Part shown: one piece after another, positions 1 to 63,736 of the stretch
How positions within the stretch are numbered: the first letter of the stretch is position 1
How the letters are laid out: each line of letters begins with the position of its first letter
Assembly: GCA_037445715.1 (NCBI GenBank)
Contig: JBBIJZ010000004.1
Coordinates: 18,194-81,929 of the forward strand
Length of the DNA stretch: 63,736 nt
Origin: Verrucomicrobiales bacterium
GTDB lineage: Bacteria > Verrucomicrobiota > Verrucomicrobiia > Limisphaerales > J093
Direction of reading: 5' to 3'
Translations under genes and position numbers: made by a program
The notes under the pieces: model-generated
The model's database searches: none
Told to the model about the DNA's origin: nothing
What the model saw: the letters and a program-made list of their open reading frames with translations, nothing else

Positions 1-324
1 CGACGGGCGTGGCTGAATCCGGAGGCGCTGCCCGCAGTGGCCGGGTGCCTGGAGGAAATCCTGACCTCGCCCGCGCCCGCGGCGGGTGCTTGAGACGCCC
101 CGGTTCCCGGTGACTCTACTCCACCACCCGCGCCCGCAAGAAGGCGCCGGCTTGCCCATGTGCCCTTTCGGCTGGTGACTTGTTCATGACCCCTTCATGG
201 GGAGGCGTGAGGTAGTCCACTTTGCGCTGCGTTCTCCGATGGCAATGAGCCGGCTCGCCCGCAAAACTGCGCGTTGCTTTCCCGCCCGCCCGCGCCAGAC
301 TCGCTGCTCGATTTGGAACCGATC

Positions 325-759
325 ATGAATCCGACCCGCATCTTGCCCGACCTGCAGGCGTCGCTCCTGTGCGAAGACGTCCGCCAGGAGGTCACGGGCA
401 GCTTCATCCTGGTGGGCATCCTCGGCTACGTGCGCGTGCCGCAACTGCCCATCAAGGCGTTCAAGCTGTGTGTCTTCAACCGCTGGACCGCCGGGGTGGG
501 CCAGTTCACCGAGACGGTCCGCTTCACCGCACCGGACAGCACCACCGTGCTGCGCCAGAGCAACGTCCGCTTTGCGCTGCAGGACGCCACCCAGCACGCC
601 ATCAACGTGACCCTCTTCACCGGGGTCGAGTTCACCCAGGCCGGCACGTACTACGTCGAGGTGCTGGTGGATGACGTGATGAAAATCCGCTATCCGGTGC
701 CGCTCCTGGTCCAACCGCCGCCCGGGCCGGCCGCGTCGCCCCCCGCCCCGGCGGCCTGA
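325..759 (+). CDS. hypothetical protein (small, soluble, Pro-rich C-terminal tail)
   Basis: ORF 274..759. I prefer the ATG at 325 (MNPTRILPDL...) over the TTG at 274. The sequence is not low-complexity and has beta-strand-like alternation (FKLCVFNRW, TYYVEVLVDD). It sits 13 nt upstream of the next same-strand ORF. No family recognised. Confidence 0.55.
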   Translation: MNPTRILPDLQASLLCEDVRQEVTGSFILVGILGYVRVPQLPIKAFKLCVFNRWTAGVGQFTETVRFTAPDSTTVLRQSNVRFALQDATQHAINVTLFTGVEFTQAGTYYVEVLVDDVMKIRYPVPLLVQPPPGPAASPPAPAA

Positions 760-771
760 GTCGCGCGCTTC

Positions 772-1776
772 ATGCAAGCGTCCCCCCCCGGCCCGCTCCC
801 GCCGGCGGCCCGGCAACCGTTCACCTGGTCCGGCGTGGCCGCGCTGGCCGTGCGCCCGGGGATGTGGGGTTGGTGTTGGACCCTGCTGGTGGCCCTGACG
901 GTGGGCGGTGCCGCGGGACGCTTTGCCGCCTCCGCCTGGTTGCCCGCGCTGGACCTCGCCGTGCGGCAACTGCCCGATTCGGGCGAAATCCGCACCGGGC
1001 GCTTGTACTGGCCGACGAACGTTGCCACCGAGCTGGTCCACACGCCGTACCTGGCCGTGCGGGTCAATCCCCGGGCCGCACCCGCGCCGGGCCAGGCGGC
1101 CGATGTGGTGATCGAACTGCTCGCCGACGAGGTCAGTGTGCAATCGTTGTTCGGCTACTGGGTGTTCGGTTACCCGCGGAACCGGGTCATCGCGTTGAAC
1201 CGGCCGGAGGTCGAGCCCGCGTGGTCCGCGTGGCGCCCGCATCTGAGCGTGCTGGTCGGCGCCGGCGTGGCGGCGTTCGGCGGGGTGTGCTGGACGTTGG
1301 TCGCGCTGGTGGCGGCACCGGGGGTGCGTCTGCTGGCGGCGCTGTTGCGGCGCGCGGTCACGCTGGGCGGGTGCTGGCGGCTGGTGCTGGCGGCGCTCTT
1401 GCCGGGGGGATTGGTCGTGGCCGGGGGGCTCTTGCTCTATGCCGGGCACGGGTTTCGGCTGTTGGATTTTCTGGTGGCCTTTGGCGTGGCGCACCTGGTG
1501 GGCCCCGGGTTGGCGCTGGGCGCCCTGTGGCGTTTGCCGCGCCGCCGCCCGGTTTCGCCCTTTGCGGAACCGGCGTCAGAAAGCGTCGAGACTCCGGCGA
1601 CGGCGCCTGCGTCCGAATCGCCTTTCGCCGCACCGCCCGCGCCGCAACCCCTGGAAAACCCCTTCGCGCCGCCGCCGCGGTTGGAACACTCCGCTGCGCC
1701 GGAAACCGCCGCTCCGCCGGAATCAACGCCCGAGGCGCCCGGGGTCACCCCCGAACAGCCGCTGAACCCTTCCTGA
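772..1776 (+). CDS. hypothetical polytopic membrane protein with Pro/Ala/Glu-rich C-terminal tail
   Basis: ATG at 772. Several hydrophobic helices (WGWCWTLLVALTVGGAAG, VLVGAGVAAFGGVCWTLVALVAAPG, LVLAALLPGGLVVAGGLLLY) are followed by a PxxP-rich tail. Probably co-transcribed with 325..759. Confidence 0.55.
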   Translation: MQASPPGPLPPAARQPFTWSGVAALAVRPGMWGWCWTLLVALTVGGAAGRFAASAWLPALDLAVRQLPDSGEIRTGRLYWPTNVATELVHTPYLAVRVNPRAAPAPGQAADVVIELLADEVSVQSLFGYWVFGYPRNRVIALNRPEVEPAWSAWRPHLSVLVGAGVAAFGGVCWTLVALVAAPGVRLLAALLRRAVTLGGCWRLVLAALLPGGLVVAGGLLLYAGHGFRLLDFLVAFGVAHLVGPGLALGALWRLPRRRPVSPFAEPASESVETPATAPASESPFAAPPAPQPLENPFAPPPRLEHSAAPETAAPPESTPEAPGVTPEQPLNPS

Positions 1777-1846
1777 GCGCCCCCGGTCGGTGGGTTCCGG
1801 GTGAGTACGGCCAACGGGGCCAGCGGCGCGACCGCCTCGACGGAGC

Positions 1847-3919
1847 CTACCAGGCCAGGGATTCCAGGTACCGCACGCTGAGCGGAAGTTGCTCCAGGAC
1901 CGCGGGCGACTCGTCCTCGATGAAGTAGTGGCTCACCCCGATTTCCTGCGCGGTCCGCAGGATCGCGGGGAGGTCCAACTGCCCGGTGCCCAGCGCCACG
2001 TTGTTGCGCACGTCCTCGTGGCCGGTGAGCCGCCCGGTGGCGGTCCCCACCCGCAGGTCTTTCAAGTGCACCGAAAGCCAGCGGCCGTGGTACTGGCGTA
2101 GCAGTTGGACCGGATCCTGCCCGGCGTGCGCGGCCCAGAAAATGTCCATCTGAAAGGACACCCGATCCGGCCGGGTCTCGCGCACCAACAGGTCAAACAA
2201 GGTCCCCTCGCCGTGCGGTGCGAATTCATCGCCGTGGAGGTGGTAAAAGAACCGCCGCCCGTCCCGGGCCAGGACCTCGCCGGCGCGGTTGAACACGGCG
2301 GCGGCCGCGCGCACCGTGGCCTCGTCCAGCGGCGCCTGATGGGGAATCCAGGCCACCCCCGCCGCCTGTACCCCCAGGGCCCTGGCCTCGGCTGCGACGC
2401 CGTCCGGGTCCGCTGCGCACCGCTCGTAATCGAACAGGGCGGATACCGGCCGGAGCCCGGCCTGGTCCAGCAGGGCGCGGAACCTGGCCGCGGGCAGCCC
2501 GTAGGTGCCGGCCAGTTCGACGAGGCGGAAGCCCAGATTGCGCACCGTCTGCAAGCCCAGGGGAAGGTTCTGCGCCAGCAGGTCGCGCAGGCTGTACAGT
2601 TGCAGTCCCACCGGGCCGTGGAAACTGCGGCTGGTCCCCACGCCCCGCGCCCCCGGGCGCGTGCCACCGTTCAACCACGCATCCAGCCGGGGCGTGTCCC
2701 AGGTGTAGGGCTTGTTCAAAAGGTCGAGGTCGCCGTCGCCGTCCAGGTCGGCCCCGCGCGCTTCGTGCCAGCCGTGGCCCGCGACCAGGACGGTGGGGCG
2801 AAAGTTTCCCCGGCCATCGCCGTACAAAATCCAGGCCGTGGCCTGCGGGTGATCCCGTTGCGGCCCGCGGCCCCACTGGGCCATCTCGGCCACGAACAGG
2901 TCGAGGTGCCCGTCCCGGTTGAAGTCACCCGATTGCAGGCTGTGGCCGTGGACGACCTCCCGTTCGAGCAGTTCGGTGCTGTGCCAGTCGTCGGGATTTT
3001 CCGGCTGCCCGACGCACTCGTAGAGCCGCACCGGACCGGAGGCGTCGCCCGGCGAAATCACGATCTGGGGATACTTCGCGGGCTTGAAGTAGCCGGCCAG
3101 GATCAGTCCCCCCGCCCGGGCGAAGGGGATGCGTTTGAAGGCGCGGTCGCCGGTGTGTTTGAGCCAGGAATCGCACGCCAGCAGATCGAGTTGCCCGTCT
3201 GCGTCCACGTCGAACGCCGAGAGGCCCTCGAGGTACGGCACGCCCGCGGGCCGGGCGTTGGTCAGGATGGGTGTCAGCGGCCAGGCGGCGGCGTGGCGCG
3301 GGTCGGGCGGAATTTCGGCCAGGAACAGCGTCCGGGCCTGCTGGTTCCAAAAGGCCAGTTGGGGCCGGCCGGTGCCCAGAAAGTCCCCGAAGCACTGGTC
3401 GTGATGCTGGGGGGCGCCGCCGGACTTGATGAGGTGCCGCGGCCAGGGCTTCGACGGGTCAAAGTGCGGCGCGGGGTTCTCCCACCACCAGACCTCGCTG
3501 CTTTGCCAGTCGCCGCCGAAGACCACGTCCGGGTCGCCGTCGCCGTCAATGTCCTGCACCGCCCCGCCGGCCTCGAGGGTCAGAAAGGCCGGCTCAATGA
3601 CCCGGGCCTCCCAGCCCGTGGCGGTGCGCCGATACCACGTCAGCGCCGGCGGCTTTTGCCGGCAGGCGAGGAGGAAATCGTTCCGCCCGTCCCCGTCGAA
3701 ATCGCCCACCACCACGCCGGTCTGCTGGGTCGAGCCGCCCGGCGGCGGGGGAAGGTCTCCGCCACGACTGGAGAGATGTTGCCAGCCCGGGTCGGGCGCG
3801 GCCACGGCGACGAGCGCCAGTAGAAAAACCGCCGTGCATCGGCGGCACGCAGCCGCCGGGAGCATTGGCGGGGGCGGGGCGCCGAAAGGAGGTTGGCGGT
3901 ACGGGAGTGATTTCTTCAT
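1847..3919 (-). CDS. secreted FG-GAP/VCBS-repeat protein fused to a xylose-isomerase-like TIM-barrel (sugar phosphate isomerase/epimerase) domain
   Basis: 690-aa ORF with an N-terminal signal-like segment. It has repeated FG-GAP calcium-binding motifs (GDFDGDGRNDF, DIDGDGDPDVVF, DVDADGQLDLL, GDFNRDGHLDLF, ADLDGDGDLDLL). The C-terminal ~270 aa is typical of AP-endonuclease-2/xylose-isomerase-like barrels (GLQLYSLRD..., FFYHLHGDEF, FQMDIFW, SVHLKD, HYFIEDE). Confidence 0.85.
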   Translation of the reverse strand: MKKSLPYRQPPFGAPPPPMLPAAACRRCTAVFLLALVAVAAPDPGWQHLSSRGGDLPPPPGGSTQQTGVVVGDFDGDGRNDFLLACRQKPPALTWYRRTATGWEARVIEPAFLTLEAGGAVQDIDGDGDPDVVFGGDWQSSEVWWWENPAPHFDPSKPWPRHLIKSGGAPQHHDQCFGDFLGTGRPQLAFWNQQARTLFLAEIPPDPRHAAAWPLTPILTNARPAGVPYLEGLSAFDVDADGQLDLLACDSWLKHTGDRAFKRIPFARAGGLILAGYFKPAKYPQIVISPGDASGPVRLYECVGQPENPDDWHSTELLEREVVHGHSLQSGDFNRDGHLDLFVAEMAQWGRGPQRDHPQATAWILYGDGRGNFRPTVLVAGHGWHEARGADLDGDGDLDLLNKPYTWDTPRLDAWLNGGTRPGARGVGTSRSFHGPVGLQLYSLRDLLAQNLPLGLQTVRNLGFRLVELAGTYGLPAARFRALLDQAGLRPVSALFDYERCAADPDGVAAEARALGVQAAGVAWIPHQAPLDEATVRAAAAVFNRAGEVLARDGRRFFYHLHGDEFAPHGEGTLFDLLVRETRPDRVSFQMDIFWAAHAGQDPVQLLRQYHGRWLSVHLKDLRVGTATGRLTGHEDVRNNVALGTGQLDLPAILRTAQEIGVSHYFIEDESPAVLEQLPLSVRYLESLAW

Positions 3920-4037
3920 GGGATGCCCACCACGTTACCTCGCGCGGCGCGGGGCGCGCGAGCCTTTCCGCGTCAGGTTCCCGGAGCACAACCGGGGCGC
4001 GAGGCCGAGTCGGCGCCGCCGGCTTCGAGCGAATGGT

Positions 4038-5456
4038 TCACCGCGCGGCGGCGGGAAGACCGGCGTTTTCCCCAAAAGTCCGGGCCAGGGCCTCGGCCAC
4101 CACGCGGGAGCCGCGCGCGTTGAGGTGGGTGTCAAAGAGGGTGTTGAACAGCGGCTGGCCGTGCTGCCGGGTGTCCGCCACCAGTGCCAGGGTCAGGTCC
4201 ACGAACCCGAGGCCGTGCCGGGCGCACCAATCGGCGAGCGCCGCGGGCAGATCGGTCGGCGTCCAGCGCGCCGTGGCTGCCTCGGCCTCCGCGCTGAATT
4301 CCAGCCGCCCGTGCCAGACGCGTTGTTTGACGGGCATGAAGACCAGCCAGGGTTGTGCCTTTCGTTCGCGGGCCAGCGCGGCGAAGCGGCTGAGGAAGTC
4401 TTCCAGCGCGGCGCGCGTTTCCGGGTCCACCTCCGCCCAGGCCGGCGGCGGCGGGCTCAGGGTGACCGCCACCCGGCCGGTGGCGCCGAGGAAATACGCC
4501 TCGACGGGAATCCGCGGCGGCGGGGGCGGCGGCGCCGCGAAGCGCGCCCGCCACGCTTCGCCCCAGGCGCGGAGCAGGGAAGTTTGCGGCACCGACTTGC
4601 GGTGCGGTCGCTGGCCGGTGGTCTGAAAGCGGCGCTCGGCGGCGCGCTCGATTCGCAGGTCCGCCAGGTCGTTGCCTTCATAAAACACCACCACCAGATG
4701 GCGCGTGGCGGGGGACTGCCCGAACTCGGCCAGGTAGGTCAGGTGACTCAACGGCCCGGTGTTGGAAACACCCAGGTTGCGGACCCGCCACCCCAGCCGC
4801 CGGCCCAGCAACGTGGTGAAGAGGTCCTCTTCCGGCAGATGGCCCAGCTCGGTGAACGAGTCGCCGGCCACGGCCACTTCCCACGCCCGCAGGTCGGGCG
4901 GGTTGCGAAACCCCTGGGCGTCGTAGCGCACCTCGATCACCGGCTCGTCGGCGTAGGCCGCGGCATCCAACCCCTGCGCCCGCAGGGCCGCGCGCACCGG
5001 TTGACCGGTCCAGGACATCGGCCCCGGCCGGCGGAAAAAGACCGTGCCGCAGGGCACGTCGGGCCGGAGATAAAACGGCGGCAGTTGACGCAGCCGCGCG
5101 GTTTGTCGGCGGAAATCGTGGCCGAGGGCGCGGAAAAACAACTCGAGTGCCGCCACCGCCAGGAGGACCGTCATCACCACCACGCAGACGCGGCGGCTCA
5201 GCCGGCTGAGCGCGGCTTGGGGCGGCCGGGCACCGAGCAGGGCCAGTGTGGCAGCGAGCGCCAACAGGGGCTTTTGCCACCGCCACCAGTGAACGGCCAG
5301 TTCGGGGCGACTGCCGAGCATCCAAGCCGCGCCGCACAGCAAGCCAGCCGCCACCAGGTGCAAGGCAAGGTGGAATCGGCGGCTGACGCCCGTCGTGGGC
5401 CGGACACGATTCTGGGGGACCGGCGACGATGCTGGGAGCGGCTGCCGATTTTGCAT
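4038..5456 (-). CDS. membrane-anchored SGNH/GDSL-type hydrolase or acyltransferase (AlgX/AlgJ-like)
   Basis: 472-aa ORF with ATG at 5456 and N-terminal TM helices. It carries a GDS block (VAVAGDSFTE), a block III-like YEGNDL and a C-terminal DTHLNARG (DxxH block V). Confidence 0.7.
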   Translation of the reverse strand: MQNRQPLPASSPVPQNRVRPTTGVSRRFHLALHLVAAGLLCGAAWMLGSRPELAVHWWRWQKPLLALAATLALLGARPPQAALSRLSRRVCVVVMTVLLAVAALELFFRALGHDFRRQTARLRQLPPFYLRPDVPCGTVFFRRPGPMSWTGQPVRAALRAQGLDAAAYADEPVIEVRYDAQGFRNPPDLRAWEVAVAGDSFTELGHLPEEDLFTTLLGRRLGWRVRNLGVSNTGPLSHLTYLAEFGQSPATRHLVVVFYEGNDLADLRIERAAERRFQTTGQRPHRKSVPQTSLLRAWGEAWRARFAAPPPPPPRIPVEAYFLGATGRVAVTLSPPPPAWAEVDPETRAALEDFLSRFAALARERKAQPWLVFMPVKQRVWHGRLEFSAEAEAATARWTPTDLPAALADWCARHGLGFVDLTLALVADTRQHGQPLFNTLFDTHLNARGSRVVAEALARTFGENAGLPAAAR

Positions 5457-5474
5457 CCGGCGGCCGGGAGCGTT

Positions 5475-5777
5475 TCAGTGCGGCATCAGCCGGCGCAGCC
5501 GCAGGAAGCCGCGGGCCACCCGCCACAAGGGTGCCGCCAGGGCCGACCAGCGCGCCAGACGCGGCAGGCGTTTGCCCAGAACCAGGCCGGCCAGCGGCAG
5601 GCCCACCAGCAGGAGTGGCCGGTAGCGCGCGTAAAGGGAAGGCACCGTCCCCACCCACGTCAGTTGGCGGGCCACTTCCCCCGCCACGGCCGTCACACGT
5701 TCGCGGTCCCGGGCGCAGTCGGCCGCCAAGCTGCGACTGCGTTCGGCCAGGCGGGTCAGGTCTTGTTCCCAAAACAT
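5475..5777 (-). CDS. YqjK-like small membrane protein
   Basis: Internal ATG at 5777 of ORF 5475..5927 gives a 100-aa protein (MFWEQDLTRLAERSRSLAADCARDRERV...). It has a coiled segment, one TM helix (LLLVGLPLAGLVLG) and a basic tail. It is the third gene after the yqjD- and yqjE-like genes, as in the E. coli yqjD-yqjE-yqjK arrangement. The start overlaps the upstream gene by 22 nt. Confidence 0.5.
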   Translation of the reverse strand: MFWEQDLTRLAERSRSLAADCARDRERVTAVAGEVARQLTWVGTVPSLYARYRPLLLVGLPLAGLVLGKRLPRLARWSALAAPLWRVARGFLRLRRLMPH

Positions 5778-6154
5778 GCGCGGTCCTTGCGGAGTTCCTC
5801 GAGTGTGCCGGCAAAGGGCTTCGGCCCGGCGTGCAGGCGGCGTCGGATGCTGGCCAGCAGCCCCGCGGCGCTCACACCGTAGAGGAGGGTGACCCCTGCC
5901 AGGACCAGCACAGGGGAAGTGTGCCACAGGGCGACCACCACGGTGGCGGTGGCGGCCACCAGGGTCAGCATCCCCAGCACCACCAGGGCCGCGGCCCGCA
6001 CCAGTAAGTCCAGGGCCCGGGCCTTTTCGACCTGCAGCTCGACGGCAAACAACTCCAGCCGGTGCTCGGCCGCGGCCAACACAGCTTCGGCGAGCCGGCG
6101 GAGAGCGCCGAACATGCCCCCTCCCGGCGTGGAACCGGATGCGGCGTCGGCCAT
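5756..6154 (-). CDS. YqjE-like inner-membrane protein (DUF1469 / holin-X-like family)
   Basis: 132 aa. The segment RLELFAVELQVEKARALDLL matches my recollection of E. coli YqjE (RLRLAVVELEEEKANLFQLL). It is followed by two TM helices and lies directly downstream of the elaB/yqjD-like gene. Confidence 0.7.
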   Translation of the reverse strand: MADAASGSTPGGGMFGALRRLAEAVLAAAEHRLELFAVELQVEKARALDLLVRAAALVVLGMLTLVAATATVVVALWHTSPVLVLAGVTLLYGVSAAGLLASIRRRLHAGPKPFAGTLEELRKDRACFGNKT

Positions 6155-6492
6155 GCGGTCAACGGCGGTTGATCAGCACGCCCAGCAGCACCCCCACGCC
6201 GAAGGCCACGCCCATGCTTTCGTAGGGGTGGTCGCGGATGACGCGGTCGGCCGCCCTGGCGCCGGCGACAGCGCGGTCTTCGAGGCGGCGACAGGTCTCC
6301 TTGGCCTTGGCGAGGGATTCTTGCAGGCGGGCGCGCAGTTCGGCGGCCTTTTCGCCGGCCTCTTCGGCGCCGGACTTCAAGAACTGCTCGGCGTCGTGAA
6401 TCAACACGCGCAGGTCTTCCACGAGTTTTTCCCGGGGCAGTCCGGAGGCTTCGGGTGTCATGTTGTGGTAATGCTCTTCCATAGCGTCTTGG
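6136..6492. repeat. direct repeat copy 1 (357 bp; full elaB/yqjD-like gene plus first 19 nt of yqjE-like gene)
   Basis: Base-by-base comparison by eye with 11708..12064 (offset 5572) shows one mismatch only, T at 6477 versus C at 12049. Confidence 0.9.
6159..6482 (-). CDS. ElaB/YqjD/DUF883-family stress-associated, C-tail-anchored membrane protein (copy 1)
   Basis: 107-aa protein from the internal ATG at 6482 (MEEHYHNMTPE...). The pattern is typical of DUF883: a helical region, then RDHPYESMGVAFGVGVLLGVLINRR as the C-terminal anchor. The longer 187-aa ORF extension has no supporting features. Confidence 0.85.
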   Translation of the reverse strand: MEEHYHNMTPEASGLPREKLVEDLRVLIHDAEQFLKSGAEEAGEKAAELRARLQESLAKAKETCRRLEDRAVAGARAADRVIRDHPYESMGVAFGVGVLLGVLINRR

Positions 6493-6675
6493 TGGACAAG
6501 GTGCCTGAACAGCGAGCCGGTGTCAAAGCCGGGCTGTTCGGTGAGATTGCGCCGGGTGTGCCGCGGGGCCGAATCTGCAACGAGGCTCCAGAACAGATGG
6601 ACGGCCAGGCACTTGACGCAGGGATGCCGGCCATGTAAAAAGACGTTCAAGCACGCCCAACCAAGGAAGGTGCCC

Positions 6676-9600
6676 ATGAAGCCGAGCAACATTGAACCGT
6701 TCCTCCTCCTGGGGCTGGCCATGCACGTGGGAATCCCCGCCGGGACCTGTCAGGTTCCACCCTCTTTTGTGGCGAGTGGTGGTGTGTACCTGCCGAACGA
6801 GGGGAATTACCCCTCAGCCGCCTGGGCCGACATCAACGGTGATGGCTGGGTGGATTTGTTCGTCACCGGCTCAACGGACAGCCCGAATCAAACGCGTTGG
6901 TGTGCCTTTTTCACCAACCAGCGGAATGGATCGTTCCTCTGGCAGCCGTGGTTTCCCGACGTAACGGCGGGCTGGAGCGGGTGCACGTGGGGGGATTACG
7001 ACAACGATGGCCACGTGGACCTTTTCCTGGCGCGAAGCACGGGCGGCCCGGGCCGGCTTTTCCGAAACCTGGGGGGCGGAAACTTCCGCATGGTCACCAC
7101 CTGGTTCGACCACGGGGAAGGGTGGATTGAGGAAAGACCCTGGGGCATTTGGGGAGCCGCCGGTGCCGCAGCTTGGGGAGATTTTGACGGAGACGGTTAC
7201 CTGGACCTGTTTCTGACCAATCCCTGGGGTCCCTGCAGTTTATGGCGCAACAGCAGGGACGGGTTGTTGGTGCCGGTGAGTAACAGCGAGGTGGAGCAAA
7301 TCATCGGAGGCCGCGGCTGTGCCTGGGGCGATTACGACAATGACGGGGATGCGGACCTCTTCGTTGCGGTCGGGGACAACCGCAACAATGCCCTGTTCCG
7401 CAATGAACAGGGGAGTCTGGTCCGCATCACCACCGGTGACGTGGTCAACGACGGCGGCTACTCCATGAGTGGCGCCTGGGGAGATTACGACCAGGACGGA
7501 AACCTGGACTTGTACGTGGCCAATCGCTATGGCCCCAACTTCCTGTACCACAACAATGGCGACGGCTCCTTCACACGGGTGACGCGGGGTCCTTTGGTCG
7601 AGGACGTGGCTGATTCCAACGGCTGCACCTGGGCGGATTACGACAATGACAGCCACCTGGACTTGTTTGTGGCCAATTTCTCCCGCTCATTCGAAGGCTT
7701 GGGAGAGGACCCGCTGGTGCTCGTCTATCGCAACCTGGGCAACGGAACTTTTCACCGGAAAACTGAAATTATCGAGGCGGGGGTGACGATGGCCACGGTG
7801 CTCGATGACTACGACCGCGATGGGTTTCTGGACCTCTTTGTGAGCCAGGGCAAAAATACGGAAACCGGCAGCCACACTTTCCGCAACCTGGGCAACTCCA
7901 ATCACTGGCTGCGTGTCCGGTTGCAGCCCGCGCCAGGCCGCACCCATCTCGGGTCGCGGGTCCGGGTGCAAACCGTGACCCAAGGAGCCCCCCGCTGGCA
8001 AATGCGTGAGGTGGTGGCCTACGACGGTTGGGGCGGCTCCAGCGATGTCGCCCATTTCGGCCTGGGTTCGGCTGAAGAAGTGGAGGAACTGCAGGTGCGC
8101 TGGCCTTCCGGCGCCGTCAGCACGTACCGTCGCGTGGCGGCAAACCAGTTGCTCACCGTGCGCGAAGCCGGACCACCGTTGCAGATCAGTCCCGACCACA
8201 ACTTCTTCTCGGGCAGCCTGCAGGTGACCATCACCAACCTCCGTCCGGACAGCGAAGTGCGGTACACGGTGGATGGTACCGAACCCACCGCCGATTCCCT
8301 GCTCTATTCGGGACCCATCTCGCTGACACGGTCCACCCTGGTGCGGGCGCTGCTGTTCAGGGGCGGGCAGGCAGTGTCGGAGGAGGTGAAGGCGCTATTC
8401 TTGGAGGAACGCTGGAACGACAGCATACCCGGCTCCTGGCGGGAGGCGCATTTTGGCCCTGCTTGGTTCGAGCGGGACGATGTCGCCGCCCTCGCCGATG
8501 CGGATGACGACGGGGCCAACACCCTGCAGGAATGGCTGGCCGACACCGACCCGACGGACCCCGCCTCGCACCCAGCCGAGCCTGTCCCGTTGCTGGTGCT
8601 GGACCCGCCCGGCGGCCAGTTCATGCTGGAGGTGAGTATCCGCACCGAATCCCCGGTGGCTGGTGCCGCCATCCGCTACACCGTGGATGGCTCCGAGCCC
8701 GGCGCCGGGGCCCCACTCCTCAGCGAGGGGCGTACCACGCTGACCGAATCGGCCACACTAAAGGCCCGGGCATTCTACGCGGGCAACCCGGTGTCGCCGG
8801 TGGTCGAGGGGACCTATACCATCCTGCCCGCGGCCCCGCGCTTTGTGCGGCAGCCGGTAGGTCATGCCGTCCTGGCCGGAGAAACCGTCGAAATGGTCGT
8901 CGAGGTGGCGGGCACGCCGCCGCTGACGTTTCAATGGTGGTTCCACGACACCGCTTTGCCCGGGGCCCACGAGCCGGTGCTCCGGCTGCCGCAGGTCCGA
9001 CCCGAGCAGGCCGGCATTTACCGGGTACAGGTGAGCAATGCCCTGGGAGCGGTGACCAGCGATCCGGCCGTGCTGGTGGTGAACGAGCCGCCGCGGATTC
9101 TGAGTCCCCCGCAAGCGGTCAGCGTCCCCGAGGGGGCGCCGGCCACCTTCACCGTGGAAGCCGCCGGAACTCCGCCTTTGACCTTTGAGTGGTACCGCAA
9201 CAACGTTCGCCTGCCCGACGCCCCCAATGCTCCGCGGTTCACCATCGCCGCGGTGACACCTGAAGATGCGGGCCAGTACCACGTGCGCGTGCTCAGCCCG
9301 TTTGGGGAGGCCAGCAGCCCGGCGGTGCCGCTCACCGTGACCGCCCCGCCCCTGCTGCCCGAGATTCTTGCCCATCCGGTCGGGGTCGAGCAAAGGGAGG
9401 GGGAAGCCGCGGCATTGGCCGTCACTGCCATTGGCGCCGGGCCGTTGACCTTCCAGTGGTACCGCAACGGTCAGCCCCTCCCGGAGGCCACCACCGCCCG
9501 CCTGGAATGGGCCGCGTTGCGACGGGACGACGCCGGGACCTACTGGGTCGAGGTGCGCAACACCGCGGGTAGTGTGGTATCCCAGCCCGTGGTGGTACGC

Positions 9601-11637
9601 GTACTTCCGCTCGAGCCGGGCGGCACGGTCCACTTCAACAACCGCGTGTCCCTGGCCGGCGTGGATGCCCCGGTGTTTGAAGCGGACGGGACCACGCCGC
9701 TGGCAGGTCCAGCCTACCTGGCCCAGTTGTTTGCCGGCCTCGCACCGGACGCCCTCGATCCGGTGGGCGCGGCGGTCCCGTTCAGCACCGGCGCGGCGGC
9801 CGGTTACATCGTAGGCGGAGTGGTGGTCATTCCCGGGGTGGCACCCGGCGCCCTGGCTCACGTGCAGATGCGGGTGTGGGAATCGGCCAAGGGACCGGAT
9901 TATGCCTCGGCCCTGCGGGCGGGTAGCAAGACGGGCGTTTCCGGCGTGTTGTCACTGACCACCGGCGGCGCCGGCGCCCCTCCTTCTTTTCCGGCGGAGC
10001 TGGTCGGTCTGGAAAGCTTCCGGATCGGGCTGGAAACCGAACCGCCGGTGGTGACGCTGACTTCGCCCGCCGCGGGCCTGACGGATGATGACCGCTTCGT
10101 CTTGGACGGCACGGCCGAGGACAATGTCGCCGTGGTCTCCCTGACCTGGGAATGGAACGGACGCCAGATGGGAGAGTTGGCGCTGGAAGGGGGGCGTTTC
10201 GAGCGGGCCGGCTTGCGGTGGGCGCGCGGTGAAAACCGGCTGCGGGTCCTTGCACGCGACCCCGCCGACAACACTGCCGAGGCCGAGGTGCTGGTGACGT
10301 ATGAACCTGCCCGCCTGCTCACCCTGAACCTGCCGACCGCGGTGCGGGAAGGGCATCGGCTCGCCAGCGATCTGGTCTTCCGCAACTCCGGGGGCGTGGG
10401 CGGCCTGACCGTGCTGTTGCAGTACGATCCCGAGCGCTTCCGCGATCCGGTCTGGACCTGGTCCGATGTCCCGGCGTTGAGCGCGGCGCTGACGGAAGTG
10501 AATCTGCAGGAAACCGGCCTCGTTCGCGCCACACTTTCCCTGCCCGGAAGCGAACTACCCGCCGGCGCGGTCCCCCTGGCCACCCTGTCTTTGCGTGCCC
10601 GCAGCGTTCCTGAATCCATGACCACGGAGCTGGTTCCCCTGCTTGCCGACGTGGCTGACCGCTCAGGCACCCGGCTCGATCATGGCAACGGTGCCAACGC
10701 CGGCAGCGTAGAAATCCTCCGCCGCCGACTGCCCGGCGACAGCAACGGCAACGACGCCCTGGACGTGGGCGATGCCGCCCTGATCCAGCGCCTGATCACG
10801 CTCCTGGACCCGGTCCGGACCTGGGATGTGACCGGCAACGACCTCAACGGCAGCCAAACCCTTGATCCGGGTGATGTGGTCAAGATCCTGCGGGTGGTTG
10901 TGGGCCTTGACCCAGCCCCGGCTCCGCTCGGGCCGGGCCGCGCCTCGAGGGGGGAGCGGGGCCGCCCCACACTCACTGCTCCCCGCCCGTCGGCGGCGCC
11001 GGCCACCACGCTGATGGTGGAGGCCGACCGCCTTGCGCTCTGGCCGGGAGAACGCGTGACGGTCCGCGTGCGTGTGGCCCGGCCGCCCGCAGGGCTTGCC
11101 GGTCTGAGCTTCCAGGTGCTGTACCCGCCCCACGGTCTCCAACTACTGAGTCCGGACCCGCCTTCGGCTGGTCCGGCGGTTCCCGCCGGCGCTACCACCT
11201 TGATCCGCACTGACGCGATCCGCGGTGTGGTGCACTTTGCCGCCGCTGGACCCGTCTCCTGGACCGAACTGGATGCCCCGGTGCTGGAGTTAACCTTCGT
11301 GGTGCTGCCTGCCAGCGGGACGGCCCCGATCGAGATGGAGGTCGTGGCGGGCCAGGTCACCTGGGACCACGGCTATGAAGTCGCCGCCCTGCCGCCCAGC
11401 GGGCTGGTGCTGCAACCCCAACTGCCGCGCTTGGGGTCGGTGACGCTCACCCCGGACGACGGCGTCGTGCTTGAATTGACGAGCGTGTCCGGCCTGACCT
11501 ACCGGCTCGAAGTCTCCGAGGACCTGCGCACCTGGGAGCCCTTGGACACGCGCGTCAGCACCGGCCAGACCCTGCGCTGGACCGATCCCGCGACAGGCCG
11601 GCCCGCCCGGTTTTACCGGCTGGTGGTGGTGCCTTGA
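6676..11637 (+). CDS. giant secreted multidomain surface protein: FG-GAP/VCBS repeats + ASPIC/UnbV (CRTAC1-like), FN3/chitobiase-C-like modules, 4 Ig (I-set-like) domains, cohesin-dockerin-cohesin region, C-terminal FYRL module
   Basis: ATG at 6676 preceded by AAGGAAGG, followed by a signal-like MKPSNIEPFLLLGLAMHVG. There are 8 or more repeats of W(G/A)D(Y/F)D(N/G)DG..DL(F/Y)(V/L). A UnbV_ASPIC-like block reads RVRVQT...VAYDGWGGSSDVAHFGLGSAEEVEELQVRWPSG. Four Ig units match P..F.W(Y/W).N......L......DAG.Y.V.V.N. Two dockerin-like EF-hand repeats (GDSNGNDALDVGDAALIQRLI, DLNGSQTLDPGDVVKILRVVVG) lie at about 10735..10908, flanked by cohesin-like beta domains. Confidence 0.85.
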   Translation: MKPSNIEPFLLLGLAMHVGIPAGTCQVPPSFVASGGVYLPNEGNYPSAAWADINGDGWVDLFVTGSTDSPNQTRWCAFFTNQRNGSFLWQPWFPDVTAGWSGCTWGDYDNDGHVDLFLARSTGGPGRLFRNLGGGNFRMVTTWFDHGEGWIEERPWGIWGAAGAAAWGDFDGDGYLDLFLTNPWGPCSLWRNSRDGLLVPVSNSEVEQIIGGRGCAWGDYDNDGDADLFVAVGDNRNNALFRNEQGSLVRITTGDVVNDGGYSMSGAWGDYDQDGNLDLYVANRYGPNFLYHNNGDGSFTRVTRGPLVEDVADSNGCTWADYDNDSHLDLFVANFSRSFEGLGEDPLVLVYRNLGNGTFHRKTEIIEAGVTMATVLDDYDRDGFLDLFVSQGKNTETGSHTFRNLGNSNHWLRVRLQPAPGRTHLGSRVRVQTVTQGAPRWQMREVVAYDGWGGSSDVAHFGLGSAEEVEELQVRWPSGAVSTYRRVAANQLLTVREAGPPLQISPDHNFFSGSLQVTITNLRPDSEVRYTVDGTEPTADSLLYSGPISLTRSTLVRALLFRGGQAVSEEVKALFLEERWNDSIPGSWREAHFGPAWFERDDVAALADADDDGANTLQEWLADTDPTDPASHPAEPVPLLVLDPPGGQFMLEVSIRTESPVAGAAIRYTVDGSEPGAGAPLLSEGRTTLTESATLKARAFYAGNPVSPVVEGTYTILPAAPRFVRQPVGHAVLAGETVEMVVEVAGTPPLTFQWWFHDTALPGAHEPVLRLPQVRPEQAGIYRVQVSNALGAVTSDPAVLVVNEPPRILSPPQAVSVPEGAPATFTVEAAGTPPLTFEWYRNNVRLPDAPNAPRFTIAAVTPEDAGQYHVRVLSPFGEASSPAVPLTVTAPPLLPEILAHPVGVEQREGEAAALAVTAIGAGPLTFQWYRNGQPLPEATTARLEWAALRRDDAGTYWVEVRNTAGSVVSQPVVVRVLPLEPGGTVHFNNRVSLAGVDAPVFEADGTTPLAGPAYLAQLFAGLAPDALDPVGAAVPFSTGAAAGYIVGGVVVIPGVAPGALAHVQMRVWESAKGPDYASALRAGSKTGVSGVLSLTTGGAGAPPSFPAELVGLESFRIGLETEPPVVTLTSPAAGLTDDDRFVLDGTAEDNVAVVSLTWEWNGRQMGELALEGGRFERAGLRWARGENRLRVLARDPADNTAEAEVLVTYEPARLLTLNLPTAVREGHRLASDLVFRNSGGVGGLTVLLQYDPERFRDPVWTWSDVPALSAALTEVNLQETGLVRATLSLPGSELPAGAVPLATLSLRARSVPESMTTELVPLLADVADRSGTRLDHGNGANAGSVEILRRRLPGDSNGNDALDVGDAALIQRLITLLDPVRTWDVTGNDLNGSQTLDPGDVVKILRVVVGLDPAPAPLGPGRASRGERGRPTLTAPRPSAAPATTLMVEADRLALWPGERVTVRVRVARPPAGLAGLSFQVLYPPHGLQLLSPDPPSAGPAVPAGATTLIRTDAIRGVVHFAAAGPVSWTELDAPVLELTFVVLPASGTAPIEMEVVAGQVTWDHGYEVAALPPSGLVLQPQLPRLGSVTLTPDDGVVLELTSVSGLTYRLEVSEDLRTWEPLDTRVSTGQTLRWTDPATGRPARFYRLVVVP

Positions 11638-11707
11638 AGGCCGGGTTCCCCCCCGGCGTCGCCCCGTCCACGCCCTGACTTGGGCGTGCCCCCTTCCGGG
11701 GCTTGCT

Positions 11708-12064
11708 CGGATGCGGCGTCGGCCATGCGGTCAACGGCGGTTGATCAGCACGCCCAGCAGCACCCCCACGCCGAAGGCCACGCCCATGCTTTCGTAGGGG
11801 TGGTCGCGGATGACGCGGTCGGCCGCCCTGGCGCCGGCGACAGCGCGGTCTTCGAGGCGGCGACAGGTCTCCTTGGCCTTGGCGAGGGATTCTTGCAGGC
11901 GGGCGCGCAGTTCGGCGGCCTTTTCGCCGGCCTCTTCGGCGCCGGACTTCAAGAACTGCTCGGCGTCGTGAATCAACACGCGCAGGTCTTCCACGAGTTT
12001 TTCCCGGGGCAGTCCGGAGGCTTCGGGTGTCATGTTGTGGTAATGCTCCTCCATAGCGTCTTGG
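11708..12064. repeat. direct repeat copy 2 (357 bp)
   Basis: See copy 1. This copy keeps only the first 19 nt of the yqjE-like gene (revcomp ATGGCCGACGCCGCATCCG) and then diverges, so it is the truncated junction. Confidence 0.9.
11731..12054 (-). CDS. ElaB/YqjD/DUF883-family protein (copy 2, protein identical to copy 1)
   Basis: The 107-aa translation is identical to 6159..6482. The single nucleotide difference is synonymous (GAA versus GAG, Glu codon 3). Confidence 0.8.
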   Translation of the reverse strand: MEEHYHNMTPEASGLPREKLVEDLRVLIHDAEQFLKSGAEEAGEKAAELRARLQESLAKAKETCRRLEDRAVAGARAADRVIRDHPYESMGVAFGVGVLLGVLINRR

Positions 12065-12148
12065 CGGCACTTTGCATTACGGCGCAGCGGAAGTCAAAAG
12101 GCCTTGATCCGGGTAAATGCTTTTTCGCGGCCTTCGTTCGAGGGCGCA

Positions 12149-13339
12149 TCAATTCCCGGGCGCGGCGCCGGGCAGGAATCGAATGCACACCGGACTGCCC
12201 ACCTCGCGGGTCTGGCCGAGGGGTTGCACGCGGCCGGTGGCCTCGTCCACCCGGAACATCACCAAGGTGTGCGAGGCCTGGTTGGCGGCCCAGAGGTAGC
12301 GGCCCGCGGGGTCCAGGGCAAAGTGGCGGGGCGTGCGGCCCTGGGTGGAGACGTGCTCCCGGCGCTCGAACCGTTGCGCCGCGGGGTCCAGGGCGAAGAC
12401 CGCCAAGCTGTCGTGACCGCGATTGGAGGCGAACACCCAGCGGCCGTTCGGATGCACCGCCACTTCGGCGGTGGTGTTGTCGCCGGAAAAACCTTCGGGC
12501 AGGGTGGACACGGTTTGCAAGGGCGCCAGCCGGCCGGTTTCCGGGTCGTAGTCCAGGAGCATCAAGGTGCTGGACAGTTCGTTGAGCAGCAGTACGCGTT
12601 TGCCGCCGGGGTGGAACGCCAGGTGCCGCGGGCCGGACCCGGGCGGCGTCTTGAAGGCATGAGCGGCGGGAGTCTCCAGTACGCCGCGCGCGGCGTCGAA
12701 GCGGTACACCATGACGTGGTCGGTACCCAGGTCGGCCACCAGGGCGTAACGGTTGTCCGGCGCCAGATTCACGGAGTGGACATGGGGCTGACGTTGGCGC
12801 TGGGGGTGTGCGCTTGCGCCGTGGTGTTGAACCACGCACGTGGGCGCTCCGAGCGCGCCGTCCTCCCGAATCGGCAACACCGCGACGCTCCCGCCGCCAT
12901 AATTGGCCACCAGGACGTGCCGCCCGGTCTTGTCCACCGTCAGGTGGCAGGGCCCCGCGCCGCCCGAGGCCTGCTGGTTGAGCCGGGTCAACTGTCCGGT
13001 CTGCCGGTCCACGGCGAACGCCAGGACCGAGCCGCCGGGAGTGTCCGCCGAAGCGTTGACCTCGCTCACGGCGTAGAGGAATCGCCCGCCGGGATGCAGC
13101 GCCAAGAACGACGGGTGCTCCGCCCGCGCCACACAGCCCAACGGCTCGGTCGCGCCGGTGCGCGCATCCACCCGGAACGCGTAAATCCCCTCGCTTTTGG
13201 CCCCGGTGTAGGTGCCGATGTAGGCGATGAGGCGGGGATGATCAGTGTCCGCGGTCGCGGCCCGGGCGGGTACCGATGGGACAACCATCGCCAGCATCAG
13301 GCAAGCCGCCCAAGCGGAAGGGGAAACGGGGGCCGGCAT
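12149..13339 (-). CDS. secreted 7-bladed beta-propeller lactonase (6-phosphogluconolactonase/YbhE-type family)
   Basis: Repeated blade motifs: HPSFLALHPGGRFLYAV, PCHLTVDKTGRHVLVANYGGGSVAV, HVHSVNLAPDNRYALVADLGTDHV, PRHLAFHPGGKRVLLLNE, AEVAVHPNGRWVFASNRG and PRHFALDPAGRYLWAAN. The start is set at ATG 13339 (MPAPVSPSAWAACLMLAMVVPSVPARAA, signal-like). The longer ORF to 13486 is not supported. Confidence 0.85.
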   Translation of the reverse strand: MPAPVSPSAWAACLMLAMVVPSVPARAATADTDHPRLIAYIGTYTGAKSEGIYAFRVDARTGATEPLGCVARAEHPSFLALHPGGRFLYAVSEVNASADTPGGSVLAFAVDRQTGQLTRLNQQASGGAGPCHLTVDKTGRHVLVANYGGGSVAVLPIREDGALGAPTCVVQHHGASAHPQRQRQPHVHSVNLAPDNRYALVADLGTDHVMVYRFDAARGVLETPAAHAFKTPPGSGPRHLAFHPGGKRVLLLNELSSTLMLLDYDPETGRLAPLQTVSTLPEGFSGDNTTAEVAVHPNGRWVFASNRGHDSLAVFALDPAAQRFERREHVSTQGRTPRHFALDPAGRYLWAANQASHTLVMFRVDEATGRVQPLGQTREVGSPVCIRFLPGAAPGN

Positions 13340-13462
13340 GGAATCTGGATTTCGGACGGATGGGGTCCGGGATTTCCCTGACCGACAGCAGGTTCCGGGA
13401 AAAACGAGCCGGTCAAGAAGGCAAGGTGTGGTTGTTTGGCGACAGGCTGGCGCACCGCAGTC

Positions 13463-13526
13463 AAAAACAAAAAACCCGACGGGCAAATTGAACGGGGACT
13501 GCTAGCCCTTTCATCCGCCCGTCGGG
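13463..13526 (-). terminator. intrinsic-terminator-like hairpin plus U-tract on the minus strand, with no annotated upstream gene
   Basis: The minus strand reads CCCGACGGGC-(32 nt)-GCCCGTCGGG followed by TTTTTTGTTTTT. The stem is a perfect 10 bp (13517..13526 pairs with 13475..13484). It lies inside the divergent intergenic region between 13339 and 13839. Confidence 0.5.
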
Positions 13527-13687
13527 CAGGGTCACAAACACTACAACCCTCTCATCACGCTGCCAGTGTACCACTCCCCGCTGCCGATGCAACAAACTTT
13601 TTTGACGCTTTGGCTGTCCAATGTTTTGCCGCCATCCCCTTCATTCTGCCGCATTTCGAGATGCTCGGCCAGACGGTCCCCCCGGGT

Positions 13688-13709
13688 GGGGCAAAAAAAA
13701 TTTTGCCCC
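13688..13709. repeat. A/T-cored palindrome GGGGCAAAA-AAAA-TTTTGCCCC flanked by direct GACGGTC repeats
   Basis: Perfect 9-bp arms. GACGGTC occurs at 13672..13678 and 13718..13724. A related palindrome is at 30844..30864. Confidence 0.4.
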
Positions 13710-13838
13710 CCCTTGGGGACGGTCGCACTCCCCTCGGCGGGACGGCGAACACCGGCCGATGTCCCTGCTCGTTTTTGCTGGCGTCTGCGCGGGCGCTCCC
13801 TAGATTTCCCAGCACACCCTTGAGCCTGTGAGGTAAAT

Positions 13839-14309
13839 ATGGACCTGACCTTCCACTGTCCGCATTGCCAGCAAGAATTGATCGTGGACGCCGCCGCCGC
13901 CGGCCAGGTGATCCAGTGCCCCACCTGCAGTGCCGAAATTGGGGTGCCAATGCCGGACGTGACCAACATCCGGCCCATGGACCCCATCCACAGCTCCGCC
14001 GCGGCTCGCGTGGAGCATCACTTCGTCGTACCCGTGCGCGAAGGGCCCCCCGAGGCGCTGATCCCCAAGGGCAAAAAGGAGGAGGAAGTCAGCGAGGGCC
14101 CCGAGAAGAAAATCAAAATCCGCATCTTTCGCCACAGCGATTGCATCGAGGTGGGCCGCGACCGGTACGAGGAGATGGTGGCCGCGTTTCTGAACAAGGT
14201 CGGCTGGGAAAACATCCTCAGCACCACGCCGCTGACCTACACGCACATTGACATCGCCACGCAGAAAATCCTCACCGACTACGCCATTCAGTTCATCTAC
14301 CGCGGCTAA
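13839..14309 (+). CDS. zinc-ribbon domain protein of unknown function
   Basis: ATG at 13839 with GAGG 6 nt upstream. The N-terminus has CPHC...17 aa...CPTC (a four-Cys ribbon), then a Lys/Glu-rich linker and a C-terminal globular ~70 aa. Composition is coding-like. Confidence 0.75.
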   Translation: MDLTFHCPHCQQELIVDAAAAGQVIQCPTCSAEIGVPMPDVTNIRPMDPIHSSAAARVEHHFVVPVREGPPEALIPKGKKEEEVSEGPEKKIKIRIFRHSDCIEVGRDRYEEMVAAFLNKVGWENILSTTPLTYTHIDIATQKILTDYAIQFIYRG

Positions 14310-14468
14310 ACGGCCACGCGGGACCCGAGTGCGGCGGACCACCGGCCGCGCCTGCACCAGGTCGGCACGGGGTTGGAGGTGACAAGCCGGGCCGTTTGTC
14401 CCAAGCTCACCGCGACGAGATCGAAGACCGTTTTCAACACACCAGAATCCGTTCCCATTTGCGAAGCC

Positions 14469-15734
14469 ATGAACACCGTCACCGAGCTCAAAATCTTCAA
14501 AGGCAACACCAAGGCCAGGGTCGAAGCCGAACTGTCGCACACCGGCGGACTGCTGCGGCTGGCCCCCTGCTGGGTGCCGCGTTCCTTTCTCCAGCCCGGC
14601 CTGCGCCTCAAGCTCCACCCCGACGACACCTACGCCTACGGCGCGCACCGGGGCGGCATTGACGAACGCTGGTTCGCCTCCACCACCGAGGCCGCCAACG
14701 AGGGCCGCGTGCCCGACGAGGGCCTTTCCTACGTCGTGGTCGGCCGCGAGCGCTTCACCCTGCGCAAGGCCGTCGAAGACTGCGGCGCGACGCTCGTCGG
14801 CCGGGCGATTTGGAAGAAGTACGGCCGGTGGCCCGTGTACTCGAAGTTCTTCGACAACATGGGGCCCATCCCCCACCACATGCACCAGAACGCCAAACAG
14901 GCCAAACTCGTCGGCCAGGAGGGCAAGCCCGAGAGCTACTACTTCCCGCCGCAGCACAACAACGTGGGCAACAACTTCCCCTACACCTTCTTCGGCCTCG
15001 AACCCGGCACCACCCAGGAACAGGTCCGCAAATGCCTCGAAGACTGGAACAAGGGCGACAACGGCATCCTCGACCTCTCCAAGGCCTACCGCCTCAAGCC
15101 CGGCACCGGCTGGTTGGTGGACCCCTGCATCCTGCACGCCCCGGGCAGCCTCTGCACCTACGAGCCGCAGTGGGGCAGCGACGTCTTCGCCATGTACCAA
15201 AGCATGGTCGAGGGCCGCTACGTGCCCTGGGACCTGCTGGTCAAGGACATGCCCCGGGAACGGCACCAGGACCTGGACTGGATCGTGGACCAGCTCGACT
15301 GGCCCAAGAACACCGACCCCAACTTCAAGGACCACCACTACCTCGAACCGATCCCCATCGGCGACACGGCCCGGGAAGGCTTCGTGGACCGGTGGATCGT
15401 CTATGGCCGCATTGACGGCGAACAGCTTTTCACCGCCAAGGAACTGACCGTGGACCCCGGCGCGAAATGCACCCTCAAGGACCAGGGCGCCTACGGCCTG
15501 ATCTGCGTGCAGGGCACCGGCCGCATCAACGGCCAGCCGCTCAACAGCCCCAAGCTCATCCGTTTCCACGAACTGACCGAGGACGAATACTTCGTCAGCG
15601 AGGACGGCGCCCGCGCCGGCGTCACCTTCGAGAACACCAGCCAGACCGAGCCGCTGGTCACGCTGCGCTACTTCGGCCCGGAGGTGAACCCCGACGCGCC
15701 GGAAGTCGGCGCGCACAAGCCGAAGGCCCGGTGA
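14469..15734 (+). CDS. cupin-fold protein, class-I phosphomannose-isomerase-like
   Basis: 421 aa from ATG 14469 (MNTVTELKIF...). A His cluster GPIPHHMHQ and a later ILHAPGSLCTYEPQWGSD resemble the metal-binding regions of type I PMI-like cupins. The family assignment is tentative. Confidence 0.65.
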   Translation: MNTVTELKIFKGNTKARVEAELSHTGGLLRLAPCWVPRSFLQPGLRLKLHPDDTYAYGAHRGGIDERWFASTTEAANEGRVPDEGLSYVVVGRERFTLRKAVEDCGATLVGRAIWKKYGRWPVYSKFFDNMGPIPHHMHQNAKQAKLVGQEGKPESYYFPPQHNNVGNNFPYTFFGLEPGTTQEQVRKCLEDWNKGDNGILDLSKAYRLKPGTGWLVDPCILHAPGSLCTYEPQWGSDVFAMYQSMVEGRYVPWDLLVKDMPRERHQDLDWIVDQLDWPKNTDPNFKDHHYLEPIPIGDTAREGFVDRWIVYGRIDGEQLFTAKELTVDPGAKCTLKDQGAYGLICVQGTGRINGQPLNSPKLIRFHELTEDEYFVSEDGARAGVTFENTSQTEPLVTLRYFGPEVNPDAPEVGAHKPKAR

Positions 15735-15735
15735 C

Positions 15736-17208
15736 TCAGCGTGGGGCCGCGGAAATCGGCGTGGTCCGGGCGGGGAACACCTTGTCCACCACGCCGGTTT
15801 TGATCTTGAGGGCCGCGCCGACCACCGACAGGGCCAGGGCCACGACCAGGACGGCGTTGAACGCCGCGCGGCGCCAGCCCCGGCCCACCGCCTCGCCCAG
15901 GTAGCTGCGTTTGTTCTGCAGGATCAGGAACGCCAGATAGGCGATCGGCAACATGGTGAACGCGAGCGCCGAGGCCAGCACCGGCAGCCACAGCGGGTTG
16001 GGCACCAGCACCCCCAACAGGCCGATCCCCGGGGTGAGCGTAAAGAGCCGGTAGCGCGCCGGCGTGTACTCGAGGCCGAACATCTCGCACACCGTGAACC
16101 CGCAACACACCATGTGCGCGCTGATGGCCCCGCAGGCCATGCCGATGAACCCCAGGTCAAACACCACCCGCCCCAGCGCACTCCCCAGCAACCCGCTCAG
16201 ACTTTGCGCGGCCTGCACCGGCTTGAGATTCGCCGGGGTCACCTCCGGCCCGAGCACCGTGCCGTAGGGCGGTTGATGCACCGTCGCCGCCAGGCCCACG
16301 ATGATCAGCGAGGTCAACATTACGTACGGCACAAACAGCGAAAGGCCCAGGTCGAACCGCGCCAGGCCCTTGTGCGCCGGTCCCCAGCCCCGGGCCAGGA
16401 GCGAGTAGGGGTACAAAAAGGTCATGTTGATGCCCACCGCCGCGCCAATCGCCCCCAGCACCGTCGTCAACGCCCCCGGCTGCTCGGGAATCCGGAAGGT
16501 GAAAAATCCCCTGAAGACCGCGCCCGGGTCCAACCGGCCCCGGGCCAGTTGCATCAGCACGACCACCAGGAAGGCCAGCATCGTCAGCCGGATCATCCAG
16601 CGCAGCGCCGTTTCGTAGAGCCGGATGCCCGCGGGCTTCGCGCCGTAGTTCCAGGTCAGGACGAGGTTGATGGCCAGGATGGCCAGTCCGCCCCCCAGCC
16701 GCACCGCGGTTTCCACCGCCCGCGACCCCGGGACGTTGGGCACGCCGGCCACGTTGGCCAGGTCCCACACCGCCCCGCCCAGCAGCGCGTACTGGCCGAA
16801 ATGCCAGATCACCGTGGCCACCACCGTGGCCAGGGCCCAGAGCAACGCCAAGGCCGGGTGCAACTCGCGCTGGAAAATGCGATAGGCCCGCTCACCGCGG
16901 GTCAAGGTGATGTTCGCCAGCGCCGCCAGCATGAACACCCCCAGAAACATCGCCACCGGCTGGACCCAAAGCAGCGTGTACCCGTAAAACGCCCCGGCCA
17001 CGACCGACGCCGCGGCGCTGCCCGCCCCCAGCGTCATGGCGCTTTGCAGCCAGGCCGGACCGGTCAACCGGTAATAGCCGCGCAGCCGCTCGGGCCACGG
17101 GCGCACCTCGAGCCGGCGCAGGTATTCGGTCTCTCGCCGGAGTTTCTCCGGGTCCCAGCGGCTGGTCATGGGCAGCCCGGCCGGGGCGGGCGCGGACGCG
17201 GTGGACAT
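15736..17208 (-). CDS. Nramp (SLC11)-fold transporter, divergent: canonical metal-site residues absent
   Basis: GPAWLQSAMTLGAGSAAASVVAGAFYGYTLLWV aligns with my recollection of E. coli MntH ([33 protein letters not shown]). There are 11-12 hydrophobic helices. The start is uncertain (ATG at 17208, 17169 or 17337). The stop lies 1 nt from the stop of the convergent cupin gene. Confidence 0.75.
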   Translation of the reverse strand: MSTASAPAPAGLPMTSRWDPEKLRRETEYLRRLEVRPWPERLRGYYRLTGPAWLQSAMTLGAGSAAASVVAGAFYGYTLLWVQPVAMFLGVFMLAALANITLTRGERAYRIFQRELHPALALLWALATVVATVIWHFGQYALLGGAVWDLANVAGVPNVPGSRAVETAVRLGGGLAILAINLVLTWNYGAKPAGIRLYETALRWMIRLTMLAFLVVVLMQLARGRLDPGAVFRGFFTFRIPEQPGALTTVLGAIGAAVGINMTFLYPYSLLARGWGPAHKGLARFDLGLSLFVPYVMLTSLIIVGLAATVHQPPYGTVLGPEVTPANLKPVQAAQSLSGLLGSALGRVVFDLGFIGMACGAISAHMVCCGFTVCEMFGLEYTPARYRLFTLTPGIGLLGVLVPNPLWLPVLASALAFTMLPIAYLAFLILQNKRSYLGEAVGRGWRRAAFNAVLVVALALSVVGAALKIKTGVVDKVFPARTTPISAAPR

Positions 17209-17668
17209 GACGCCAGTCTCCAAACCGGGCCCCGCGCCAACAAGCCCAAAGGCCGGCGCCGGCTGTGCCCGGGCCCGTCCCGGTATTTGCCGGCGGGGGC
17301 GGTCCGGGTCGGCAGGGACAGGCGGCACACTGGTCATCAGCCCGGTTTGCCCGCGCGGCGGTCCGGCTGAGCCCCGGCCGGGCGATTTGGTCGGAGCGCG
17401 CCCGCTTAGGCGGCCATCAACCGCACCAGCCCGACCCGCTCCTGGCGTGGCAGTCTCCGGGCGAAGGGCGATGCGCCGTCCAGGGCGAATGGAGGGTCAA
17501 CCGATTTTCCGGACGGCGACACGGCGCCGACCCCGCGCCAGGCAGGGATCGCCTTACGCGGCGGCAGAACGGGCGAGCTCTTGAAAAATTTGAAGGCACG
17601 GCGTAGCGGTAAAAAGAGACCTGCTTGGGCATCGCGACGATGACGCGACAGCGTTCCGGACACGTCCG

Positions 17669-18772
17669 ATGAAACCGGCACGAGGAGTCAGCCCAAAGTT
17701 CCCCGGCATAAAGTGTGTCGCTCCCCCGGCTCATGGCTCTGCCGGGACAGCCCGGTGTCGAAGGCGGTTTTCGGGTTGGCTGGGGGCGGCGCTTCTTCTG
17801 TTGGGGGGCGGCGTTTCCTGGCCCGGCCGGGCGGCGGAATTCGGCATCACGGGTATGGTGGAGGCGGGGCTGAAAACCCCGCGCTGGATTTCAACCAACC
17901 TGACCGCTTACGCCGACCAGATGGAGCACACGGGCCTCCACGGGGAGTTGTCCGTAGCGCGGTATCTGGCCGACCTGACGAGTGGTCGGCTGGGGACTTA
18001 TGTTCGCGGGTACAAACCGCCCGTGGACTTTGCGAACCCGCAAGGGGCGGGGGGACAAGCCCAGGTGAACTGCTGGGATACGCTCCGTTTCACCGTCCCG
18101 GCGGGACAGTATCCCAGCGGCCTGGTGGCCACTTTGCGGGGTCGCTTGACTGGCAACCTGATGGCGGTGGGACACGGGGAGGACGGTGACAGCTCTGCCG
18201 GTCTTTATGCGCTGGTGGTTTTTCAGGGAGCAGGAAGTCCGCCCGGCTCCGATCACCGCTGGGTTTACAACGTTGGGGTGGGGCCGGACGTATCGCCGCG
18301 CGTTCTATCCGAAGCCTTTGTCGTGAGCACCTGGTTGGCGATGCCCGGCGACAACTACATCCTCCCGCGCACGACTCAGGTTTCGTTTGCGGCCCGCCTG
18401 GAGGGATCGGCCTCGGCAGTAGGATGGACCGCTCCGGGACAGGGCGCGGAGGCAGTCTCCGACTTTGGCGGCAGCGTCCAGCTCCTGGCGGTGGAGTCCC
18501 CGCCGGGGGTCACCTGGACCTCGGATTCGGGCGTGTTTCTGGCGGGGTCCCCCGGACCGGCGCCGCGGCTGACGGTGCGGCTTGTGGCCCCGCACCTCCT
18601 GGAATTGGCCTGGTCCACCAACTGGCCGGACTGCACGCTGGAATGGACCCCGCAACTGTCCGCACCGACCTGGGCGCCGGTGACCAATGCCGTGAGTGTC
18701 CAGAGCGACCGGTACACGGTGACCCTTCCGACGGCGCTCCCCGCATGTTTCTTCCGCCTGCGGGAGCCGTGA
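17669..18772 (+). CDS. secreted hypothetical protein with C-terminal FFRL module
   Basis: ATG at 17669. It has a signal-like WLGAALLLLGGGVSWPGRAAE and no recognisable catalytic motif. The last ~71 aa resemble the C-termini of the proteins ending at 11637 and 44770. Confidence 0.6.
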   Translation: MKPARGVSPKFPGIKCVAPPAHGSAGTARCRRRFSGWLGAALLLLGGGVSWPGRAAEFGITGMVEAGLKTPRWISTNLTAYADQMEHTGLHGELSVARYLADLTSGRLGTYVRGYKPPVDFANPQGAGGQAQVNCWDTLRFTVPAGQYPSGLVATLRGRLTGNLMAVGHGEDGDSSAGLYALVVFQGAGSPPGSDHRWVYNVGVGPDVSPRVLSEAFVVSTWLAMPGDNYILPRTTQVSFAARLEGSASAVGWTAPGQGAEAVSDFGGSVQLLAVESPPGVTWTSDSGVFLAGSPGPAPRLTVRLVAPHLLELAWSTNWPDCTLEWTPQLSAPTWAPVTNAVSVQSDRYTVTLPTALPACFFRLREP

Positions 18773-18822
18773 AACGCGGCCCAGAGGCTCAGGCTGATTT
18801 GGGCCTGTTCAGCGCCGCGGCG

Positions 18823-18852
18823 TAAAACCCAGACCGATCCGGCGGATCGGTC
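18823..18852 (-). terminator. putative intrinsic terminator downstream of aroC
   Basis: The minus strand reads GACCGATCC-GCC-GGATCGGTC (9-bp perfect stem) followed by TGGGTTTTA. It sits between convergent genes (18772 and 18870). The U-tract is short. Confidence 0.4.
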
Positions 18853-18869
18853 GGATCAATTCCCCCGCC

Positions 18870-19949
18870 TCATTCGCACTGCGCGTGATGGCGCAGGGCG
18901 TGGTCGGCCAGCACCAGCGCGGTCATGGCCTCGACCAGCGGCACGGCGCGCGGCAACACGCAGGGGTCGTGTCGGCCGCGGGCCTTGAGGGTGGTGTTCT
19001 GGTAGTGCACGTCCACGGTCTCCTGCTCGTGCAGGACCGTGGCCACGGGTTTGAAGGCGACGCGGAAGTAGATGGTTTCGCCGTTGCTGATGCCGCCCTG
19101 GATGCCGCCGCTGCGGTTGGTCAGGGTGCGCACGCGCCCGCCCACGTTGCGGAAGGCGTCGTTGTGCTCGCGGCCGGTGAGGTGCACGCCGGCGAAGCCG
19201 GAGCCGAGGTCAAAGCCCCTGGCGGCGGGCAGGCTGAGCATGGCCCTGGCAAGGTCGGCCTCGAGCCGGTCGAAGACCGGTTCGCCCCAGCCGGCGGGCA
19301 CGCCGCGGGCCACACCCAGGATGATGCCGCCGACCGAGTCGCCCTCGGCGCGGCGTTGCTCGATGCGCCGGATCATTTGCTCGGCCAGGGCCGGGTCCGG
19401 GCAGCGCACCGGGTTGGCCTCGATTTGGGCGAAGGTGACTTTTTCCGGGTCCACCGTGGCGCACAGGTCCTGCACCTGGATGACGCAGGCCAGGATTTCC
19501 ACGCCCCAGCGGGTGCGCAGGAGTTTCTTGGCGATGGCGCCGGCGGCGACGCGGCCCACGGTCTCGCGCGCGCTGCTGCGCCCCCCGCCGGGCCAGGCGC
19601 GAATGCCGTACTTGGCGTGGTAGGTGTAGTCGGCGTGGGAGGGGCGGAACTTGGTGGCCATCTCGGTGTAGGCCTCGGGGCGGGCGTCCTCGTTTTTGAC
19701 CCACAGCGCGATGGGGGTGCCGAGGGTCAGGCCCTCGAAGGTGCCGGAGAGAATCTGCACCGTGTCGCTTTCCTTGCGGGGGGAAACGATCCGGGACTGG
19801 CCCGGCCGGCGCCGCTCCAGGTCCGGCTGGATGTCCGCCTCGGTCAGGGGCAGGCGGGGCGGGCAACCGTCCACCACCGCACCGATGCCCGGGCCGTGGG
19901 ATTCGCCCCAGGTGGTGACGCGAAAGAGGTGGCCGAACGTGTTCGCCAT
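18870..19949 (-). CDS. aroC: chorismate synthase
   Basis: [31 protein letters not shown]..., [16 protein letters not shown] and GGISNG are signature AroC motifs. The start is ATG 19949, not the extended ORF start. Confidence 0.95.
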
Positions 19950-20130
19950 GCGGGCAGGGTGCGCGAAAGGACAGGACAGGTCAAACCTGCGCGCCCGCGC
20001 CGTGGGAGGAGCCATCGCGGTGTTCCGCCGGTCCGGGATGGACCGCTTCCCGCCCGGGGGCCGGCGAAGGCGGGTTGACGCGCGGGCTTTCCCGCGCCGG
20101 CGGCTGTGTTAGGTTGCCGGGCACGCAGCG

Positions 20131-21288
20131 ATGAAGTGGTCCTGGCGCATCGGTCGGGTGGCGGGCATTGACCTGTATGTCCATGCCGCGTTTCTGCTGT
20201 TGCTGGCGTATGTGGCGCACCTGGCCTACCAGTCGCGCCGCTCCTGGGTGGATGCTTTCGGGGCGGTGCTCCTGGTCGCGGCGTTCTTTGGCGTGGTGGT
20301 CCTGCACGAACTGGGGCACTGCCTGACGGCGCGCCGGTTCGGCATTCCGACCCGGGACATCACGCTGCTGCCCATTGGCGGTGTGGCGCGGCTGGAGCGG
20401 CTGCCGGACCGGCCGTGGCAGGAACTGGTGATCGCCCTGGCCGGGCCGGCGGTGAACGTGGGGATCGGCGTGGTCCTGTATGCCCTGCTGCGCGCACCGG
20501 CGCCGGGTCAATTGCTGGTCGGGGTGCGCCTGGTGGGGGGCGATTTGCTGGTGAACCTTTTTCACGCGAACGCCCTGATGGCCGTGTTCAACCTGGCGCC
20601 GGCGTTTCCCATGGACGGCGGCCGGGTGTTGCGCGCGCTGCTGGCGTTGCGGCAGGACTACGCGCGGGCCACCGACCAGGCGGCCACGGTGGGGCAGGCG
20701 CTGGCCTGGGCCTGCGGGGCGGTGGCGCTCTTCAAGCAGAACTGGTGGCTGCTCCTGATTGCGGTGTTTGTGGCGCTGGGGGCGGAGGCGGAGGCCGGGT
20801 TTGTCCGCACGCGCGCCGCGCTGGCCCGCGTGCAGGTGGGCGATCTGATGATCCGCGAGTTTCGCACGCTGGGGCCGGACGAGCCCCTGAGCCGGGCGGT
20901 GGCGCTGGCGGTGGCGGGCTTTCAGCAGGATTTTCCGGTGGTGGAGGGGGACCGGGTGGTGGGCGTGCTGACCCGGCGGCGGCTGCTGGCGGGGCTGGCC
21001 CGGGGAGACGACGGCGCGCCGGTGCGCGAATTCATGCTGCGGGACTTCCGCACCGCCCGGGTCTGGGAATCCGCCGGGGAGGCGTTCCAGCGGCTGCAAG
21101 ACTGCGAGTGTCCCGCGATGCCGGTGCTCGCCGAGGACCGGCCGGTGGGAATGCTCACCGCCGAGCAACTGGGCGAACACCTGCTGGTGCGCCAGTTCCG
21201 GAGCACGCCGCCCCCGGGCCCGCCCGCGGGCCGAGACGCCGCTTCGGTTTGCGCGCCAGGCCCGGACGCGCCATCCTCCGGCGCATGA
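20131..21288 (+). CDS. site-2 protease family (M50) zinc metalloprotease with C-terminal CBS pair
   Basis: HELGHCLTARRFG (HExxH) lies in a TM helix, with a downstream FNLAPAFPMDGGRV (LDG-like) motif. Two CBS-like repeats occupy the C-terminal third. Confidence 0.9.
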   Translation: MKWSWRIGRVAGIDLYVHAAFLLLLAYVAHLAYQSRRSWVDAFGAVLLVAAFFGVVVLHELGHCLTARRFGIPTRDITLLPIGGVARLERLPDRPWQELVIALAGPAVNVGIGVVLYALLRAPAPGQLLVGVRLVGGDLLVNLFHANALMAVFNLAPAFPMDGGRVLRALLALRQDYARATDQAATVGQALAWACGAVALFKQNWWLLLIAVFVALGAEAEAGFVRTRAALARVQVGDLMIREFRTLGPDEPLSRAVALAVAGFQQDFPVVEGDRVVGVLTRRRLLAGLARGDDGAPVREFMLRDFRTARVWESAGEAFQRLQDCECPAMPVLAEDRPVGMLTAEQLGEHLLVRQFRSTPPPGPPAGRDAASVCAPGPDAPSSGA

Positions 21289-21728
21289 ACGAGTCCGCCT
21301 GCGAGTTTCCCCGGCAGAACGCCACGACCGAGGAGGTGCGCCAGATTCTGGCCACGGCCCGCACCGTGGCGGTGGTGGGGTTGTCCGACAAACCCGAACG
21401 GGACAGCCACCGGGTGGCGGCGTACCTGCAACAGGCCGGTTACCGTGTGATCCCGGTCAATCCGAACCTGACCGCCGTGCTGGGCGAAAAGGCCCATCCC
21501 CACCTGCGCGCCGTGCCCGAGCGCGTGGACGTGGTGGACATCTTCCGCAAGCCCGAGGCCGTTCCGGAAATCGTCGAGGACGCCATCGCCATCGGCGCCC
21601 GCGCGGTGTGGATGCAGGACGGCATCGTCCACAACGCCGCGGCGGAGCGCGCCCGCGCGGCCGGGCTGGTGGTGGTGATGAACAAGTGCCTGATGCGCGA
21701 GCACCGCGCCTGGCGGGCCGGGTCCTGA
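21285..21728 (+). CDS. CoA-binding domain protein (YccU/YneT-like)
   Basis: The start overlaps the upstream stop as ATGA (21285..21288). TVAVVGLSDKPERDSHRVAAYLQQAGYRVIPVNP is a typical CoA_binding_2 N-terminus. Confidence 0.85.
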   Translation: MNESACEFPRQNATTEEVRQILATARTVAVVGLSDKPERDSHRVAAYLQQAGYRVIPVNPNLTAVLGEKAHPHLRAVPERVDVVDIFRKPEAVPEIVEDAIAIGARAVWMQDGIVHNAAAERARAAGLVVVMNKCLMREHRAWRAGS

Positions 21729-21946
21729 CAAGGCGCCCGCCGGCTGCAGCCCCCGCCGACGCGCTCGTCCAACGGGCCGCGTTCCGGCGCACCGACTGAA
21801 ACTTCGCGGCGCCCGCCCGTGTAACCCACCCCGGTGACGCGGCCACGGGCGGGCCGACCCGCGGTACGGCCGCGCCGCCCGCCGCCCGGGTCGCCGGAGC
21901 TTTGTTTGACGCCCACGCACAAATCACCCAAGCTCGCCCGCAGCAC

Positions 21947-23452
21947 ATGAACGCCACGCGTTTTGCCGTCGTTGCTTCCGCGATTGTTCTCCACCTCCTG
22001 GCCCCGCCGACCCGGGCCGGGGAGACCCGTTCCGTGACGCTGGAGGACTGCCTCCAGATGGCGCTGGAAAAGAACCTGGACATCCGCATCCAGCGGCTGG
22101 CGCCGGAGATTGCCCGGGCCACGCTCAGCGGCTCGTACGGCGCGTACGAACCGACCTTCAGCGCCGGCGCCTCGTACCGCTCGGTGTCCCAGCCCGGCGG
22201 CGTGGACGCGCAGAACCGGCCCTTCGGCCAGGCGCTGAGCAAGACCGAGTCCATCAACGCCGGCATCAGCGGCCTGTTGCCCCTGGGCACCCGCTACGAC
22301 CTGACGCTGGGGTACAACGACGTGTTTGGCTCGCGCGATCTGGGCGGGTTTCCCCTGGACTTCGAGAACACCGCCGGCGGTTTCCGGCTCAGCTTCACCC
22401 AGCCCCTGCTGCGGAATTTCTGGGTGGACGGGCCCCGGCTGAACATTCAACTGAACCGCAAAAACCTGACCATTTCCGAGCTGACCCTGCGCCAGCAGAT
22501 CATCGCCACCGTCACCGCCGTCGAGCTGGCCTACCTCGAGGTCATCGCCGCCCGCGAGACCATCGCCGTCTCCGAAGTGGCCCTCCAACTGGCCGAGCAA
22601 CTCCTGCGCGAAAACCAGAAGCGCGTCGAGGTGGGCGTGCTGGCGCCGCTGGATGAAAAGGAGGCCCAGTCCCAGGTCGCCGCCAGCCGCGCCTCGCTCC
22701 TGGGCGCCCAAAACAACCTCAGCATCCAGCTCAACCGCCTCAAGAGCCTGCTGGGCGACCAGTTCGTCAGTTGGCACGATACCGAACTGGTCCCCGCCGA
22801 GCCGCTGCGGGCCGAGCCGATGACCTTCAGCCTCCAGGACAGTTGGTCCAAGGCGCTGACCCTGCGGCCGGACCTCCAGCAGGCCAAGCTCGACCTCGAA
22901 CGCCGCCAGATCACCCTCAAGTACCAGAAAAACCAGCTCTTCCCCCAACTGGACCTCGTCGGCTCCTACGGCCAGGGCGGCAGCGGACGCGAGTTCAGCG
23001 ACGCCTTCACCGTCACCCGCGACGGCAGCTACCCCGAGTACTCCTTCGGCGTGGTGTTGAGCGTGCCGCTGGGGGGCAACCGCCGGGCGCGCAGCGACGT
23101 GCGCGCCACCCAGGCCCAGATCGAGCAGGCCCTGCTCGGCCTCAAAAAGCTCGAACAGGACATCCTGGTCCAGGTCAGCGACGGCATCGCCCAGGCGCGC
23201 ACCAGCTTCCAGCAGGTCCGGGCCACCGAGGAGGCCGCCGCCTACGCGCTGGAAGCGTTGCGGGCCGAGGAGAAAAAGCTCGAAAACGGCAAGAGCACCA
23301 GCTTCCAGGTCCTCCAGCTCCAGCGCATCCTCACCGAGCGGCGCTTCGCCAACATCCGGGCCCGCGTGGATTACAACGCCGCGCTGGCCCGGCTGGCCCA
23401 GAGCGAGGGCTCGACCCTCGAACGGCGCCGCATCAACCTCGAGATTCACTGA
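21947..23452 (+). CDS. TolC-family outer-membrane efflux protein
   Basis: Signal peptide MNATRFAVVASAIVLHLLAPPTRAGE. It has the two-repeat OEP architecture with a typical opening (LEDCLQMALEKNLDIRIQRL) and a second repeat (LTLRPDLQQAKLDLERRQITLKYQKNQLFPQLDLVGSYG). Confidence 0.85.
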   Translation: MNATRFAVVASAIVLHLLAPPTRAGETRSVTLEDCLQMALEKNLDIRIQRLAPEIARATLSGSYGAYEPTFSAGASYRSVSQPGGVDAQNRPFGQALSKTESINAGISGLLPLGTRYDLTLGYNDVFGSRDLGGFPLDFENTAGGFRLSFTQPLLRNFWVDGPRLNIQLNRKNLTISELTLRQQIIATVTAVELAYLEVIAARETIAVSEVALQLAEQLLRENQKRVEVGVLAPLDEKEAQSQVAASRASLLGAQNNLSIQLNRLKSLLGDQFVSWHDTELVPAEPLRAEPMTFSLQDSWSKALTLRPDLQQAKLDLERRQITLKYQKNQLFPQLDLVGSYGQGGSGREFSDAFTVTRDGSYPEYSFGVVLSVPLGGNRRARSDVRATQAQIEQALLGLKKLEQDILVQVSDGIAQARTSFQQVRATEEAAAYALEALRAEEKKLENGKSTSFQVLQLQRILTERRFANIRARVDYNAALARLAQSEGSTLERRRINLEIH

Positions 23453-23945
23453 GGTCGGCTCCGGCGTCGCTCCCCGCCGCGGCGCCCGGTAGCGCGCTCA
23501 GGTCGCCCACGAAATCCGCCAACAGGGCCGCCCGCGCCGCCGCCGGCAGGGGCATGTATTTGCCCGTGGCCTCGGCGTACAGTGTGCCGGCCGCGTCCCG
23601 CAATTCCGCGCGCGCCAGCAGCAGCCGCGGGCGGGGGCGGCCGGTCATTTCGCCGCGCACCACCAGTTCCGCCCCGGGCGGTACCGGCCGGCGGTAGCGC
23701 ACGGTCAACTCCGCGCTGTAGGTGAAGTCGCCGGTGCGCACGCCAATGGCCCAGACCATCGCCTCGTCCAGCACCGTGGCCAGCAGGCCGCCGTGGACGG
23801 CGTCCTTGAACCCCGCGTGCTCGGGCCGCGGTCGGTACCGGGCGGTGACGGCGGCGCCGTCCCGGGTGAAGCCCAGGTTCAGGCCGAGGGGATTGGCCAC
23901 GCCGCAAACAAAACAGGACCGGGTGCGGGGCAGGACCTTTTCCAT
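23433..23945 (-). CDS. PaaI-family hotdog-fold thioesterase
   Basis: CFVCG...NPLGLNL followed by VHGGLLATVLDEAM is characteristic of PaaI/4HBT thioesterases. The 3' end overlaps the convergent TolC-like gene by 20 nt. Confidence 0.8.
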   Translation of the reverse strand: MEKVLPRTRSCFVCGVANPLGLNLGFTRDGAAVTARYRPRPEHAGFKDAVHGGLLATVLDEAMVWAIGVRTGDFTYSAELTVRYRRPVPPGAELVVRGEMTGRPRPRLLLARAELRDAAGTLYAEATGKYMPLPAAARAALLADFVGDLSALPGAAAGSDAGADLSESRG

Positions 23946-23978
23946 GCGCCCACCTTAGGCCACCGGCCGCGGCTGGCA

Positions 23979-26681
23979 ATGCGCTGGCCCGCCCCGGCCG
24001 GGGCGCGGGAAAAACTCGAAATCTTTTCCGCCCCGCGGGCAAACTGGGGCGGACGTTCTCCGCGCGCGGCAAGGGGCGGCCCGCCGGCGGCGTCCAACAC
24101 CGCTGTGTCCGCCACGGCAACATCGCTCGAGCGCGTCCGCGTGGACGGCCGGTTCTTCCGCGCCGGCGCGCGGAAGTTCCACCCGCGGGGCGTGGCCTAC
24201 GGCCCGTTGGCGCCCGGTCCGGACGGGGCGCCCTACCCGGCGCCCGAGCAGGTGCGACGCGACCTTGCGCAGATGCGCGAGCTGGGCGCCAACCTGGTGC
24301 GCGTGTACACCGTGCCCCCGGTGTGGTTCCTGGACCTGGCCGCGGCGCACGGCCTGCGGGTGTGGGTGGACGTGCCCTGGAACCAGCATGCCCGCGTGGT
24401 GGACCGCCCGGACCTCCGCGCCGCTGTGCGCGACACGGTGCGCCGCGCGGCCGGGGCCTGCGGCCGGCACCCCGCGCTCTTCGCCCTGAGCGTGGCCAAC
24501 GAACTGCCCGCGGACGTGGTGCGCTGGTCCGGCGCGGCGGCCACCGAGGCGTTTCTGGACGAGCTGGTCGCGGTGGCCCGGGAGCAGGCGCCCGAGTGCC
24601 TGTGCACCTTCGGCAACTACCCCACCACCGAGTTCCTGCGCCCCCGCACGGTGGACTTTGTCTGCTTCAACGTGTACCTCCACCAGCCGCGGGTCCTGCG
24701 CAACTATCTGGCCCGCCTCCAGACCCTCGCCGCGGAGCGCCCGCTGGTGCTGGGCGAGTTTGGGATGGACGCCCTGCGCGAAGGCCCCGCGCGCCAGGCC
24801 GAACTGGTGGGCTGGACCATCGAGACCGCCTTCCGCGCCGGGCTGGCCGGGGTGATCGCTTACAGCTTCACCGACGAATGGTTCAAAGACGGCCGCCCGG
24901 TCGGGGACTGGCAGTTTGGGTTGACCGACCGCGTCCGCCGCCCGCGGCCGGCTTTTGCCGCCGCCCAACGCGCCTTTGCCGCGGCGCCGTACTTCCCCCT
25001 GCCGGCCACGCCGCCGGTCTCGGTGGTCGTGGCCAGCTTCAACGGCGCGCGCACCCTGCCGGCCTGCCTCGAATCGCTCACCCGGTTGAACTACCCGCAC
25101 TACGAAGTTCTGCTGGTGGACGACGGTTCGACCGACGAAACGCCATCGCTGGCGGCGCGTTTCCCGGGGGTGCGCTGGCTGCGCCACGAGCGCAACCTGG
25201 GCCTGTCCGCGGCCCGCAACACCGGCATCGCCGCCGCCCGGGGCGAGGTGATCGCCTTCACCGACGCGGACTGCCGGGCGGATGAGGACTGGCTTTACTA
25301 CACCGTGGCCGAATTGCTCGAAAGCGGCGCGGCCGGCGTGGGCGGCCCCAACCTGCTGCCCCCGGACGACTCCTGGGTGGCCGCCGCGGTGATGGTCTCA
25401 CCCGGCGGCCCCGCGCCGGTGTTGCTGACCGACCGCGAGGCCGAGCACGTACCGGGCTGCAACATGGTGTTTTGGAAACGCGCCCTGCTCGAGGTGGGCG
25501 GGTTCGACCCGCAGTTCCGCCGGGCCGGTGACGACGTGGACCTGTGCTGGCGCCTGCGGCAACCGGGGGGCCAAATCGCCTACAGCCACGCGGGCTTTGT
25601 CTGGCACGCACGCCGGTCCACCGTGCGGGCCTACCTGCGCCAGCAGTACGGCTACGGCGAGGCGGAGGCGCTGCTGGCGCGCAAACACCCCGAGTACTTC
25701 AACCCGCTGGGGGGCAGCCTCTGGCAGGGCCGCATCTACGCGCCGGCCACCGGCGCCCTCTGGGCGCGGCGGGCGATGATTTACCACGGCCGGTTCGGCG
25801 GCGCGCCGTTCCAGTGCCTTTACCAGGGACCGCCCGCGTATGCGGTGATGGCGCTGACCTCGCTCGAGTACCACGTGCTGGTCACGCTCCCCTTGCTGGT
25901 CCTGGGCACCGCCGTCCCCGGCCTGCTGTCGCTGGGCGTGGCCAGCGCCCTGCTCTCGCTGGCGGTGTGCGCCCTGGCCGCGGGGCAGGCCGAATTGCCC
26001 CCGCGCCGGCATGTTTGGTCCCGCCCGCTGGTGGCGTTGCTGCACTTCCTGCAACCGGTGGTGCGCGGCTGGGCCCGGTACCGGCACCGGCTGGTGGGGG
26101 TGCGTTCGCCGCTGGCCCGCCTGGAAAACCTGGACTCGCTCAGCCGCCAGCAGCAACACCTGGCCCCGCGGGAGGTGGTGGTGCCGGACCCGGCCCGACG
26201 CGGGCGCACGGCCTTTTTGGAAATGTTGCTGGCGCGCCTCGAGAGCGCGGGCTGGCAGTTCCGGGTGGACACCGGCTGGCGCGAGTTCGACCTCGAGGTG
26301 TACGGGCGCCGCTGGAGCAAACTCCGGCTCACCACCCTCGCCGAACACGCCCCGGAAGGCCCGCGCCTCTGGTGCCGGCTGCAGACCTGCTGGACCCTGC
26401 CCGCGCGGGTGGCCTGGGGCGCGGTGACGCTGCTGTCCGTGCTCGGCGTGCTGGCGTGGGCCGCGCGGCACCCCGGGGCCTGGGCGCTGCTGCTTTTGCC
26501 GCCGGCCCTGGCGTGGGGCCTGGCCCGGGACCAGCAAAGCCTGCGCCGCGTCTTCGGCGTGTTCCTCGAGCGCGGGGCCGCGTCCTGGGCGGAGGCAACG
26601 TCCCCCACGGAAGGGCCGGCCGGGACTTCCGGCACCGCGGCCGGCCCGCCCTCGGGCGCAGCACCCGGGGCGACGGCGTGA
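23979..26681 (+). CDS. fusion protein: clan GH-A-like TIM-barrel glycoside hydrolase domain + family-2 glycosyltransferase + C-terminal polytopic membrane domain
   Basis: The N-terminal part has SVANELP (acid/base NE) and LVLGEFGMD (nucleophile-like E). The GT2 core has VSVVVASFNG..., LLVDDGSTDET, FTDADC and GDDVDLCWRL. At least 4 TM helices follow. The start is uncertain (ATG at 23979 chosen). Confidence 0.75.
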   Translation: MRWPAPAGAREKLEIFSAPRANWGGRSPRAARGGPPAASNTAVSATATSLERVRVDGRFFRAGARKFHPRGVAYGPLAPGPDGAPYPAPEQVRRDLAQMRELGANLVRVYTVPPVWFLDLAAAHGLRVWVDVPWNQHARVVDRPDLRAAVRDTVRRAAGACGRHPALFALSVANELPADVVRWSGAAATEAFLDELVAVAREQAPECLCTFGNYPTTEFLRPRTVDFVCFNVYLHQPRVLRNYLARLQTLAAERPLVLGEFGMDALREGPARQAELVGWTIETAFRAGLAGVIAYSFTDEWFKDGRPVGDWQFGLTDRVRRPRPAFAAAQRAFAAAPYFPLPATPPVSVVVASFNGARTLPACLESLTRLNYPHYEVLLVDDGSTDETPSLAARFPGVRWLRHERNLGLSAARNTGIAAARGEVIAFTDADCRADEDWLYYTVAELLESGAAGVGGPNLLPPDDSWVAAAVMVSPGGPAPVLLTDREAEHVPGCNMVFWKRALLEVGGFDPQFRRAGDDVDLCWRLRQPGGQIAYSHAGFVWHARRSTVRAYLRQQYGYGEAEALLARKHPEYFNPLGGSLWQGRIYAPATGALWARRAMIYHGRFGGAPFQCLYQGPPAYAVMALTSLEYHVLVTLPLLVLGTAVPGLLSLGVASALLSLAVCALAAGQAELPPRRHVWSRPLVALLHFLQPVVRGWARYRHRLVGVRSPLARLENLDSLSRQQQHLAPREVVVPDPARRGRTAFLEMLLARLESAGWQFRVDTGWREFDLEVYGRRWSKLRLTTLAEHAPEGPRLWCRLQTCWTLPARVAWGAVTLLSVLGVLAWAARHPGAWALLLLPPALAWGLARDQQSLRRVFGVFLERGAASWAEATSPTEGPAGTSGTAAGPPSGAAPGATA

Positions 26682-26704
26682 GCGGCAGGTGAAAAACGGG
26701 GGCG

Positions 26705-27154
26705 TCAGCGCATCGGCTGGCGGATTTCCAGGTGACGCACGCGCCCGCCCAGGCCGGAGGTCCAGACCAGCGTGGCGCCACTCAGCAGGGCCAGCCCCAG
26801 CAACAGGCCGCCCAGGCCGCGGGGACATGGGGCGGGCCGGCTTAATCGAAACAGGGCAAACCCGGCCGCGGCCGCGAGGGCGAGCGTGGTGCCCAGGGCC
26901 AGCGCCGCCACTTCTTCATGCTGATCGGCGGCGCGCGGGTCCCAGTCGGTCCGCGCGGCCAGCGCCCGCCGGGCCGGAGCGCCCGAGAGGTAGGCCGGCC
27001 CGCTGAGCAATCCGGCCAGGAGGAACAACACCAGTGCCGCGCGGCGAAAGTCCGGGCCGCGCCAGCACCAACCCAGGACCCCGAGCAACAGGCCGAACCC
27101 CACGGCACAAACCGGCGCATGAGAGGTGAGCAGATGAAGGTAGGCAGCGTTCAT
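26705..27154 (-). CDS. hypothetical 4-TM membrane protein (DUF2231-like topology)
   Basis: 149 aa with four hydrophobic segments and coding-like composition. No motif recognised. Confidence 0.5.
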   Translation of the reverse strand: MNAAYLHLLTSHAPVCAVGFGLLLGVLGWCWRGPDFRRAALVLFLLAGLLSGPAYLSGAPARRALAARTDWDPRAADQHEEVAALALGTTLALAAAAGFALFRLSRPAPCPRGLGGLLLGLALLSGATLVWTSGLGGRVRHLEIRQPMR

Positions 27155-27423
27155 GCGGCGGGCCCATCATGGACGGCAGGACCGGGGTTTCAATGCCCTT
27201 CCCGGCCGTCGCCGGGAAAGGCAGCTCGTGACCCCCGGGGTGAAGCTTCCGGTGATGTGTCCCCGCTCCCGGGAAGAGTAGCCCCGGCGCGCGAAATTCC
27301 GGTAGGGCCGCGCTGTGTCGCGGCCGGGACAACGGCGCCGGCGCCGCGGCACCCGACGGCGGCTGGGCCATGCGGAGGCCGGCGGGATTGTCAGCCCCCG
27401 GCCCGGCTGGCATAACTCGCGGC

Positions 27424-28209
27424 GTGTTGGCCAAACGGGTCATTCCCTGCCTCGACGTCCACGCCGGCCAGGTCACCCGCGGCGTCCAGTTCGGCCGCGC
27501 CGAGCTGGGCGAGTTGCGCAATCTGGGGGACCCGGTGCTACTGGCCCTGGCCTACAACGCCCAGGGCGCGGACGAGCTGGTGTTCTTCGACATCACCGCC
27601 AGCGCCCACGGCCGGGCCACGATGGTCAGCGTCATCGAGCAGGTCGCCGCGCAATGTTTCATGCCCCTGACCGTGGGCGGGGGCATCCGCACGGTCGAGG
27701 ACATGGGCGTGATGCTCCACGCCGGGGCCGACAAGGTGAGCCTCAACACCGCCGCGCTGGCCGAGCCCGACCTGATCCGCGCCGGGGCCGAAAAGTATGG
27801 CAGCCAGTGCATCGTGGTCTCGATTGACACCCGGCGCACCGGACCGGAGACGTGGACGGTTTTCTCGCACGGCGGCCGGCGCGCGACCGGCTGGGAGGCG
27901 GTGGCCTGGGCGCGCCGGGCGGTCGAACTGGGCGCGGGCGAGATCGTGCTCAACAGCATTGACGCCGACGGCACCAAGCAGGGCTATGACCTGGAGATCA
28001 CCCGGCGCATCAGCGAGGCGGTGCACGTGCCGGTGGTGGCCAGCGGCGGCGCCGGCCACCTGGACCACCTGGTCGAAGTGCTCCGCGCGGGCCGGGCCGA
28101 CGCCGTGCTGGCGGCGAGCATCTTCCACGAGGGCACCTACACGGTGGGCCAGGTGAAGCGGCACCTGCGCGCGGCCGGCCTCCCGGTGCGCCTGCCGCCG
28201 GGGACCTGA
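27424..28209 (+). CDS. hisF: imidazole glycerol phosphate synthase, cyclase subunit
   Basis: [11 protein letters not shown]..., [48 protein letters not shown] and VVASGGAG are HisF signatures. I prefer the GTG at 27424 (giving [12 protein letters not shown]) over the upstream ATG at 27370. Confidence 0.9.
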
Positions 28210-28271
28210 CCGCGGGGGCGGGGAATTGCATTGGCCGGGCGTGGCCGTCGCGGCACACTGGGCGCACCAAC

Positions 28272-28661
28272 ATGAGTTTCATCGAACAACTGAAGTTCAA
28301 CGCCGAGGGCCTGATCCCGGCCATCATCCAGGACCGGGCCACCGGCCGCGTGTTGATGATGGCGTGGATGAACCGGGCGTCGCTGGAAAAGACCCTCGAG
28401 ACCGGGCGCACCTGGTTTTGGAGCCGCTCGCGCCAGAAGTACTGGATGAAGGGCGAGACCAGCGGCCACGTGCAGGTGGTCAAAGACATCGCCTGCGACT
28501 GCGACGGCGACACGCTGCTGATCCAGGTCGAGCAGACCGGCGCCGCCTGTCACGAGGGCTATCGCTCGTGCTTCTTCCGTTCGGCGAGTCCCGAGCCGCC
28601 GGGAGTGCGGGTGACCGAGCCGCGGCTGGTGGCGCCCGAACAAGTGTACGGCAAGCCATGA
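28272..28661 (+). CDS. hisI: phosphoribosyl-AMP cyclohydrolase
   Basis: GLIPAIIQD...[27 protein letters not shown] and DCDGDTLL...C are HisI signatures. Confidence 0.9.
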
Positions 28662-29194
28662 ACGACTGGTTGCTCCCCTTCGGCAGCCCGGCCTACCTGG
28701 GCGTGCTGGGCATCGTGACACTGGCCCGCGGGGCGGATTTTCTGAGCACCTGGGTGGCCAGCCCGCAGTTGCTGCTGGAGGCCAATCCGCTGGCCCGCGC
28801 GCTGGGGTGGCGCTGGGGCCTGGCCTTCAACGTCGCCCTGGCCGCACTGGTGGCCTGCTGGCTGTTGCCGGCCGTCATTCTGGCCACGGCCAGCCTGCTG
28901 GTGGCCGCGCGCAACTTCCAGTCCGCCTGGCTGGCCCGCAGCATGGGCGAGGAGGCCTACCGCCAGTGGCTGGGCGAGCGGCTGGCCAGCGCGGGGCGGG
29001 GCGTGTACCTGGCCTGCATCATTGCCCAGGCCGCGCTGGTCGCGCTGGTGGGCCTGGCGCTGGTCTGGACCAACCCGCTCGAATCGCTGGCCGCCGCCGT
29101 GGGGCTGGGCGTGCTCAGTTACGCGCTGGCGGTGCTCATCTTTCCCCTGGCGGGCGCCCGCCGCCTCTGGCGGGAAACCCGCGCCCGCACATGA
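28658..29194 (+). CDS. hypothetical 5-TM membrane protein translationally coupled between hisI and trpE
   Basis: ATGA overlaps occur at both ends (28658..28661 and 29191..29194). The 178-aa protein is hydrophobic ([20 protein letters not shown]...). No family recognised. Confidence 0.6.
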
Positions 29195-30738
29195 CCCTGC
29201 CCTGTTTTCCCACCAAGGAGGCCTTTTTGGAGCTGGCCGCCGCGGGCAACCTGATCCCGGTCGGTTGCCGGCTGCTGGCGGATTTTGAAACGCCGCTCTC
29301 GGCCTACCAGAAGTTGCGGGGCCGGGGACAGTCGTTCCTGCTCGAATCGGTCGAAGGCGGCGAACACGTGGGCCGGTACTCGTTTCTGGGCTGCCACCCG
29401 CGCGCGGTCATCCGCCAGACCGGGGCGCGGGTCGAGGTGTTGCGGGGCGGGCGGGTGACCGAGGTGTTTCACACGCCGGCGGCCGGCCAGGCCTACGCGC
29501 GGCAGCGGGTGCGCGACGGGCTGGAGGTGGTCGAGCGCGTGCTGGCCCGGTACCGCCCCGTGCCCGTGCCCGGCCTGCCGCGGTTTACCGGCGGCGCGGT
29601 GGGTTACCTCGGCTACGAGTTCATTCACGACATCGAGCCGGTGGTGCCCCGGCCCCCGCGGGACGAACTGGGCACGCCCACGCTGTATTTTTTGATCGCC
29701 GACCAGTTGCTGATCTTTGACCGCGCGGACCAGACCCTGACGGTGCTGGTGAACGCGGCGCTTGACGAAAGCGGCAGCCCGGAGTCGGCCTACGACGCCG
29801 CGGTGGCGGAGATCGAGCGGCTGCTGGAACTGTTGCGCCAGCCGGTCGCGCATCCGCCCGTGGCCGTGCCGTCGGAGGTGCCGCCGGTGCCCTTCGAGTC
29901 GAACCAGACGCCGGAGCGCTTTTACGCCAACGTGCGCCAGGCCAAGGAGTACATCACGGCCGGGGACGTCATCCAGGTGGTGGGTTCGCAGCGTTTTTCG
30001 GCCCGCGTGCAGGCCGCGCCGCTGGACATTTACCGGGCCGCCCGCACCATCAACCCCTCGCCGTACATGTTCCTGCTGGAGCTGGACGGCTTCGCCCTGG
30101 TGGGCGCCTCGCCGGAAATCCACGTCCGCTGCGAGGACCGCCGGGTGGAAATCCGTCCCATCGCCGGCACGCGCGCGCGCGGGCGCACCCCGGCCGAGGA
30201 CCAGGCGCTGGAGCGCGAATTGCTGGCCGACCCGAAGGAACGGGCCGAGCACGTGATGCTGGTGGACCTGGCCCGCAACGACCTGGGGCGGGTGTGCGAG
30301 TACGGGAGCGTGCAGGTTCGGGACCTGATGGTCATCGAGCGTTACAGCCACGTGATGCACATCGTCTCGCACGTCGAGGGCCGGCTGGCCGCGGACAAAA
30401 CGCCCTTCGACCTGCTCCGGGCCACGTTCCCGGCCGGCACGGTCAGCGGCGCGCCGAAGATACGGGCCATGCAGATCATTGCCGAACTGGAGGGCACCAC
30501 CCGCGGCCCGTACGCCGGGTGCGTGGGGTACTTCAGCTTCAATGGCAACCTGGACACCTGCATCACCATCCGCACCGCGGTGCTGCAGGACGGCCGGGCC
30601 CATGTGCAGGCCGGCGGCGGCTGGGTGAGCGATTCGGTGCCCGAGACCGAATACCAGGAGACGGTCAACAAATCCCGCGCCATGCGCGCGGCCGTGGCCC
30701 TGGCCGAGACGTTTGCGCGCCCGGCGCCGGCGCCCTGA
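29191..30738 (+). CDS. trpE: anthranilate synthase component I
   Basis: LLESVEGGE..GRYSF (the Trp feedback-site motif), then GAVGYLGYE, GDVIQVV.SQRF, NPSPYMF, SPE, IAGTR.RG, L..D.KE.AEH.MLVDL.RND and GGG.V.DS. Confidence 0.9.
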   Translation: MTLPCFPTKEAFLELAAAGNLIPVGCRLLADFETPLSAYQKLRGRGQSFLLESVEGGEHVGRYSFLGCHPRAVIRQTGARVEVLRGGRVTEVFHTPAAGQAYARQRVRDGLEVVERVLARYRPVPVPGLPRFTGGAVGYLGYEFIHDIEPVVPRPPRDELGTPTLYFLIADQLLIFDRADQTLTVLVNAALDESGSPESAYDAAVAEIERLLELLRQPVAHPPVAVPSEVPPVPFESNQTPERFYANVRQAKEYITAGDVIQVVGSQRFSARVQAAPLDIYRAARTINPSPYMFLLELDGFALVGASPEIHVRCEDRRVEIRPIAGTRARGRTPAEDQALERELLADPKERAEHVMLVDLARNDLGRVCEYGSVQVRDLMVIERYSHVMHIVSHVEGRLAADKTPFDLLRATFPAGTVSGAPKIRAMQIIAELEGTTRGPYAGCVGYFSFNGNLDTCITIRTAVLQDGRAHVQAGGGWVSDSVPETEYQETVNKSRAMRAAVALAETFARPAPAP

Positions 30739-30843
30739 ACCGGCGCGTCTCCCGGCGCCGCGGGGAACCGCCGAGGGCCAACCGGGCCCCGATTCTGCGA
30801 GAAAAACCGTCGGTTGCCGGCTTGCTGCGGTTCCCCGGACGAC

Positions 30844-30864
30844 GGGGCAAAACGATTTTTTGCC
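30844..30864. repeat. A/T-cored palindrome GGGGCAAAA-CGATT-TTTTGCC
   Basis: 7-bp arms GGCAAAA/TTTTGCC in the trpE/tRNA-Leu intergenic region. Same core as the 13688..13709 palindrome. Confidence 0.35.
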
Positions 30865-31034
30865 ACGGCCGAGGTGCAGCCATGCCCACCTCGAACAACC
30901 GCCGCGCGGTGGCGGCGTCCACCACGCCCGGTTTGAATACGCGCGGGTTGCGCCGGCCGACAATCCAGGCCCGCGGGGATCGGGCCGGGAGGTGCCGGGC
31001 ACCGGTCGGGGACGCGCCGGCGGTTCGGTTGGTT

Positions 31035-31121
31035 TGGTGCCGGCGGAGGGGGTCGAACCCACACGGCCTCGCGGCCACCAGATTTTGAGTCTGGCGCGTC
31101 TGCCAATTCCGCCACGCCGGC
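31035..31121 (-). tRNA. tRNA-Leu (anticodon CAA)
   Basis: The reverse complement folds by hand into a cloverleaf. The acceptor stem is GCCGGCG/CGCCGGC plus ACCA. The anticodon arm is CCAGA-CTCAAAA-TCTGG (CAA). A long variable arm (GGCC-GCGA-GGCC) is typical of class II Leu tRNAs. The T-loop is TTCGACC, with one U-U mismatch in the T-stem. Length 87 nt with encoded CCA. Confidence 0.88.
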
Positions 31122-31280
31122 ACTCCCGAACACTTTCCCCGTCCGTGCGCAGAACGCACGCGGGGCATTCTGCGCCCGGCCGGTCTTGCGGCAAGCCCAA
31201 TTGGCCGGGCCCGAAGGGCGGCGCGGCGGCGCCGGCCCGGTCCGGCGCGGCGTCCGAGGTGACCGGATCGAACGGCCCGC

Positions 31281-32558
31281 TCAGGGCGGCGTGTTCGGGG
31301 CCGGCCCATTCGAACCGGCGGGCGGCTCGGGAGACGACGCCCGCAGGCGCTGGCGTTCAGCCGCGCGCGCGAAGGGGTAGTACACGAGCATGGCCAGGCC
31401 GATCGAGAGCACGCCCCACACGGCCGCCCGCCAGTCGCCGCCGGTGACCAGGTAGTGCCCGATGACCGGCGGGGTGGTCCAGGGCACGTTGACGAACGGC
31501 TTGCGGATGAGGCCCCAGTCCATGAGCAGGTAGGTGGCGGCCGTCAGGCACAGGGCGTTGAGCACGTAGGGCACCATGAAGACCGGGTTCAGCACGATCG
31601 GCATCCCGAAGAAAATCGGTTCGTTGATCTGGAAGACCTGCGTGGGCAGGGACAACCGGCTCACCTGCCGGTAACCGGGCTCGCGCGAGTTGAGCATCAC
31701 CAGCGCCAGCCCCAGCGTGGCCCCCGTGCCGCCCACGTTTACGAAGACGGTAAAAAACCCGTAGGCCGTGACGTAGGGCAACGGCTGACCGGCGGTCAGG
31801 GCCTCGACGTTGGCCGCCAGGTATTGCAGGAAGACCGGCGCCACCAGGGCGTCCATGGCGTTGTCGCCGTTGATGCCCACCGACCAGAGCAGCGTGACGC
31901 AAAAGGCGTACGCCAGGATGCCCGGCAGGGTGTTCAGGGCAAACACCAGCGGGCTCAGCGCCCGTTGCACGCCCCGGTCAATGTCCACCCCCAGCACAAA
32001 GCGCACCCCCCAGAACGCCAGCACCAGCGCGAGCATCGGCACCAGCGAGAGAAACGAGTCCTGCACCACCCGCGGCACGCTGGCCGGCAGACGGATCACC
32101 CAGTGGCGGTCGGCAAAAAACTGCTGCACCCGCACCACCACCAGGGCGATCAGGATGGCGGTGAACAGCCCCTTCGAGCCCAGGTTCTCCATGACCAGCT
32201 TTGGCTCGCCCGGCTGCATCTGGATCAGCAGAAACACCAGCGCGGCCATCGAGGCGCTCACGGCCGGTTCCCGGCCCCTGAGCCGCGCCAGCTCGTAGCC
32301 GATGGCGAAGCACACAAACACGGACAACAGGCCGAAGGTGGCGGTGACCGGGATTTGCAGCAGGTCCAGCCACGGGGCCACCACCCGGTCCCAGCCGCTC
32401 ACCGGCAGGAACGCCACCACCATGAACAAGCCGCCGATGATGGTCAGCGGCACCACCGCCACCATGCCGGCGCGGATGGCGGAGAGGTAGGGATTTTCGC
32501 TCAGGCCCGTCAACGCGGGCACCAGGTACCGGTTCAACCAGGCGGTCAGGGCGGTCAT
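31281..32558 (-). CDS. PTS lactose/cellobiose-family EIIC-type permease (orphan)
   Basis: MTALTAWLNRYLVPALTGLSENPYLSAIRAGMVAVVPLTIIGGLF... is a typical EIIC (ChbC/CelB-like) N-terminus, followed by about 10 TM helices. Start at ATG 32558. Confidence 0.8.
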   Translation of the reverse strand: MTALTAWLNRYLVPALTGLSENPYLSAIRAGMVAVVPLTIIGGLFMVVAFLPVSGWDRVVAPWLDLLQIPVTATFGLLSVFVCFAIGYELARLRGREPAVSASMAALVFLLIQMQPGEPKLVMENLGSKGLFTAILIALVVVRVQQFFADRHWVIRLPASVPRVVQDSFLSLVPMLALVLAFWGVRFVLGVDIDRGVQRALSPLVFALNTLPGILAYAFCVTLLWSVGINGDNAMDALVAPVFLQYLAANVEALTAGQPLPYVTAYGFFTVFVNVGGTGATLGLALVMLNSREPGYRQVSRLSLPTQVFQINEPIFFGMPIVLNPVFMVPYVLNALCLTAATYLLMDWGLIRKPFVNVPWTTPPVIGHYLVTGGDWRAAVWGVLSIGLAMLVYYPFARAAERQRLRASSPEPPAGSNGPAPNTPP

Positions 32559-32589
32559 GGGGGACGGGACCGGGCACGACTCCGGGCGG

Positions 32590-33219
32590 CTAGTCACGCA
32601 GCGAACGCCCCATGTATATGCAGGCGTCGGGGCCGGTGCCGGCCCGGGTCAGTTCCCGGAAACCCAGCCGCTCGTAAAATCCCTGCGCGCGCCGGTTGAA
32701 CACGCTCACGCCCAGGTGCACGCCCGGCACGCCCCGGCCGCGCAGGAGTTCCAGCAACGCGTGAATCATCCGCCGTCCGTAGCCCCGGCCCTGCGCGCGG
32801 GGCAAGAGGTCAATGTGCAGGTGCGCGGGATACGCCGCGTAGGGTTCCGGGCAGAAGTAGTCCGGGTGGTGGTAGGCGTGATAGACCTGTTGCACGCGCG
32901 TCCACCGGGCCGGGTCCCCACCCGGGTCGGGGAACTGCGCACCCAGGCGCGGCCGCCACTCGCGCTCGTAGCGGGCGTAAAAGGCCCGGGAATCCGGGGC
33001 GGCCAGCGCGTAGCCGCAGATCCCTTGCGCGTCCTCAAGGATCAGGCTGAACTCCGGCTCAAACGCCAGGTACGGGCCCACAAAAATTCGGCCCAGCGCG
33101 TCCGGGTCCTCGCGGTAAAACGGCTCGCCGTCCTCGCCGTAGTTGCCGGTCTTCAGGCACACGTAATAAGCCCCGGGTTCGTCACCGGGCCGGGCCGGGC
33201 GGATGTGGCATTCACTCAT
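32590..33219 (-). CDS. GNAT-family N-acetyltransferase
   Basis: The acetyl-CoA binding motif region is LLPRAQGRGYGRRMIHALLELLRGRGVPGVHLGVSVFNRRAQGFYERLGF. Start at ATG 33219 (MSECHIRPARPGDEP). Confidence 0.75.
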   Translation of the reverse strand: MSECHIRPARPGDEPGAYYVCLKTGNYGEDGEPFYREDPDALGRIFVGPYLAFEPEFSLILEDAQGICGYALAAPDSRAFYARYEREWRPRLGAQFPDPGGDPARWTRVQQVYHAYHHPDYFCPEPYAAYPAHLHIDLLPRAQGRGYGRRMIHALLELLRGRGVPGVHLGVSVFNRRAQGFYERLGFRELTRAGTGPDACIYMGRSLRD

Positions 33220-33337
33220 GCGGGCGGCGGGCGGTGGTCCAGGCGGACAATAAGCGGCGGACGGACGCCGAGGCAAGGCCGTGCCGGTCGCAGGCGGCCA
33301 GGTCCGCCGCGAGCCGACCGCCGGGCGCGGCGCCGTT

Positions 33338-33637
33338 TCACCCCCCGCGCAGCAACACCTCCAACGCGAGGGCCACGGCGGTGGCCATGACCATCAGCCC
33401 GGCGGGCATGAACTTGCGCGTCTTGAGCCAGCGGGCCACAAACACGGCCAGCAGGACGCCCAGCAGCACCGGCACCAGTACCGGCCCGTGCGGCACGGGC
33501 CCGTACCCGCACACCGCCAGCACCGCCGCAAAGGCCAGCGCCGTGAAGAGTGACACCCGGCTGCCGGCCTTGAGCCAGCCGATCAGCCCACCCGCCACCA
33601 GCAACACCAGATAAACTGCCAGCACAGATGCCGTCAT
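33338..33637 (-). CDS. TMEM14/UPF0136-family small membrane protein
   Basis: 99 aa with 4 TM helices. The motif VAGGLIGWLKAGSRVSL matches the family GG.(I/M)G(Y/W).K.GS..SL. Confidence 0.6.
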   Translation of the reverse strand: MTASVLAVYLVLLVAGGLIGWLKAGSRVSLFTALAFAAVLAVCGYGPVPHGPVLVPVLLGVLLAVFVARWLKTRKFMPAGLMVMATAVALALEVLLRGG

Positions 33638-33778
33638 GCGTTCAGCCTGCTTTAGCCCCCGGGGAACTTCCAAGAACGGAATCGCCCCGGGCGCGCTGAC
33701 GGGGGCGCGGGCGTTGGGAGGAAAATCCCGTCGGGTGAGTTGCCCGGCGGGTTTGCGGCTTCAAGTGGACCCGGCCGT

Positions 33779-34624
33779 TCAGGCCAGCACTTTGCGCAGG
33801 AATTTGAGGCCCTTGGTCGCGATCTCTTCGCGACTGGGTTCGATCTGCCGCCAGATGGCCGCGGCGGCCGCGATAATCTTCACGTCCTGCGTGAAGGACT
33901 CGATGACCACCGCGCCGTCGTACTTCACTTTCTTGAGCGCGGCCGCGATTTCGTCCCAGGCGACGTGGTCGTTGCCGGGGGTGCCGCGGTCGCAGCCGCA
34001 GGCATGGAAGTGCCGAAGGAGCCGGCCGGCCTTTTTGATGGCGGCGGCCTGGTGTTTCTCCTCGATGTTCATGTGGAAGGTGTCCAGGTGCACCTTCAGG
34101 GCGGGGCTGCCCACGTCGGCGATGAGCTCGAGCACCTGGTCCACGGTGTTGATGAAGTCGGTCTCGAAGCGGTTGAGCGGCTCGACGCAGATTTCGACGC
34201 CTTTGTTTTGGGCGTGTTTGCAGAGCGGTTTGAGGTTCTTGACCACGGTGCGCCACTGCTCGCGCTTGGCCCTGGGTTCCTCGGCGTTGCGGCGCCCCAC
34301 GGCCGAATAAACCGGCCCGGCCACGACCGGAGCGCCCAGCACCACGGCCTGGTCAATCAAGGCGGTGATGTAGGCGCTGGAATTGGCCTGCGCCTCGGGC
34401 GTGCCGCGCAGGTCCCGGTCCGGCCCGAAAGCGCCGCACACCGAGCAGCAGCTCAGCCCCGCCTTGTCCAGCTCGGACCGGATGTGGGCGGGGTCTATGG
34501 CCGCCGGGTCGTCAATGGCGATTTCGACCGAATCGAACCCCCATTTTTTGAAGGTCTTGAACCACTTGGTGCTCTCGTTGGTGAACGGGAAGGTGAACAG
34601 GAAGGTGTTGATGCCGAATTTCAT
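33779..34624 (-). CDS. sugar phosphate isomerase/epimerase (xylose-isomerase-like TIM barrel; ketose 3-epimerase-like)
   Basis: MKFGINTFLF..., FDSVEI, VEPLNRFETDFINT, KVHLDTFHMNIEE and FHACGCDRGTPGNDH resemble tagatose/psicose 3-epimerase-type barrels. Confidence 0.85.
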   Translation of the reverse strand: MKFGINTFLFTFPFTNESTKWFKTFKKWGFDSVEIAIDDPAAIDPAHIRSELDKAGLSCCSVCGAFGPDRDLRGTPEAQANSSAYITALIDQAVVLGAPVVAGPVYSAVGRRNAEEPRAKREQWRTVVKNLKPLCKHAQNKGVEICVEPLNRFETDFINTVDQVLELIADVGSPALKVHLDTFHMNIEEKHQAAAIKKAGRLLRHFHACGCDRGTPGNDHVAWDEIAAALKKVKYDGAVVIESFTQDVKIIAAAAAIWRQIEPSREEIATKGLKFLRKVLA

Positions 34625-35076
34625 GGTCGTGTGCTTGCTTGCCCGGCAGCCTAGGTGCGGGACGGAGCGGGGTCAAAAGTTTTCGCCGCTCGCGGCCTGG
34701 CCCACCGCGTACGGCGGGCCCACGGGCGCAATCGAAGAGGTGCGTCAGGCCTGTTCGCGTCGGGCATGTTGATCTGATTATCCCCAGGCTCCCTCGGAGC
34801 GCCGGCCTACTCCTCCGGCCTTTGCGGGGGATGATCGGTTCAATGGGGGCGACTGGAGGATGCCCCGGACGGCCACGTGTACGGCCTGTCGGGCCATCTC
34901 CGGGTCAACCGACAGACCTTTGCGGGCGTTCGCTTGGCGGCCTGGCAGAGGCTCAGAAATGGCTTGTCAGCGTGCTTACGGGACCTCCACAGATTGTGGC
35001 CGGCGAGCTTCTGCCCCACAGTTTGTTGTGGTTTTGGCTTTACAGGGAAAACGTCGAGGCCTATCTGTCCCCTCGA

Positions 35077-38000
35077 ATGCATCTGAAGAACCTGACCTTG
35101 CTGGGCTTTAAGTCCTTTGCCGACCGGACCTCGCTGGACTTTCTGCCTGGCATTACGGCCATTGTCGGCCCCAACGGATGCGGCAAGTCCAACATCGCCG
35201 ACGCCATCCGCTGGGTATTGGGCGAACAATCGGCCAAGGCCCTGCGCGGGGGCGAGATGGCGGACGTTATCTTTAACGGCACCGATCGCCGCAAACAACT
35301 GGGTCTGGCCGAGGTCTCCCTGACCTTGGGTGGGGTGGACCAGGAAAATCTCAAAGCGGCCGGGGTCGAGCTGAGCTACGACGAAATCACCATCACCCGA
35401 CGGGTCTGCCGGGACGGCAGCAGCGACTACTTCATCAACAAGACGCCCTGCCGGCTCAAGGACATCCAGCAGTTGTTCGCGGGCACGGGCGTGGGCCGCG
35501 CCAGTTACAGCATCATGGCCCAGGGCAACATCACCCAGGTGCTTTCCAGCAAACCCGAAGACCGCCGGGCCATCTTCGAGGAGGCCGCCGGGATCACCCG
35601 CTTCAAGGCCCAAAAACGCGAGGCCCTGCGCAAGCTCGAATTGACCGAGCAAAACCTGCTGCGCGTGGCCGACCTCATCCGCGAGGTCAAACGCCAGATC
35701 ATCTCCCTGCAACGCCAGGCCGGCAAAGCCCGCCGCTACCGGCAGTACGCGGCCGAGTTGCAGCACCTCGAAACCCAGTACGCCCGCCACCAGTACGACG
35801 TCCTCCAGGCCGAAATCGCCACCCGCCAGGCCCGCTGGGAACACCTGCGCAGCCGCATCGAAGACACCACCCGCCGCATCCTCGAGGCGGAAAACCAACT
35901 CGCCGAACTGCGCAGCCTGGCGGCCGAACTTGAACGCGAAATCGCCGGCGTCCAGCAACAGGACCTCGGCCTCAAGGCCGAGGCCGAGCAACACGCCAGC
36001 CGCGTCCGCTTCAACGAGGAACGCCTCCGCGAATTCGCCGCCCAGCACACCGCCGCCCGGGACGACATCGCCCGGGCCGAGGAACGACGCCTGGCCGCCG
36101 AACAGGAACTGGCCGACGTCAGCACGCAGGTCACCGCCTCCGCCACCCACCTGGCCGAATTGCGCGCCGTGCTGGAGCAACGCCAGCAGGCCCTCGCGCA
36201 AATCGAGGCCGCCCTGCGGGCGCGTCAGGACGAGGCCCAGCGCCTGCAAACCACCCTCTTCGCCGAGGCCCAGCGCCTGGCCCGCGCCCGCAACGAACTC
36301 GCCGCCTTGGACCTCCAAAAACAGGCCGCGCTCGCCCGCCTGGAAAAACTCTCCGGGGAAAAGGCCCAGCTCGAAGAAGAGCGCGCCCGGCTCGAAAACC
36401 GGCTGGTCGAATTCGAGCAGACCAGCCAGGCCCAGCAACAGGACCTGGACGCCCGCCGGCTCGGCGTCGAGGAACGCCAGGCCCGCCTGCGCCAGGTCCA
36501 GGCCCAACTGGCCCGCGTGGGTCAGGAACTCGAGGCCCTGCACCGCACGCTGGCCGACCGCCAGTCCCGTCGCCAGGTGCTCGCGCAACTGGAGGCCAGC
36601 CGCGAGGGCTTCAGCGCCGGCGCCCAGGCCGCCCTGCAAAGCGCCCACGGCGTGCTGGGTACGCTGGCCGACCGCCTGCGCGTGCCGGATGCCCATGTCC
36701 CCGCCGTCGAGGCGGCCCTCGGCCATCACCTCCAGGTGGTCCTGACCGGCGATCCCGCCCAGGCCCACCAGATTCTGGCCGACCTGGCCGCCAGCGGCAA
36801 AGGCCGGGCCAGCGTCGCCTCCCTCAACTTGCGCAACGGCTTTGTCAGCGCGGCCGACCTCGAACCCGCCGTGGCCGAACGCCTCCACGCCCATCAGTGC
36901 CAACCCCTGCTGGGCGTGGTCGAGGTGGAAAGCTCCGTCACCGCGCTCGTGCAGGGCCTGCTGGGCCGCACCCAACTGGTGCCCGACCTGGCGGCCGCCA
37001 CCGCCGCCTGGGCCGAGTTGCCGGGCCAGTTTGACTTCGTGACCCCCGCCGGCGAACTGCTCAGCCGCCACGGCGTGTTCACCGGCGGGCGCACCCACGG
37101 CCGCGGCGGCCCCGCCGCCTCGATCCTGGCCCGCAAAAACGAAATCGCCGCCCTCGACGCCGAACTGGCCGGCCTCCAGGCCCGCCTCGAGGCCCTCAAC
37201 CGCGACAAGGGCGCCCTCCAGGGCGAACTCACCGTGCTCCAGGCCGGCCTCCAGGAGGCGCAGACCGAACTGCGCGCCCAAGAAGTGGCCCTGGCCACCC
37301 GCCAGGGCGAGCACAAGGCCCTGACCCATGCCCGGCAGGTCCTGCACCAGAAAATTGACACGGTCGTCTTCGAGATTCAGAGCCTGGCCGGCCAGCAGCA
37401 GGAGGCGGAAACCCGCCGGACCGAGCTGACGCAACAACTGGCCGCACTGGAAACCCGCGAGGCCGCCCTCCAGCGCGAGCTGGCCGACCACACCACGGCC
37501 ATCGAGCAGGAGCGCCAGCGCCGCGAGGAGGCCCACGCCGCCCTCACCGAGGCCCGGGTGGCCGTGGCCGCCGAGGAGCAGCGCAACACCGCGCTGCGCC
37601 AGCAGCAACGGCCGCTCGAACAACGCATCCGCGAATTGCGGCAACTGGTCGAGCAACGCCAGCGCGAACTGGACGGCCTCTTCGAGCGCCGCCGCCGCGC
37701 CGAGGCCGAGATCAACGAATCGCGCCTCCGCGGCGAGACCCTGACCCAGGAACGCGAGCACCTGGGCCGCCGCCTGGCCGACCTGGAAAACCAGCGCGCG
37801 GTCCACGCGGCGGAACTGGCCGCCCGCGAAGAGGCCCTGCGCGCCCTGCGCCGCGAGCTGGACGGCCTGCAGGAACAGCGCGGCGCCGAGGAGGTGGCCC
37901 TGGCCGAGCGCCGGCTCTCGCTGCAAAACCTCTGCGAGCGCCTCCAGCAAAAATACCAGGTCCGCCTCGAAACGGTGCAGAGCGAGTGCATCCGCATCAC

Positions 38001-38814
38001 CTTCGCCGATGAAGGCCCGGCCAAGGTGGTGGTGGTCACCCCCGAGGAAATGGCGCAGGCCGGCGTGGCCACGGACTGGGAGGCGGTGGCCGCGCAGATC
38101 GCCGCGCTGCAACAGCGCCTGGACGAGCTGGGGCCGGTGAACCTCGTGGCCATCGAGGAGTTCGAGGAGGCCGAGCAGCGCCACCAGCATCTCGCCACCC
38201 AGCACGACGACCTGGTCGAGGCCCGCCGCCAGTTGGTCGAGGTCATCAACCGCGTCAACGCCCAGACCCGCGAGATGTTCACCGACACCTTCCAGCGCAT
38301 CCGCGAGAACTTCCGCAGCCTCTTCGAGGAAATCTTCGGCGGCGGCACCGCGGACCTGCACCTGGTGGACGAGGGCGACGTGCTGGAAAGCGGCATCGAA
38401 ATCCTGGCCCGCCCGCCGGGCAAGCAACTGCGCAGCATCTCGCTGCTCTCCGGCGGGGAGCAGACCATGACCGCCGTGGCCCTGCTCTTTGCCATCTACC
38501 GGGTCCGGCCCAGCCCCTTCTGCGTGCTGGACGAGCTGGACGCGCCGCTGGACGAGTCGAACATCAACCGCTTCGTGCAGATTCTCCAGCGGTTCGTGAA
38601 GGACTCCCAGTTCCTCATCATCACCCACAACAAGCGCACCATCGCCATGGCCGACGTGCTCTACGGCATCACCATGCAGGAGCACGGCGTCAGCAAGGTC
38701 GTCAGCGTCAAATTCCGCCGCGCGCCGGAGACCCCCGAGGCGGCGGCCCCCGAGGAAACCTTCGAGGGCGGCACCGACCTGCCCGTGCTGGCCGGCGCGG
38801 CCAGCGCCGCCTGA
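35077..38814 (+). CDS. smc: chromosome segregation protein SMC
   Basis: Start MHLKNLTLLGFKSFADRT...IVGPNGCGKSNIADAIRWVLGEQSAK (Walker A). Long coiled coils flank a hinge (about 36600..37100). The C-terminal part has LSGGEQTMTAVALLFAI (signature motif) and FCVLDELDAPLDESN (Walker B). Confidence 0.95.
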   Translation: MHLKNLTLLGFKSFADRTSLDFLPGITAIVGPNGCGKSNIADAIRWVLGEQSAKALRGGEMADVIFNGTDRRKQLGLAEVSLTLGGVDQENLKAAGVELSYDEITITRRVCRDGSSDYFINKTPCRLKDIQQLFAGTGVGRASYSIMAQGNITQVLSSKPEDRRAIFEEAAGITRFKAQKREALRKLELTEQNLLRVADLIREVKRQIISLQRQAGKARRYRQYAAELQHLETQYARHQYDVLQAEIATRQARWEHLRSRIEDTTRRILEAENQLAELRSLAAELEREIAGVQQQDLGLKAEAEQHASRVRFNEERLREFAAQHTAARDDIARAEERRLAAEQELADVSTQVTASATHLAELRAVLEQRQQALAQIEAALRARQDEAQRLQTTLFAEAQRLARARNELAALDLQKQAALARLEKLSGEKAQLEEERARLENRLVEFEQTSQAQQQDLDARRLGVEERQARLRQVQAQLARVGQELEALHRTLADRQSRRQVLAQLEASREGFSAGAQAALQSAHGVLGTLADRLRVPDAHVPAVEAALGHHLQVVLTGDPAQAHQILADLAASGKGRASVASLNLRNGFVSAADLEPAVAERLHAHQCQPLLGVVEVESSVTALVQGLLGRTQLVPDLAAATAAWAELPGQFDFVTPAGELLSRHGVFTGGRTHGRGGPAASILARKNEIAALDAELAGLQARLEALNRDKGALQGELTVLQAGLQEAQTELRAQEVALATRQGEHKALTHARQVLHQKIDTVVFEIQSLAGQQQEAETRRTELTQQLAALETREAALQRELADHTTAIEQERQRREEAHAALTEARVAVAAEEQRNTALRQQQRPLEQRIRELRQLVEQRQRELDGLFERRRRAEAEINESRLRGETLTQEREHLGRRLADLENQRAVHAAELAAREEALRALRRELDGLQEQRGAEEVALAERRLSLQNLCERLQQKYQVRLETVQSECIRITFADEGPAKVVVVTPEEMAQAGVATDWEAVAAQIAALQQRLDELGPVNLVAIEEFEEAEQRHQHLATQHDDLVEARRQLVEVINRVNAQTREMFTDTFQRIRENFRSLFEEIFGGGTADLHLVDEGDVLESGIEILARPPGKQLRSISLLSGGEQTMTAVALLFAIYRVRPSPFCVLDELDAPLDESNINRFVQILQRFVKDSQFLIITHNKRTIAMADVLYGITMQEHGVSKVVSVKFRRAPETPEAAAPEETFEGGTDLPVLAGAASAA

Positions 38815-38871
38815 GCCCCGGCGGCGGGCGTTTTCGTTGAGAGCGGCCGCGCCGCACGCTAGCTTCTGCCC

Positions 38872-39711
38872 GTGCTGAAACGGGTCTGGTTCCCCCTGGT
38901 CGCCCTGTTCTGGGTGGCCATGAATGTCCTGCTCTGGCGCGCCGAAATGATGTCCCGGCCCGCCGGCGGCAGCCCGGTTTCGCCCGACCTGGTCTGGGAA
39001 CGGATGCTCACCGCGCCGGACGACTCGACGCTCGAAATCCGCCACCGCGACCGCAAGCTCGGCTGGGTGCGCTGGGTACCGCGCGTCGAGGAAGCCCCCG
39101 AAGCCGCGGCCCCGGAGGCCGGGACGACCGCCAGTGACGGCCTTGAGGGCCGCGTCCGGCGCATCACCGGCTACACCGTGGTGCTGGACGGCAACCTGGC
39201 GCCGCGGGATGGGGTGCCGCGTTACCGCTTCAGCGGCCAGCTTGAATTCGACGCCGACAAGCACTGGCAGTCGCTGCAACTGCGCGTGACCTTGCGCCCG
39301 CAGGTCTGGGAGTTGCGGGCGGACGCGCGGCGTCAGACCGTGACCTTCCAGGTGGGCGAGGAGGCCCGCGCCGCGGAGTTCCGGTTCACCTTCGCCGAGC
39401 TGGCCCAACCCGAAGCCCTGCTGGGTGCGCTCGGCCTGCCCGTGCCCCCCGGCGCCTTGCAATCCCTCCTGCCGCCGGCGCTGGCCGGGGGCCCGCGCCG
39501 GCTGGCGCTGGGCCTGCAGTGGGACGCGCGCAGCGACTGGCTCCAGATCGGCAGTGCCCGCGCCCGCGCCTACCGGGTCACCGCCCGGCTGCTGGACAAG
39601 TATGAAGTGCGCCTGGTCCTCAGCCGCGTGGGCGAAATCCTCCGGGTCGAACTGCCCGACCAGATCACGCTGGTGAGCGATGCGCTGGCGGACTTCCCCT
39701 TGCGCCCATGA
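38872..39711 (+). CDS. hypothetical N-terminally membrane-anchored protein, first gene of an ABC-transporter operon
   Basis: GTG start at 38872. It has one TM helix (VWFPLVALFWVAMNVLLW) followed by a beta-rich ~250 aa. The stop overlaps the ATG of the ABC ATPase gene (ATGA at 39708). Confidence 0.6.
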   Translation: MLKRVWFPLVALFWVAMNVLLWRAEMMSRPAGGSPVSPDLVWERMLTAPDDSTLEIRHRDRKLGWVRWVPRVEEAPEAAAPEAGTTASDGLEGRVRRITGYTVVLDGNLAPRDGVPRYRFSGQLEFDADKHWQSLQLRVTLRPQVWELRADARRQTVTFQVGEEARAAEFRFTFAELAQPEALLGALGLPVPPGALQSLLPPALAGGPRRLALGLQWDARSDWLQIGSARARAYRVTARLLDKYEVRLVLSRVGEILRVELPDQITLVSDALADFPLRP

Positions 39712-40466
39712 TCGAATTGATCCACCTGGTCAAACGCTTCGGCGAGCTGGTTGCCGTCAACGACGTCTCGCTCACCATTCCCCGCGGCGAGTTCTTCGCC
39801 CTGCTGGGGCCCAACGCGGCCGGCAAGACCACCACCATTAAAATTTTGGCGGGCCTGATGAAACCCACCGCCGGCACGGCGCGCGTGGCCGGCTACGACG
39901 TGCAGGCCGCGCCGCTCGAGGCCCGCCGCCGCCTCGCCTACGTGCCCGATTTTCCCTTCCTGTACGACAAGCTCACGCCGCGCGAGTTTCTGCGCTTCAC
40001 CGCCGAGTTGTTCCGCCTGGACCCGGCGGCGGCGGAGCGCCGCGCCGCCGCGCTGGGCGCGCGGTTCAACCTCGAGGACTACCTGGACCTGCCCATCGAG
40101 GGCCTCTCGCACGGCACCCGCCAGCGCGTGGCCATCGTCTCCGCGCTGCTGCACCAGCCGGAGGTGTTCATCCTGGACGAGCCGATGGTGGGGCTGGACC
40201 CGCACCACGCGCGCGTGCTCAAGGACGTGCTCAAGGAACACTCCCGGGCCGGCACCACCGTGCTGGTCTCGACCCACCAACTGAGCGTGGCCGAGGAAAT
40301 GGCCGACCGCATCGGCATCATGCACCAGGGCCGCCTGATCGCGGTGGGCACGGGCGAGGAACTGCGCGCCCGCGCCGGCACCCGCGGGCCGCTGGAGGAG
40401 ACCTTCCTGACCCTGACCGCCCAGGAGGCCAACCTGAACGAGGCCGCGGCCGCCCGCGCCGGTTGA
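39708..40466 (+). CDS. ABC transporter ATP-binding protein
   Basis: Walker A GPNAAGKTT, Q-loop, signature LSHGTRQRV, Walker B VFILDEP and H-loop STHQL. Confidence 0.9.
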   Translation: MIELIHLVKRFGELVAVNDVSLTIPRGEFFALLGPNAAGKTTTIKILAGLMKPTAGTARVAGYDVQAAPLEARRRLAYVPDFPFLYDKLTPREFLRFTAELFRLDPAAAERRAAALGARFNLEDYLDLPIEGLSHGTRQRVAIVSALLHQPEVFILDEPMVGLDPHHARVLKDVLKEHSRAGTTVLVSTHQLSVAEEMADRIGIMHQGRLIAVGTGEELRARAGTRGPLEETFLTLTAQEANLNEAAAARAG

Positions 40467-40473
40467 AGCGAGT

Positions 40474-42207
40474 ATGCCCGCCCCGCCCGTGGAATCTCCC
40501 TCGTTGCTGCGCCTGCTGGTGCGGACCAACCTGCGCCAGGCCTGGCGGCGGCTGCGCAGCCTGCGCGAGCAATCGCGGCTGCTCACCGCGCTGATCGGGC
40601 TGTTCCTGGTCGGGTACGCGGCGCTGGCCTTCAAGCTGTTTCAGATCGGCCTGCGCTTTGCCGGGAGCTTCCCCGGGCTGGGGCCGGTGCTCATCGAGCG
40701 GATGGTGTTTTTGCTCTTTGCGTTTCTGTTCGTGCTGCTGTTGCTGAGCAATCTGGTGATCAGCTACGCGAACCTGTTTCGCAACCGCGAGACGACCTTC
40801 CTCCTGCCGTTGCCGGTGCCCTTCGAGGTGATCTTCCGGTGGAAGTTCCTCGAGTCCCTGCTGCTGGCGTCCTGGGCGTTTGTGTTTCTGGTGGCGCCCC
40901 TGCTGGCGGCCTACGGCCTGCACGCGCGGGTGCCCTGGCATTTTTACCCGGCCACGCTGGGCTTCATCGCCCTGTTCATCGTGCTGCCGGCGGCGGGGGG
41001 CGCGTGGCTGGCGGTGAACGTGGCCCGCTGGCTGGACCGGCGCACCTTCCAGGTGGCGGCGCTGGGGCTGGCCGGCGGGCTGCTCGCGCTGGCGGCGGTG
41101 TACCTGCGGCCGGTGCAGGTGAGCGAGGAGGCGCTGGAGACCCGCGTGCTGGTGGTGCTGGACAGTTTGCTGGCACGCACGCGCTTTGCCCTGTTCCCGC
41201 TGCTGCCCAGTTACTGGCTGTCGGCAGGCGTGCAGCAGTGGGCCGAGGGCGCGCTGGCGGCGGCGCTGTTTTTTGCCGGGGTGCTGCTGAGTCACGTGCT
41301 GTTTTTCGGGACGCTGCTGTTCACCCGCATGGGCGGGGCCTTTTACCGGGCGGTGTCGGCGGTGCAGAGTCGCGGCAGTGTGCTGGGCCGTTGGGGCTGG
41401 TTTCGCCGCTGGCAGGCGCTGCGCCGGCAGGTCCGGGCGCGGCGCGGGCCGGTGGAGGTGGTACTGGGTTGGCTGCCCGGCCTGCCGTCGGACGTGCGGG
41501 CGCTCCTGGTCAAGGACATCCGGCTGTTCTGGCGCGACACCACGCAGTGGGCGCAGACGCTGGTGCTCTTTGGCCTGCTGGGGGTGTACATCCTGAACCT
41601 GCGGCATTTCAGCACCCAGCTCACGAACACCTTCTGGGTGACGGTGGTGGCGTATTTGAACCTGGGCGCCTGCGCGCTGAACCTGGCCACGCTGACCACG
41701 CGCTTCGTGTACCCGCAGTTCTCGCTCGAGGGCAAACGGCTCTGGATCGTGGGCCTGGCGCCGCTGGGCCTGCCGCGGGTGATGCTGGCCAAGTTGGCCC
41801 TGGGGGTGACCGTTTCGCTGGGCCTGAGTCTGGGGTTGATCGTGCTGTCCTGTCGGCTGCTGGAGCTGCCCTGGAACCGCACGCTGCTCTACGCCGCGGC
41901 GATCACGGTCATGGCCTTTACCCTGAACGGGCTGGCCATCGGGCTGGGCGCGGTGTACCCGAACCTGCGGGAGGACAACCCCAGCAAGATCGTCAGCGGC
42001 TTCGGGGGCACGTTTTGTCTGGTGCTGAGCTTTGTGTACATCGTGGGCTCGGTGCTGCTGCTGGCCTTTTCCTCGCCCTGGCATCCGGCGACGGCCTATC
42101 GGACCGGGACCTACGTGGCCTGGGGGATTTTCCTGTTGAGCTCCGGCCTCTTGGGCTGGCTGCCGTGGCGCTGGGGTCGGCGGCGGGCGCTGCAGTTCGA
42201 GTATTGA
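40474..42207 (+). CDS. polytopic ABC-exporter-type permease (putative ABC_export/ABC-2-like)
   Basis: 577 aa with about 12 hydrophobic helices, starting 8 nt after the ATPase gene. The family call rests on context and topology only. Confidence 0.65.
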   Translation: MPAPPVESPSLLRLLVRTNLRQAWRRLRSLREQSRLLTALIGLFLVGYAALAFKLFQIGLRFAGSFPGLGPVLIERMVFLLFAFLFVLLLLSNLVISYANLFRNRETTFLLPLPVPFEVIFRWKFLESLLLASWAFVFLVAPLLAAYGLHARVPWHFYPATLGFIALFIVLPAAGGAWLAVNVARWLDRRTFQVAALGLAGGLLALAAVYLRPVQVSEEALETRVLVVLDSLLARTRFALFPLLPSYWLSAGVQQWAEGALAAALFFAGVLLSHVLFFGTLLFTRMGGAFYRAVSAVQSRGSVLGRWGWFRRWQALRRQVRARRGPVEVVLGWLPGLPSDVRALLVKDIRLFWRDTTQWAQTLVLFGLLGVYILNLRHFSTQLTNTFWVTVVAYLNLGACALNLATLTTRFVYPQFSLEGKRLWIVGLAPLGLPRVMLAKLALGVTVSLGLSLGLIVLSCRLLELPWNRTLLYAAAITVMAFTLNGLAIGLGAVYPNLREDNPSKIVSGFGGTFCLVLSFVYIVGSVLLLAFSSPWHPATAYRTGTYVAWGIFLLSSGLLGWLPWRWGRRRALQFEY

Positions 42208-42394
42208 GCGGGCGCGCTTCGGATGGTGCTCGGGGCACCGGGGGCCGAAATTTTGGCGGCCGGCGGGGGCAGCTTTGTTGACAATCAGCCCGCCCGCGTC
42301 AAATTGCCGCAGTTCCACCCTCCCGCGAAGTCCGCCTGAACCGGGAGATCGCGGGCAGGGGGTCCTGGCAACAACCCGTGAAACAACACTCCCC

Positions 42395-44770
42395 ATGAAA
42401 CGACCGCTGACCGCCTCCCTCCGCACCTTGCTCCGGGCCGCCGGTGTGTTGAGCCTCCTGGCCACCGGCCTCGCGTTATCCGCCCCCATTCCCAAGCTCT
42501 ACAACACGGGCGTGGACGACGCGGGCAACCCCCTGCCCAACGCCACGGTGGACCCGCACTACACCCTCCTTGAAAGTCCGGACCCCGAATACCCCGGGCC
42601 GAACACCTTCACCCTCGAACCCGGCTGGCCCGTGGCACCGGACGGACCCTGGGTCGCGGACAGCGCGGTCTCGCGCTGGATCGCGCCCCGCGCGCGCCAG
42701 AGCGTGGGCAACGCCGCGGGCAGCTACACCTTCCGCACCACCTTCGACCTCACCGGCTTTGATCCCGCCCGGGCGCGGATCACCGGCCGCTGGACCTCGG
42801 ACAACACGGGCATGGACCTCGTGCTGAACGGCAATTCGCTCGGGATCAGCCAGCCCGGCAATTTCGGGGTGTTCAGCGAGTTCACCATCGAATTCGGCTT
42901 TGTGGCGGGCACCAACACCCTGGATTTCCTGGTCTTCAACGCCGGCGAGGCGGCGAATCCCATCGGCCTGCGGGTGGAAATGATCGGCACCGTCGAGGCG
43001 GCCGGCGAACCGCCCCGCATCGTCAGCGCGCCGGTCGGCGGCACCTACCTCGTGGGGGACACGGTCACCTTGAGCGTTCTGGCGGACGGTACGCCGCCGT
43101 TGCGCTACCAGTGGAAACGCAACGGGGCGGACCTGCCGGCGGCCAACGACGCCACGTTGACCCTGGACAATGTTTCCACCGCCCAGGAGGGCGAGTACAC
43201 GGTGGTGATCCGCAACGACGTGGGCGAAATCACCAGCCCGGCCGTGCGGGTGACGGTGCTGGACCCGCTGCCCGGCCTGTACAACACGGGCGTGGACGAC
43301 GACCGCAACGTGCTCTGGGACGGCGCGGAGGACCCGCACTACAAGCTGGTGGTCAACCCCGACGACCCGGCGGTGACCGTTCCGGTGGTCCAGGACTCCA
43401 CGGCGTTTCCCATCGTGGCGGGTCCCTGGGTGGCCAACTCGGACACCTCGGTCTGGATCGGGCCGCGGCTCGAGACCAGCGGCGCCGCGGGCGGGGATTA
43501 CGTGTACGAACTGGAGGTGGACCTGACCGGTTTCGACCCGCGCACGGCCTTCATCGAAGGGCTCTGGGCCACCGATAACGCCGCGCAACTTTTACTGGAT
43601 GGCGGCACCACCGGCATCGCCAACACCGGCAACTTTGACACCCTCTCACCCTTCCGGCTCGAGGGCCTGTTCTTGAGCGGCAAAAACAAACTCCAGTTCA
43701 AGGTCAACAATGCCGGCACGGGGTTCACCGGCCTGCGCGTCCAGGCCCTGCGCGGCGGCGCCCGGAAAGGATCGTCCGGAGACGCCCCGCGGATCATCTC
43801 CCAGCCCTTGGGCGGGCTGTTGCTCACCGGAGAAAGCCTCGACCTGTCCGTGCTGGCCGACGGCGCCCGGCCCCTGGCCTACCAGTGGCGGAAAAACGGC
43901 GCCGACCTGTCCGGCCAGACCGGCACCCGCCTTGCGCTCACCGGGGTCGGCCTCGCCGACGCGGGCGATTACACCGTGGTGGTGAGCAATTTTGCCGGCT
44001 CGATCACCAGCACCGTGGCCACCGTGACCGTGCTCGAGCGCGTGCCCGGGGTTTTCAGTACCGGAGTGGACGCCGCGGGAGCGGTCCTTCAGGACGGGGC
44101 GGTGGACCCGCATTACCAACTGGTCCTCAACGCCACCGACCCGAATTCCCGCGACGCCTTCGTCCATGACTCGACCATCTTCCCCATCGTGACCGGCCCC
44201 TGGGTGGCCAACACCGACCGCTCGAAGTGGATCGCCCCCCTGGTCAACTCCGTCGAGGCCGCCGGCGGCGATTACGCCTACCACACCACGTTTGACCTGA
44301 CCGGCTACGACCCCGCCACGGCCGTCCTGCTGGGCGCCTGGGCGACGGACAACCTGGGCACGGACATCAAACTCAATGGTGTCAGCACCGGCCTCCAAAA
44401 CGGCAGTCAATTCGGCAGCCTGACCCCGTTCACCCTCACCACCGGCTTCGTGACGGGCGTCAACACGCTCGAATTCCACCTCAACAACGCCGACCTGGTG
44501 ACCGGCTACACCGGCCTGCGCGTGGACAACCTGCGCGTGGGCGCCCTGCCCCTGGGACTCGCCCCGTCGCTGACCGTTCAACGCAGCGGCAGCAACATCG
44601 TCCTCGCCTGGCCCGCGGCCGCCACGGGGTACAAACTGTTCAGCGCACCGGCGCTGGGCGCGGGGGCCGCGTGGACGGAAGTGCCGGTGGCAGCCACGCC
44701 GTCGGGCGACCGTCTGACCGTGACGATCGCGCCCACCGGCAGCCAGCAATTCTATCGCCTGCAAAAGTAA
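42395..44770 (+). CDS. secreted modular protein: 3 x (unrecognised ~175-aa LYNTGVDD/DPHY module), the first two each followed by an Ig I-set-like domain, the third by a C-terminal FYRL module
   Basis: ATG at 42395 with signal peptide MKRPLTASLRTLLRAAGVLSLLATGLALSA. The three module starts are at about 42494, 43273 and 44052 (LYNTGVDDAGN, LYNTGVDDDRN, VFSTGVDAAGA). Ig domains contain P..Y.W..NG..L and (A/E)G(D/E)YTVV(I/V). A strong terminator follows. Confidence 0.8.
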   Translation: MKRPLTASLRTLLRAAGVLSLLATGLALSAPIPKLYNTGVDDAGNPLPNATVDPHYTLLESPDPEYPGPNTFTLEPGWPVAPDGPWVADSAVSRWIAPRARQSVGNAAGSYTFRTTFDLTGFDPARARITGRWTSDNTGMDLVLNGNSLGISQPGNFGVFSEFTIEFGFVAGTNTLDFLVFNAGEAANPIGLRVEMIGTVEAAGEPPRIVSAPVGGTYLVGDTVTLSVLADGTPPLRYQWKRNGADLPAANDATLTLDNVSTAQEGEYTVVIRNDVGEITSPAVRVTVLDPLPGLYNTGVDDDRNVLWDGAEDPHYKLVVNPDDPAVTVPVVQDSTAFPIVAGPWVANSDTSVWIGPRLETSGAAGGDYVYELEVDLTGFDPRTAFIEGLWATDNAAQLLLDGGTTGIANTGNFDTLSPFRLEGLFLSGKNKLQFKVNNAGTGFTGLRVQALRGGARKGSSGDAPRIISQPLGGLLLTGESLDLSVLADGARPLAYQWRKNGADLSGQTGTRLALTGVGLADAGDYTVVVSNFAGSITSTVATVTVLERVPGVFSTGVDAAGAVLQDGAVDPHYQLVLNATDPNSRDAFVHDSTIFPIVTGPWVANTDRSKWIAPLVNSVEAAGGDYAYHTTFDLTGYDPATAVLLGAWATDNLGTDIKLNGVSTGLQNGSQFGSLTPFTLTTGFVTGVNTLEFHLNNADLVTGYTGLRVDNLRVGALPLGLAPSLTVQRSGSNIVLAWPAAATGYKLFSAPALGAGAAWTEVPVAATPSGDRLTVTIAPTGSQQFYRLQK

Positions 44771-44789
44771 TCCGGCGCGGTGCGCTGTT

Positions 44790-44824
44790 GGCCGGCGGGA
44801 GAGGGCCCGCCGGCCTTTTTTTTT
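44790..44824 (+). terminator. rho-independent terminator
   Basis: GGCCGGCGGG-AGAGGG-CCCGCCGGCC (perfect 10-bp GC stem) is followed by T9 (44816..44824), 20 nt after the stop at 44770. Confidence 0.85.
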
Positions 44825-45034
44825 ATCCCGGCCGGGCGAAGGCCTGCCGGACCGCGCCGGCGTCGCCCATGGAGCAACCGTTTCCTCCGCGCTTGCGGGC
44901 CGGGAGCACCGGGGGCGTGTCGGCGGGGGCTGCTGGACTGGCGGACGCGGCCTGTGCGTCCAAACGACCGGGGCCGGAGCGGGTGCCCCGGCTTGGCAGG
45001 GGCGCGCGCCGGTGTTACATCAGCGGTGAGATTC

Positions 45035-45898
45035 ATGCTGGGTTTCGGAACCAGAGCCAGGGTGGACAGCGCCGGCCGGCGTCTGCCGGGGCCGTTTGGC
45101 CGGTTTTACCTGCGCGAGTTGATCAACAGCGGCGGCATGGCCGACCTCTGGTTGGCGACCGACGAGCACCACATGACCTGTGCCATCCGCTGCCTGCGCG
45201 AGAGCGGCCGGTTTGATTTCGCCGCCCGCAAGCGCTTCCAGCGCGGCTGCGAAATCCTGGCCGCCATCCACGACCACGACGCCATCATCGGCTACCTCGA
45301 GCACGGCAAAATTGACGGCACCTGGTACGTGGCCCTGGAATACGTCGAGGGCTCCAACCTCAAGGTGCTCATGGCCCACCACGACCCGCAGCTCGAGGAG
45401 TTTGCCGGCAACGTACTCATTGACTCCGCCCGCGCGCTCGAGCACGTGCACGACCGCGGCTACATGCACCTGGATTTCAAGCCGGAGAACCTCATGATCA
45501 CCCGCAACGGGAGCGTGCGGCTGGTGGACTTTGACCTGGCCCGGCCCCGACCCGAGTTTCCCGAGAAACTGCCCGAGAACCCCGGCACCCCGGCCTACAT
45601 GGCGCCCGAGCAGTTGCAGCGCGAGCCGGTGGACCATCGCGCGGACATCTTCGCCTTCGGCGTCACCGCCTACGAGCTGCTCACCTTCCAGAAACCTTTC
45701 CCCGGCGAAAGTCCCACCGAAATCCTCACCCGCCAGTTGAACCGCACGCCGGACTTCGTCCCGCCCCGGGAACTGAACGAGGCCATCCCCCCGGCCCTGG
45801 AACGGGTGATCCTCAAATGCCTCGAGGCCGACCCCGCCCGCCGCTACCCCTTCATGAGTGTGGTGGTGCGCGACCTCCAGGCGGTGTTGTACGTGTAA
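45035..45898 (+). CDS. standalone Ser/Thr protein kinase-like protein with degenerate catalytic motifs (possible pseudokinase)
   Basis: Hanks-type layout: SGGMADLW (degenerate G-loop), CAIRCL (where VAIK is expected), YMHLDFKPENLM (HRD->HLD, Asp and Asn kept), LVDFDLA (DFG->DFD), GTPAYMAPEQ (APE) and DIFAFGV. Start at ATG 45035. No sensor or TM domain. Confidence 0.8.
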   Translation: MLGFGTRARVDSAGRRLPGPFGRFYLRELINSGGMADLWLATDEHHMTCAIRCLRESGRFDFAARKRFQRGCEILAAIHDHDAIIGYLEHGKIDGTWYVALEYVEGSNLKVLMAHHDPQLEEFAGNVLIDSARALEHVHDRGYMHLDFKPENLMITRNGSVRLVDFDLARPRPEFPEKLPENPGTPAYMAPEQLQREPVDHRADIFAFGVTAYELLTFQKPFPGESPTEILTRQLNRTPDFVPPRELNEAIPPALERVILKCLEADPARRYPFMSVVVRDLQAVLYV

Positions 45899-46357
45899 CC
45901 GGGCTGCGACGGTAGGCGCGCAGCCACCTCCGCCGGCCACACCCGCCGCCGCGCCCGGCAACCGATGGCGCTCTCCGGGGCGTAGCGGGATCACCGGCTT
46001 TCCACCCGCAGGAATTGATGGTCCGGCTCGGCCGGCAACGCCGCCCAGGGCACCGGACGCCACCCGCCCCAGGGCGTCCACCGGTCCGGCTTCAAGTCCC
46101 ACGCCTGCCACACGCGGTACGGCCCCCGGCCGCGTTGGCCACCACGTGGGTCAGGCCGGGCGGCACGGCGAGCTGCCCTTCCTGGTGGTCGCCCAAACTG
46201 TGACCAGCGGCACCCGGTGCACCAGCGCGCGGTCCCTGACCACTTCGCGCGCCGGGTTGCTCACCCGCACCCGGTAACGCCCCATCTGCGTGCCGTCGTT
46301 CACCCCTCAGCGCCATTCGGCCCCGGTGGCGCCCCGGCAAATCATGCCGGGCCGGAC

Positions 46358-47938
46358 TCAGGCCCCCGACTGCGGATGGCGCCAGGCGTGGCCGGCGGCG
46401 CGGAGCAATTCATCCGCCGCGGGCGGTCCCCAGGTGCCGGCGGGGTAAAACTCCGCCTCGCTCAGCGGCGCGTCGCCCCAGCCGGCGCGGATGGGGTCCA
46501 CCCAGGCCCAGGCCGCCTCGACCTCGTCCCGGCGAATGAACAGTGTGGGGTCGCCCTCCAGCGCATCAAGCAGCAGCCGTTCATACGCCTCGGGCGTGTA
46601 CGCGCCAAACTCGGCGTCGTACCGGAAGTGCATCCGCACCGGGCGCAGGGTCAGTTCGGTGCCGGGCACCTTGCCGTTGATGTGCAGCGTGATGCCCTCG
46701 TCGGGCTGCAGGCGCAGGGTGAGCGAATTGGCGTCCAGACGCGGGCCGCAGCGCGCGGCAAAGAGCACGTGGGGCGGGCGGCGGAACTGCAGGCGCACCT
46801 CGCTGGCGCTCACGGGCAGACTCTTGCCGGTGCGCAGGTAAAACGGCACCCCGGCCCAGCGCCAGTTGTCCACCCAGAGCCGCAACGCGACGCAGGTTTC
46901 CACGTTCGAGTCCGGCCGCACCCCGGGTTCTTCCCGATAGGCCCGGCGCGGTTCCCCCGCGTCGGGCCCCGCCGTGTACTGTCCGCGCACCACGTGCCGG
47001 CTCACCTCGTCCGGCGGGATGGGCCGCAGCGAGCGCAGCAGCTTGACCTTCTCGTCGCGGATGGCCTCGGCCTCCAGGGCCACCGGCGGCTCCATGGCCA
47101 TCAGGGCCAGCACCTGGAGCAGGTGGTTTTGCACCATGTCCCGCAACGCGCCGACCTCCTCGTAAAAGGCGCCGCGCGTGCCCACCCCCGACCGCTCGCT
47201 CACGGTGATCTGCACGTGGTCCACCGTCTGCCGGCTCCAGAGGGGCTCGAACAGCGCGTTGGCAAAGCGGAAGGTGAGGATGTTCTGGACGGTCTCCTTG
47301 CCCAGGTAGTGGTCAATGCGGAAAAGCTGGTGCTCGTGCGCGTGGCGGGTCAGCGCGGCGTTGAGCGCCCGGGCCGAGGCCAGGTCGTGGCCAAAGGGTT
47401 TTTCGATGACCACCCGTTGCCAGTACGGCGGCGTCTCCTCGCGCCGCAGCAGCCCGGCGGCGCTCAACCCGGCCACGATGTCGGCAAACCGGCTGGGCGA
47501 GGTGGCCAGGTAGAACAGCCGGTTGCGCCGCAGCGGTTCGGGCGCGAACCCGGCCAGCCGCTCCGCCAGGCGGCGGAGCGTTTCCGGTTCGGTGCCGTCG
47601 CCGGTCAGGTAATGGAGGTTGACTGCGAACTCCTCCCAGCGCGCGCGGTCCACCGGTCGCGTGCGGGAAAACTGCTGCAGCGCCGCGTAAAGCTCCTCGC
47701 GCCAGGCCGCATCGCTCCGGGCGCGGCGGGCCACGCCCACCACGCGGAACGGTTCGGGCAGGGCCCGCTCCCGGTGCAGATGGTAGAGTGCGGGCACCAG
47801 CTTGCGCGCGGTCAGGTCCCCGCTGGCGCCGAAGATGACCAGCGTGCACGGGCTCAACGGCGCGCGGCCGGCGTCGAGTTTGCAGACCAGCAGTTCGTCC
47901 AGTTGAGAAGTGTCGCCGGGAGGCGCAAATTCATCCAT
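46358..47938 (-). CDS. zwf: glucose-6-phosphate 1-dehydrogenase
   Basis: [32 protein letters not shown] and [20 protein letters not shown] are Zwf signatures. Start at ATG 47938. The 460-aa N-terminal ORF extension to 49321 is an antisense artefact. Confidence 0.9.
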
Positions 47939-48022
47939 GCCCCCAGCGTGGGCCCGCCCGCCCCGGGCCGCAAGCCGGCCGGGCGCGACTTTTTCTGCTT
48001 CGCCCGCGCGCCGGTCCCGGCC

Positions 48023-48895
48023 ATGCTTGGCGCGATGAGCGCCCCCGCCACCCTGCAGGTCTCCTGCGTCCAGCTTCACTGGGCCCGCCCGCTGGCCTTC
48101 AACCTCGAACGCACCCTCCACTACATCCGCGCCGCGGCCGCCGCGGGCAGTCGCGTGGTGCTCTTCCCCGAGGCCAGTCTCACCGGCTACTACTTTCCCG
48201 ACGTGATCCGGCTGGACCCGCGCGAGGTGCTGGCGGCGCTGGACCGCACCCGCCGCGCCGCCGCCGAGGCCGGCCTGTGGGTCATCGCCGGCACGCTGCG
48301 CCCGACCGCCGACCGCTACCTGAACCTCGCCCACGTCATCTCCCCGCGCGGCGAAATCGTGCACGAATACGCCAAGGTCCACCTCGCCGGCCGCGACGAG
48401 CGCCAGTACTGCCGCGCCGGCGACAAGCTCTCCCTCTTCGAGCTGGACGGCATCCGCTGCACGCTGGCCATCTGCCGCGACGGCCGGCATCCGGAGGTGT
48501 ACCGGCTGCCGGCCATGCTCGGCGCGCAAATCTTCTTCCACCCCTCGTGCAGTTCGGACGAACCCGAGGCGGTGGTCTGGAAACGCACCTCCGGCCGCGC
48601 CCAACTGCCCGCCGGCCCCACCACCCGCATCTTCCACTGCGTGGCCAACACCGTCGGCCAGTCCCCCGACGGCCGCCAGAGCTCCAGCGGCCAGTCCTTC
48701 ATCCGCAACCCCGACGGCCTGCCCCTGGCCGAGGCGGGCTGGTACCAGGAGGAAATGATCACCGCCGTGCTCGACCTGGCCCGGGCCGACCGCCAATACG
48801 CCCTCGACAGCCTCCGCGACCCGCCCTTCCTGCGGCCCTACTGGGAAGCCATGCTCCAAGCCGTGGCCGAACGCGCCGACCGGCCCCCCGCCTGA
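48023..48895 (+). CDS. carbon-nitrogen hydrolase (nitrilase superfamily) protein
   Basis: The E-K-C triad context is [19 protein letters not shown] and CTLAICRD. Start at ATG 48023 (or 48035), within the long artefactual ORF 46217..48895. Confidence 0.85.
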
Positions 48896-48940
48896 CCCCG
48901 CGCCGCTGGTCAGCCGCCGCCCCGCGCCTATACTCCCGCC

Positions 48941-49483
48941 ATGCAACCGCGCGTGCTCTGCCTGTTGTTTCCCGGGTTCGAGGAAATCGAAACGATCGCC
49001 CCGGTGGACCTCCTCCGCCGCGCCGGCGCCACGGTCGTGCTCGCCTCGCTCACCGGCGAGCCGCTCGTGCCCGGCCGCGGCCGGATCACGGTGCAGGCGG
49101 ACGCCGCGCTTTCCGCCGTGGCCAACGAGCCCTTTGACCTGTTGCTCCTGCCCGGCGGTCCCGGCGTGAAGGCCGTCCGCGCCGAGGGCCGCGCCGCCGC
49201 GCTGGCCCGGCGGTTCGTCGAGGCCGGCCGCCCCGTGGCCGCCATTTGCGCCGCGCCCACCGTGCTGGCCGACGCCGGCCTGCTGGCCGGACGCCGGTAC
49301 ACCGCGCATTTCTCGGTGCACGACGAACTGCCCGCGGCCCGGGCCGACGAACCGGTGGTCGAGGACGGACCGCTGATCACCTCGCGCGGCGCGGGCACGG
49401 CACTCGCGTTCGGCCTGGCGCTGGTCCGGCGCCTGTTTGATGACGCCCGCACCCGCGAGGTGGCCCGCACCATCATGTATTGA
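48941..49483 (+). CDS. DJ-1/PfpI (ThiJ/YajL-like) family protein
   Basis: [18 protein letters not shown] and the nucleophile elbow VAAICAAP; 180 aa. Confidence 0.85.
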
Positions 49484-49509
49484 ACCGCCCCTGCCCCGGC
49501 CCCGCGTTC

Positions 49510-50472
49510 ATGTCCCCCGGCGCACACATCCTGGTCACCGGCGGCGCCGGGTTCATCGGCTCGCACCTGGTCGAGCGGCTTCTCGCCGAGGGATGCCGCG
49601 TGACGGTGATGGACGACTTCTCGACCGGCCGGCCCGAAAACCTCGCCGCGGTCCGGACCGACCCGCGCCTGCGCGTGATCGAGGCCCGCGTCTCCGCCTG
49701 GGCCGGGTTGGACCGGTTGGCGGGCGAGGCCGACGCGATCTACCACCTGGCGGCGGCGGTGGGGGTGGAGTTGGTGGTGCGGTCGCCCATCCGGACCATC
49801 CGGACCAACCTGGACGAGACCGAGGCCGTCCTCGAGGCCGCCGCCGGCCGGGGCGTGCCGGTGTTGCTGGCCTCGACCTCCGAGGTGTACGGCAAAAGCC
49901 AGCGCGAGGAGTTTCGCGAGGAAGACGACCTGCTCATCGGCCCGCCGCACCTGGGCCGCTGGAGCTACGCCTGCTCGAAGTTGATGGACGAGTTCCTCGC
50001 CCTGGCCTACGCGCGCGAGCGCGGCCTGCCGGTGATCGTGGCCCGGATTTTCAACACCGTCGGCCCGCGCCAGACCGGGCAGTACGGCATGGTGCTGCCG
50101 CGCTTTATCGCGGCCGCCCGCGCCGGCCGGCCGCTCCGGGTGTACGGCGACGGTGCGCAGACGCGCTGCTTCTGCTACGTGGCCGACACGGTCGAGGCGC
50201 TCGCCCGCCTGATGCGCTGCCCGGCCGCCCGCGGCGAGGTCTTCAACGTGGGCAGCACCGAGGAGGTCAGCATCCTCGAACTGGCCCGCCGGGTGATTGC
50301 CGCGCTGGGTTCGACCGCGCCCATCGAGCTGGTGCCGTACGACGCCGCCTACGCGCCGGGGTTCGAGGACCTGCGCCGCCGCCGGCCCGCGGTGGACAAG
50401 CTGGAGCGGTTCACCGGCTTTCGCCCCGCCACGCCGCTGGACGAGATCATCCGGCGCACCGCCGGGCTTTGA
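49510..50472 (+). CDS. NAD-dependent epimerase/dehydratase (extended SDR; UDP-sugar decarboxylase/epimerase-like)
   Basis: ILVTGGAGFIGSHLVERLL (Rossmann fold), STSEVYG and YACSK (YxxxK). Start at ATG 49510. Confidence 0.85.
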   Translation: MSPGAHILVTGGAGFIGSHLVERLLAEGCRVTVMDDFSTGRPENLAAVRTDPRLRVIEARVSAWAGLDRLAGEADAIYHLAAAVGVELVVRSPIRTIRTNLDETEAVLEAAAGRGVPVLLASTSEVYGKSQREEFREEDDLLIGPPHLGRWSYACSKLMDEFLALAYARERGLPVIVARIFNTVGPRQTGQYGMVLPRFIAAARAGRPLRVYGDGAQTRCFCYVADTVEALARLMRCPAARGEVFNVGSTEEVSILELARRVIAALGSTAPIELVPYDAAYAPGFEDLRRRRPAVDKLERFTGFRPATPLDEIIRRTAGL

Positions 50473-50607
50473 AGCGGCACGCCCCGGGCAGTCCCGCCTG
50501 GAACGCCCCCCGGCCCGTTCCCTCCGTTGAAGCCCGGGGCGCTCCGCGGGGGCCGACCGTCCCGGGGCCTGAACCACCCGGCGGGGCCGCCCGCACGCCG
50601 CCGGCGC

Positions 50608-51165
50608 TCAGACCCCGTGCGCGCCGCGCCGCCACAACTCGAAGTGGTACAGCGCCGCCACCACGAGCGAGTGCCGGATGCGGCCGCGGGCCACCAGCCC
50701 GGGCACCTCGGCCACGGGCACCAGGTGCGTGGCCAGGTCCTCGCTGTGATCGAATGCGCGCTCGTGCCGGGGCACGCACTGCTCGATCAACACCACGTGG
50801 CAGGTGTTGCTCATGATGGCCGGGTTGGGGCGCACGGTGCCGATCACCCGCGCCCGCTCGCCCGCGTAGCCGGTTTCCTCGCGCAACTCCCGCACGGCGG
50901 TCGCCTCCGGCGAGGCGTCCGTGGCGTCCATCACCCCGCCCGGCACCTCGAGCTCGACCGCCTCGGTGCCATGGCGGAACTGCTCGACCAGCACCATCCG
51001 GTCGTCGGGCGTGAGCGCGACGATGTTCACCCAGCCGGGGGTGTCCAACACGTAAAAGTCGTGCGTGCGGCCGGTGCGGGGCGAGCGCCGCCGCACGCGG
51101 CGCACGCGGAAGACGCGGTAGTCGGCCAGGGTCTCGGCGGCCAGGGTGGGCCAGGGCGCAATCAC
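50608..51165 (-). CDS. NUDIX hydrolase (ADP-ribose pyrophosphatase-like)
   Basis: Nudix box PGGVMDATDASPEATAVRELREETGY. GTG start at 51165. Confidence 0.8.
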   Translation of the reverse strand: MIAPWPTLAAETLADYRVFRVRRVRRRSPRTGRTHDFYVLDTPGWVNIVALTPDDRMVLVEQFRHGTEAVELEVPGGVMDATDASPEATAVRELREETGYAGERARVIGTVRPNPAIMSNTCHVVLIEQCVPRHERAFDHSEDLATHLVPVAEVPGLVARGRIRHSLVVAALYHFELWRRGAHGV

Positions 51166-51289
51166 GGGGCGAGCCTTGCCGGGCGCGGCGGGTTTGGCAA
51201 TGCCGGCCTGCCGGCGCCGCGCCCGTCCCGGGCGCCCGCGCGGCGAAATACTCGACGCCCCGGCCGGCGCCGTCTAGCCTGCCGCCCGG

Positions 51290-52396
51290 ATGGACCCGCG
51301 CTATCCAAAGCTGGCCCGCCTGCTGGTGGAATATTCCACCGCATTGCGCCGCGGCGATCACGTGTTGCTGGACCTGATCGAGGTGCCGGATGAGTTCGGC
51401 GTGGCGCTCATCCGCGCGGTGCGGGCCGCCGGCGCCGTGCCGGTGGTCGAGGTGCGCCACACGCGGATCACGCGCGAGATCATGCGCGAGACCGACGCCC
51501 GCCACGCCGCGCTGGTGCGCGACCTCGAGCTGCACCGCATGAAAAAGGTGCAGGCCTACATCGCGCTGCGCGGCGCCCACAACGCCAACGAGGCCGCCGA
51601 CGTGCCGGCCGACCGCCTGGCCCTGTTCACCCGCACCCTGCGGCCGGTGCTGGACCGCCGCATCAACCACACCCGCTGGGTGGTGCTGCGCTGGCCCACC
51701 CCCTCGATGGCCCAGGCCGCGGGCATGAGCACCGAGGCGTTCGAGGACTTTTTCTTCCGCGTCTGCACGCTGGATTACCGCAAGATGGCCCGCGCCATGA
51801 CGCCCCTGGTGCGCCGGATGCGGCGGGCCGACCGCGTGCGCATCACCGGCCCGGGCACGGACCTGACCTTCAGCATCCGGGGCATCGGCGCCGTGCCGTG
51901 CTGCGGCCGGCGCAACCTGCCCGACGGCGAGGTTTTCACCTGTCCCACGCTCAAGTCGGCCCACGGGGTCATCCAGTTCAACACCCCCAGCCTCTATGCC
52001 GGCACCCGCTTCGAGAACGTGCGGCTCGAATTGCGCGCGGGGCGCATCGTGAAGGCCACCGGGTCCCACGAACAACGGCTCAACCAAATCCTGGATACCG
52101 ACCCCGGCGCGCGGTACATCGGCGAGTTCTCCCTGGGCTTGAACCCGCACATCCGCGAGCCGATGTGCGACACGCTCTTCGACGAAAAGATCGCCGGCTC
52201 GCTGCACTTCACCCCCGGCCAGGCCTACGCCGAGTGCGGCAACGGCAACCGCTCGGCCGTCCACTGGGACCTGGTGCTCATCCAGCGGCCCGAGTACGGC
52301 GGGGGCGAGGTGTGGTTCGACGACGTGCTGATCCGGCGCGACGGCCGGTTCGTGCCGGAGGACCTGCAGGGCTTGAACCCGGAACGACTGGGGTAA
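51290..52396 (+). CDS. aminopeptidase, M29 (AmpS/PepS, thermophilic metalloprotease) family
   Basis: Family-typical N-terminus (LARLLVEYS...GD.VL) and C-terminal metal-site region (GEFSLGLNP, FDEKIAGSLHFTPG, H.D). Confidence 0.8.
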   Translation: MDPRYPKLARLLVEYSTALRRGDHVLLDLIEVPDEFGVALIRAVRAAGAVPVVEVRHTRITREIMRETDARHAALVRDLELHRMKKVQAYIALRGAHNANEAADVPADRLALFTRTLRPVLDRRINHTRWVVLRWPTPSMAQAAGMSTEAFEDFFFRVCTLDYRKMARAMTPLVRRMRRADRVRITGPGTDLTFSIRGIGAVPCCGRRNLPDGEVFTCPTLKSAHGVIQFNTPSLYAGTRFENVRLELRAGRIVKATGSHEQRLNQILDTDPGARYIGEFSLGLNPHIREPMCDTLFDEKIAGSLHFTPGQAYAECGNGNRSAVHWDLVLIQRPEYGGGEVWFDDVLIRRDGRFVPEDLQGLNPERLG

Positions 52397-52537
52397 CCGA
52401 CCGCCTCCACCCCCGGGAAGGGTCGCCGGCCAACCGAGGTCGCCCAGCCCCCGGCCCGTGCGGCCGGCCAATGCGGCCTTGCCAGCCGGCGGCGGTTCGT
52501 TTCAACTCAGCCGACCTTTGACCTCCAACCCACTGCT

Positions 52538-55249
52538 ATGGATGCCAACAATCGTCCGCCCCCGGCCTTCGCCCGGTCCCGGCTGCCGTGGCTGGTCGCC
52601 GCCGCGGCGCTGGTACTTTACCTGGTGACCTTGAACCGCTGGCTGCAGCTCACCAGCCTGCCGCTGGTGGCGCGCGTGGCCGGCTGGGACCCCTCGCCCA
52701 ACCTCAGCGCGCCGTTGCTGTACCTGGTCACCCTCCCGGTGCGCTGGCTGCCGGGCAGCCTCCTGCCGGTGGCCCTGAACGTCCTGACCGCCCTGATGGC
52801 CGCGCTGACCCTCGGCCTGCTGGCCCGCGCGGTGGCGCTGCTGCCCTTTGACCGCACCCGCGAGGCGCGCCTGCGCGAGCGGGACGCGCAGGGGCTGCTG
52901 AGCCTTCCGCTGGCCTGGGTGGGACCGGCCTTCGCGGTGCTGCTCTGCGGCCTGCAACGCACCTTTTGGGAACATGCCACCGTGGCCACGGGCGAAATGC
53001 TGGACCTGCTGCTCTTCGCCGCGGCGGTCGGGTGCCTGCTCGAATACCGCCTGTCCCGGAACGAGACCTGGCTCACGGCGCTGGCGTTCGGTTACGGCCT
53101 GGCGGTCACGAACAACTACGCGATGATCGCCTTCTTCCCGGCCTTTGTCGTCGCCCTGGTTTGGATCATGGGCTTCGACTTCTTCCGGCTGCGCCTGATG
53201 GCGCGTCTGGCCGGGGCCGGGGTCGCGGGGTTGCTCCTGTACCTGTTGTTGCCGGCGCTGGCCGCGCTCTCGCCGCACGCCGCCGACGCTAGCTTCGGCA
53301 CCTACCTGCGCACGCAACTGGCGGCCCAGAAGGCGGCCCTGGCCGCGGTGCCGCCCTTTGCCGTGCTGCTCATCAGCCTGAGCACGGTGCTCCCGGTGTT
53401 TGTGCTGGCCCTCCGCTGGCGCCGCACCGCCGAGGACACCAGCCGCGCGGGCGCGGTAATGGCCGATTTCTTCACGCGCTTCGTGCACGTGGTCATGCTC
53501 GCGGCGGCGGTGTCGGTGTTTCTGGACCCGGTCTGGAGCCCGCGCGCGCTGGGCTTCGGGCGGGCGATGCTGCCGTTTTACTTCCTGGCCGCGCTGGCGG
53601 CGGGTTATTACACCGGCTACCTGCTGTTGCTGGCGCGCGACCCGGTCGGCCGCGCCGCGTACCTGGTCACCTCCGGGGGCCGGCTGCTGGGCCGGGCGCT
53701 GGCGGCGGCGGCGTTGCTGGCGGCGGTGGCGCTGCCCGTGACACTGGCCGCGCGCAACGGCCCCGCCGTGGCGGCGCTCAACGGCCGGGAACTGGCCCGC
53801 CTGGCGGACCGGTTGGTGGACGCGCTGCCGGCCCGGGACGCCTACGTGCTGAGCGACGACCAGACCAACCTGCTGCTGTTGGAAGCCGGTCTGGCGCGGC
53901 GGGGCGCGGCGGGCGCGCATGTGCTGCTGTGGTCGCGCCTGATGCCCTACCGGCTTTACCAGCAGCAACTGCACCGCCGCTACGGGGCGCGCTGGCGCTG
54001 GGGCGCGGAGAAGGATTTGCCGGAAGTGATCGCGCCCGCGGGGCTGGCCATTCTGGTGCGCAACGTGGCCGCCTCGAACCAACTGTTCTACCTCCACCCC
54101 AGCCTGGGGTACTACTTCGAGCAGGTCGAACAGGTGCCGACCGGCCTGGTGTTTCAGGTCCGGCCCCGCCCGGACGAGTTGACGCCGCGTCCGGCGTTGA
54201 CCGGCGAGGAGCTCGCCCGCGGCGAGGCGGCCTGGGAGGCTTTGCGGCCCGCCCTCGAGGCCCTGCCGGCGGCCGAACCCACCTCCCCGCTCGAGCGCCG
54301 CTACGTAAACGCCTTTTACGCGCGCGGGCTGGCCTCCTGGGGCGCCGCCGTCCAACGCGCCGGCCAGCCGGACCGCGCCCGCCGCTGGCTGGAGCTGGCC
54401 CTGCGCCTGAACCCGGCCAACACCGCCGCCCGGATCACCCTGGCCTTCAACGACGCCCTCCGCGCCGGCCGCCTCCCCGCGCTGGACGGCCCCACCCAGC
54501 CGGACTTGTCCGAGGAGCGTCGCGGCTGGGACCAACTGGTCGTCGAGGACGGGCTCTTTGACCACGTGCAGTTCTCCTATCGCCTGGGGCTGCTCTTTGT
54601 GGAAAGCGCCTACTTCCGCCAGGCGCTGACCGAGTTTCAGCGTGTGCGCGCGCTGCTGCCCGACCACCCCGAGGTGGGCATCTGGGAGCAGGTCATGATC
54701 GCCCTGAGCCGGTTCACCCGCGGCGAGGTGGCGGAGGCGGAGGCGCAGGTGCTCGAATTGCGCGCCCGGCATCCGCGCAACGTGAACGTGCTCGAGGCAC
54801 TCAACCAGATTTACCAGGCCACCGGCCGCCTCACCAACGCGCTGGAGACCCTGCGCGCCCAGATCGAACTCGAACCGGACAACGCCCGGGCCCTGCTCAA
54901 CCTGGCCGCGCTGCACATCCAGATGAAGAATTACGACGCCGCGCTGCCCCCGCTCAACACCCTGCTCAGGAACAACCCGAAGAACACCGCCGCCCTGCTC
55001 AACCGCGCCATTGCCCACCTCCAGGCCGGGCGGTTGGACGCGGCCCGCCAGGACTACGAGGCCCTCCGCGCGCTGGTGCCCGAGTCCTACGCGGTGTATT
55101 TCGGCCTGGGCGAGATCGCCCTGCGCCAGCAGGACAAGGCGGCGGCGTTGCAGCATTTCGAGACCTACCTCAAGTACGGCATCCGCGGCTCCGAGGAGTA
55201 CAAGAGCGTGGAAGAACGGATCCGCCGCCTGAAGGCCGGCGGCGCCTAG
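52538..55249 (+). CDS. large polytopic membrane protein (GT-C-like, DUF2723/PMT-like N-terminal half) with C-terminal TPR array
   Basis: About 11 TM helices lie in aa 1-430. The soluble C-terminal ~450 aa has multiple TPRs (ALLNLAALHIQMKNYDAALPPLNTLLRNNPKN, AALLNRAIAHLQAGRLDAARQDYEAL, YFGLGEIALRQQDKAAALQHFETYLKY). The GT-C assignment is tentative. Confidence 0.65.
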   Translation: MDANNRPPPAFARSRLPWLVAAAALVLYLVTLNRWLQLTSLPLVARVAGWDPSPNLSAPLLYLVTLPVRWLPGSLLPVALNVLTALMAALTLGLLARAVALLPFDRTREARLRERDAQGLLSLPLAWVGPAFAVLLCGLQRTFWEHATVATGEMLDLLLFAAAVGCLLEYRLSRNETWLTALAFGYGLAVTNNYAMIAFFPAFVVALVWIMGFDFFRLRLMARLAGAGVAGLLLYLLLPALAALSPHAADASFGTYLRTQLAAQKAALAAVPPFAVLLISLSTVLPVFVLALRWRRTAEDTSRAGAVMADFFTRFVHVVMLAAAVSVFLDPVWSPRALGFGRAMLPFYFLAALAAGYYTGYLLLLARDPVGRAAYLVTSGGRLLGRALAAAALLAAVALPVTLAARNGPAVAALNGRELARLADRLVDALPARDAYVLSDDQTNLLLLEAGLARRGAAGAHVLLWSRLMPYRLYQQQLHRRYGARWRWGAEKDLPEVIAPAGLAILVRNVAASNQLFYLHPSLGYYFEQVEQVPTGLVFQVRPRPDELTPRPALTGEELARGEAAWEALRPALEALPAAEPTSPLERRYVNAFYARGLASWGAAVQRAGQPDRARRWLELALRLNPANTAARITLAFNDALRAGRLPALDGPTQPDLSEERRGWDQLVVEDGLFDHVQFSYRLGLLFVESAYFRQALTEFQRVRALLPDHPEVGIWEQVMIALSRFTRGEVAEAEAQVLELRARHPRNVNVLEALNQIYQATGRLTNALETLRAQIELEPDNARALLNLAALHIQMKNYDAALPPLNTLLRNNPKNTAALLNRAIAHLQAGRLDAARQDYEALRALVPESYAVYFGLGEIALRQQDKAAALQHFETYLKYGIRGSEEYKSVEERIRRLKAGGA

Positions 55250-55255
55250 CCGGTC

Positions 55256-56437
55256 ATGCGCGTGACCCACGTCATCACCCGCCTCGTGGTGGGTGGGGCG
55301 CAGGAAAACACCATCGCCTCGGTCCTCGGCCTGCGCCGCCGCCCCGGACTGGAGGTGGACCTGGTGGCCGGGCCCACCACCGGCGCGGAGGGCTCGCTCG
55401 AAGCCCTGGTCGCGGGCGAGCCCGGCCTGTTCACGCGCGTGCCTTCGCTGGTGCGCGCGGTCAACCCCTGGCTGGACGCGCGCGCGTACCTGGCCCTGCG
55501 CCGGCTCTTCCGTCAGCGGCGGCCGGACCTGGTGCACACCCACAGCGGCAAGGCGGGGGTGCTGGGGCGCCTGGCGGCCCGCGCGGCCGGCGTACCCCTC
55601 ATCGTCCACACCATCCACGGACCGTCGTTTGGTCCGTTCCAGGGGTTCCTGGCCAACGCCCTGTTCAAGGCGGCGGAGCGCCGGGCGGGTCGGGTGACCA
55701 CGCACTTCGTGGTCGTGGCGCAAGCCATGGCCGAGCAGTACCTCGCCGCCGGCATCGGCCGCCCCGAACAGTACACGCGCATCGTCAGCGGCTTCCCCCT
55801 CGAACCGTTTCTCGCCGCCCGCCACGACCCGGACGTGCGCGCCCGCTGGGGGCTGGCGCCGGACGATTTCGTCGTGGGCAAGATCGCCCGCCTCTTCAAG
55901 CTCAAGGGCCATGACGAGCTCCTCACCGCCGCGCCCCACCTGGTCCGGCAATGCCCGTGGATGAAATTCCTGCTGGTGGGCGACGGCCCCTGGCGGGCGC
56001 GCCTGGAGGCCCGGGTCCGTGACCTGGGCCTCGCACGCCACGTGGTCTTCACCGGCCTGGTTCCGCCCGCGCAAATCCCCGAGCTGGTGGGCGTGATGGA
56101 CGTGGTGGTGCACCTGTCCCGTCGCGAAGGCCTGGCGCGGGCCCTGCCCCAGGCCCTGGCCGCCGGCCGGCCCGTGATCGCTTACGCATGCGACGGCGCC
56201 GGCGAGGTCTGCCGCAATGGCGAGACCGGTTTCCTCATCGCGCCGGGAGACCTGGCCTCGCTGCAACGGCGCCTGCTCGAACTGGCCGCCGACCCGCGCC
56301 GCCGCCACCAGTTGGGCCGGCAGGGGCAGGCGCTGGTGCGCGACTGGTTCCCGTTGGAGCGCATGATCGAGGACCTGTACCAACTCTACCTGCGCCTGGC
56401 CGCGGCAGCGGGGCGCGTCCGCCGCGAAACCCGGTAG
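55256..56437 (+). CDS. glycosyltransferase family 4 (GT-B fold)
   Basis: MRVTHVITRLVVGGAQE (N-terminal GT4 opening), then the C-terminal E(x7)E region SRREGLARALPQALAAGRPVIAYACDGAGEV...GETGFL. Confidence 0.85.
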   Translation: MRVTHVITRLVVGGAQENTIASVLGLRRRPGLEVDLVAGPTTGAEGSLEALVAGEPGLFTRVPSLVRAVNPWLDARAYLALRRLFRQRRPDLVHTHSGKAGVLGRLAARAAGVPLIVHTIHGPSFGPFQGFLANALFKAAERRAGRVTTHFVVVAQAMAEQYLAAGIGRPEQYTRIVSGFPLEPFLAARHDPDVRARWGLAPDDFVVGKIARLFKLKGHDELLTAAPHLVRQCPWMKFLLVGDGPWRARLEARVRDLGLARHVVFTGLVPPAQIPELVGVMDVVVHLSRREGLARALPQALAAGRPVIAYACDGAGEVCRNGETGFLIAPGDLASLQRRLLELAADPRRRHQLGRQGQALVRDWFPLERMIEDLYQLYLRLAAAAGRVRRETR

Positions 56438-56586
56438 GGTGCCGCGGCGCCGGCGCCGTGGACGGCCGTGGGCGGCCAGGTCGAGGCAGGGCGTCGCGCC
56501 CGGCGGCGGGGAGCCGCGTGGCGATCGGCTAAACCGCCGACGTCACTCGACTCGAACCTGCTGCCCGGGACAACACCAGCCGCCGG

Positions 56587-56668
56587 TGGCCGCACTCCAA
56601 ACGCTGCGCGAAGATGCAGCGCCCGAGGCGGCGCGAAGCGTCTGGAGTGCGCCGGCTTGCCGGCGCTG
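56587..56668. repeat. pair of inverted REP-like elements (core AGCGT(T/C)TGGAGTGCG), one with an 8-bp GC hairpin
   Basis: 56591..56604 (GCACTCCAAACGCT) is the reverse complement of 56636..56649 (AGCGTCTGGAGTGC) with one mismatch. The hairpin GCGCCGGC-TT-GCCGGCGC is at 56648..56665. A third copy lies at 63651..63690. Confidence 0.55.
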
Positions 56669-56805
56669 TACGTGGCCCCGGCGGCCGCGTCGCAGCGCGG
56701 TCCTACCTGGTGAAAGCCGCGGCCAAGCTGTTCGGGCGGCGTTGCCGGACTCCGGTCTGTTCGGCCGGTGGTCCGTTGCCGTAGGCTGCGCGCGCGGAAC
56801 GGGAC

Positions 56806-57780
56806 ATGGGTTTTCCCCTCAACGTCTATGCCCTGGCCCTGGCCGGTGGTTTTTTCGCCACCCTGGCCGCCGTGCCGGTGTGGCGGGCGTGGTGTCGGCG
56901 CGCCGGCTGGGTGGATGAGCCCGGTCACCGCAAAATCCACCACACCCCCGTGCCCCTGGCCGGCGGGTTGGCGGTGCTGACCGGCCTGGCGGTGCCGCTG
57001 GCGCTGGGCGCGCTGGCCCTGCACCTGGGTTGGCTGGACCTGCCCACCCGCGGCGCCCTCGGTCACGGTTACGCCCGGCGCGCGCCGCAACTGCTGGCCA
57101 TTCTGGCCGGCGCGCTGGGCATGGTGGGGCTGGGGTGGTGGGATGACCGTTACGAGTTGCGCCCCGCCGCCAAGTTCCTCGGGCAGGTCCTCCTCGCGCT
57201 GGCGGTGGCGGCCGCCGGCGTGCGCGCCACGCTGTTCGTGCCCAGCCTGGGGTTCAGCCTGATGGTGACCACGCTCTGGATCGTGACCGTGACCAACGCC
57301 TTCAACTTCCTCGACAACATGAACGGCCTGTGCGCGGGCGTGGGAGCCATCGGCGCGGGCTGTTTCGCGCTCAAGGCGGCGGTGGGCGGACAATACCTGG
57401 TGGCGGCGCTGGCCCTGTTGGTGACGGCCGCGCTGGTCGGTTTCCTGCCGTACAATTTCCCCCGCGCCACGGTCTTCCTGGGCGATGCCGGCAGTCACCT
57501 GGTGGGGTACCTGCTCGCGGTGCTGGCCATTTTGCCGGACTACTACTCGCCCGCGCACCCGGTGCGCACCGCCGTGCTCAACCCGCTGCTCATCCTCGCC
57601 GTGCCCCTGGGCGACCTGGTGCGAGTGGTGCTCTGGCGCTGGCGACACGGCCGGCCGGTGTACGTGGGCGACACCAACCACCTCTCGCACCTGCTGGTCC
57701 GGCGCGGCCTGCGTCCCACCACCGCCGTGCTCCTGATCTGGCTCCTGGCCGCCGCGTTGGGCGCCCTGAGTTTTCTGTAA
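56806..57780 (+). CDS. polyprenyl-phosphate N-acetylhexosamine-1-phosphate transferase (MraY/WecA, glycosyltransferase family 4 of the PNPT superfamily)
   Basis: DD.YEL, NAFNFLDNMNGLCAG (the N.(F/I)D.(M/L)(D/N)GL motif) and FLGD.GS, with about 10 TM helices. Confidence 0.85.
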   Translation: MGFPLNVYALALAGGFFATLAAVPVWRAWCRRAGWVDEPGHRKIHHTPVPLAGGLAVLTGLAVPLALGALALHLGWLDLPTRGALGHGYARRAPQLLAILAGALGMVGLGWWDDRYELRPAAKFLGQVLLALAVAAAGVRATLFVPSLGFSLMVTTLWIVTVTNAFNFLDNMNGLCAGVGAIGAGCFALKAAVGGQYLVAALALLVTAALVGFLPYNFPRATVFLGDAGSHLVGYLLAVLAILPDYYSPAHPVRTAVLNPLLILAVPLGDLVRVVLWRWRHGRPVYVGDTNHLSHLLVRRGLRPTTAVLLIWLLAAALGALSFL

Positions 57781-57982
57781 ACCGCAGGCCGGCCCGGCCA
57801 CGCCGCACCGCCGCCGTCCCGGAAGTTGATTGTACCCTCCGCGGACCGCGCCGGCGCAGGTCCTCGACTTCGGCCTTCGGACTTCGGCTTTTTTCCTTTG
57901 GGCTCGGGCTTCCGACCTGTTCACCCGCGCCGCCCTCCAGCGCCGGCTTGACGCCCGCGCCGGCGCCCGCCAAAACCCGGTC

Positions 57983-59296
57983 GTGAACCACACACATCGC
58001 ACCCCGCCGTCCCGGACGTCGCGCGCGCCGCTCTCCCGCCGCCAGTTCCTGGGCACCGCGGCGGCGCTCGCCGCGCCCCTGGTCATTCCGGCCACGGCGC
58101 TGGGCCGGGGCGGACGGGTCGCGCCCAGCGAACGCATCGTCATGGGGTGCATCGGCGTGGGCGGACAGGGGACGCGGCAAATGGCCGGCGGCATCTGGTC
58201 GCCGGCGGGCGGCTTCATCAGCCAGCCGGGTGTGCAAATCGTGGCGGTGTGCGACGTGAACGCGGCCAACCGCCAGCGCGCCCGCGACATCGTCAACGAG
58301 AAGTACGGCAACCAGGATTGCGCCGCGTACGTGGACTTCCGCGAGTTGCTGGCCCGGCCGGATATTGACGCCATCCTCTCCGCCACCGGCGAACGGTGGC
58401 ATCCGCTCATTGCCATTGAGGCGGTCAAGGCCGGCAAGGACGTGTACTCGGAGAAGCCGCTGTCGCTGTCCATCGGCGAGGCGCGGGCGGTGGCCGACGC
58501 CGTGCGGCGGTACGGGCGCATCTTCCAGATCGGCACGCAGCAGCGGTCCTGGTACGAGTTTCGGTTCGCCTGCGAGCTGGTCCGCAACGGCTACCTCGGC
58601 GAGGTGCGCCGGGTCACGGCGGACGTGGACGGCAACGCCGCGCATTGCACGCTGCCCGGCGAGCCCGCGCCCGACCCGGCGGTTTTTCACTGGGACCTCT
58701 GGCTGGGGCCCTCGCCCTGGCGGCCGTACCACTCAAAAATCCCCGGCAGTTGGATGGCCTGGCGCGATTACTCCGGGGGCGACATGACCAACTGGGGCGC
58801 GCACGTCTTCGACATCGTCCAGTGGGGCCTGGGGATGGACGACAGCGGGCCGGTGGAAATCCTCCCGCCCGACGGCCGGGACGTGAAACGGCTGACCTAC
58901 ATCTACCCGAACGGCGTCCGCTGCGTGCGCGACCGCGTGCCGGGCCACAGCAAGGGCATCATGTTCCAGGGTACCCGGGGGGTGGTGAAGGTCAGCCGCG
59001 AGTTGTTCGAGACCGAGCCGGCCAGCCTCAAGAAGGTCCGACTCGGGCCCAACGACCTCCGCCTGCACGAGGCGTACAATCACCACACCGATTTCCTCGA
59101 CAGCGTGCGCTCCCGCCGCCCGCCCGGGGCCAACGCCGAAGTGGCCTGCCGCTCGATCACCGTGGCGCACCTGGGCAACCTGGCCGAGGACCTGGGTCGC
59201 CCGTTGAAGTGGGACCCGCGCCGCGAACGCTTCGTGAACGACCCCGAGGCCGACCGCTTTATCACACGGCCGCTGCGTCCCCCGTGGCATCTCTGA
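57983..59296 (+). CDS. Tat-signal Gfo/Idh/MocA-family oxidoreductase
   Basis: GTG at 57983 gives MNHTHRTPPSRTSRAPLSRRQFLGTAAALAAP (twin-arginine SRRQFL). The Rossmann motif is MGCIGVGGQG, followed by EKP (YSEKPLS). Confidence 0.85.
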   Translation: MNHTHRTPPSRTSRAPLSRRQFLGTAAALAAPLVIPATALGRGGRVAPSERIVMGCIGVGGQGTRQMAGGIWSPAGGFISQPGVQIVAVCDVNAANRQRARDIVNEKYGNQDCAAYVDFRELLARPDIDAILSATGERWHPLIAIEAVKAGKDVYSEKPLSLSIGEARAVADAVRRYGRIFQIGTQQRSWYEFRFACELVRNGYLGEVRRVTADVDGNAAHCTLPGEPAPDPAVFHWDLWLGPSPWRPYHSKIPGSWMAWRDYSGGDMTNWGAHVFDIVQWGLGMDDSGPVEILPPDGRDVKRLTYIYPNGVRCVRDRVPGHSKGIMFQGTRGVVKVSRELFETEPASLKKVRLGPNDLRLHEAYNHHTDFLDSVRSRRPPGANAEVACRSITVAHLGNLAEDLGRPLKWDPRRERFVNDPEADRFITRPLRPPWHL

Positions 59297-59448
59297 GGCG
59301 CGGGACCCCCGGCGGGACGTCGGCACCGCACCGGCGAGAACACCGGCCGGCGGAAAAGTCCGGCGCTCACCGCCACCCGCCACGCCCCGGTGCCCGGCAC
59401 GCTTTGGACTCGACGCCCGAACCGGACGCCCACAACTTCTCACCCGCC

Positions 59449-60738
59449 ATGAAACACCCCTTGCTCCGTTTCGCCCGTGGACTCCGCGTGCTCGCGGGCC
59501 TGCTCGGCCTGCTGGCCCTGGCGCTCCCCGCGCGGGCCGAGTTCCGCGCCGCCATCGCCGTCCGCAACGTCACCCCCGATCCCCTCCTGCCGGTCTCCGG
59601 CGGCGTCGGCCCCTCGCATCCGACCACCCGCAAGGCGGGCGAGCTGACCGCGCGCGCGCTGGTGCTCGAAAACGACGGCACCCGCGTCGCCCTCGTCAGC
59701 GTGGACTTCCTCGGCTTCCCCGCCGTGCTGGGCGACAAGGTCCGCGCCCGCGTGTCCGGCATCCCGGCCACGAACATCCTCATCGGCGCCACCCACACCC
59801 ACAGCGCGCCGGACTGCTACGGCTTCCCGGACGAGACCGGCCGGACCGGCGCCGATTTGAAGTACCTGGAGTGGGTCTGTGCCCGGACGGCCGAGGCCAT
59901 CAACGAGGCGGTCGCCCGCCTGGCGCCCGCGGCGGTGAAGATCGCCACCGGCGAGGCGCGGGGCCGCATCGCCTACAACTACTACGCCGAGCAGCTCTAC
60001 GACCCCCGCTGCCACGTCATCCAGGTCCTGGACCCCGCCGGCCGACCCGTGGCCACGCTGGTCAACTACGCCATCCACCCCGAAGTGCTCGGCTCCCGCC
60101 AGGGCATCCTCAGCCCCGACCTGGTGGGACCGTTGTACGACCGGCTGGCCGAGGCCGGCGGCGGCACCGGCATCTTCCTCAACAGCGCCCAGGGCGGCAT
60201 GGTCACCGCCGACAACCGCCGCCCCGACGGCCGCGAGGTCAACGACTGGTCCGAGTGCGAGCGCATCGGCCGCCTGCTGGCCGACGAAGCCCTGCGCCTC
60301 GTGGCCGACGCCCCGGTTCAGAAAAACCCCCGCCTCCAGTGCTTCGCGCGCACCCTCGAGTTTCCCGTGGACTCGCCGCTGTTGCTGGCGGTGATGCGGG
60401 CCTCGCCGCTGGGCTTCCGGCCCGTGCGTGAGCGTCACGTGGCCACGATGCTGAATCTGGTCAACCTCGGCAACGCCCAGTTGCTCACCATCCCCGGCGA
60501 GGCCCTGCCCAACATCGGCTACTACCTCAAGCGCAAGATGGCCGGCGAACACAACCTGCTGCTGGGGCTGACCAACGACGCCTTCGGCTACATCCTCACC
60601 AAGGAAGACTGGGGCAGCTTCAAGCGCTACGACTACATCACCCGCACCTGCCTGGGCGAACTGACCGGCGAGATTTACGTCCGCGAAGCCCTCCACCTCG
60701 TCGCCGACTGTCCGCCGCCGGAACGCCTGGCCCCTTGA
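59449..60738 (+). CDS. secreted neutral/alkaline ceramidase-like hydrolase (N-terminal domain family)
   Basis: Signal peptide MKHPLLRFARGLRVLAGLLGLLALALPARA. LVSVDFLGF and IGATHTHSAPD resemble the zinc-site region of neutral ceramidase-type enzymes. Confidence 0.7.
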   Translation: MKHPLLRFARGLRVLAGLLGLLALALPARAEFRAAIAVRNVTPDPLLPVSGGVGPSHPTTRKAGELTARALVLENDGTRVALVSVDFLGFPAVLGDKVRARVSGIPATNILIGATHTHSAPDCYGFPDETGRTGADLKYLEWVCARTAEAINEAVARLAPAAVKIATGEARGRIAYNYYAEQLYDPRCHVIQVLDPAGRPVATLVNYAIHPEVLGSRQGILSPDLVGPLYDRLAEAGGGTGIFLNSAQGGMVTADNRRPDGREVNDWSECERIGRLLADEALRLVADAPVQKNPRLQCFARTLEFPVDSPLLLAVMRASPLGFRPVRERHVATMLNLVNLGNAQLLTIPGEALPNIGYYLKRKMAGEHNLLLGLTNDAFGYILTKEDWGSFKRYDYITRTCLGELTGEIYVREALHLVADCPPPERLAP

Positions 60739-60804
60739 GTCGCCGCGCCGCCGCCGGCGATTCCGGCTTGGCCGCCCCGACCCCGCCGCTCCTTTGTCAG
60801 CGTC

Positions 60805-63104
60805 ATGCCCCGGTTCACCCAAACCGACCAGACCGGCCGCGCCGGCGTTCACCTGGTGGCGCGACTCTGTTCGCAGATGGGCGTGATCTGGCGGGAGACC
60901 AGCGCGTCCGACACCGGCTTCGACGGCGAGATCGAGCTGACCCGCGGTAACCACGCCACCGCCCAAATCATCAAGGTCCAGATCAAGGCGGGCCGATCCT
61001 ACCGCCGCAGTGAAACCGCGGACCGCTTCGTTTTCCTGGCCGACGCGGACCATTTCCGTTACTGGACCGAGGCCACCAACCCCGCCATCCTCATCGTTTG
61101 CGACCCCGAGGCCGACCTCGCCTGGTGGGAAGACCTGAAGACCTGCGCCGCGCTGCACCCGGACCTCCTCCAGACCGGCCGGAAGCAGGTCAGGATCACC
61201 TTCGACAAGCAGCGCGACCGCCTCACCGGGGACAGCGCCGCGGCCCTGCGCCAGGTGTGTGCTCCCACCCTCGAAAGCCTGCTCCGGCCCCCGGCGGACC
61301 CCGCCGCCCGGCCAGGAGTTGGACCTGCTCAAGGCCAGGCATCGCGTCACCCGTCTCGTCGGCCGCGACTCCGACCTGGCCGACCTTTGGAAATGGCTCA
61401 CATCGCGCGAGCCGATTTCCGCGCGGTTGTTGGTGGGCGGCGCCGGCGCCGGCAAGACCCGCCTGGCGATCGAACTGTTGCGGCGCGCGCAGGCGAAGCG
61501 GAAGAACTGGCGCGCCGGCTTCCTCACCCCCGAGGGGCGCGACCGGCTCCGGGCCGATGCGTCGCGGCGCCGGGCCGGTTCCGCCGCCCCGCTGGATTGG
61601 GTCTGGCACGTTCCCACCCTGCTGGTGGTGGATTATGCCCAAACCCTGGCCCGCCCGCTGGCCGCGCTGTTCCGCACCCTGTTCCGCCAATGTCGGGCCG
61701 GCCGGCCCCCGCTGCGACTGCTGTTGTTGGAACGCGTCGCCGGCGACTGGTTCGAGGACCTGCTTCGGACGGAGGACAGCGACGGCCCCGGCCCCGTCCG
61801 CCTCCTGTTCCACCCGCCCCGGCCGGTCGAGCTGACGCCAATCCCGCCGGGGCCGCTGCGCCGCCAACTGCTGGCCGACACCCTCGCCCAAGCGGCCCAC
61901 CTCGGCAGGACGCCCCCGCCAGCGTTGCCCCCTGAAACCGACGCCGCCTTCAGCGAGTCGCTCCACCGCGCGGACTTTGCGAACCCGCTCAACCTCATGT
62001 TGGCCGCGCTGGCCGCCCCGGAGAGCGGGCTGACGGCCGCCCTGCGGCGGGAGCGGGTGGATCTGGCCGTGGACCTCGCCCGCAAGGAAGTCCGCCGCCT
62101 GGCCCGGTTCGCGCCCGTGGCCGATGACCCGGCCCGGCAACGCATCCTCGAACACCTGGCCGGCTGCGCGACCCTCGAGCACGGCTTCACCGTTGCGGAA
62201 CTGCGGCGGGCCCTCGAGGAGGAACTGCCGGCTCTGGGCCTGGCATGGCCAGGTGGAACGGGTGACCTCGAAGCCGTACTCAAGCAGGCCCTGCCCGGCG
62301 AATTCCTGCCCGTGGCACCGGTCGAGCCGGACTTCATCGGCGAGGCGCTGGTCTTGACTGCGCTGGCCCGTCCCGACTGCCCCGCCGGACCGCAGCGTTG
62401 GACCAGTTGGTGCGCCACGGTGGAGCGCTGCGCCGGCCGTGACCCCCTGGCCACACCCGCCACGGTGCTGCACGCCTTCCAAAACTACGGCGGTCACTCC
62501 GAATACGGTGACGCCCTGCTGGCGGCCACCGACCGCCTCATCCAGACCGGCCTGAACGATCGGGACCCCACCCTGCTGATGGGCATCGAGCAAGCCCTCC
62601 CGGAATCAACCCTCACCCTTCGCGCCCGGGCGGCGGAGATTACCCGGACGCTCTACCGGCGGTTCAAGGGGGCATACGCTGCGGGTCAAAAAGTACTCAA
62701 GCCCGAGGTTGCCCGACTGGCCAGTAATCTGGCGATAGTGGTTGAGCGACCTGGGCCGGCCGGAGGAGGCCCTGGCTGCCGCCCAGGAGGCGGTGAAGAT
62801 TCGACGGGCGTTGGCCCGGCAGAACCCCAATCCGTTCTCACCTAAACTGGCCCGGTCCCTGGGCACGCTGGGTCATGTGTTCGAGAAGCTCGAACGTCCC
62901 GCAGACGCGTTGTCCTGCTTCCACGAAGGCATCCAGGTGCTGCGATCCCATTTCCTCGCGCTGCCGGAGGCCCATGCGCCGGTCATGGAGGTTTTGGTGA
63001 CTGACTACTTGCGGCTGACCAAGGCCCTCAGCCAGCCAAAGGACGAATCGTTGCTGGCACCCATCCTGGCGCGGTTGAAACGCCGGCAGCGGCGGAGCAA
63101 ATGA
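60805..63104 (+). pseudogene. frameshifted DUF4365 (PD-(D/E)xK-like)-STAND P-loop NTPase-TPR gene (antiviral STAND/NLR-like architecture)
   Basis: Three consecutive ORFs in three frames read through as one protein. Frame 1 (60805..~61300) has DUF4365-like motifs (GRAGVHLVARLCSQMGVIWRE...DTGFDGEIEL...IIKVQIKAG). Frame 2 (~61310..~62738) has Walker A GGAGAGKTRLA (61436..61459) and Walker B LLVVDY. Frame 0 (62742..63104) has TPRs (LSDLGRPEEALAAAQEAVKIRRALARQNP). Past each junction the old frame becomes Pro/Arg/Gly junk. Junction 1 lies in C-runs at 61288..61308 and junction 2 at 62736..62744. Confidence 0.65.
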
Positions 63105-63135
63105 TGCGGGGCGCGTTCCCGCGCTCCGACCCGGC

Positions 63136-63546
63136 TCAGGCGCCCCCGCCCAGGCTGTCCATGAACTGCCGGGGCTTTTGCATCAGCTCGATCTCGTAGC
63201 CCTCCGGGGCGTCAATGAAGGCGAAGCCGCTGCCGTCGGGTCGCAGCGTGGGACCGTCCGAGTACTTCAGACCGAACTTCTCGAGGTGCCGGGCGAAGGC
63301 CTCGAGGCTTTCGACCTCGAAGGCCAGGTGGGTGAGGTCCGGTTGCACCTGCACCGGCCCGCTGGCGGGGTAGCAGCACAGTTCGATCGTTTCCTCGCTC
63401 AGCGGGGCCTTCAGGAAAACCAGCTCGGAGCCGCGGGGGGATTTGTGGCGGCGGACTTCCTGGAGGCCGAGCACTTCCTTGTAAAAGCGCACGCTGCGTT
63501 CGAGGTCGTTCACGCGGTAGCGGGTGTGCAAGAGTCGGGTAACCAT
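63136..63546 (-). CDS. VOC-family protein (glyoxalase I / lactoylglutathione lyase-like)
   Basis: MVTRLLHTRYRVNDLERSVRFYKEVLGL..., ELCCYP, HLAFEV and PEGYEIELMQ form the typical glyoxalase I pattern. Start at ATG 63546. Confidence 0.85.
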   Translation of the reverse strand: MVTRLLHTRYRVNDLERSVRFYKEVLGLQEVRRHKSPRGSELVFLKAPLSEETIELCCYPASGPVQVQPDLTHLAFEVESLEAFARHLEKFGLKYSDGPTLRPDGSGFAFIDAPEGYEIELMQKPRQFMDSLGGGA

Positions 63547-63650
63547 GGCGCGCGCAAGGTAGGTCGGCGGCATCGTCCTGCCAAGTCCAACCCCGACGCC
63601 GGGTTGCCCCACGCCTGACAGGGGCGCCCGGGATGGTGGCGCCGCGGGCG

Positions 63651-63690
63651 CGCGGAGCGTTTGGAGTGCGCCAGCTTGCTGGCGCTTTCC
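63651..63690. repeat. REP-like element copy with hairpin GCGCCAGC-TT-GCTGGCGC
   Basis: Aligns to 56631..56668. The two stem differences (G->A and C->T) are compensatory and keep the 8-bp hairpin (63668..63685). The reverse strand translates to ...SKLAHSKR..., a repeat signature I recall from Verrucomicrobia/Planctomycetes intergenic regions. Confidence 0.5.
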
Positions 63691-63736
63691 GGGGGAAACG
63701 ACCGCACGGTAGCGCGGCCCTGCCGAATCCGGAGGT

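Follow-up and report, generated by a model that had tools for sequence, protein, structure and literature searches.

Insertion with long target duplication (ILTD) has been described for DNA that lies between direct repeats of up to 417/423 bp and lacks mobility genes (Nobusato et al. 2000; Furuta, Abe & Kobayashi 2010; PMC2853133). The published cases carry restriction-modification genes, and the authors suspect that breaks induced by restriction-modification are involved (PMC2853133). Concerted evolution of duplicates by gene conversion has been surveyed in prokaryotes (PMC6053082), and in the tuf genes of Salmonella, conversion tracts are limited by the bounds of homology (PMC5485169). Finally, the yqjD-yqjE-yqjK/elaB family of E. 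coli encodes C-tail-anchored ribosome-inactivating proteins (bioRxiv 10.1101/2024.08.16.608256; PMC6389858).

Here, we describe a locus in a stretch of 63,736 nucleotides from an uncultured Verrucomicrobiales bacterium (the window), in which two copies of an elaB gene bracket a giant surface-protein gene. The locus shares several features with ILTD: one genome has a gene-sized insert that its relatives lack, the length of the direct repeats lies between tens of bp and about 420 bp, and the two repeats (>30 bp; here 357 bp) align to the single-copy target of the empty genome. In both, there is no transposase, integrase, or tRNA target, and the repeats permit later deletion or amplification. The cargo, however, is one FG-GAP/ASPIC/Ig gene, whereas all published cases concern restriction-modification, which is a trait of the published sample rather than of the ILTD topology. 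The locus also differs in that its repeat contains a complete gene with a putative promoter, that the event is old, and that the copies have been maintained by conversion.

As in Salmonella tufA/tufB, the paralogues of one genome resemble each other more closely than orthologues from different genomes do, and their flanks diverge. The tuf and rRNA genes are essential and lie far apart or inverted, whereas the copies in the window are direct repeats with 5.2 kb between them, and a crossover would therefore delete the intervening gene. Prophages and integrative elements (attL/attR) are likewise bracketed by direct repeats, and their excision restores a single target. In contrast to these, the locus contains no integrase, tRNA/att core, or element genes, and att cores are far shorter than the 357-bp repeat, which is an ordinary protein-coding gene. 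The resemblance to E. coli elaB/yqjD is one of homology at the Pfam level only, consisting of a DUF883 N-terminal domain and a C-terminal glycine-zipper anchor; the genes follow one another as they do in yqjD-yqjE-yqjK (DUF883, holin-like membrane protein, small protein), but the window has two identical copies in one locus. By analogy, elaB may be a small ribosome-silencing gene, a role that is putative in Verrucomicrobiota.

A complete elaB gene is repeated on both sides of the giant gene

The two copies are identical at 356 of 357 positions in a position-by-position comparison (offset 5572), and a repeat search gave the same pair. The sole mismatch (6477 T / 12049 C) is synonymous and changes codon 2 of elaB from GAA to GAG, both encoding Glu. 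As GAA is found in every relative, the state of copy 2 (GAG) is the derived one. The features of the locus are as follows:

5475..5777, minus strand: yqjK-like gene (100 aa), last in the elaB1-yqjE-yqjK operon; collinear with a 100-104-aa gene after yqjE in all relatives
5756..6154, minus strand: yqjE-like gene (132 aa; Phage_holin_3_6 in Pfam)
6136..6492: repeat copy 1 (357 bp), running from 10 nt 5' of the elaB ATG through the whole of elaB and a spacer of 4 nt into yqjE, of which it includes the first 19 nt
6159..6482, minus strand: elaB1 (107 aa; DUF883 and DUF883_C in Pfam), first gene of the intact operon elaB1-yqjE-yqjK
6502..6533, minus strand: U1, elaB-type promoter-like element 5' of copy 1, with a -35-like TTGACA at 6521-6526
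6613..6641, plus strand: giant-gene promoter-like element (TTGACG, 17 nt, TAAAAA), with AAGGAAGG at 6663-6670 ahead of the ATG at 6676
6676..11637, plus strand: giant secreted/surface protein gene (1653 aa; seven FG-GAP_3 domains, UnbV_ASPIC, CHB_HEX_C_1, and three Ig domains of Ig_3/I-set type)
11638..11687, plus strand: 3' flank of the inserted cassette; up to 11675 it shares homology with the 3' flank of the orthologue; hairpins at 11640-11657 and 11669-11688
11685..11707, minus strand: diverged yqjE remnant (codons 7-14), identical at 14/23 positions to 6113-6135 and at 19/23 to L038
11708..12064: repeat copy 2 (357 bp)
11731..12054, minus strand: elaB2 (107 aa), protein identical to that of elaB1; monocistronic
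12065..12148, minus strand: U2, ancestral lactonase-elaB intergenic region with an elaB promoter-like element (-35-like at 12092-12097)
12149..13297, minus strand: lactonase (7-bladed propeller; Pfam E = 1.7e-121), ancestral upstream neighbour of elaB, with synteny in all relatives

These results bear out an earlier note on this DNA in its description of two 357-bp copies with one synonymous difference, each holding a full 107-aa DUF883 gene, and of an intact yqjE/yqjK-like operon that follows copy 1. Both Pfam matches of ElaB exceed the gathering thresholds (PF05957, E = 2.2e-11; PF19029, E = 2.5e-12), and the protein has the DUF883 N-terminal domain as well as the C-terminal glycine-zipper transmembrane anchor. 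The yqjK-like protein is 88% identical (aa) to that of the related contig L036, and a 6-nt in-frame insertion in codons 4-5 of yqjE marks the clade of the window in alignments. Copy 2 had been described as breaking off after 19 nt of yqjE, which is true of the repeat itself but not of the sequence beyond it, where a diverged yqjE remnant of about 20 nt follows. Homology between the copies thus goes on, diverged, past the repeat edges, for about 45-55 nt upstream and about 20 nt downstream. The match of the L036 yqjE by blastn reaches 11688, and the remnant would be joined to the cassette by an illegitimate junction at about 11676-11688.

Both diverged upstream stretches contain an elaB-type promoter-like element, the function of which is suggested by conservation. 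When the window was searched with a profile of the upstream regions of elaB in relatives, U2 was matched with an nhmmer E-value of 1.7e-26, collinear with L005 and L038, while U1 was the second-best match in the whole window, on the correct strand and in a collinear position. U1 has diverged from the promoter-like element of copy 2 and is common to L036 and L037, and this conservation points to a promoter function. The element 5' of the giant gene likewise keeps its position in L036 and in L009, whose orthologue lies at a different locus, and may serve as the promoter of that gene. A strict consensus sigma-70 scan called none of these conserved elements, including U1 and the giant-gene element, and the hairpins between the giant gene and elaB2 were no better than shuffles as intrinsic terminators (z = -1.7). 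No integrase, transposase, or other mobile-element or replication gene was found by Pfam among all genes from 1847 to 17337, no tRNA within positions 1-20000 of the window, and no Rfam element in or beside the unit. A possible 3' remnant of the lactonase gene 5' of copy 1 ('PCVKCL'-like frame, TGCGT match) was rejected, as a profile search gave no support and the TGCGT match turned out to be the conserved TTGACGCA promoter box of the giant gene in reverse complement.

The giant gene has orthologues at other loci

The giant gene is the sole real gene between the copies, in agreement with the earlier note. That note had also assigned it cohesin-dockerin domains, none of which were detected by Pfam, either in the full protein (E <= 0.01) or in its C-terminal 553 aa (E <= 1); a precomputed cohesin match (PF00963) was present only in the orthologue P0122. 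The C-terminal ~450 aa of the protein had no Pfam matches. Orthologues of the protein were found at 74-82% aa identity. The closest ones outside the clade lie elsewhere (L009, L021/L022, and L023; 57-74% aa), next to a conserved divergent pair of genes encoding 336 and 274 aa. In L010 (76% aa), the glnE neighbourhood downstream is as in L009, and the contig is cut at the 5' end of the gene. DNA homology to L009 extends from the giant-gene promoter-like element through 38 nt past the stop codon.

The 5' third of the gene is low in GC and richer in A/T, as the earlier note had remarked of its codons. The same dip in GC and codon usage, or a stronger one, was seen in the orthologues of L009 and L010, which occupy another locus. 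The dip is therefore intrinsic to the gene, and it was rejected as a sign of foreign origin.

Relatives contain the empty site and each of the two junctions

Close relatives were found via protein-cluster membership; the genome of the window itself is absent from the GTDB representatives (best match 57% aa). All 25 related loci outside the clade of the window, from at least 5 lineages with ElaB at 77-91% aa identity, have the arrangement lactonase-elaB-yqjE-yqjK with a single elaB and without the giant gene, as had been predicted. In L001-L020, the one elaB gene matches both 357-bp copies at 80-87% nt identity.

Junction 1 (5' end of the giant gene-U1-elaB-yqjE-yqjK-GDSL) was found in L036, a contig of an NCBI metagenome-assembled genome (MAG) that is collinear with positions 4080-11653 of the window at 86% nt identity, and also in L037; the two MAGs were assembled independently. 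Junction 2 (lactonase-U2-elaB-yqjE remnant-3' end of the giant gene) was found in L038, a 2.56-kb contig from an independent Logan assembly of a third sample, collinear with positions 13697-11587. The presence of both novel junctions in other, diverged strains argues against the recent acquisition that had been proposed. L036 has neither elaB2 nor the lactonase gene at the 3' side of the giant gene, which counts against the explanation that we prefer below. Either it was secondarily rearranged, or it represents an ancestral single-copy state, with the duplication arising differently. The candidate h315 in L036 was considered as a fused elaB remnant and rejected, as no similarity was found.

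Identity to the L005 lineage is uneven at the nt level (lactonase 90%, elaB 86%, yqjE 76%, yqjK 66%), indicating that the locus is a recombinational mosaic whose history need not have been simply vertical, another point against the preferred explanation. An exact-pattern search of JGI metagenomes for same-clade empty alleles or junction-bearing contigs gave 0 matches, and an ElaB protein scan of these metagenomes returned only empty sites from outside the clade, at <=90% identity. Public contigs yielded neither a same-clade empty allele nor a circle junction, and an exact look-up of the ElaB and giant proteins gave no match.

The repeat core groups by strain and its flanks by position

Each of these relatives offers one of the two positions only. 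In the 55 nt upstream of the core, copy 1 of the window (W1) agrees with L036 at 40/54 positions and copy 2 (W2) with L038 at 43/55, while W1 and W2 agree at 34/51 plus gaps. In the 23 nt downstream, the corresponding counts are 21, 19, and 14. The flanks therefore group by position, W1 with L036 and W2 with L038, from which it follows that the duplication is older than the divergence of the strains. The 357-bp core, on the other hand, groups by strain: W1 and W2 have 1 difference, compared to about 15 between W2 and L038 and about 20 between W1 and L036, and 8 window-specific substitutions each occur in both copies. With 15 differences expected, the Poisson probability of finding <=1 is 5e-6.

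A core that groups by strain within flanks that group by position is the pattern of concerted evolution by gene conversion, which the earlier note had offered as its fallback. Judged from these comparisons, the flanking copies are held identical by gene conversion after an old insertion. The strong divergence of U1 from U2 (about 60% identity) speaks against the explanation preferred below, as it would have taken either a long time or faster change in U1.

Origin of the arrangement

We consider an old insertion with long target duplication, followed by repeated gene conversion of the elaB copies, the best explanation, with a probability of roughly 0.6. In the ancestor of a small clade of Verrucomicrobiota, a single-gene cassette would have entered the elaB/yqjE boundary of a lactonase-elaB-yqjE-yqjK locus. 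This cassette would have comprised the giant FG-GAP/ASPIC/Ig gene, a promoter of its own, and its 3' flank, and would have left behind the module in which its orthologues are usually found. The same event, made without an integrase or transposase, would have duplicated about 430 bp of target, comprising elaB with its promoter and the first ~13 codons of yqjE. Both elaB copies would have kept a promoter, copy 1 driving yqjE-yqjK and copy 2 standing alone by the lactonase gene. The non-coding flanks would have diverged afterwards, while the 357-bp core was presumably homogenised repeatedly by RecA-type gene conversion, with tracts ending where usable homology ends, which would account for the 356/357 identity of today.

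The same layout could have been assembled from two lineages, which we regard as unlikely. The giant gene would first have stood 5' of U1-elaB-yqjE without duplication, and would then have moved into an ordinary lactonase-U2-elaB-yqjE strain by an exchange that was homologous at one end and illegitimate inside yqjE at the other (homology-facilitated illegitimate recombination), with the two elaB alleles homogenised later by conversion. L036 has exactly the layout of such a donor, U1 and U2 are as different as the promoters of separate lineages, and gene content in the neighbourhood differs among strains. Moreover, the high identity of the lactonase gene to L005 drops to a cross-lineage level in elaB, yqjE, and yqjK, with a breakpoint near 12094-12100. 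However, the yqjE remnant of copy 2, in the window and in L038, has the clade-specific 6-nt insertion and the CCGGAAGGGGGCA motif, both missing from L005-type yqjE, so that the recipient would already have been of the same clade, and the number of events is at least that of a duplication in situ.

A recent Campbell-type single crossover of a circle carrying an elaB patch and the giant gene, as the earlier note had suggested, would leave direct repeats around the insert, and would take their near-identity as a sign of youth; the single SNP does adjoin the U1 side. We consider this very improbable, given that both junctions are common to strains differing by 3-14% and that the window-specific substitutions occur in both core copies. 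In addition, the sequence just outside the core is homologous but diverged, unlike what a recent crossover within a near-identical patch would leave, there is no integrase, replication or other mobility gene, or att/tRNA site, and the compositional "foreignness" is intrinsic to the giant gene. The tandem-duplication junction that had been named as an alternative does not fit, as the 5.2-kb interior occurs once. An assembly artefact would be a 5.57-kb loop threaded through a collapsed 357-bp repeat, where the true state is an empty chromosome with a separate molecule, or a strain chimera. The exact repeat of 341 bp is longer than short-read k-mers, and the sequence graph of an integrated chromosome equals that of a deleted chromosome plus a circle. 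Nevertheless, such an artefact is hardly credible: three independent assemblies contain the junctions as contiguous sequence (L038 for U2-elaB-remnant-giant gene 3' end, L036 and L037 for giant gene 5' end-U1-elaB-yqjE), and it is implausible that a 5.57-kb circle with no replication function would be stable.

Deletion between the copies

RecA-mediated deletion between the copies is plausible. In a locus formed by insertion with target duplication, a crossover would result in an exact 5572-bp deletion that restores the ancestral single-elaB locus, or in amplification of the unit. That recombination would exactly restore a single elaB, as the earlier note had argued, follows from the empty-site arrangement of the relatives. 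A reversible switch is unsupported; deletion by repeat recombination would be irreversible, and the proposed on/off switch would be one-way at best. The giant gene would seem structurally losable, yet it has been kept, the arrangement having persisted while the strains that possess it diverged from one another. It is conceivable, but improbable, that the elaB repeats, rather than being a passive scar, are a maintained substrate for repeated shedding or tandem amplification of the giant gene in natural populations of this clade, for instance when phages or grazers exert pressure, and more generally that ILTD is a mobility route for ordinary single-gene cassettes, not only for restriction-modification.

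Implications

The locus is an ordinary genome rearrangement, neither a fresh acquisition nor a demonstrated on/off switch, and does not represent a new kind of system. Rather, it offers a clean natural case of a large surface-protein gene relocated as a single-gene cassette without mobile-element machinery, in which the gene-sized direct repeats resulting from such a relocation evolve in concert. It also calls for caution, as near-identical repeats around a gene in a MAG are no evidence for recent acquisition. Should the 5572-bp deletion or amplification turn up in population data, the giant gene would count as a structurally variable locus.

A 357-bp repeat carrying elaB brackets the giant gene

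The 2 copies of the direct repeat (copy 1, 6136..6492; copy 2, 11708..12064) were identical at 356 of 357 positions in a position-by-position comparison at an offset of 5572 bp, and a repeat search returned the same pair. The sole mismatch (6477 T, 12049 C) lies in codon 2 of the minus-strand elaB gene, which is GAA in copy 1 and in all relatives compared, and GAG in copy 2. As the earlier note had claimed, each copy holds a full 107-aa DUF883 gene. Copy 1 continues into the yqjE-like gene, of which the copy 2 repeat includes only the first 19 nt.

5475..5777, minus strand: yqjK-like gene, 100 aa, following the yqjE-like gene on the copy 1 side
5756..6154, minus strand: yqjE-like gene, Phage_holin_3_6
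6159..6482, minus strand: elaB1 ORF, 107 aa, DUF883 and DUF883_C above Pfam thresholds
6613-6618 and 6636-6641, plus strand: promoter-like element of the giant gene, TTGACG and TAAAAA with a 17-nt spacer, at the same position in orthologues elsewhere
6676..11637, plus strand: giant gene, 1653 aa, with seven FG-GAP_3, UnbV_ASPIC, two CHB_HEX_C_1/Fn3_assoc and three Ig_3/I-set (Pfam)
11731..12054, minus strand: elaB2 ORF, 107 aa, DUF883 and DUF883_C above Pfam thresholds

In the NCBI source annotation, the copy 1 gene is P0246, a 177-aa protein (6159-6692, minus strand) that starts inside the upstream promoter/giant 5′ region. Judging from copy 2 and all relatives, the true start is the ATG at 6482 (107 aa).

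The giant gene is the only credible gene between the copies. The FG-GAP and Ig domains previously ascribed to its product were found by Pfam search, which detected no cohesin or dockerin domain, the other part of that label. No tRNA, Rfam family, integrase, or transposase was found in or beside the unit. DNA homology to orthologues at other loci reaches 11675, 38 nt beyond the stop codon, and the promoter-like element is likewise shared with them; the inserted material thus comprises a single gene together with its own flanking sequence on both sides, 5′ and 3′, and its junctions lie at roughly 6542-6600 and 11676-11688. A second large ORF (42275-44770, plus strand) encodes another Ig-repeat surface protein; tblastn aligned its Ig-like repeats (42917-44074) with the Ig array of the giant gene product at 38-48% identity.

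GC3 was 0.80 for the whole giant gene versus 0.889 ± 0.035 in 30 window genes, and 0.74-0.77 in its 5′ third versus 0.79-0.86 in the remainder. The A/T-rich 5′ third reported earlier is thus real, but it does not serve as a mark of acquisition: the dip recurs, and is deeper, in the orthologues of relatives L009 and L010 (GC3 0.60-0.74), which fall about 2 SD short of the genes around them, and GC1+2, reflecting Asp/Asn-rich FG-GAP repeats, contributes part of it. The dip is gene-intrinsic and uninformative about arrival time at the elaB locus.

Relatives carry an empty site

Loci of relatives were recovered via ElaB homologues (L001-L008, L011-L020, and JGI contigs L039-L045). All 25, from at least 5 lineages, showed the order lactonase, elaB, yqjE, yqjK with a single elaB and without the giant gene, the arrangement that the earlier note had proposed looking for; their ElaB proteins were 77-91% identical to that of the window. 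One outside locus, L005, was otherwise syntenic with the window (amino acid identity: Nramp, 92%; 421-aa gene, 96%; 156-aa gene, 97%; lactonase, 90%). Relative to the widely conserved gene order, the 5572 bp is an insertion.

Homology to L005 places 2 genes on the plus strand where a 638-aa minus-strand ORF (13800-15716) is probably spurious:

13839-14309, plus strand: 156-aa zinc-ribbon/TFIIS-like gene
14469-15734, plus strand: 421-aa gene

Downstream of yqjK (window 1847-5456), gene content varies even among very close strains. The window has GDSL and FG-GAP/AP_endonuc_2 genes, L005 has FG-GAP/AP_endonuc_2 and a 441-aa gene, L008 (99% identical to L005 across lactonase-yqjK) has GDSL only, and L001 has a 70-aa gene, a 392-aa FG-GAP gene, and DUF4832; L016 and L036 were also compared. 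The elaB locus adjoins a hypervariable islet of surface or glycan-related genes.

The nearest giant-gene orthologues outside the window's clade sit at other loci. P0122 (L009, 74% amino acid identity), P0124 (L023, 58%), and P0125 (L021/L022, 57%) are each divergent to a conserved gene pair, and their downstream neighbours differ from each other:

L009 8005-9836, L021 5731-7562, L023 3160-5025; divergent to the giant orthologue: 336-aa methyltransferase-like gene (weak matches) and 274-aa gene without a Pfam match

P0123 (L010, 76%) has GlnE, DsrE, and DsrC downstream as in L009, and its contig ends 237 nt upstream of the gene. Neither partner gene is present in the window; the giant gene is therefore detached from its usual module, and the pair may be a functional partner module left behind on the move to the elaB locus.

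Both junctions are shared within the clade

Three contigs of the window's own clade, recognizable by 6 inserted nt in codons 4-5 of yqjE, were reached via protein cluster membership. A single 7.6-kb alignment (86% nucleotide identity) shows L036, a 232-kb contig of GCA_037439785.1, to be collinear with window 4080-11653, in the order GDSL, yqjK, yqjE, elaB, elaB1-type promoter region, giant gene; on the 3′ side of its giant gene, the second elaB and the lactonase are absent, and unrelated genes adjoin instead. L037, from a different MAG, has the same junction. Compared with the nearly identical L036, its giant gene is split into 2 ORFs by a 2-nt deletion (AGAG to AG) at about position 861, which may be either a genuine frameshift that inactivates the gene or a fault of assembly. 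An unrelated Logan run supplied L038, a contig of 2.56 kb whose layout is collinear with that of window 13697-11587, in the order 156-aa gene, lactonase, elaB2-type promoter region, elaB, yqjE remnant, filler, giant 3′ end (nucleotide identity: lactonase, ~97%; elaB, 96%; giant 3′ end, 88-90%). Both novel junctions have therefore been assembled independently elsewhere, and an assembly artefact is unlikely. Their presence in diverged strains shows the rearrangement to be older than the divergence of those strains, contrary to the recent acquisition proposed before.

The repeat copies evolve in concert

A profile built from the elaB upstream sequences of seven relatives, with the repeat itself left out, matched the region upstream of copy 2 (E = 1.7e-26); its second-best match across the whole 63.7-kb window was 6533-6502, which lies a short way upstream of copy 1, in register and on the expected strand. 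The conserved CTTTGAC...GCA..TG promoter architecture is thus present at both copies. The two promoter regions, U1 at copy 1 and U2 at copy 2, are only ~60% identical (34/51 plus gaps). At the other edge, what is left of yqjE codons 7-14 is found in diverged form at 11685-11707, identical to 6113-6135 at 14 of 23 positions. The edges of the repeat are thus gradual, without a sharp limit: the homologous segment spans ~430 bp and is near-identical only in the central 357 bp.

Outside this core, sequences group by position; inside it, they group by strain.

Comparison of the repeat and its flanks between copies and strains
Upstream 55 nt, identities: copy 1 and L036, 40/54; copy 2 and L038, 43/55; copy 1 and copy 2, 34/51 plus gaps
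Downstream 23 nt, identical positions: copy 1 and L036, 21; copy 2 and L038, 19; copy 1 and copy 2, 14
Core, differences: copy 1 and copy 2, 1; window and L038, ~15; window and L036, ~20; L038 and L036, 18

The window has 8 substitutions of its own, each of them present in both of its copies. One results in F34, where the relatives examined all have L34. Codon 34 (6381-6383 and 11953-11955) encodes Phe in both copies, a strain-specific change spread to both. If junction 2 (elaB2/giant 3′ end) is shared by descent, unconverted copies would be expected to differ at least as much as copy 2 does from L038; the Poisson probability of at most 1 difference with 15 expected is 5e-6. This is the pattern classically left by gene conversion within a genome. 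The tract stops where homology becomes too poor, and is bounded by the limits of homology as in the tuf genes of Salmonella (PMC5485169). Near-identity therefore reflects recent conversion, one of the 2 readings offered earlier, and not a recent insertion, the other, against which the shared junctions also speak.

Origin of the unit

Insertion with long target duplication has been described for restriction-modification genes. Such inserts lack mobility genes, are missing from an empty site in relatives, and are flanked by direct repeats of up to 417/423 bp, each of which aligns to one and the same single-copy target (PMC2853133). The topology of the elaB-giant-elaB unit matches this class, and we favour a single such insertion on the clade stem. 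The duplicated target would comprise the promoter, elaB, and 13 codons of yqjE, which would have kept elaB and the yqjE-yqjK operon both expressed. U1 would then have diverged faster than U2, since only U2 still resembles the promoter region of L005. The main rival has two steps: a layout like that of L036, where the giant gene just sits upstream of elaB, would have entered a genome that had the ordinary locus, by homologous recombination at one end and an illegitimate join at the other. The L036 layout itself fits this, as does phylogenetic discordance: nucleotide identity to L005 falls from 90% (lactonase) through 86% (elaB) and 76% (yqjE) to 66% (yqjK), while in the L016/L018 control pair all four genes track together. 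Against this rival, the yqjE remnant on copy 2 has features specific to the clade, in L038 as well as in the window. The shared junctions, the diverged flanks, and the lack of element genes all count against the recent Campbell-type crossover put forward in the earlier note.

A phylogenetic breakpoint lies at ~12094-12100, in the elaB2 promoter region. To its right (lactonase to Nramp), amino acid identity between the window and the L005 lineage is 90-97%; to its left, elaB, yqjE, and yqjK show no greater affinity to L005 than to other lineages, a pattern that implies homologous recombination between lineages, separate from the insertion of the giant gene.

Consequences for the giant gene

Direct repeats of 357 bp that lie 5.2 kb apart would be expected to serve as substrates for RecA-dependent deletion, and the conversion signature shows that the two elaB copies do interact. 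A crossover between them would delete one elaB together with the giant gene and restore the ancestral layout, U2-elaB-yqjE-yqjK; unequal exchange would amplify the unit. Neither a same-clade empty allele nor a circle junction was found in public contigs, where the clade is sparsely sampled. The repeat as first described is confirmed, and the earlier interpretation is partly supported overall. The unit belongs to known kinds, combining a long-target-duplication insertion with concerted evolution of duplicates. Deletion would be one-way, as the excised circle carries no function for replication or integration, and the elaB-giant-elaB structure has been kept through 3-14% sequence divergence; the description of the giant gene as losable is therefore justified, and that as an on/off switch is not.

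Follow-up and report, generated by a model that had tools for sequence, protein, structure and literature searches.

A probably inactivated NLR-like gene with a predicted nuclease head, a STAND-like NTPase and TPRs in a Verrucomicrobiales genome

Within the 63.7-kb stretch of Verrucomicrobiales DNA that was analyzed (the window), three overlapping open reading frames lie on the forward strand at 60805..61935 (frame 1), 61259..62845 (frame 2) and 62742..63104 (frame 3). Three-frame translation of 60805..63104 (+) yields one protein of ~765 aa spread over these frames. Searches by tblastn with intact relatives place the coding sequence with homology support in frame 1 from 60805 to ~61305, in frame 2 from 61304 to 62755 and in frame 3 from 62742 to 63092, and GC3 periodicity across 60805..63104 agrees with the same three frames. 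Together with a continuous open reading frame in an orthologue, L006, these results bear out the proposal of an earlier note on this DNA that the three frames should be read as one protein. The first segment (60805..61305, +, frame 1, from the ATG at 60805) covers a DUF4365/DREN-type PD-(D/E)xK nuclease domain. The second (61310..62740, +, frame 2), aligned by tblastn with the relatives P0012 and P0016, covers a P-loop NTPase, a helical domain, a winged-helix domain and the start of an alpha-solenoid; the third (62742..63104, +, frame 3), aligned with the C-terminus of P0012, covers the C-terminal TPR/alpha-solenoid end and cap and closes with a TGA at 63102..63104. Past each break the upstream frame runs on out of frame, for 210 codons to a stop at 61935 (frame 1) and for 35 codons to a stop at 62845 (frame 2). 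Inside the three segments themselves there are no in-frame stops and no inactivating substitutions.

The gene sits between a ceramidase-like gene upstream (59449..60738, +) and a convergent glyoxalase/VOC-family gene downstream (63136..63546, −). These are the flanks that had been named before; the glyoxalase assignment is secure (Pfam Glyoxalase, E=2e-18), but the family match of the ceramidase-like gene stays below threshold (Ceramidase_alk, 28.6 bits against a cut-off of 32.1). The surrounding genes, which also include glycosyltransferases and an oxidoreductase, are of housekeeping type and form no defence island. By synteny, the ceramidase-like gene is also the upstream neighbor in the orthologous loci L001 and L003, and not in L006, and the glyoxalase neighbor is common to the window and L001. 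Elsewhere in the 63.7 kb, every candidate for a same-strand frame switch proved to be separate complete genes, in keeping with the earlier observation that the remaining long genes are intact.

The N-terminal segment was suspected to be a DUF4365 domain, a PD-(D/E)xK-type module, and this identification holds. Pfam DUF4365 (PF14280) matches residues 12-151 with E=5.1e-28 and 98.3 bits (cut-off 24.3), spanning profile positions 2-138 of 139; the PADLOC model Aga_REase matches with E=3.7e-37; and the head aligns by sequence with the SPARDA DREN-APAZ structures PDB 9qbq, 9qbp and 9jsb. The QxK active-site motif is kept as VQIK (codons Q59-I60-K61, 60979..60987, +), which aligns with VQVK of solved DUF4365 proteins, and the upstream acidic motif GFDGEIEL (D40, E42 and E44; 60916..60939, +) aligns with GTDGIIEL of 9qbq and 9qbp. 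The QxK and D40/E42/E44 residues are invariant across the three orthologues. In TmuRE, alignment points to Q62 and K64 as potential active-site residues, and mutating them gives an inactive form (PMC10810196); in SPARDA, DUF4365/DREN is a non-specific DNase that becomes active on assembly (PMC10810196; PMC12205087). Judged by its sequence, the window head is a DUF4365/DREN-type predicted nuclease domain. Its AF2 model has low confidence over residues 1-150 (pLDDT 35-55) because the alignment there holds three sequences only.

The Walker A motif GGAGAGKT (61436..61459, +) and the Walker B strand LLVVDY (61619..61636, +) are present as first described, and their key residues are nearly invariant: G214, G216, K217 and T218 in a 62-sequence family alignment, and D276 of Walker B in A3 and A6. 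Also nearly invariant in A3 and A6 is R310, a sensor-1-like arginine within LLLLER (~61718..61735, +). The motif PLNLMLAAL occupies the expected GxP position, and its GxP-like pattern PLxLMxAAL is conserved across the 62 relatives. The further claim that this central domain is a STAND NTPase agrees with its fold, motifs and relatives, which support a STAND-like core, but no curated STAND, NACHT or Avs HMM passes its threshold. Pfam gives only sub-threshold AAA_16 and nSTAND5 matches on the window NTPase, the NACHT and NB-ARC models do not match the window protein, the Avs models of PADLOC-DB v2 match neither the window pieces nor P0001, P0012, P0016, P0056 or P0071, and a search of NCBIfam returned nothing useful. 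The protein reaches 13.4 bits, below the Pfam cut-off of 34 for nSTAND_NTPase5 (PF25199), and so falls outside that family at this threshold. Of 30 family members, 19 match nSTAND_NTPase5 and 28 match AAA_16 (E<=0.01), and a precomputed PF25199 label is attached to many more distant relatives; TPR_10/TPR_12 C-terminal arrays are common to both groups. The window NTPase is therefore best described, as far as sequence comparison indicates, as a neighboring or divergent clade relative to nSTAND_NTPase5.

The AF2 model of the NTPase-helical-TPR part is confident (pLDDT >90). The best PDB matches in Foldseek comprise the Avs5 filament 9nc9, 6mfv (a STAND-TPR protein), ORC/Cdc6, SAMD9, CED-4, Apaf-1 and the plant proteins NRC2, NRC3 and ZAR1; NRC4 is matched as well. 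ORC/Cdc6 and RFC score equal to or above the NLR/STAND folds (E ~1e-6, TMq 0.35-0.45), and the fold matches do not distinguish STAND from ORC/Cdc6-type AAA+ proteins. PDB sequence and profile searches returned only TPR proteins, plus a weak RFC match for the NTPase. The C-terminal TPRs that had been read from the sequence are confirmed by Pfam matches of segment 3 to TPR_12 (33.4 bits) and TPR_1 (29.4 bits), both above cut-off; the sensor region spans ~230 aa, and nearly all relatives carry TPR_10 and TPR_12 arrays.

Frameshift 1, from frame 1 to frame 2 (61289..61309, +), was mapped by three-frame translation and DNA alignments to the C/G-rich linker that separates the nuclease from the NTPase, within the C-rich stretch CCGGCCCCCGGCGGACCCCGCCGCCCGG. 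The window is 2 nt shorter at this point than all three orthologues (L001, L003 and L006), in each of which the SLL..DLLK linker occupies 13 codons as against 12 1/3 in the window. The frame change had thus been located correctly, in C-runs near 61288..61308, but a 2-nt deletion, rather than the supposed 1-nt change, is, most simply, what the alignments suggest. Frameshift 2, from frame 2 to frame 3 (62736..62741, +), was mapped by three-frame translation and orthologue alignments and consists of one extra base within GCGATAGTGGTTG, where orthologues read GCGAT-CCGGTTG, in agreement with the single additional base that the earlier note placed at 62736..62744. It sits in GATAGTGG, inside the first recognizable TPR motif (NLAxxLSxLGR), where intact L006 reads NNLANRLSALGR in frame. 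The site is no homopolymer run, two substitutions adjoin it, and in the AF2 model it interrupts the predicted helix H629-648. Neither window frameshift site has a slippery site, stop codon or repeat tract, and searches around the indels for repeat tracts, local hairpins and promoter-like sites found none that would explain their positions; three terminator-like matches were no more numerous than chance expects.

Intact orthologues had been proposed as a check on this gene, and one was found. L006, from another Verrucomicrobiota MAG, is a single open frame of 672 aa that passes through both break points, up to the contig end at residue 672; because it reads as one frame across both sites, the fused gene is real. 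Aligned with L006 over 2013 nt, the window lacks 2 nt at ~61289 and has 1 nt too many at 62736; the only other indel is 3 nt long and keeps the frame. The other two of the three orthologues, L001 and L003, are frameshifted by indels unlike those of the window. L001 carries a 5-nt GCTCC tandem duplication (L001 9971..9980), found with the same sequence in the assembly record L002 (Logan run SRR11582161); its upstream ORF stops 8 codons past the duplication, and a GTG start behind AGGAGG overlaps that stop (GTGA). L003 has two +1 insertions relative to L006 and more frame changes in the TPR array. In these independent assemblies the neighbors of the frameshifted orthologues are intact. Searching genome contigs with the single repaired protein yielded no further orthologues, and an alignment query gave nothing beyond L006 and L005, the latter being the contig of L001 again; a metagenome contig scan added only the distant locus L004 (35% identity). 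No other contigs turned up in exact-protein look-ups with ORF1, the called ORF2 and the products of the ceramidase-like and glyoxalase genes, and a word-indexed protein search with a short DUF4365-only query found no match, though P0001 and P0004 exist.

The gene bears the marks of constraint. Between the window and L001 its dN/dS is 0.26-0.47, compared with 0.10-0.21 in the flanking genes, and the two copies, 84.2% identical in nucleotides, are separated by just 4 indels over 2296 nt, roughly ten times fewer than our own rough estimate for neutral DNA. These two measures imply that constraint was kept until recently. A dN/dS below 1 would also be expected of a gene that still functions. An ancient pseudogene shared by these lineages was considered and rejected, given lineage-specific indels, the dN/dS range and the tenfold rarity of indels.

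The same constraint, and the lack of inactivating substitutions or in-frame stops within the segments, would also be seen if the gene were intact in the organism and one or both indels reflected sequencing, assembly or consensus error, such as a strain mixture in the metagenome bin or a miscalled C-run. Frameshift 1 does lie in a C-rich stretch, the related L001 contig has a coverage of only ~7.8x by its SPAdes title, and defence genes often vary between strains, a source of confusion in consensus calling. However, the other genes of the 63.7-kb window are in frame while this single 2.3-kb gene has both lesions, and the chance of two random errors striking the same 2.3-kb gene is ~0.04. Frameshift 2, moreover, is off any homopolymer and accompanied by two adjacent substitutions, frameshift 1 differs by 2 nt rather than the usual plus or minus 1, and the independently assembled orthologues show other gene-specific frameshifts, such as the 5-nt duplication also present in L002, between intact neighbors. 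We consider error unlikely, if still the most serious competitor to genuine inactivation, which among the alternatives raised at the outset is the one these observations favor.

A second possibility is that the split is tolerated or even used: the pieces might be translated separately and assemble, or ribosomal or transcriptional slippage or reversible indels might restore full-length protein, giving a low-level or switchable NLR-like system. Each of the three broken copies has one indel within ~48 nt at the first TPR motif (window +1, L003 +1, L001 +5), a clustering with p ~0.005-0.016 by simulation in a post hoc test. Frameshift 1 falls exactly in an inter-domain linker, the GTG start of L001 overlaps the stop of its upstream ORF (GTGA), and the C-terminal TPR piece, when window and L001 are compared, still has a dN/dS of 0.45. 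Against this, indels of +1, +1 and +5 differ in size and sign and would need separate recoding events in each lineage, and L006 is in frame without any recoding. In the window, the upstream frames continue out of frame for 210 and 35 codons, no credible start with a ribosome-binding site was found for the downstream pieces, neither break offers a slippery site, stop codon or repeat tract, and frameshift 2 falls inside helix H629-648. We regard a functional split as very improbable. Phase variation, raised before as a more speculative alternative, gained no support and was rejected along with programmed frameshifting: slippery and repeat sequences are absent, each lineage has different indels and L006 keeps its frame. 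Because clean restart signals are absent, the window gene is most likely non-functional. As a speculation to which we give little credence, the frameshifts near the first TPR in three lineages may point to a hotspot, mutational or selective, at which the sensor becomes uncoupled from the nuclease-STAND module, either as an evolutionary off-switch that silences an autotoxic NLR-like gene yet leaves it repairable, or because a protein with a truncated sensor was selected for some new function.

Relatives that have the same NTPase-TPR core as the window protein carry TIR, SIR2 (ThsA/LmuA-like) or trypsin-like heads, or heads without a Pfam match. TIR, SIR2, trypsin-like protease and DUF4365 are classic suicide effectors. 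The Avs1-5, Avs7 and bNACHT/bacterial NLR-like systems share this layout of a cell-killing effector, a STAND-type NTPase with helical and winged-helix domains and a TPR-like sensor; effector heads are swapped among them as among the relatives of the window core, and the best full-length fold match of the window protein is the Avs5 filament 9nc9. The likeness to Avs and NLR-like proteins drawn in the earlier note thus survives at the level of layout and fold relatives, but not as a match to any Avs HMM: the core lacks PADLOC Avs, Pfam NACHT or NB-ARC matches, the ~230-aa sensor is short beside the sensors of at least 400 aa analyzed in PMC13581612, and the gene lies outside a defence island in a frameshifted copy. 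SPARDA DREN-APAZ uses the same nuclease family (PF14280), whose GxDGxIE and QxK motifs are conserved in the window protein, and its activation by assembly is the logic that we propose, by analogy, for the window gene; there, however, the partner is APAZ with a short pAgo rather than a STAND NTPase-TPR fused in cis, and guide-nucleic-acid sensing is absent from the window gene. Also comparable is the uncharacterized P0228, whose DUF4365 domain is 50% identical to that of the window and is likewise fused to a STAND NTPase and helical-repeat sensor; its NTPase belongs to another clade (NACHT above threshold) and its sensor consists of HEAT repeats, not TPRs. The window gene belongs to an uncharacterized effector-STAND-TPR clade, of a type already known.

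The intact gene could instead encode a housekeeping or regulatory STAND/AAA+-TPR protein, for instance a signal-transduction ATPase or a protein of transcription-regulator type, that happens to bear a nuclease-fold domain. Its neighbors are metabolic and cell-envelope genes, the upstream one being the same in three genomes, the NTPase core has no PADLOC match, and a 2026 survey found defence and non-defence STAND clades interspersed (PMC13581612). Yet the same core in relatives carries TIR, ThsA/LmuA-like SIR2, trypsin-like protease and DUF4365 heads; DUF4365 is known elsewhere as the SPARDA collateral DNase (PMC10810196) and recurs on a NACHT-HEAT protein; a DNA-binding output domain is missing; and repeated loss fits a dispensable gene. 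We think a housekeeping role improbable.

Taken together, these data suggest that the locus is probably what remains of a recently inactivated gene for a single-chain NLR-like protein of antiviral-STAND type. In its ancestral state, represented by L006, the protein would have joined a DUF4365/DREN nuclease to a STAND-type NTPase with helical and winged-helix domains and a TPR alpha-solenoid. By analogy with characterized systems, the solenoid would recognize a trigger, presumably a phage protein; the NTPase module would oligomerize in a nucleotide-dependent manner and so gather the nuclease heads; and the assembled heads would cut DNA indiscriminately, with abortive infection as the outcome. 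The defence function, trigger and nuclease activity of the intact protein are thus putative and borrowed from these analogues. Loss of 2 nt in the linker and gain of 1 nt in the first TPR motif would then have left three parts in three frames. The same gene appears to have been broken independently in related lineages, which is consistent with recurrent loss of a defence gene that is costly or dispensable.

Annotation of this locus should join the three ORFs into a single gene marked as frameshifted, instead of listing three hypothetical proteins. A DUF4365 head of the SPARDA DNase type on an nSTAND5-like NTPase-TPR core, for which PADLOC v2 has no model, adds an effector-sensor combination to the prokaryotic STAND repertoire, and an intact orthologue of the L006 type, or a repaired copy, is a reasonable candidate for defence assays. 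If the indels are real, the locus would provide a clean natural case in which free-living Verrucomicrobiota have recently, and more than once, lost a bacterial NLR-like gene, and would bear on the cost of nuclease-armed immune sensors.

The gene split over three reading frames at 60805..63104 (+ strand) lies, as the earlier note had placed it, between a ceramidase-like gene upstream (59449..60738, +) and a convergent glyoxalase gene downstream (63136..63546, −). Its three ORFs, all on the + strand, overlap in turn: frame 1 at 60805..61935, frame 2 at 61259..62845 and frame 3 at 62742..63104. A coding look is confined to parts of them. Third-position GC periodicity supports coding at 60796..61257 in frame 1, at 61313..62590 in frame 2 and, towards the end, in frame 3; tblastn matches to the intact relatives P0012 and P0016 span 61304..62755 in frame 2 and 62742..63092 in frame 3. 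Joined, the three supported pieces give a 765-aa protein, the product that had been read from the three ORFs together.

Other same-strand frame changes in the window coincide with the junctions of complete genes (M50 peptidase and CoA-binding protein; then HisF, HisI, an unknown gene and TrpE), in keeping with the claim that every other long gene examined is intact. A perfect GC-rich hairpin, GCGCCAGC-TT-GCTGGCGC, occupies intergenic positions 63668..63685 upstream of the glyoxalase gene; a copy with two mismatches, GCGCCGGCTTGCCGGCGC, lies in another intergenic gap (56649..56666). Shuffles expect 0.01 matches, and the pair may represent a REP-like element, small and dispersed. Separately, a 903-aa protein (52538..55249) with an N-terminal TMEM260-like O-mannosyltransferase region and C-terminal TPRs is followed by two glycosyltransferase genes (55256..56437 and 56806..57780); these look like a cell-envelope glycosylation cluster.

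HMM searches recovered both ends of the proposed nuclease-STAND-TPR architecture. Residues 12-151 score 98 bits against Pfam DUF4365 (cut-off 24.3) and are hit as well by PADLOC's model of the restriction-endonuclease-like head found in Argonaute-associated proteins, and the C-terminal 120 aa pass the Pfam thresholds of TPR_12 and TPR_1. The solved DUF4365/DREN-APAZ proteins 9qbq, 9qbp and 9jsb align to the nuclease domain, in which GFD40-G-E42-I-E44-L and VQ59-I-K61 are kept; Q59 and K61 correspond to Q62 and K64 of TmuRE, two residues proposed as potentially belonging to the active site, whose mutation yielded an inactive variant (PMC10810196). The related proteins P0001 and P0004 are 72-80% identical to the 163-aa DUF4365 domain of the window, the part over which the AlphaFold2 model is poor; pLDDT exceeds 90 from residue ~165 to the end.

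For the central 470 aa, the claim of a STAND NTPase found less backing in profile searches, with sub-threshold Pfam matches to AAA_16 and nSTAND_NTPase5 and no match to Avs, NACHT or NCBIfam models, but was supported by motifs, fold and relatives. A 62-sequence family alignment conserves a Walker A (GxAGxGKTRLA), a Walker B (TLxVVDYA), an LRLLLLER strand whose final arginine is nearly invariant, and PLNLMxAAL in the helical domain after the NTPase. The domain-only model has a pLDDT of 90. In a fold search the full model came closest to the Avs5 filament 9nc9 and the STAND-TPR protein 6mfv, followed by ORC/Cdc6, SAMD9, CED-4, Apaf-1, NRC3 and ZAR1; the NTPase-helical-WH module alone hit ORC/Cdc6 and, among plant NLRs, NRC2, NRC3 and NRC4 (TMq 0.35-0.45). 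AAA_16 is matched by 28 of 30 family members and nSTAND_NTPase5 by 19 (E<=0.01). These grounds, and not a passed HMM threshold, lead us to describe the centre as STAND-like and near the nSTAND5 group.

With the orthologue P0001 as query, exhaustive HMMER searching returned 4561 clusters (50% identity, E<=1e-3), nearly all of which share the NTPase-helical-TPR core. Their N-termini include TIR (P0056, P0099), ThsA/LmuA-type SIR2 (P0027) and trypsin-like protease (P0071, P0083) heads, as well as others without a Pfam match. The DUF4365 head occurs on this core only in the small orthologue group of the window gene; a NACHT-HEAT protein, P0228, also bears a 50%-identical one. A role for the protein as a STAND outside immunity is improbable, given suicide-type effectors across the family. 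A conserved NTPase-repeat chassis with swapped effectors is the signature by which defence-associated STAND clades are called. A 2026 survey describes 589 STAND clades in prokaryotes, of which 198 are tied to defence with high confidence and the majority have TPR-like sensors (PMC13581612). The effector-STAND-TPR architecture is therefore already known; its combination with DUF4365 is without a model in PADLOC v2.

We compared four orthologous loci: the window; L001 (Verrucomicrobiales MAG ESF170215_bin_74, on the same contig as locus L005, and identical in sequence to L002 from a Logan assembly of run SRR11582161); L003 (JGI 3300059600); and L006 (uncultured Verrucomicrobiota MAG binchicken_co107_206). 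The search for an intact orthologue succeeded, as far as the contig reaches, in L006, a single open frame that runs through both window break points for 672 codons and stops short of the last 95 residues at the contig end. Over 2013 nt, the window differs from it by exactly three indels: the nuclease-NTPase linker is 2 nt short (~61289), position 62736 has one base too many, and a further difference of 3 nt keeps the frame. Both reported breaks are thus present, and the second is a 1-nt change as described, but the first probably is not. Because the SLL...DLLK linker spans 13 codons in L001, L003 and L006 and 12 1/3 in the window, frameshift 1 (61289..61309) would most simply be a 2-nt deletion. 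At frameshift 2 (62736..62741), in the first recognisable TPR motif, GCGAT-CCGGTTG becomes GCGATAGTGGTTG, with one inserted base and two neighbouring substitutions in a context free of homopolymers. The old frame continues for 210 codons past the first site and 35 past the second, and no convincing start context was found for the downstream pieces. That the split is tolerated, or bridged by recoding, is very unlikely: the indel sizes differ, slippery sites are absent and L006 is in frame.

dN/dS (Nei-Gojobori, window against L001) is 0.26-0.47 across the three gene segments, 0.20-0.21 in the ceramidase-like gene and 0.10 in the glyoxalase gene. Although 15.8% of 2296 sites aligned between the window and L001 differ, no more than four indels separate the two, and three of these shift the frame; neutral DNA would by rough expectation carry about ten times more. 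No in-frame stops occur inside the supported segments. Together these patterns argue that purifying, frame-preserving selection held for most of the window-L001 divergence. The window lesions are recent, or errors.

L001 and L003 are broken as well, independently of the window gene; the three share no indel. L001 holds DUF4365 and NTPase in one 665-aa ORF and carries a 5-nt tandem duplication (GCTCC GCTCC), repeated in the Logan record, 12 codons downstream of the frameshift 2 site. Compared with L006, L003 carries +1 insertions at two positions (8525 and 8874), and its frame changes further within a longer TPR array whose repeats closely resemble one another in DNA sequence; these changes could reflect heavy decay or repeat mis-assembly. 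Within that array (9000..9876), at least four extra frame changes fall in about one repeat unit (~9045-9200) and another near 9640. The neighbouring genes of both orthologues are intact. In L001 (9966..9998), the upstream ORF ends, after the duplication, in a TGA that overlaps the GTG (GTGA) opening a 102-aa TPR ORF, with AGGAGG just upstream; this resembles translational coupling, but is built from conserved AQEAV codons and may be coincidence. Synteny is not universal: L006 (4132..5922 and 5850..5920) lacks the upstream ceramidase-like gene and has instead a different large ORF, whose stop-to-stop frame ends in the peptide ...ADWKSATQQVGNLRYARKTRLQ, placing its orthologue in a different or rearranged context.

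Assembly or sequencing error could account for the window indels, and a second copy of the locus from the window's own species was not found. We consider error unlikely, however, as both lesions are concentrated in one gene, the second lies outside any homopolymer, and breakage specific to this gene recurs in other assemblies. These same observations uphold, with small corrections and moderate confidence, the earlier note's preference for genuine inactivation: the window gene is probably an Avs-like gene of effector-STAND-TPR layout that has recently become a pseudogene.

In the intact protein, the TPR solenoid would bind a trigger, the NTPase would then oligomerise, and the DUF4365 nucleases, now clustered, would degrade DNA. 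The proposed mechanism parallels SPARDA, a short prokaryotic Argonaute system whose nuclease, of the same family, is activated on assembly (PMC10810196, PMC12205087). About 48 aligned nucleotides around NLAxxLSxLGRxxEAL take in one indel from each broken copy (p ~0.005-0.016 under uniform placement, in a post hoc test on few events). These locally clustered, recurrent and independent frameshifts, seen in three lineages, are the only unusual aspect of the gene.
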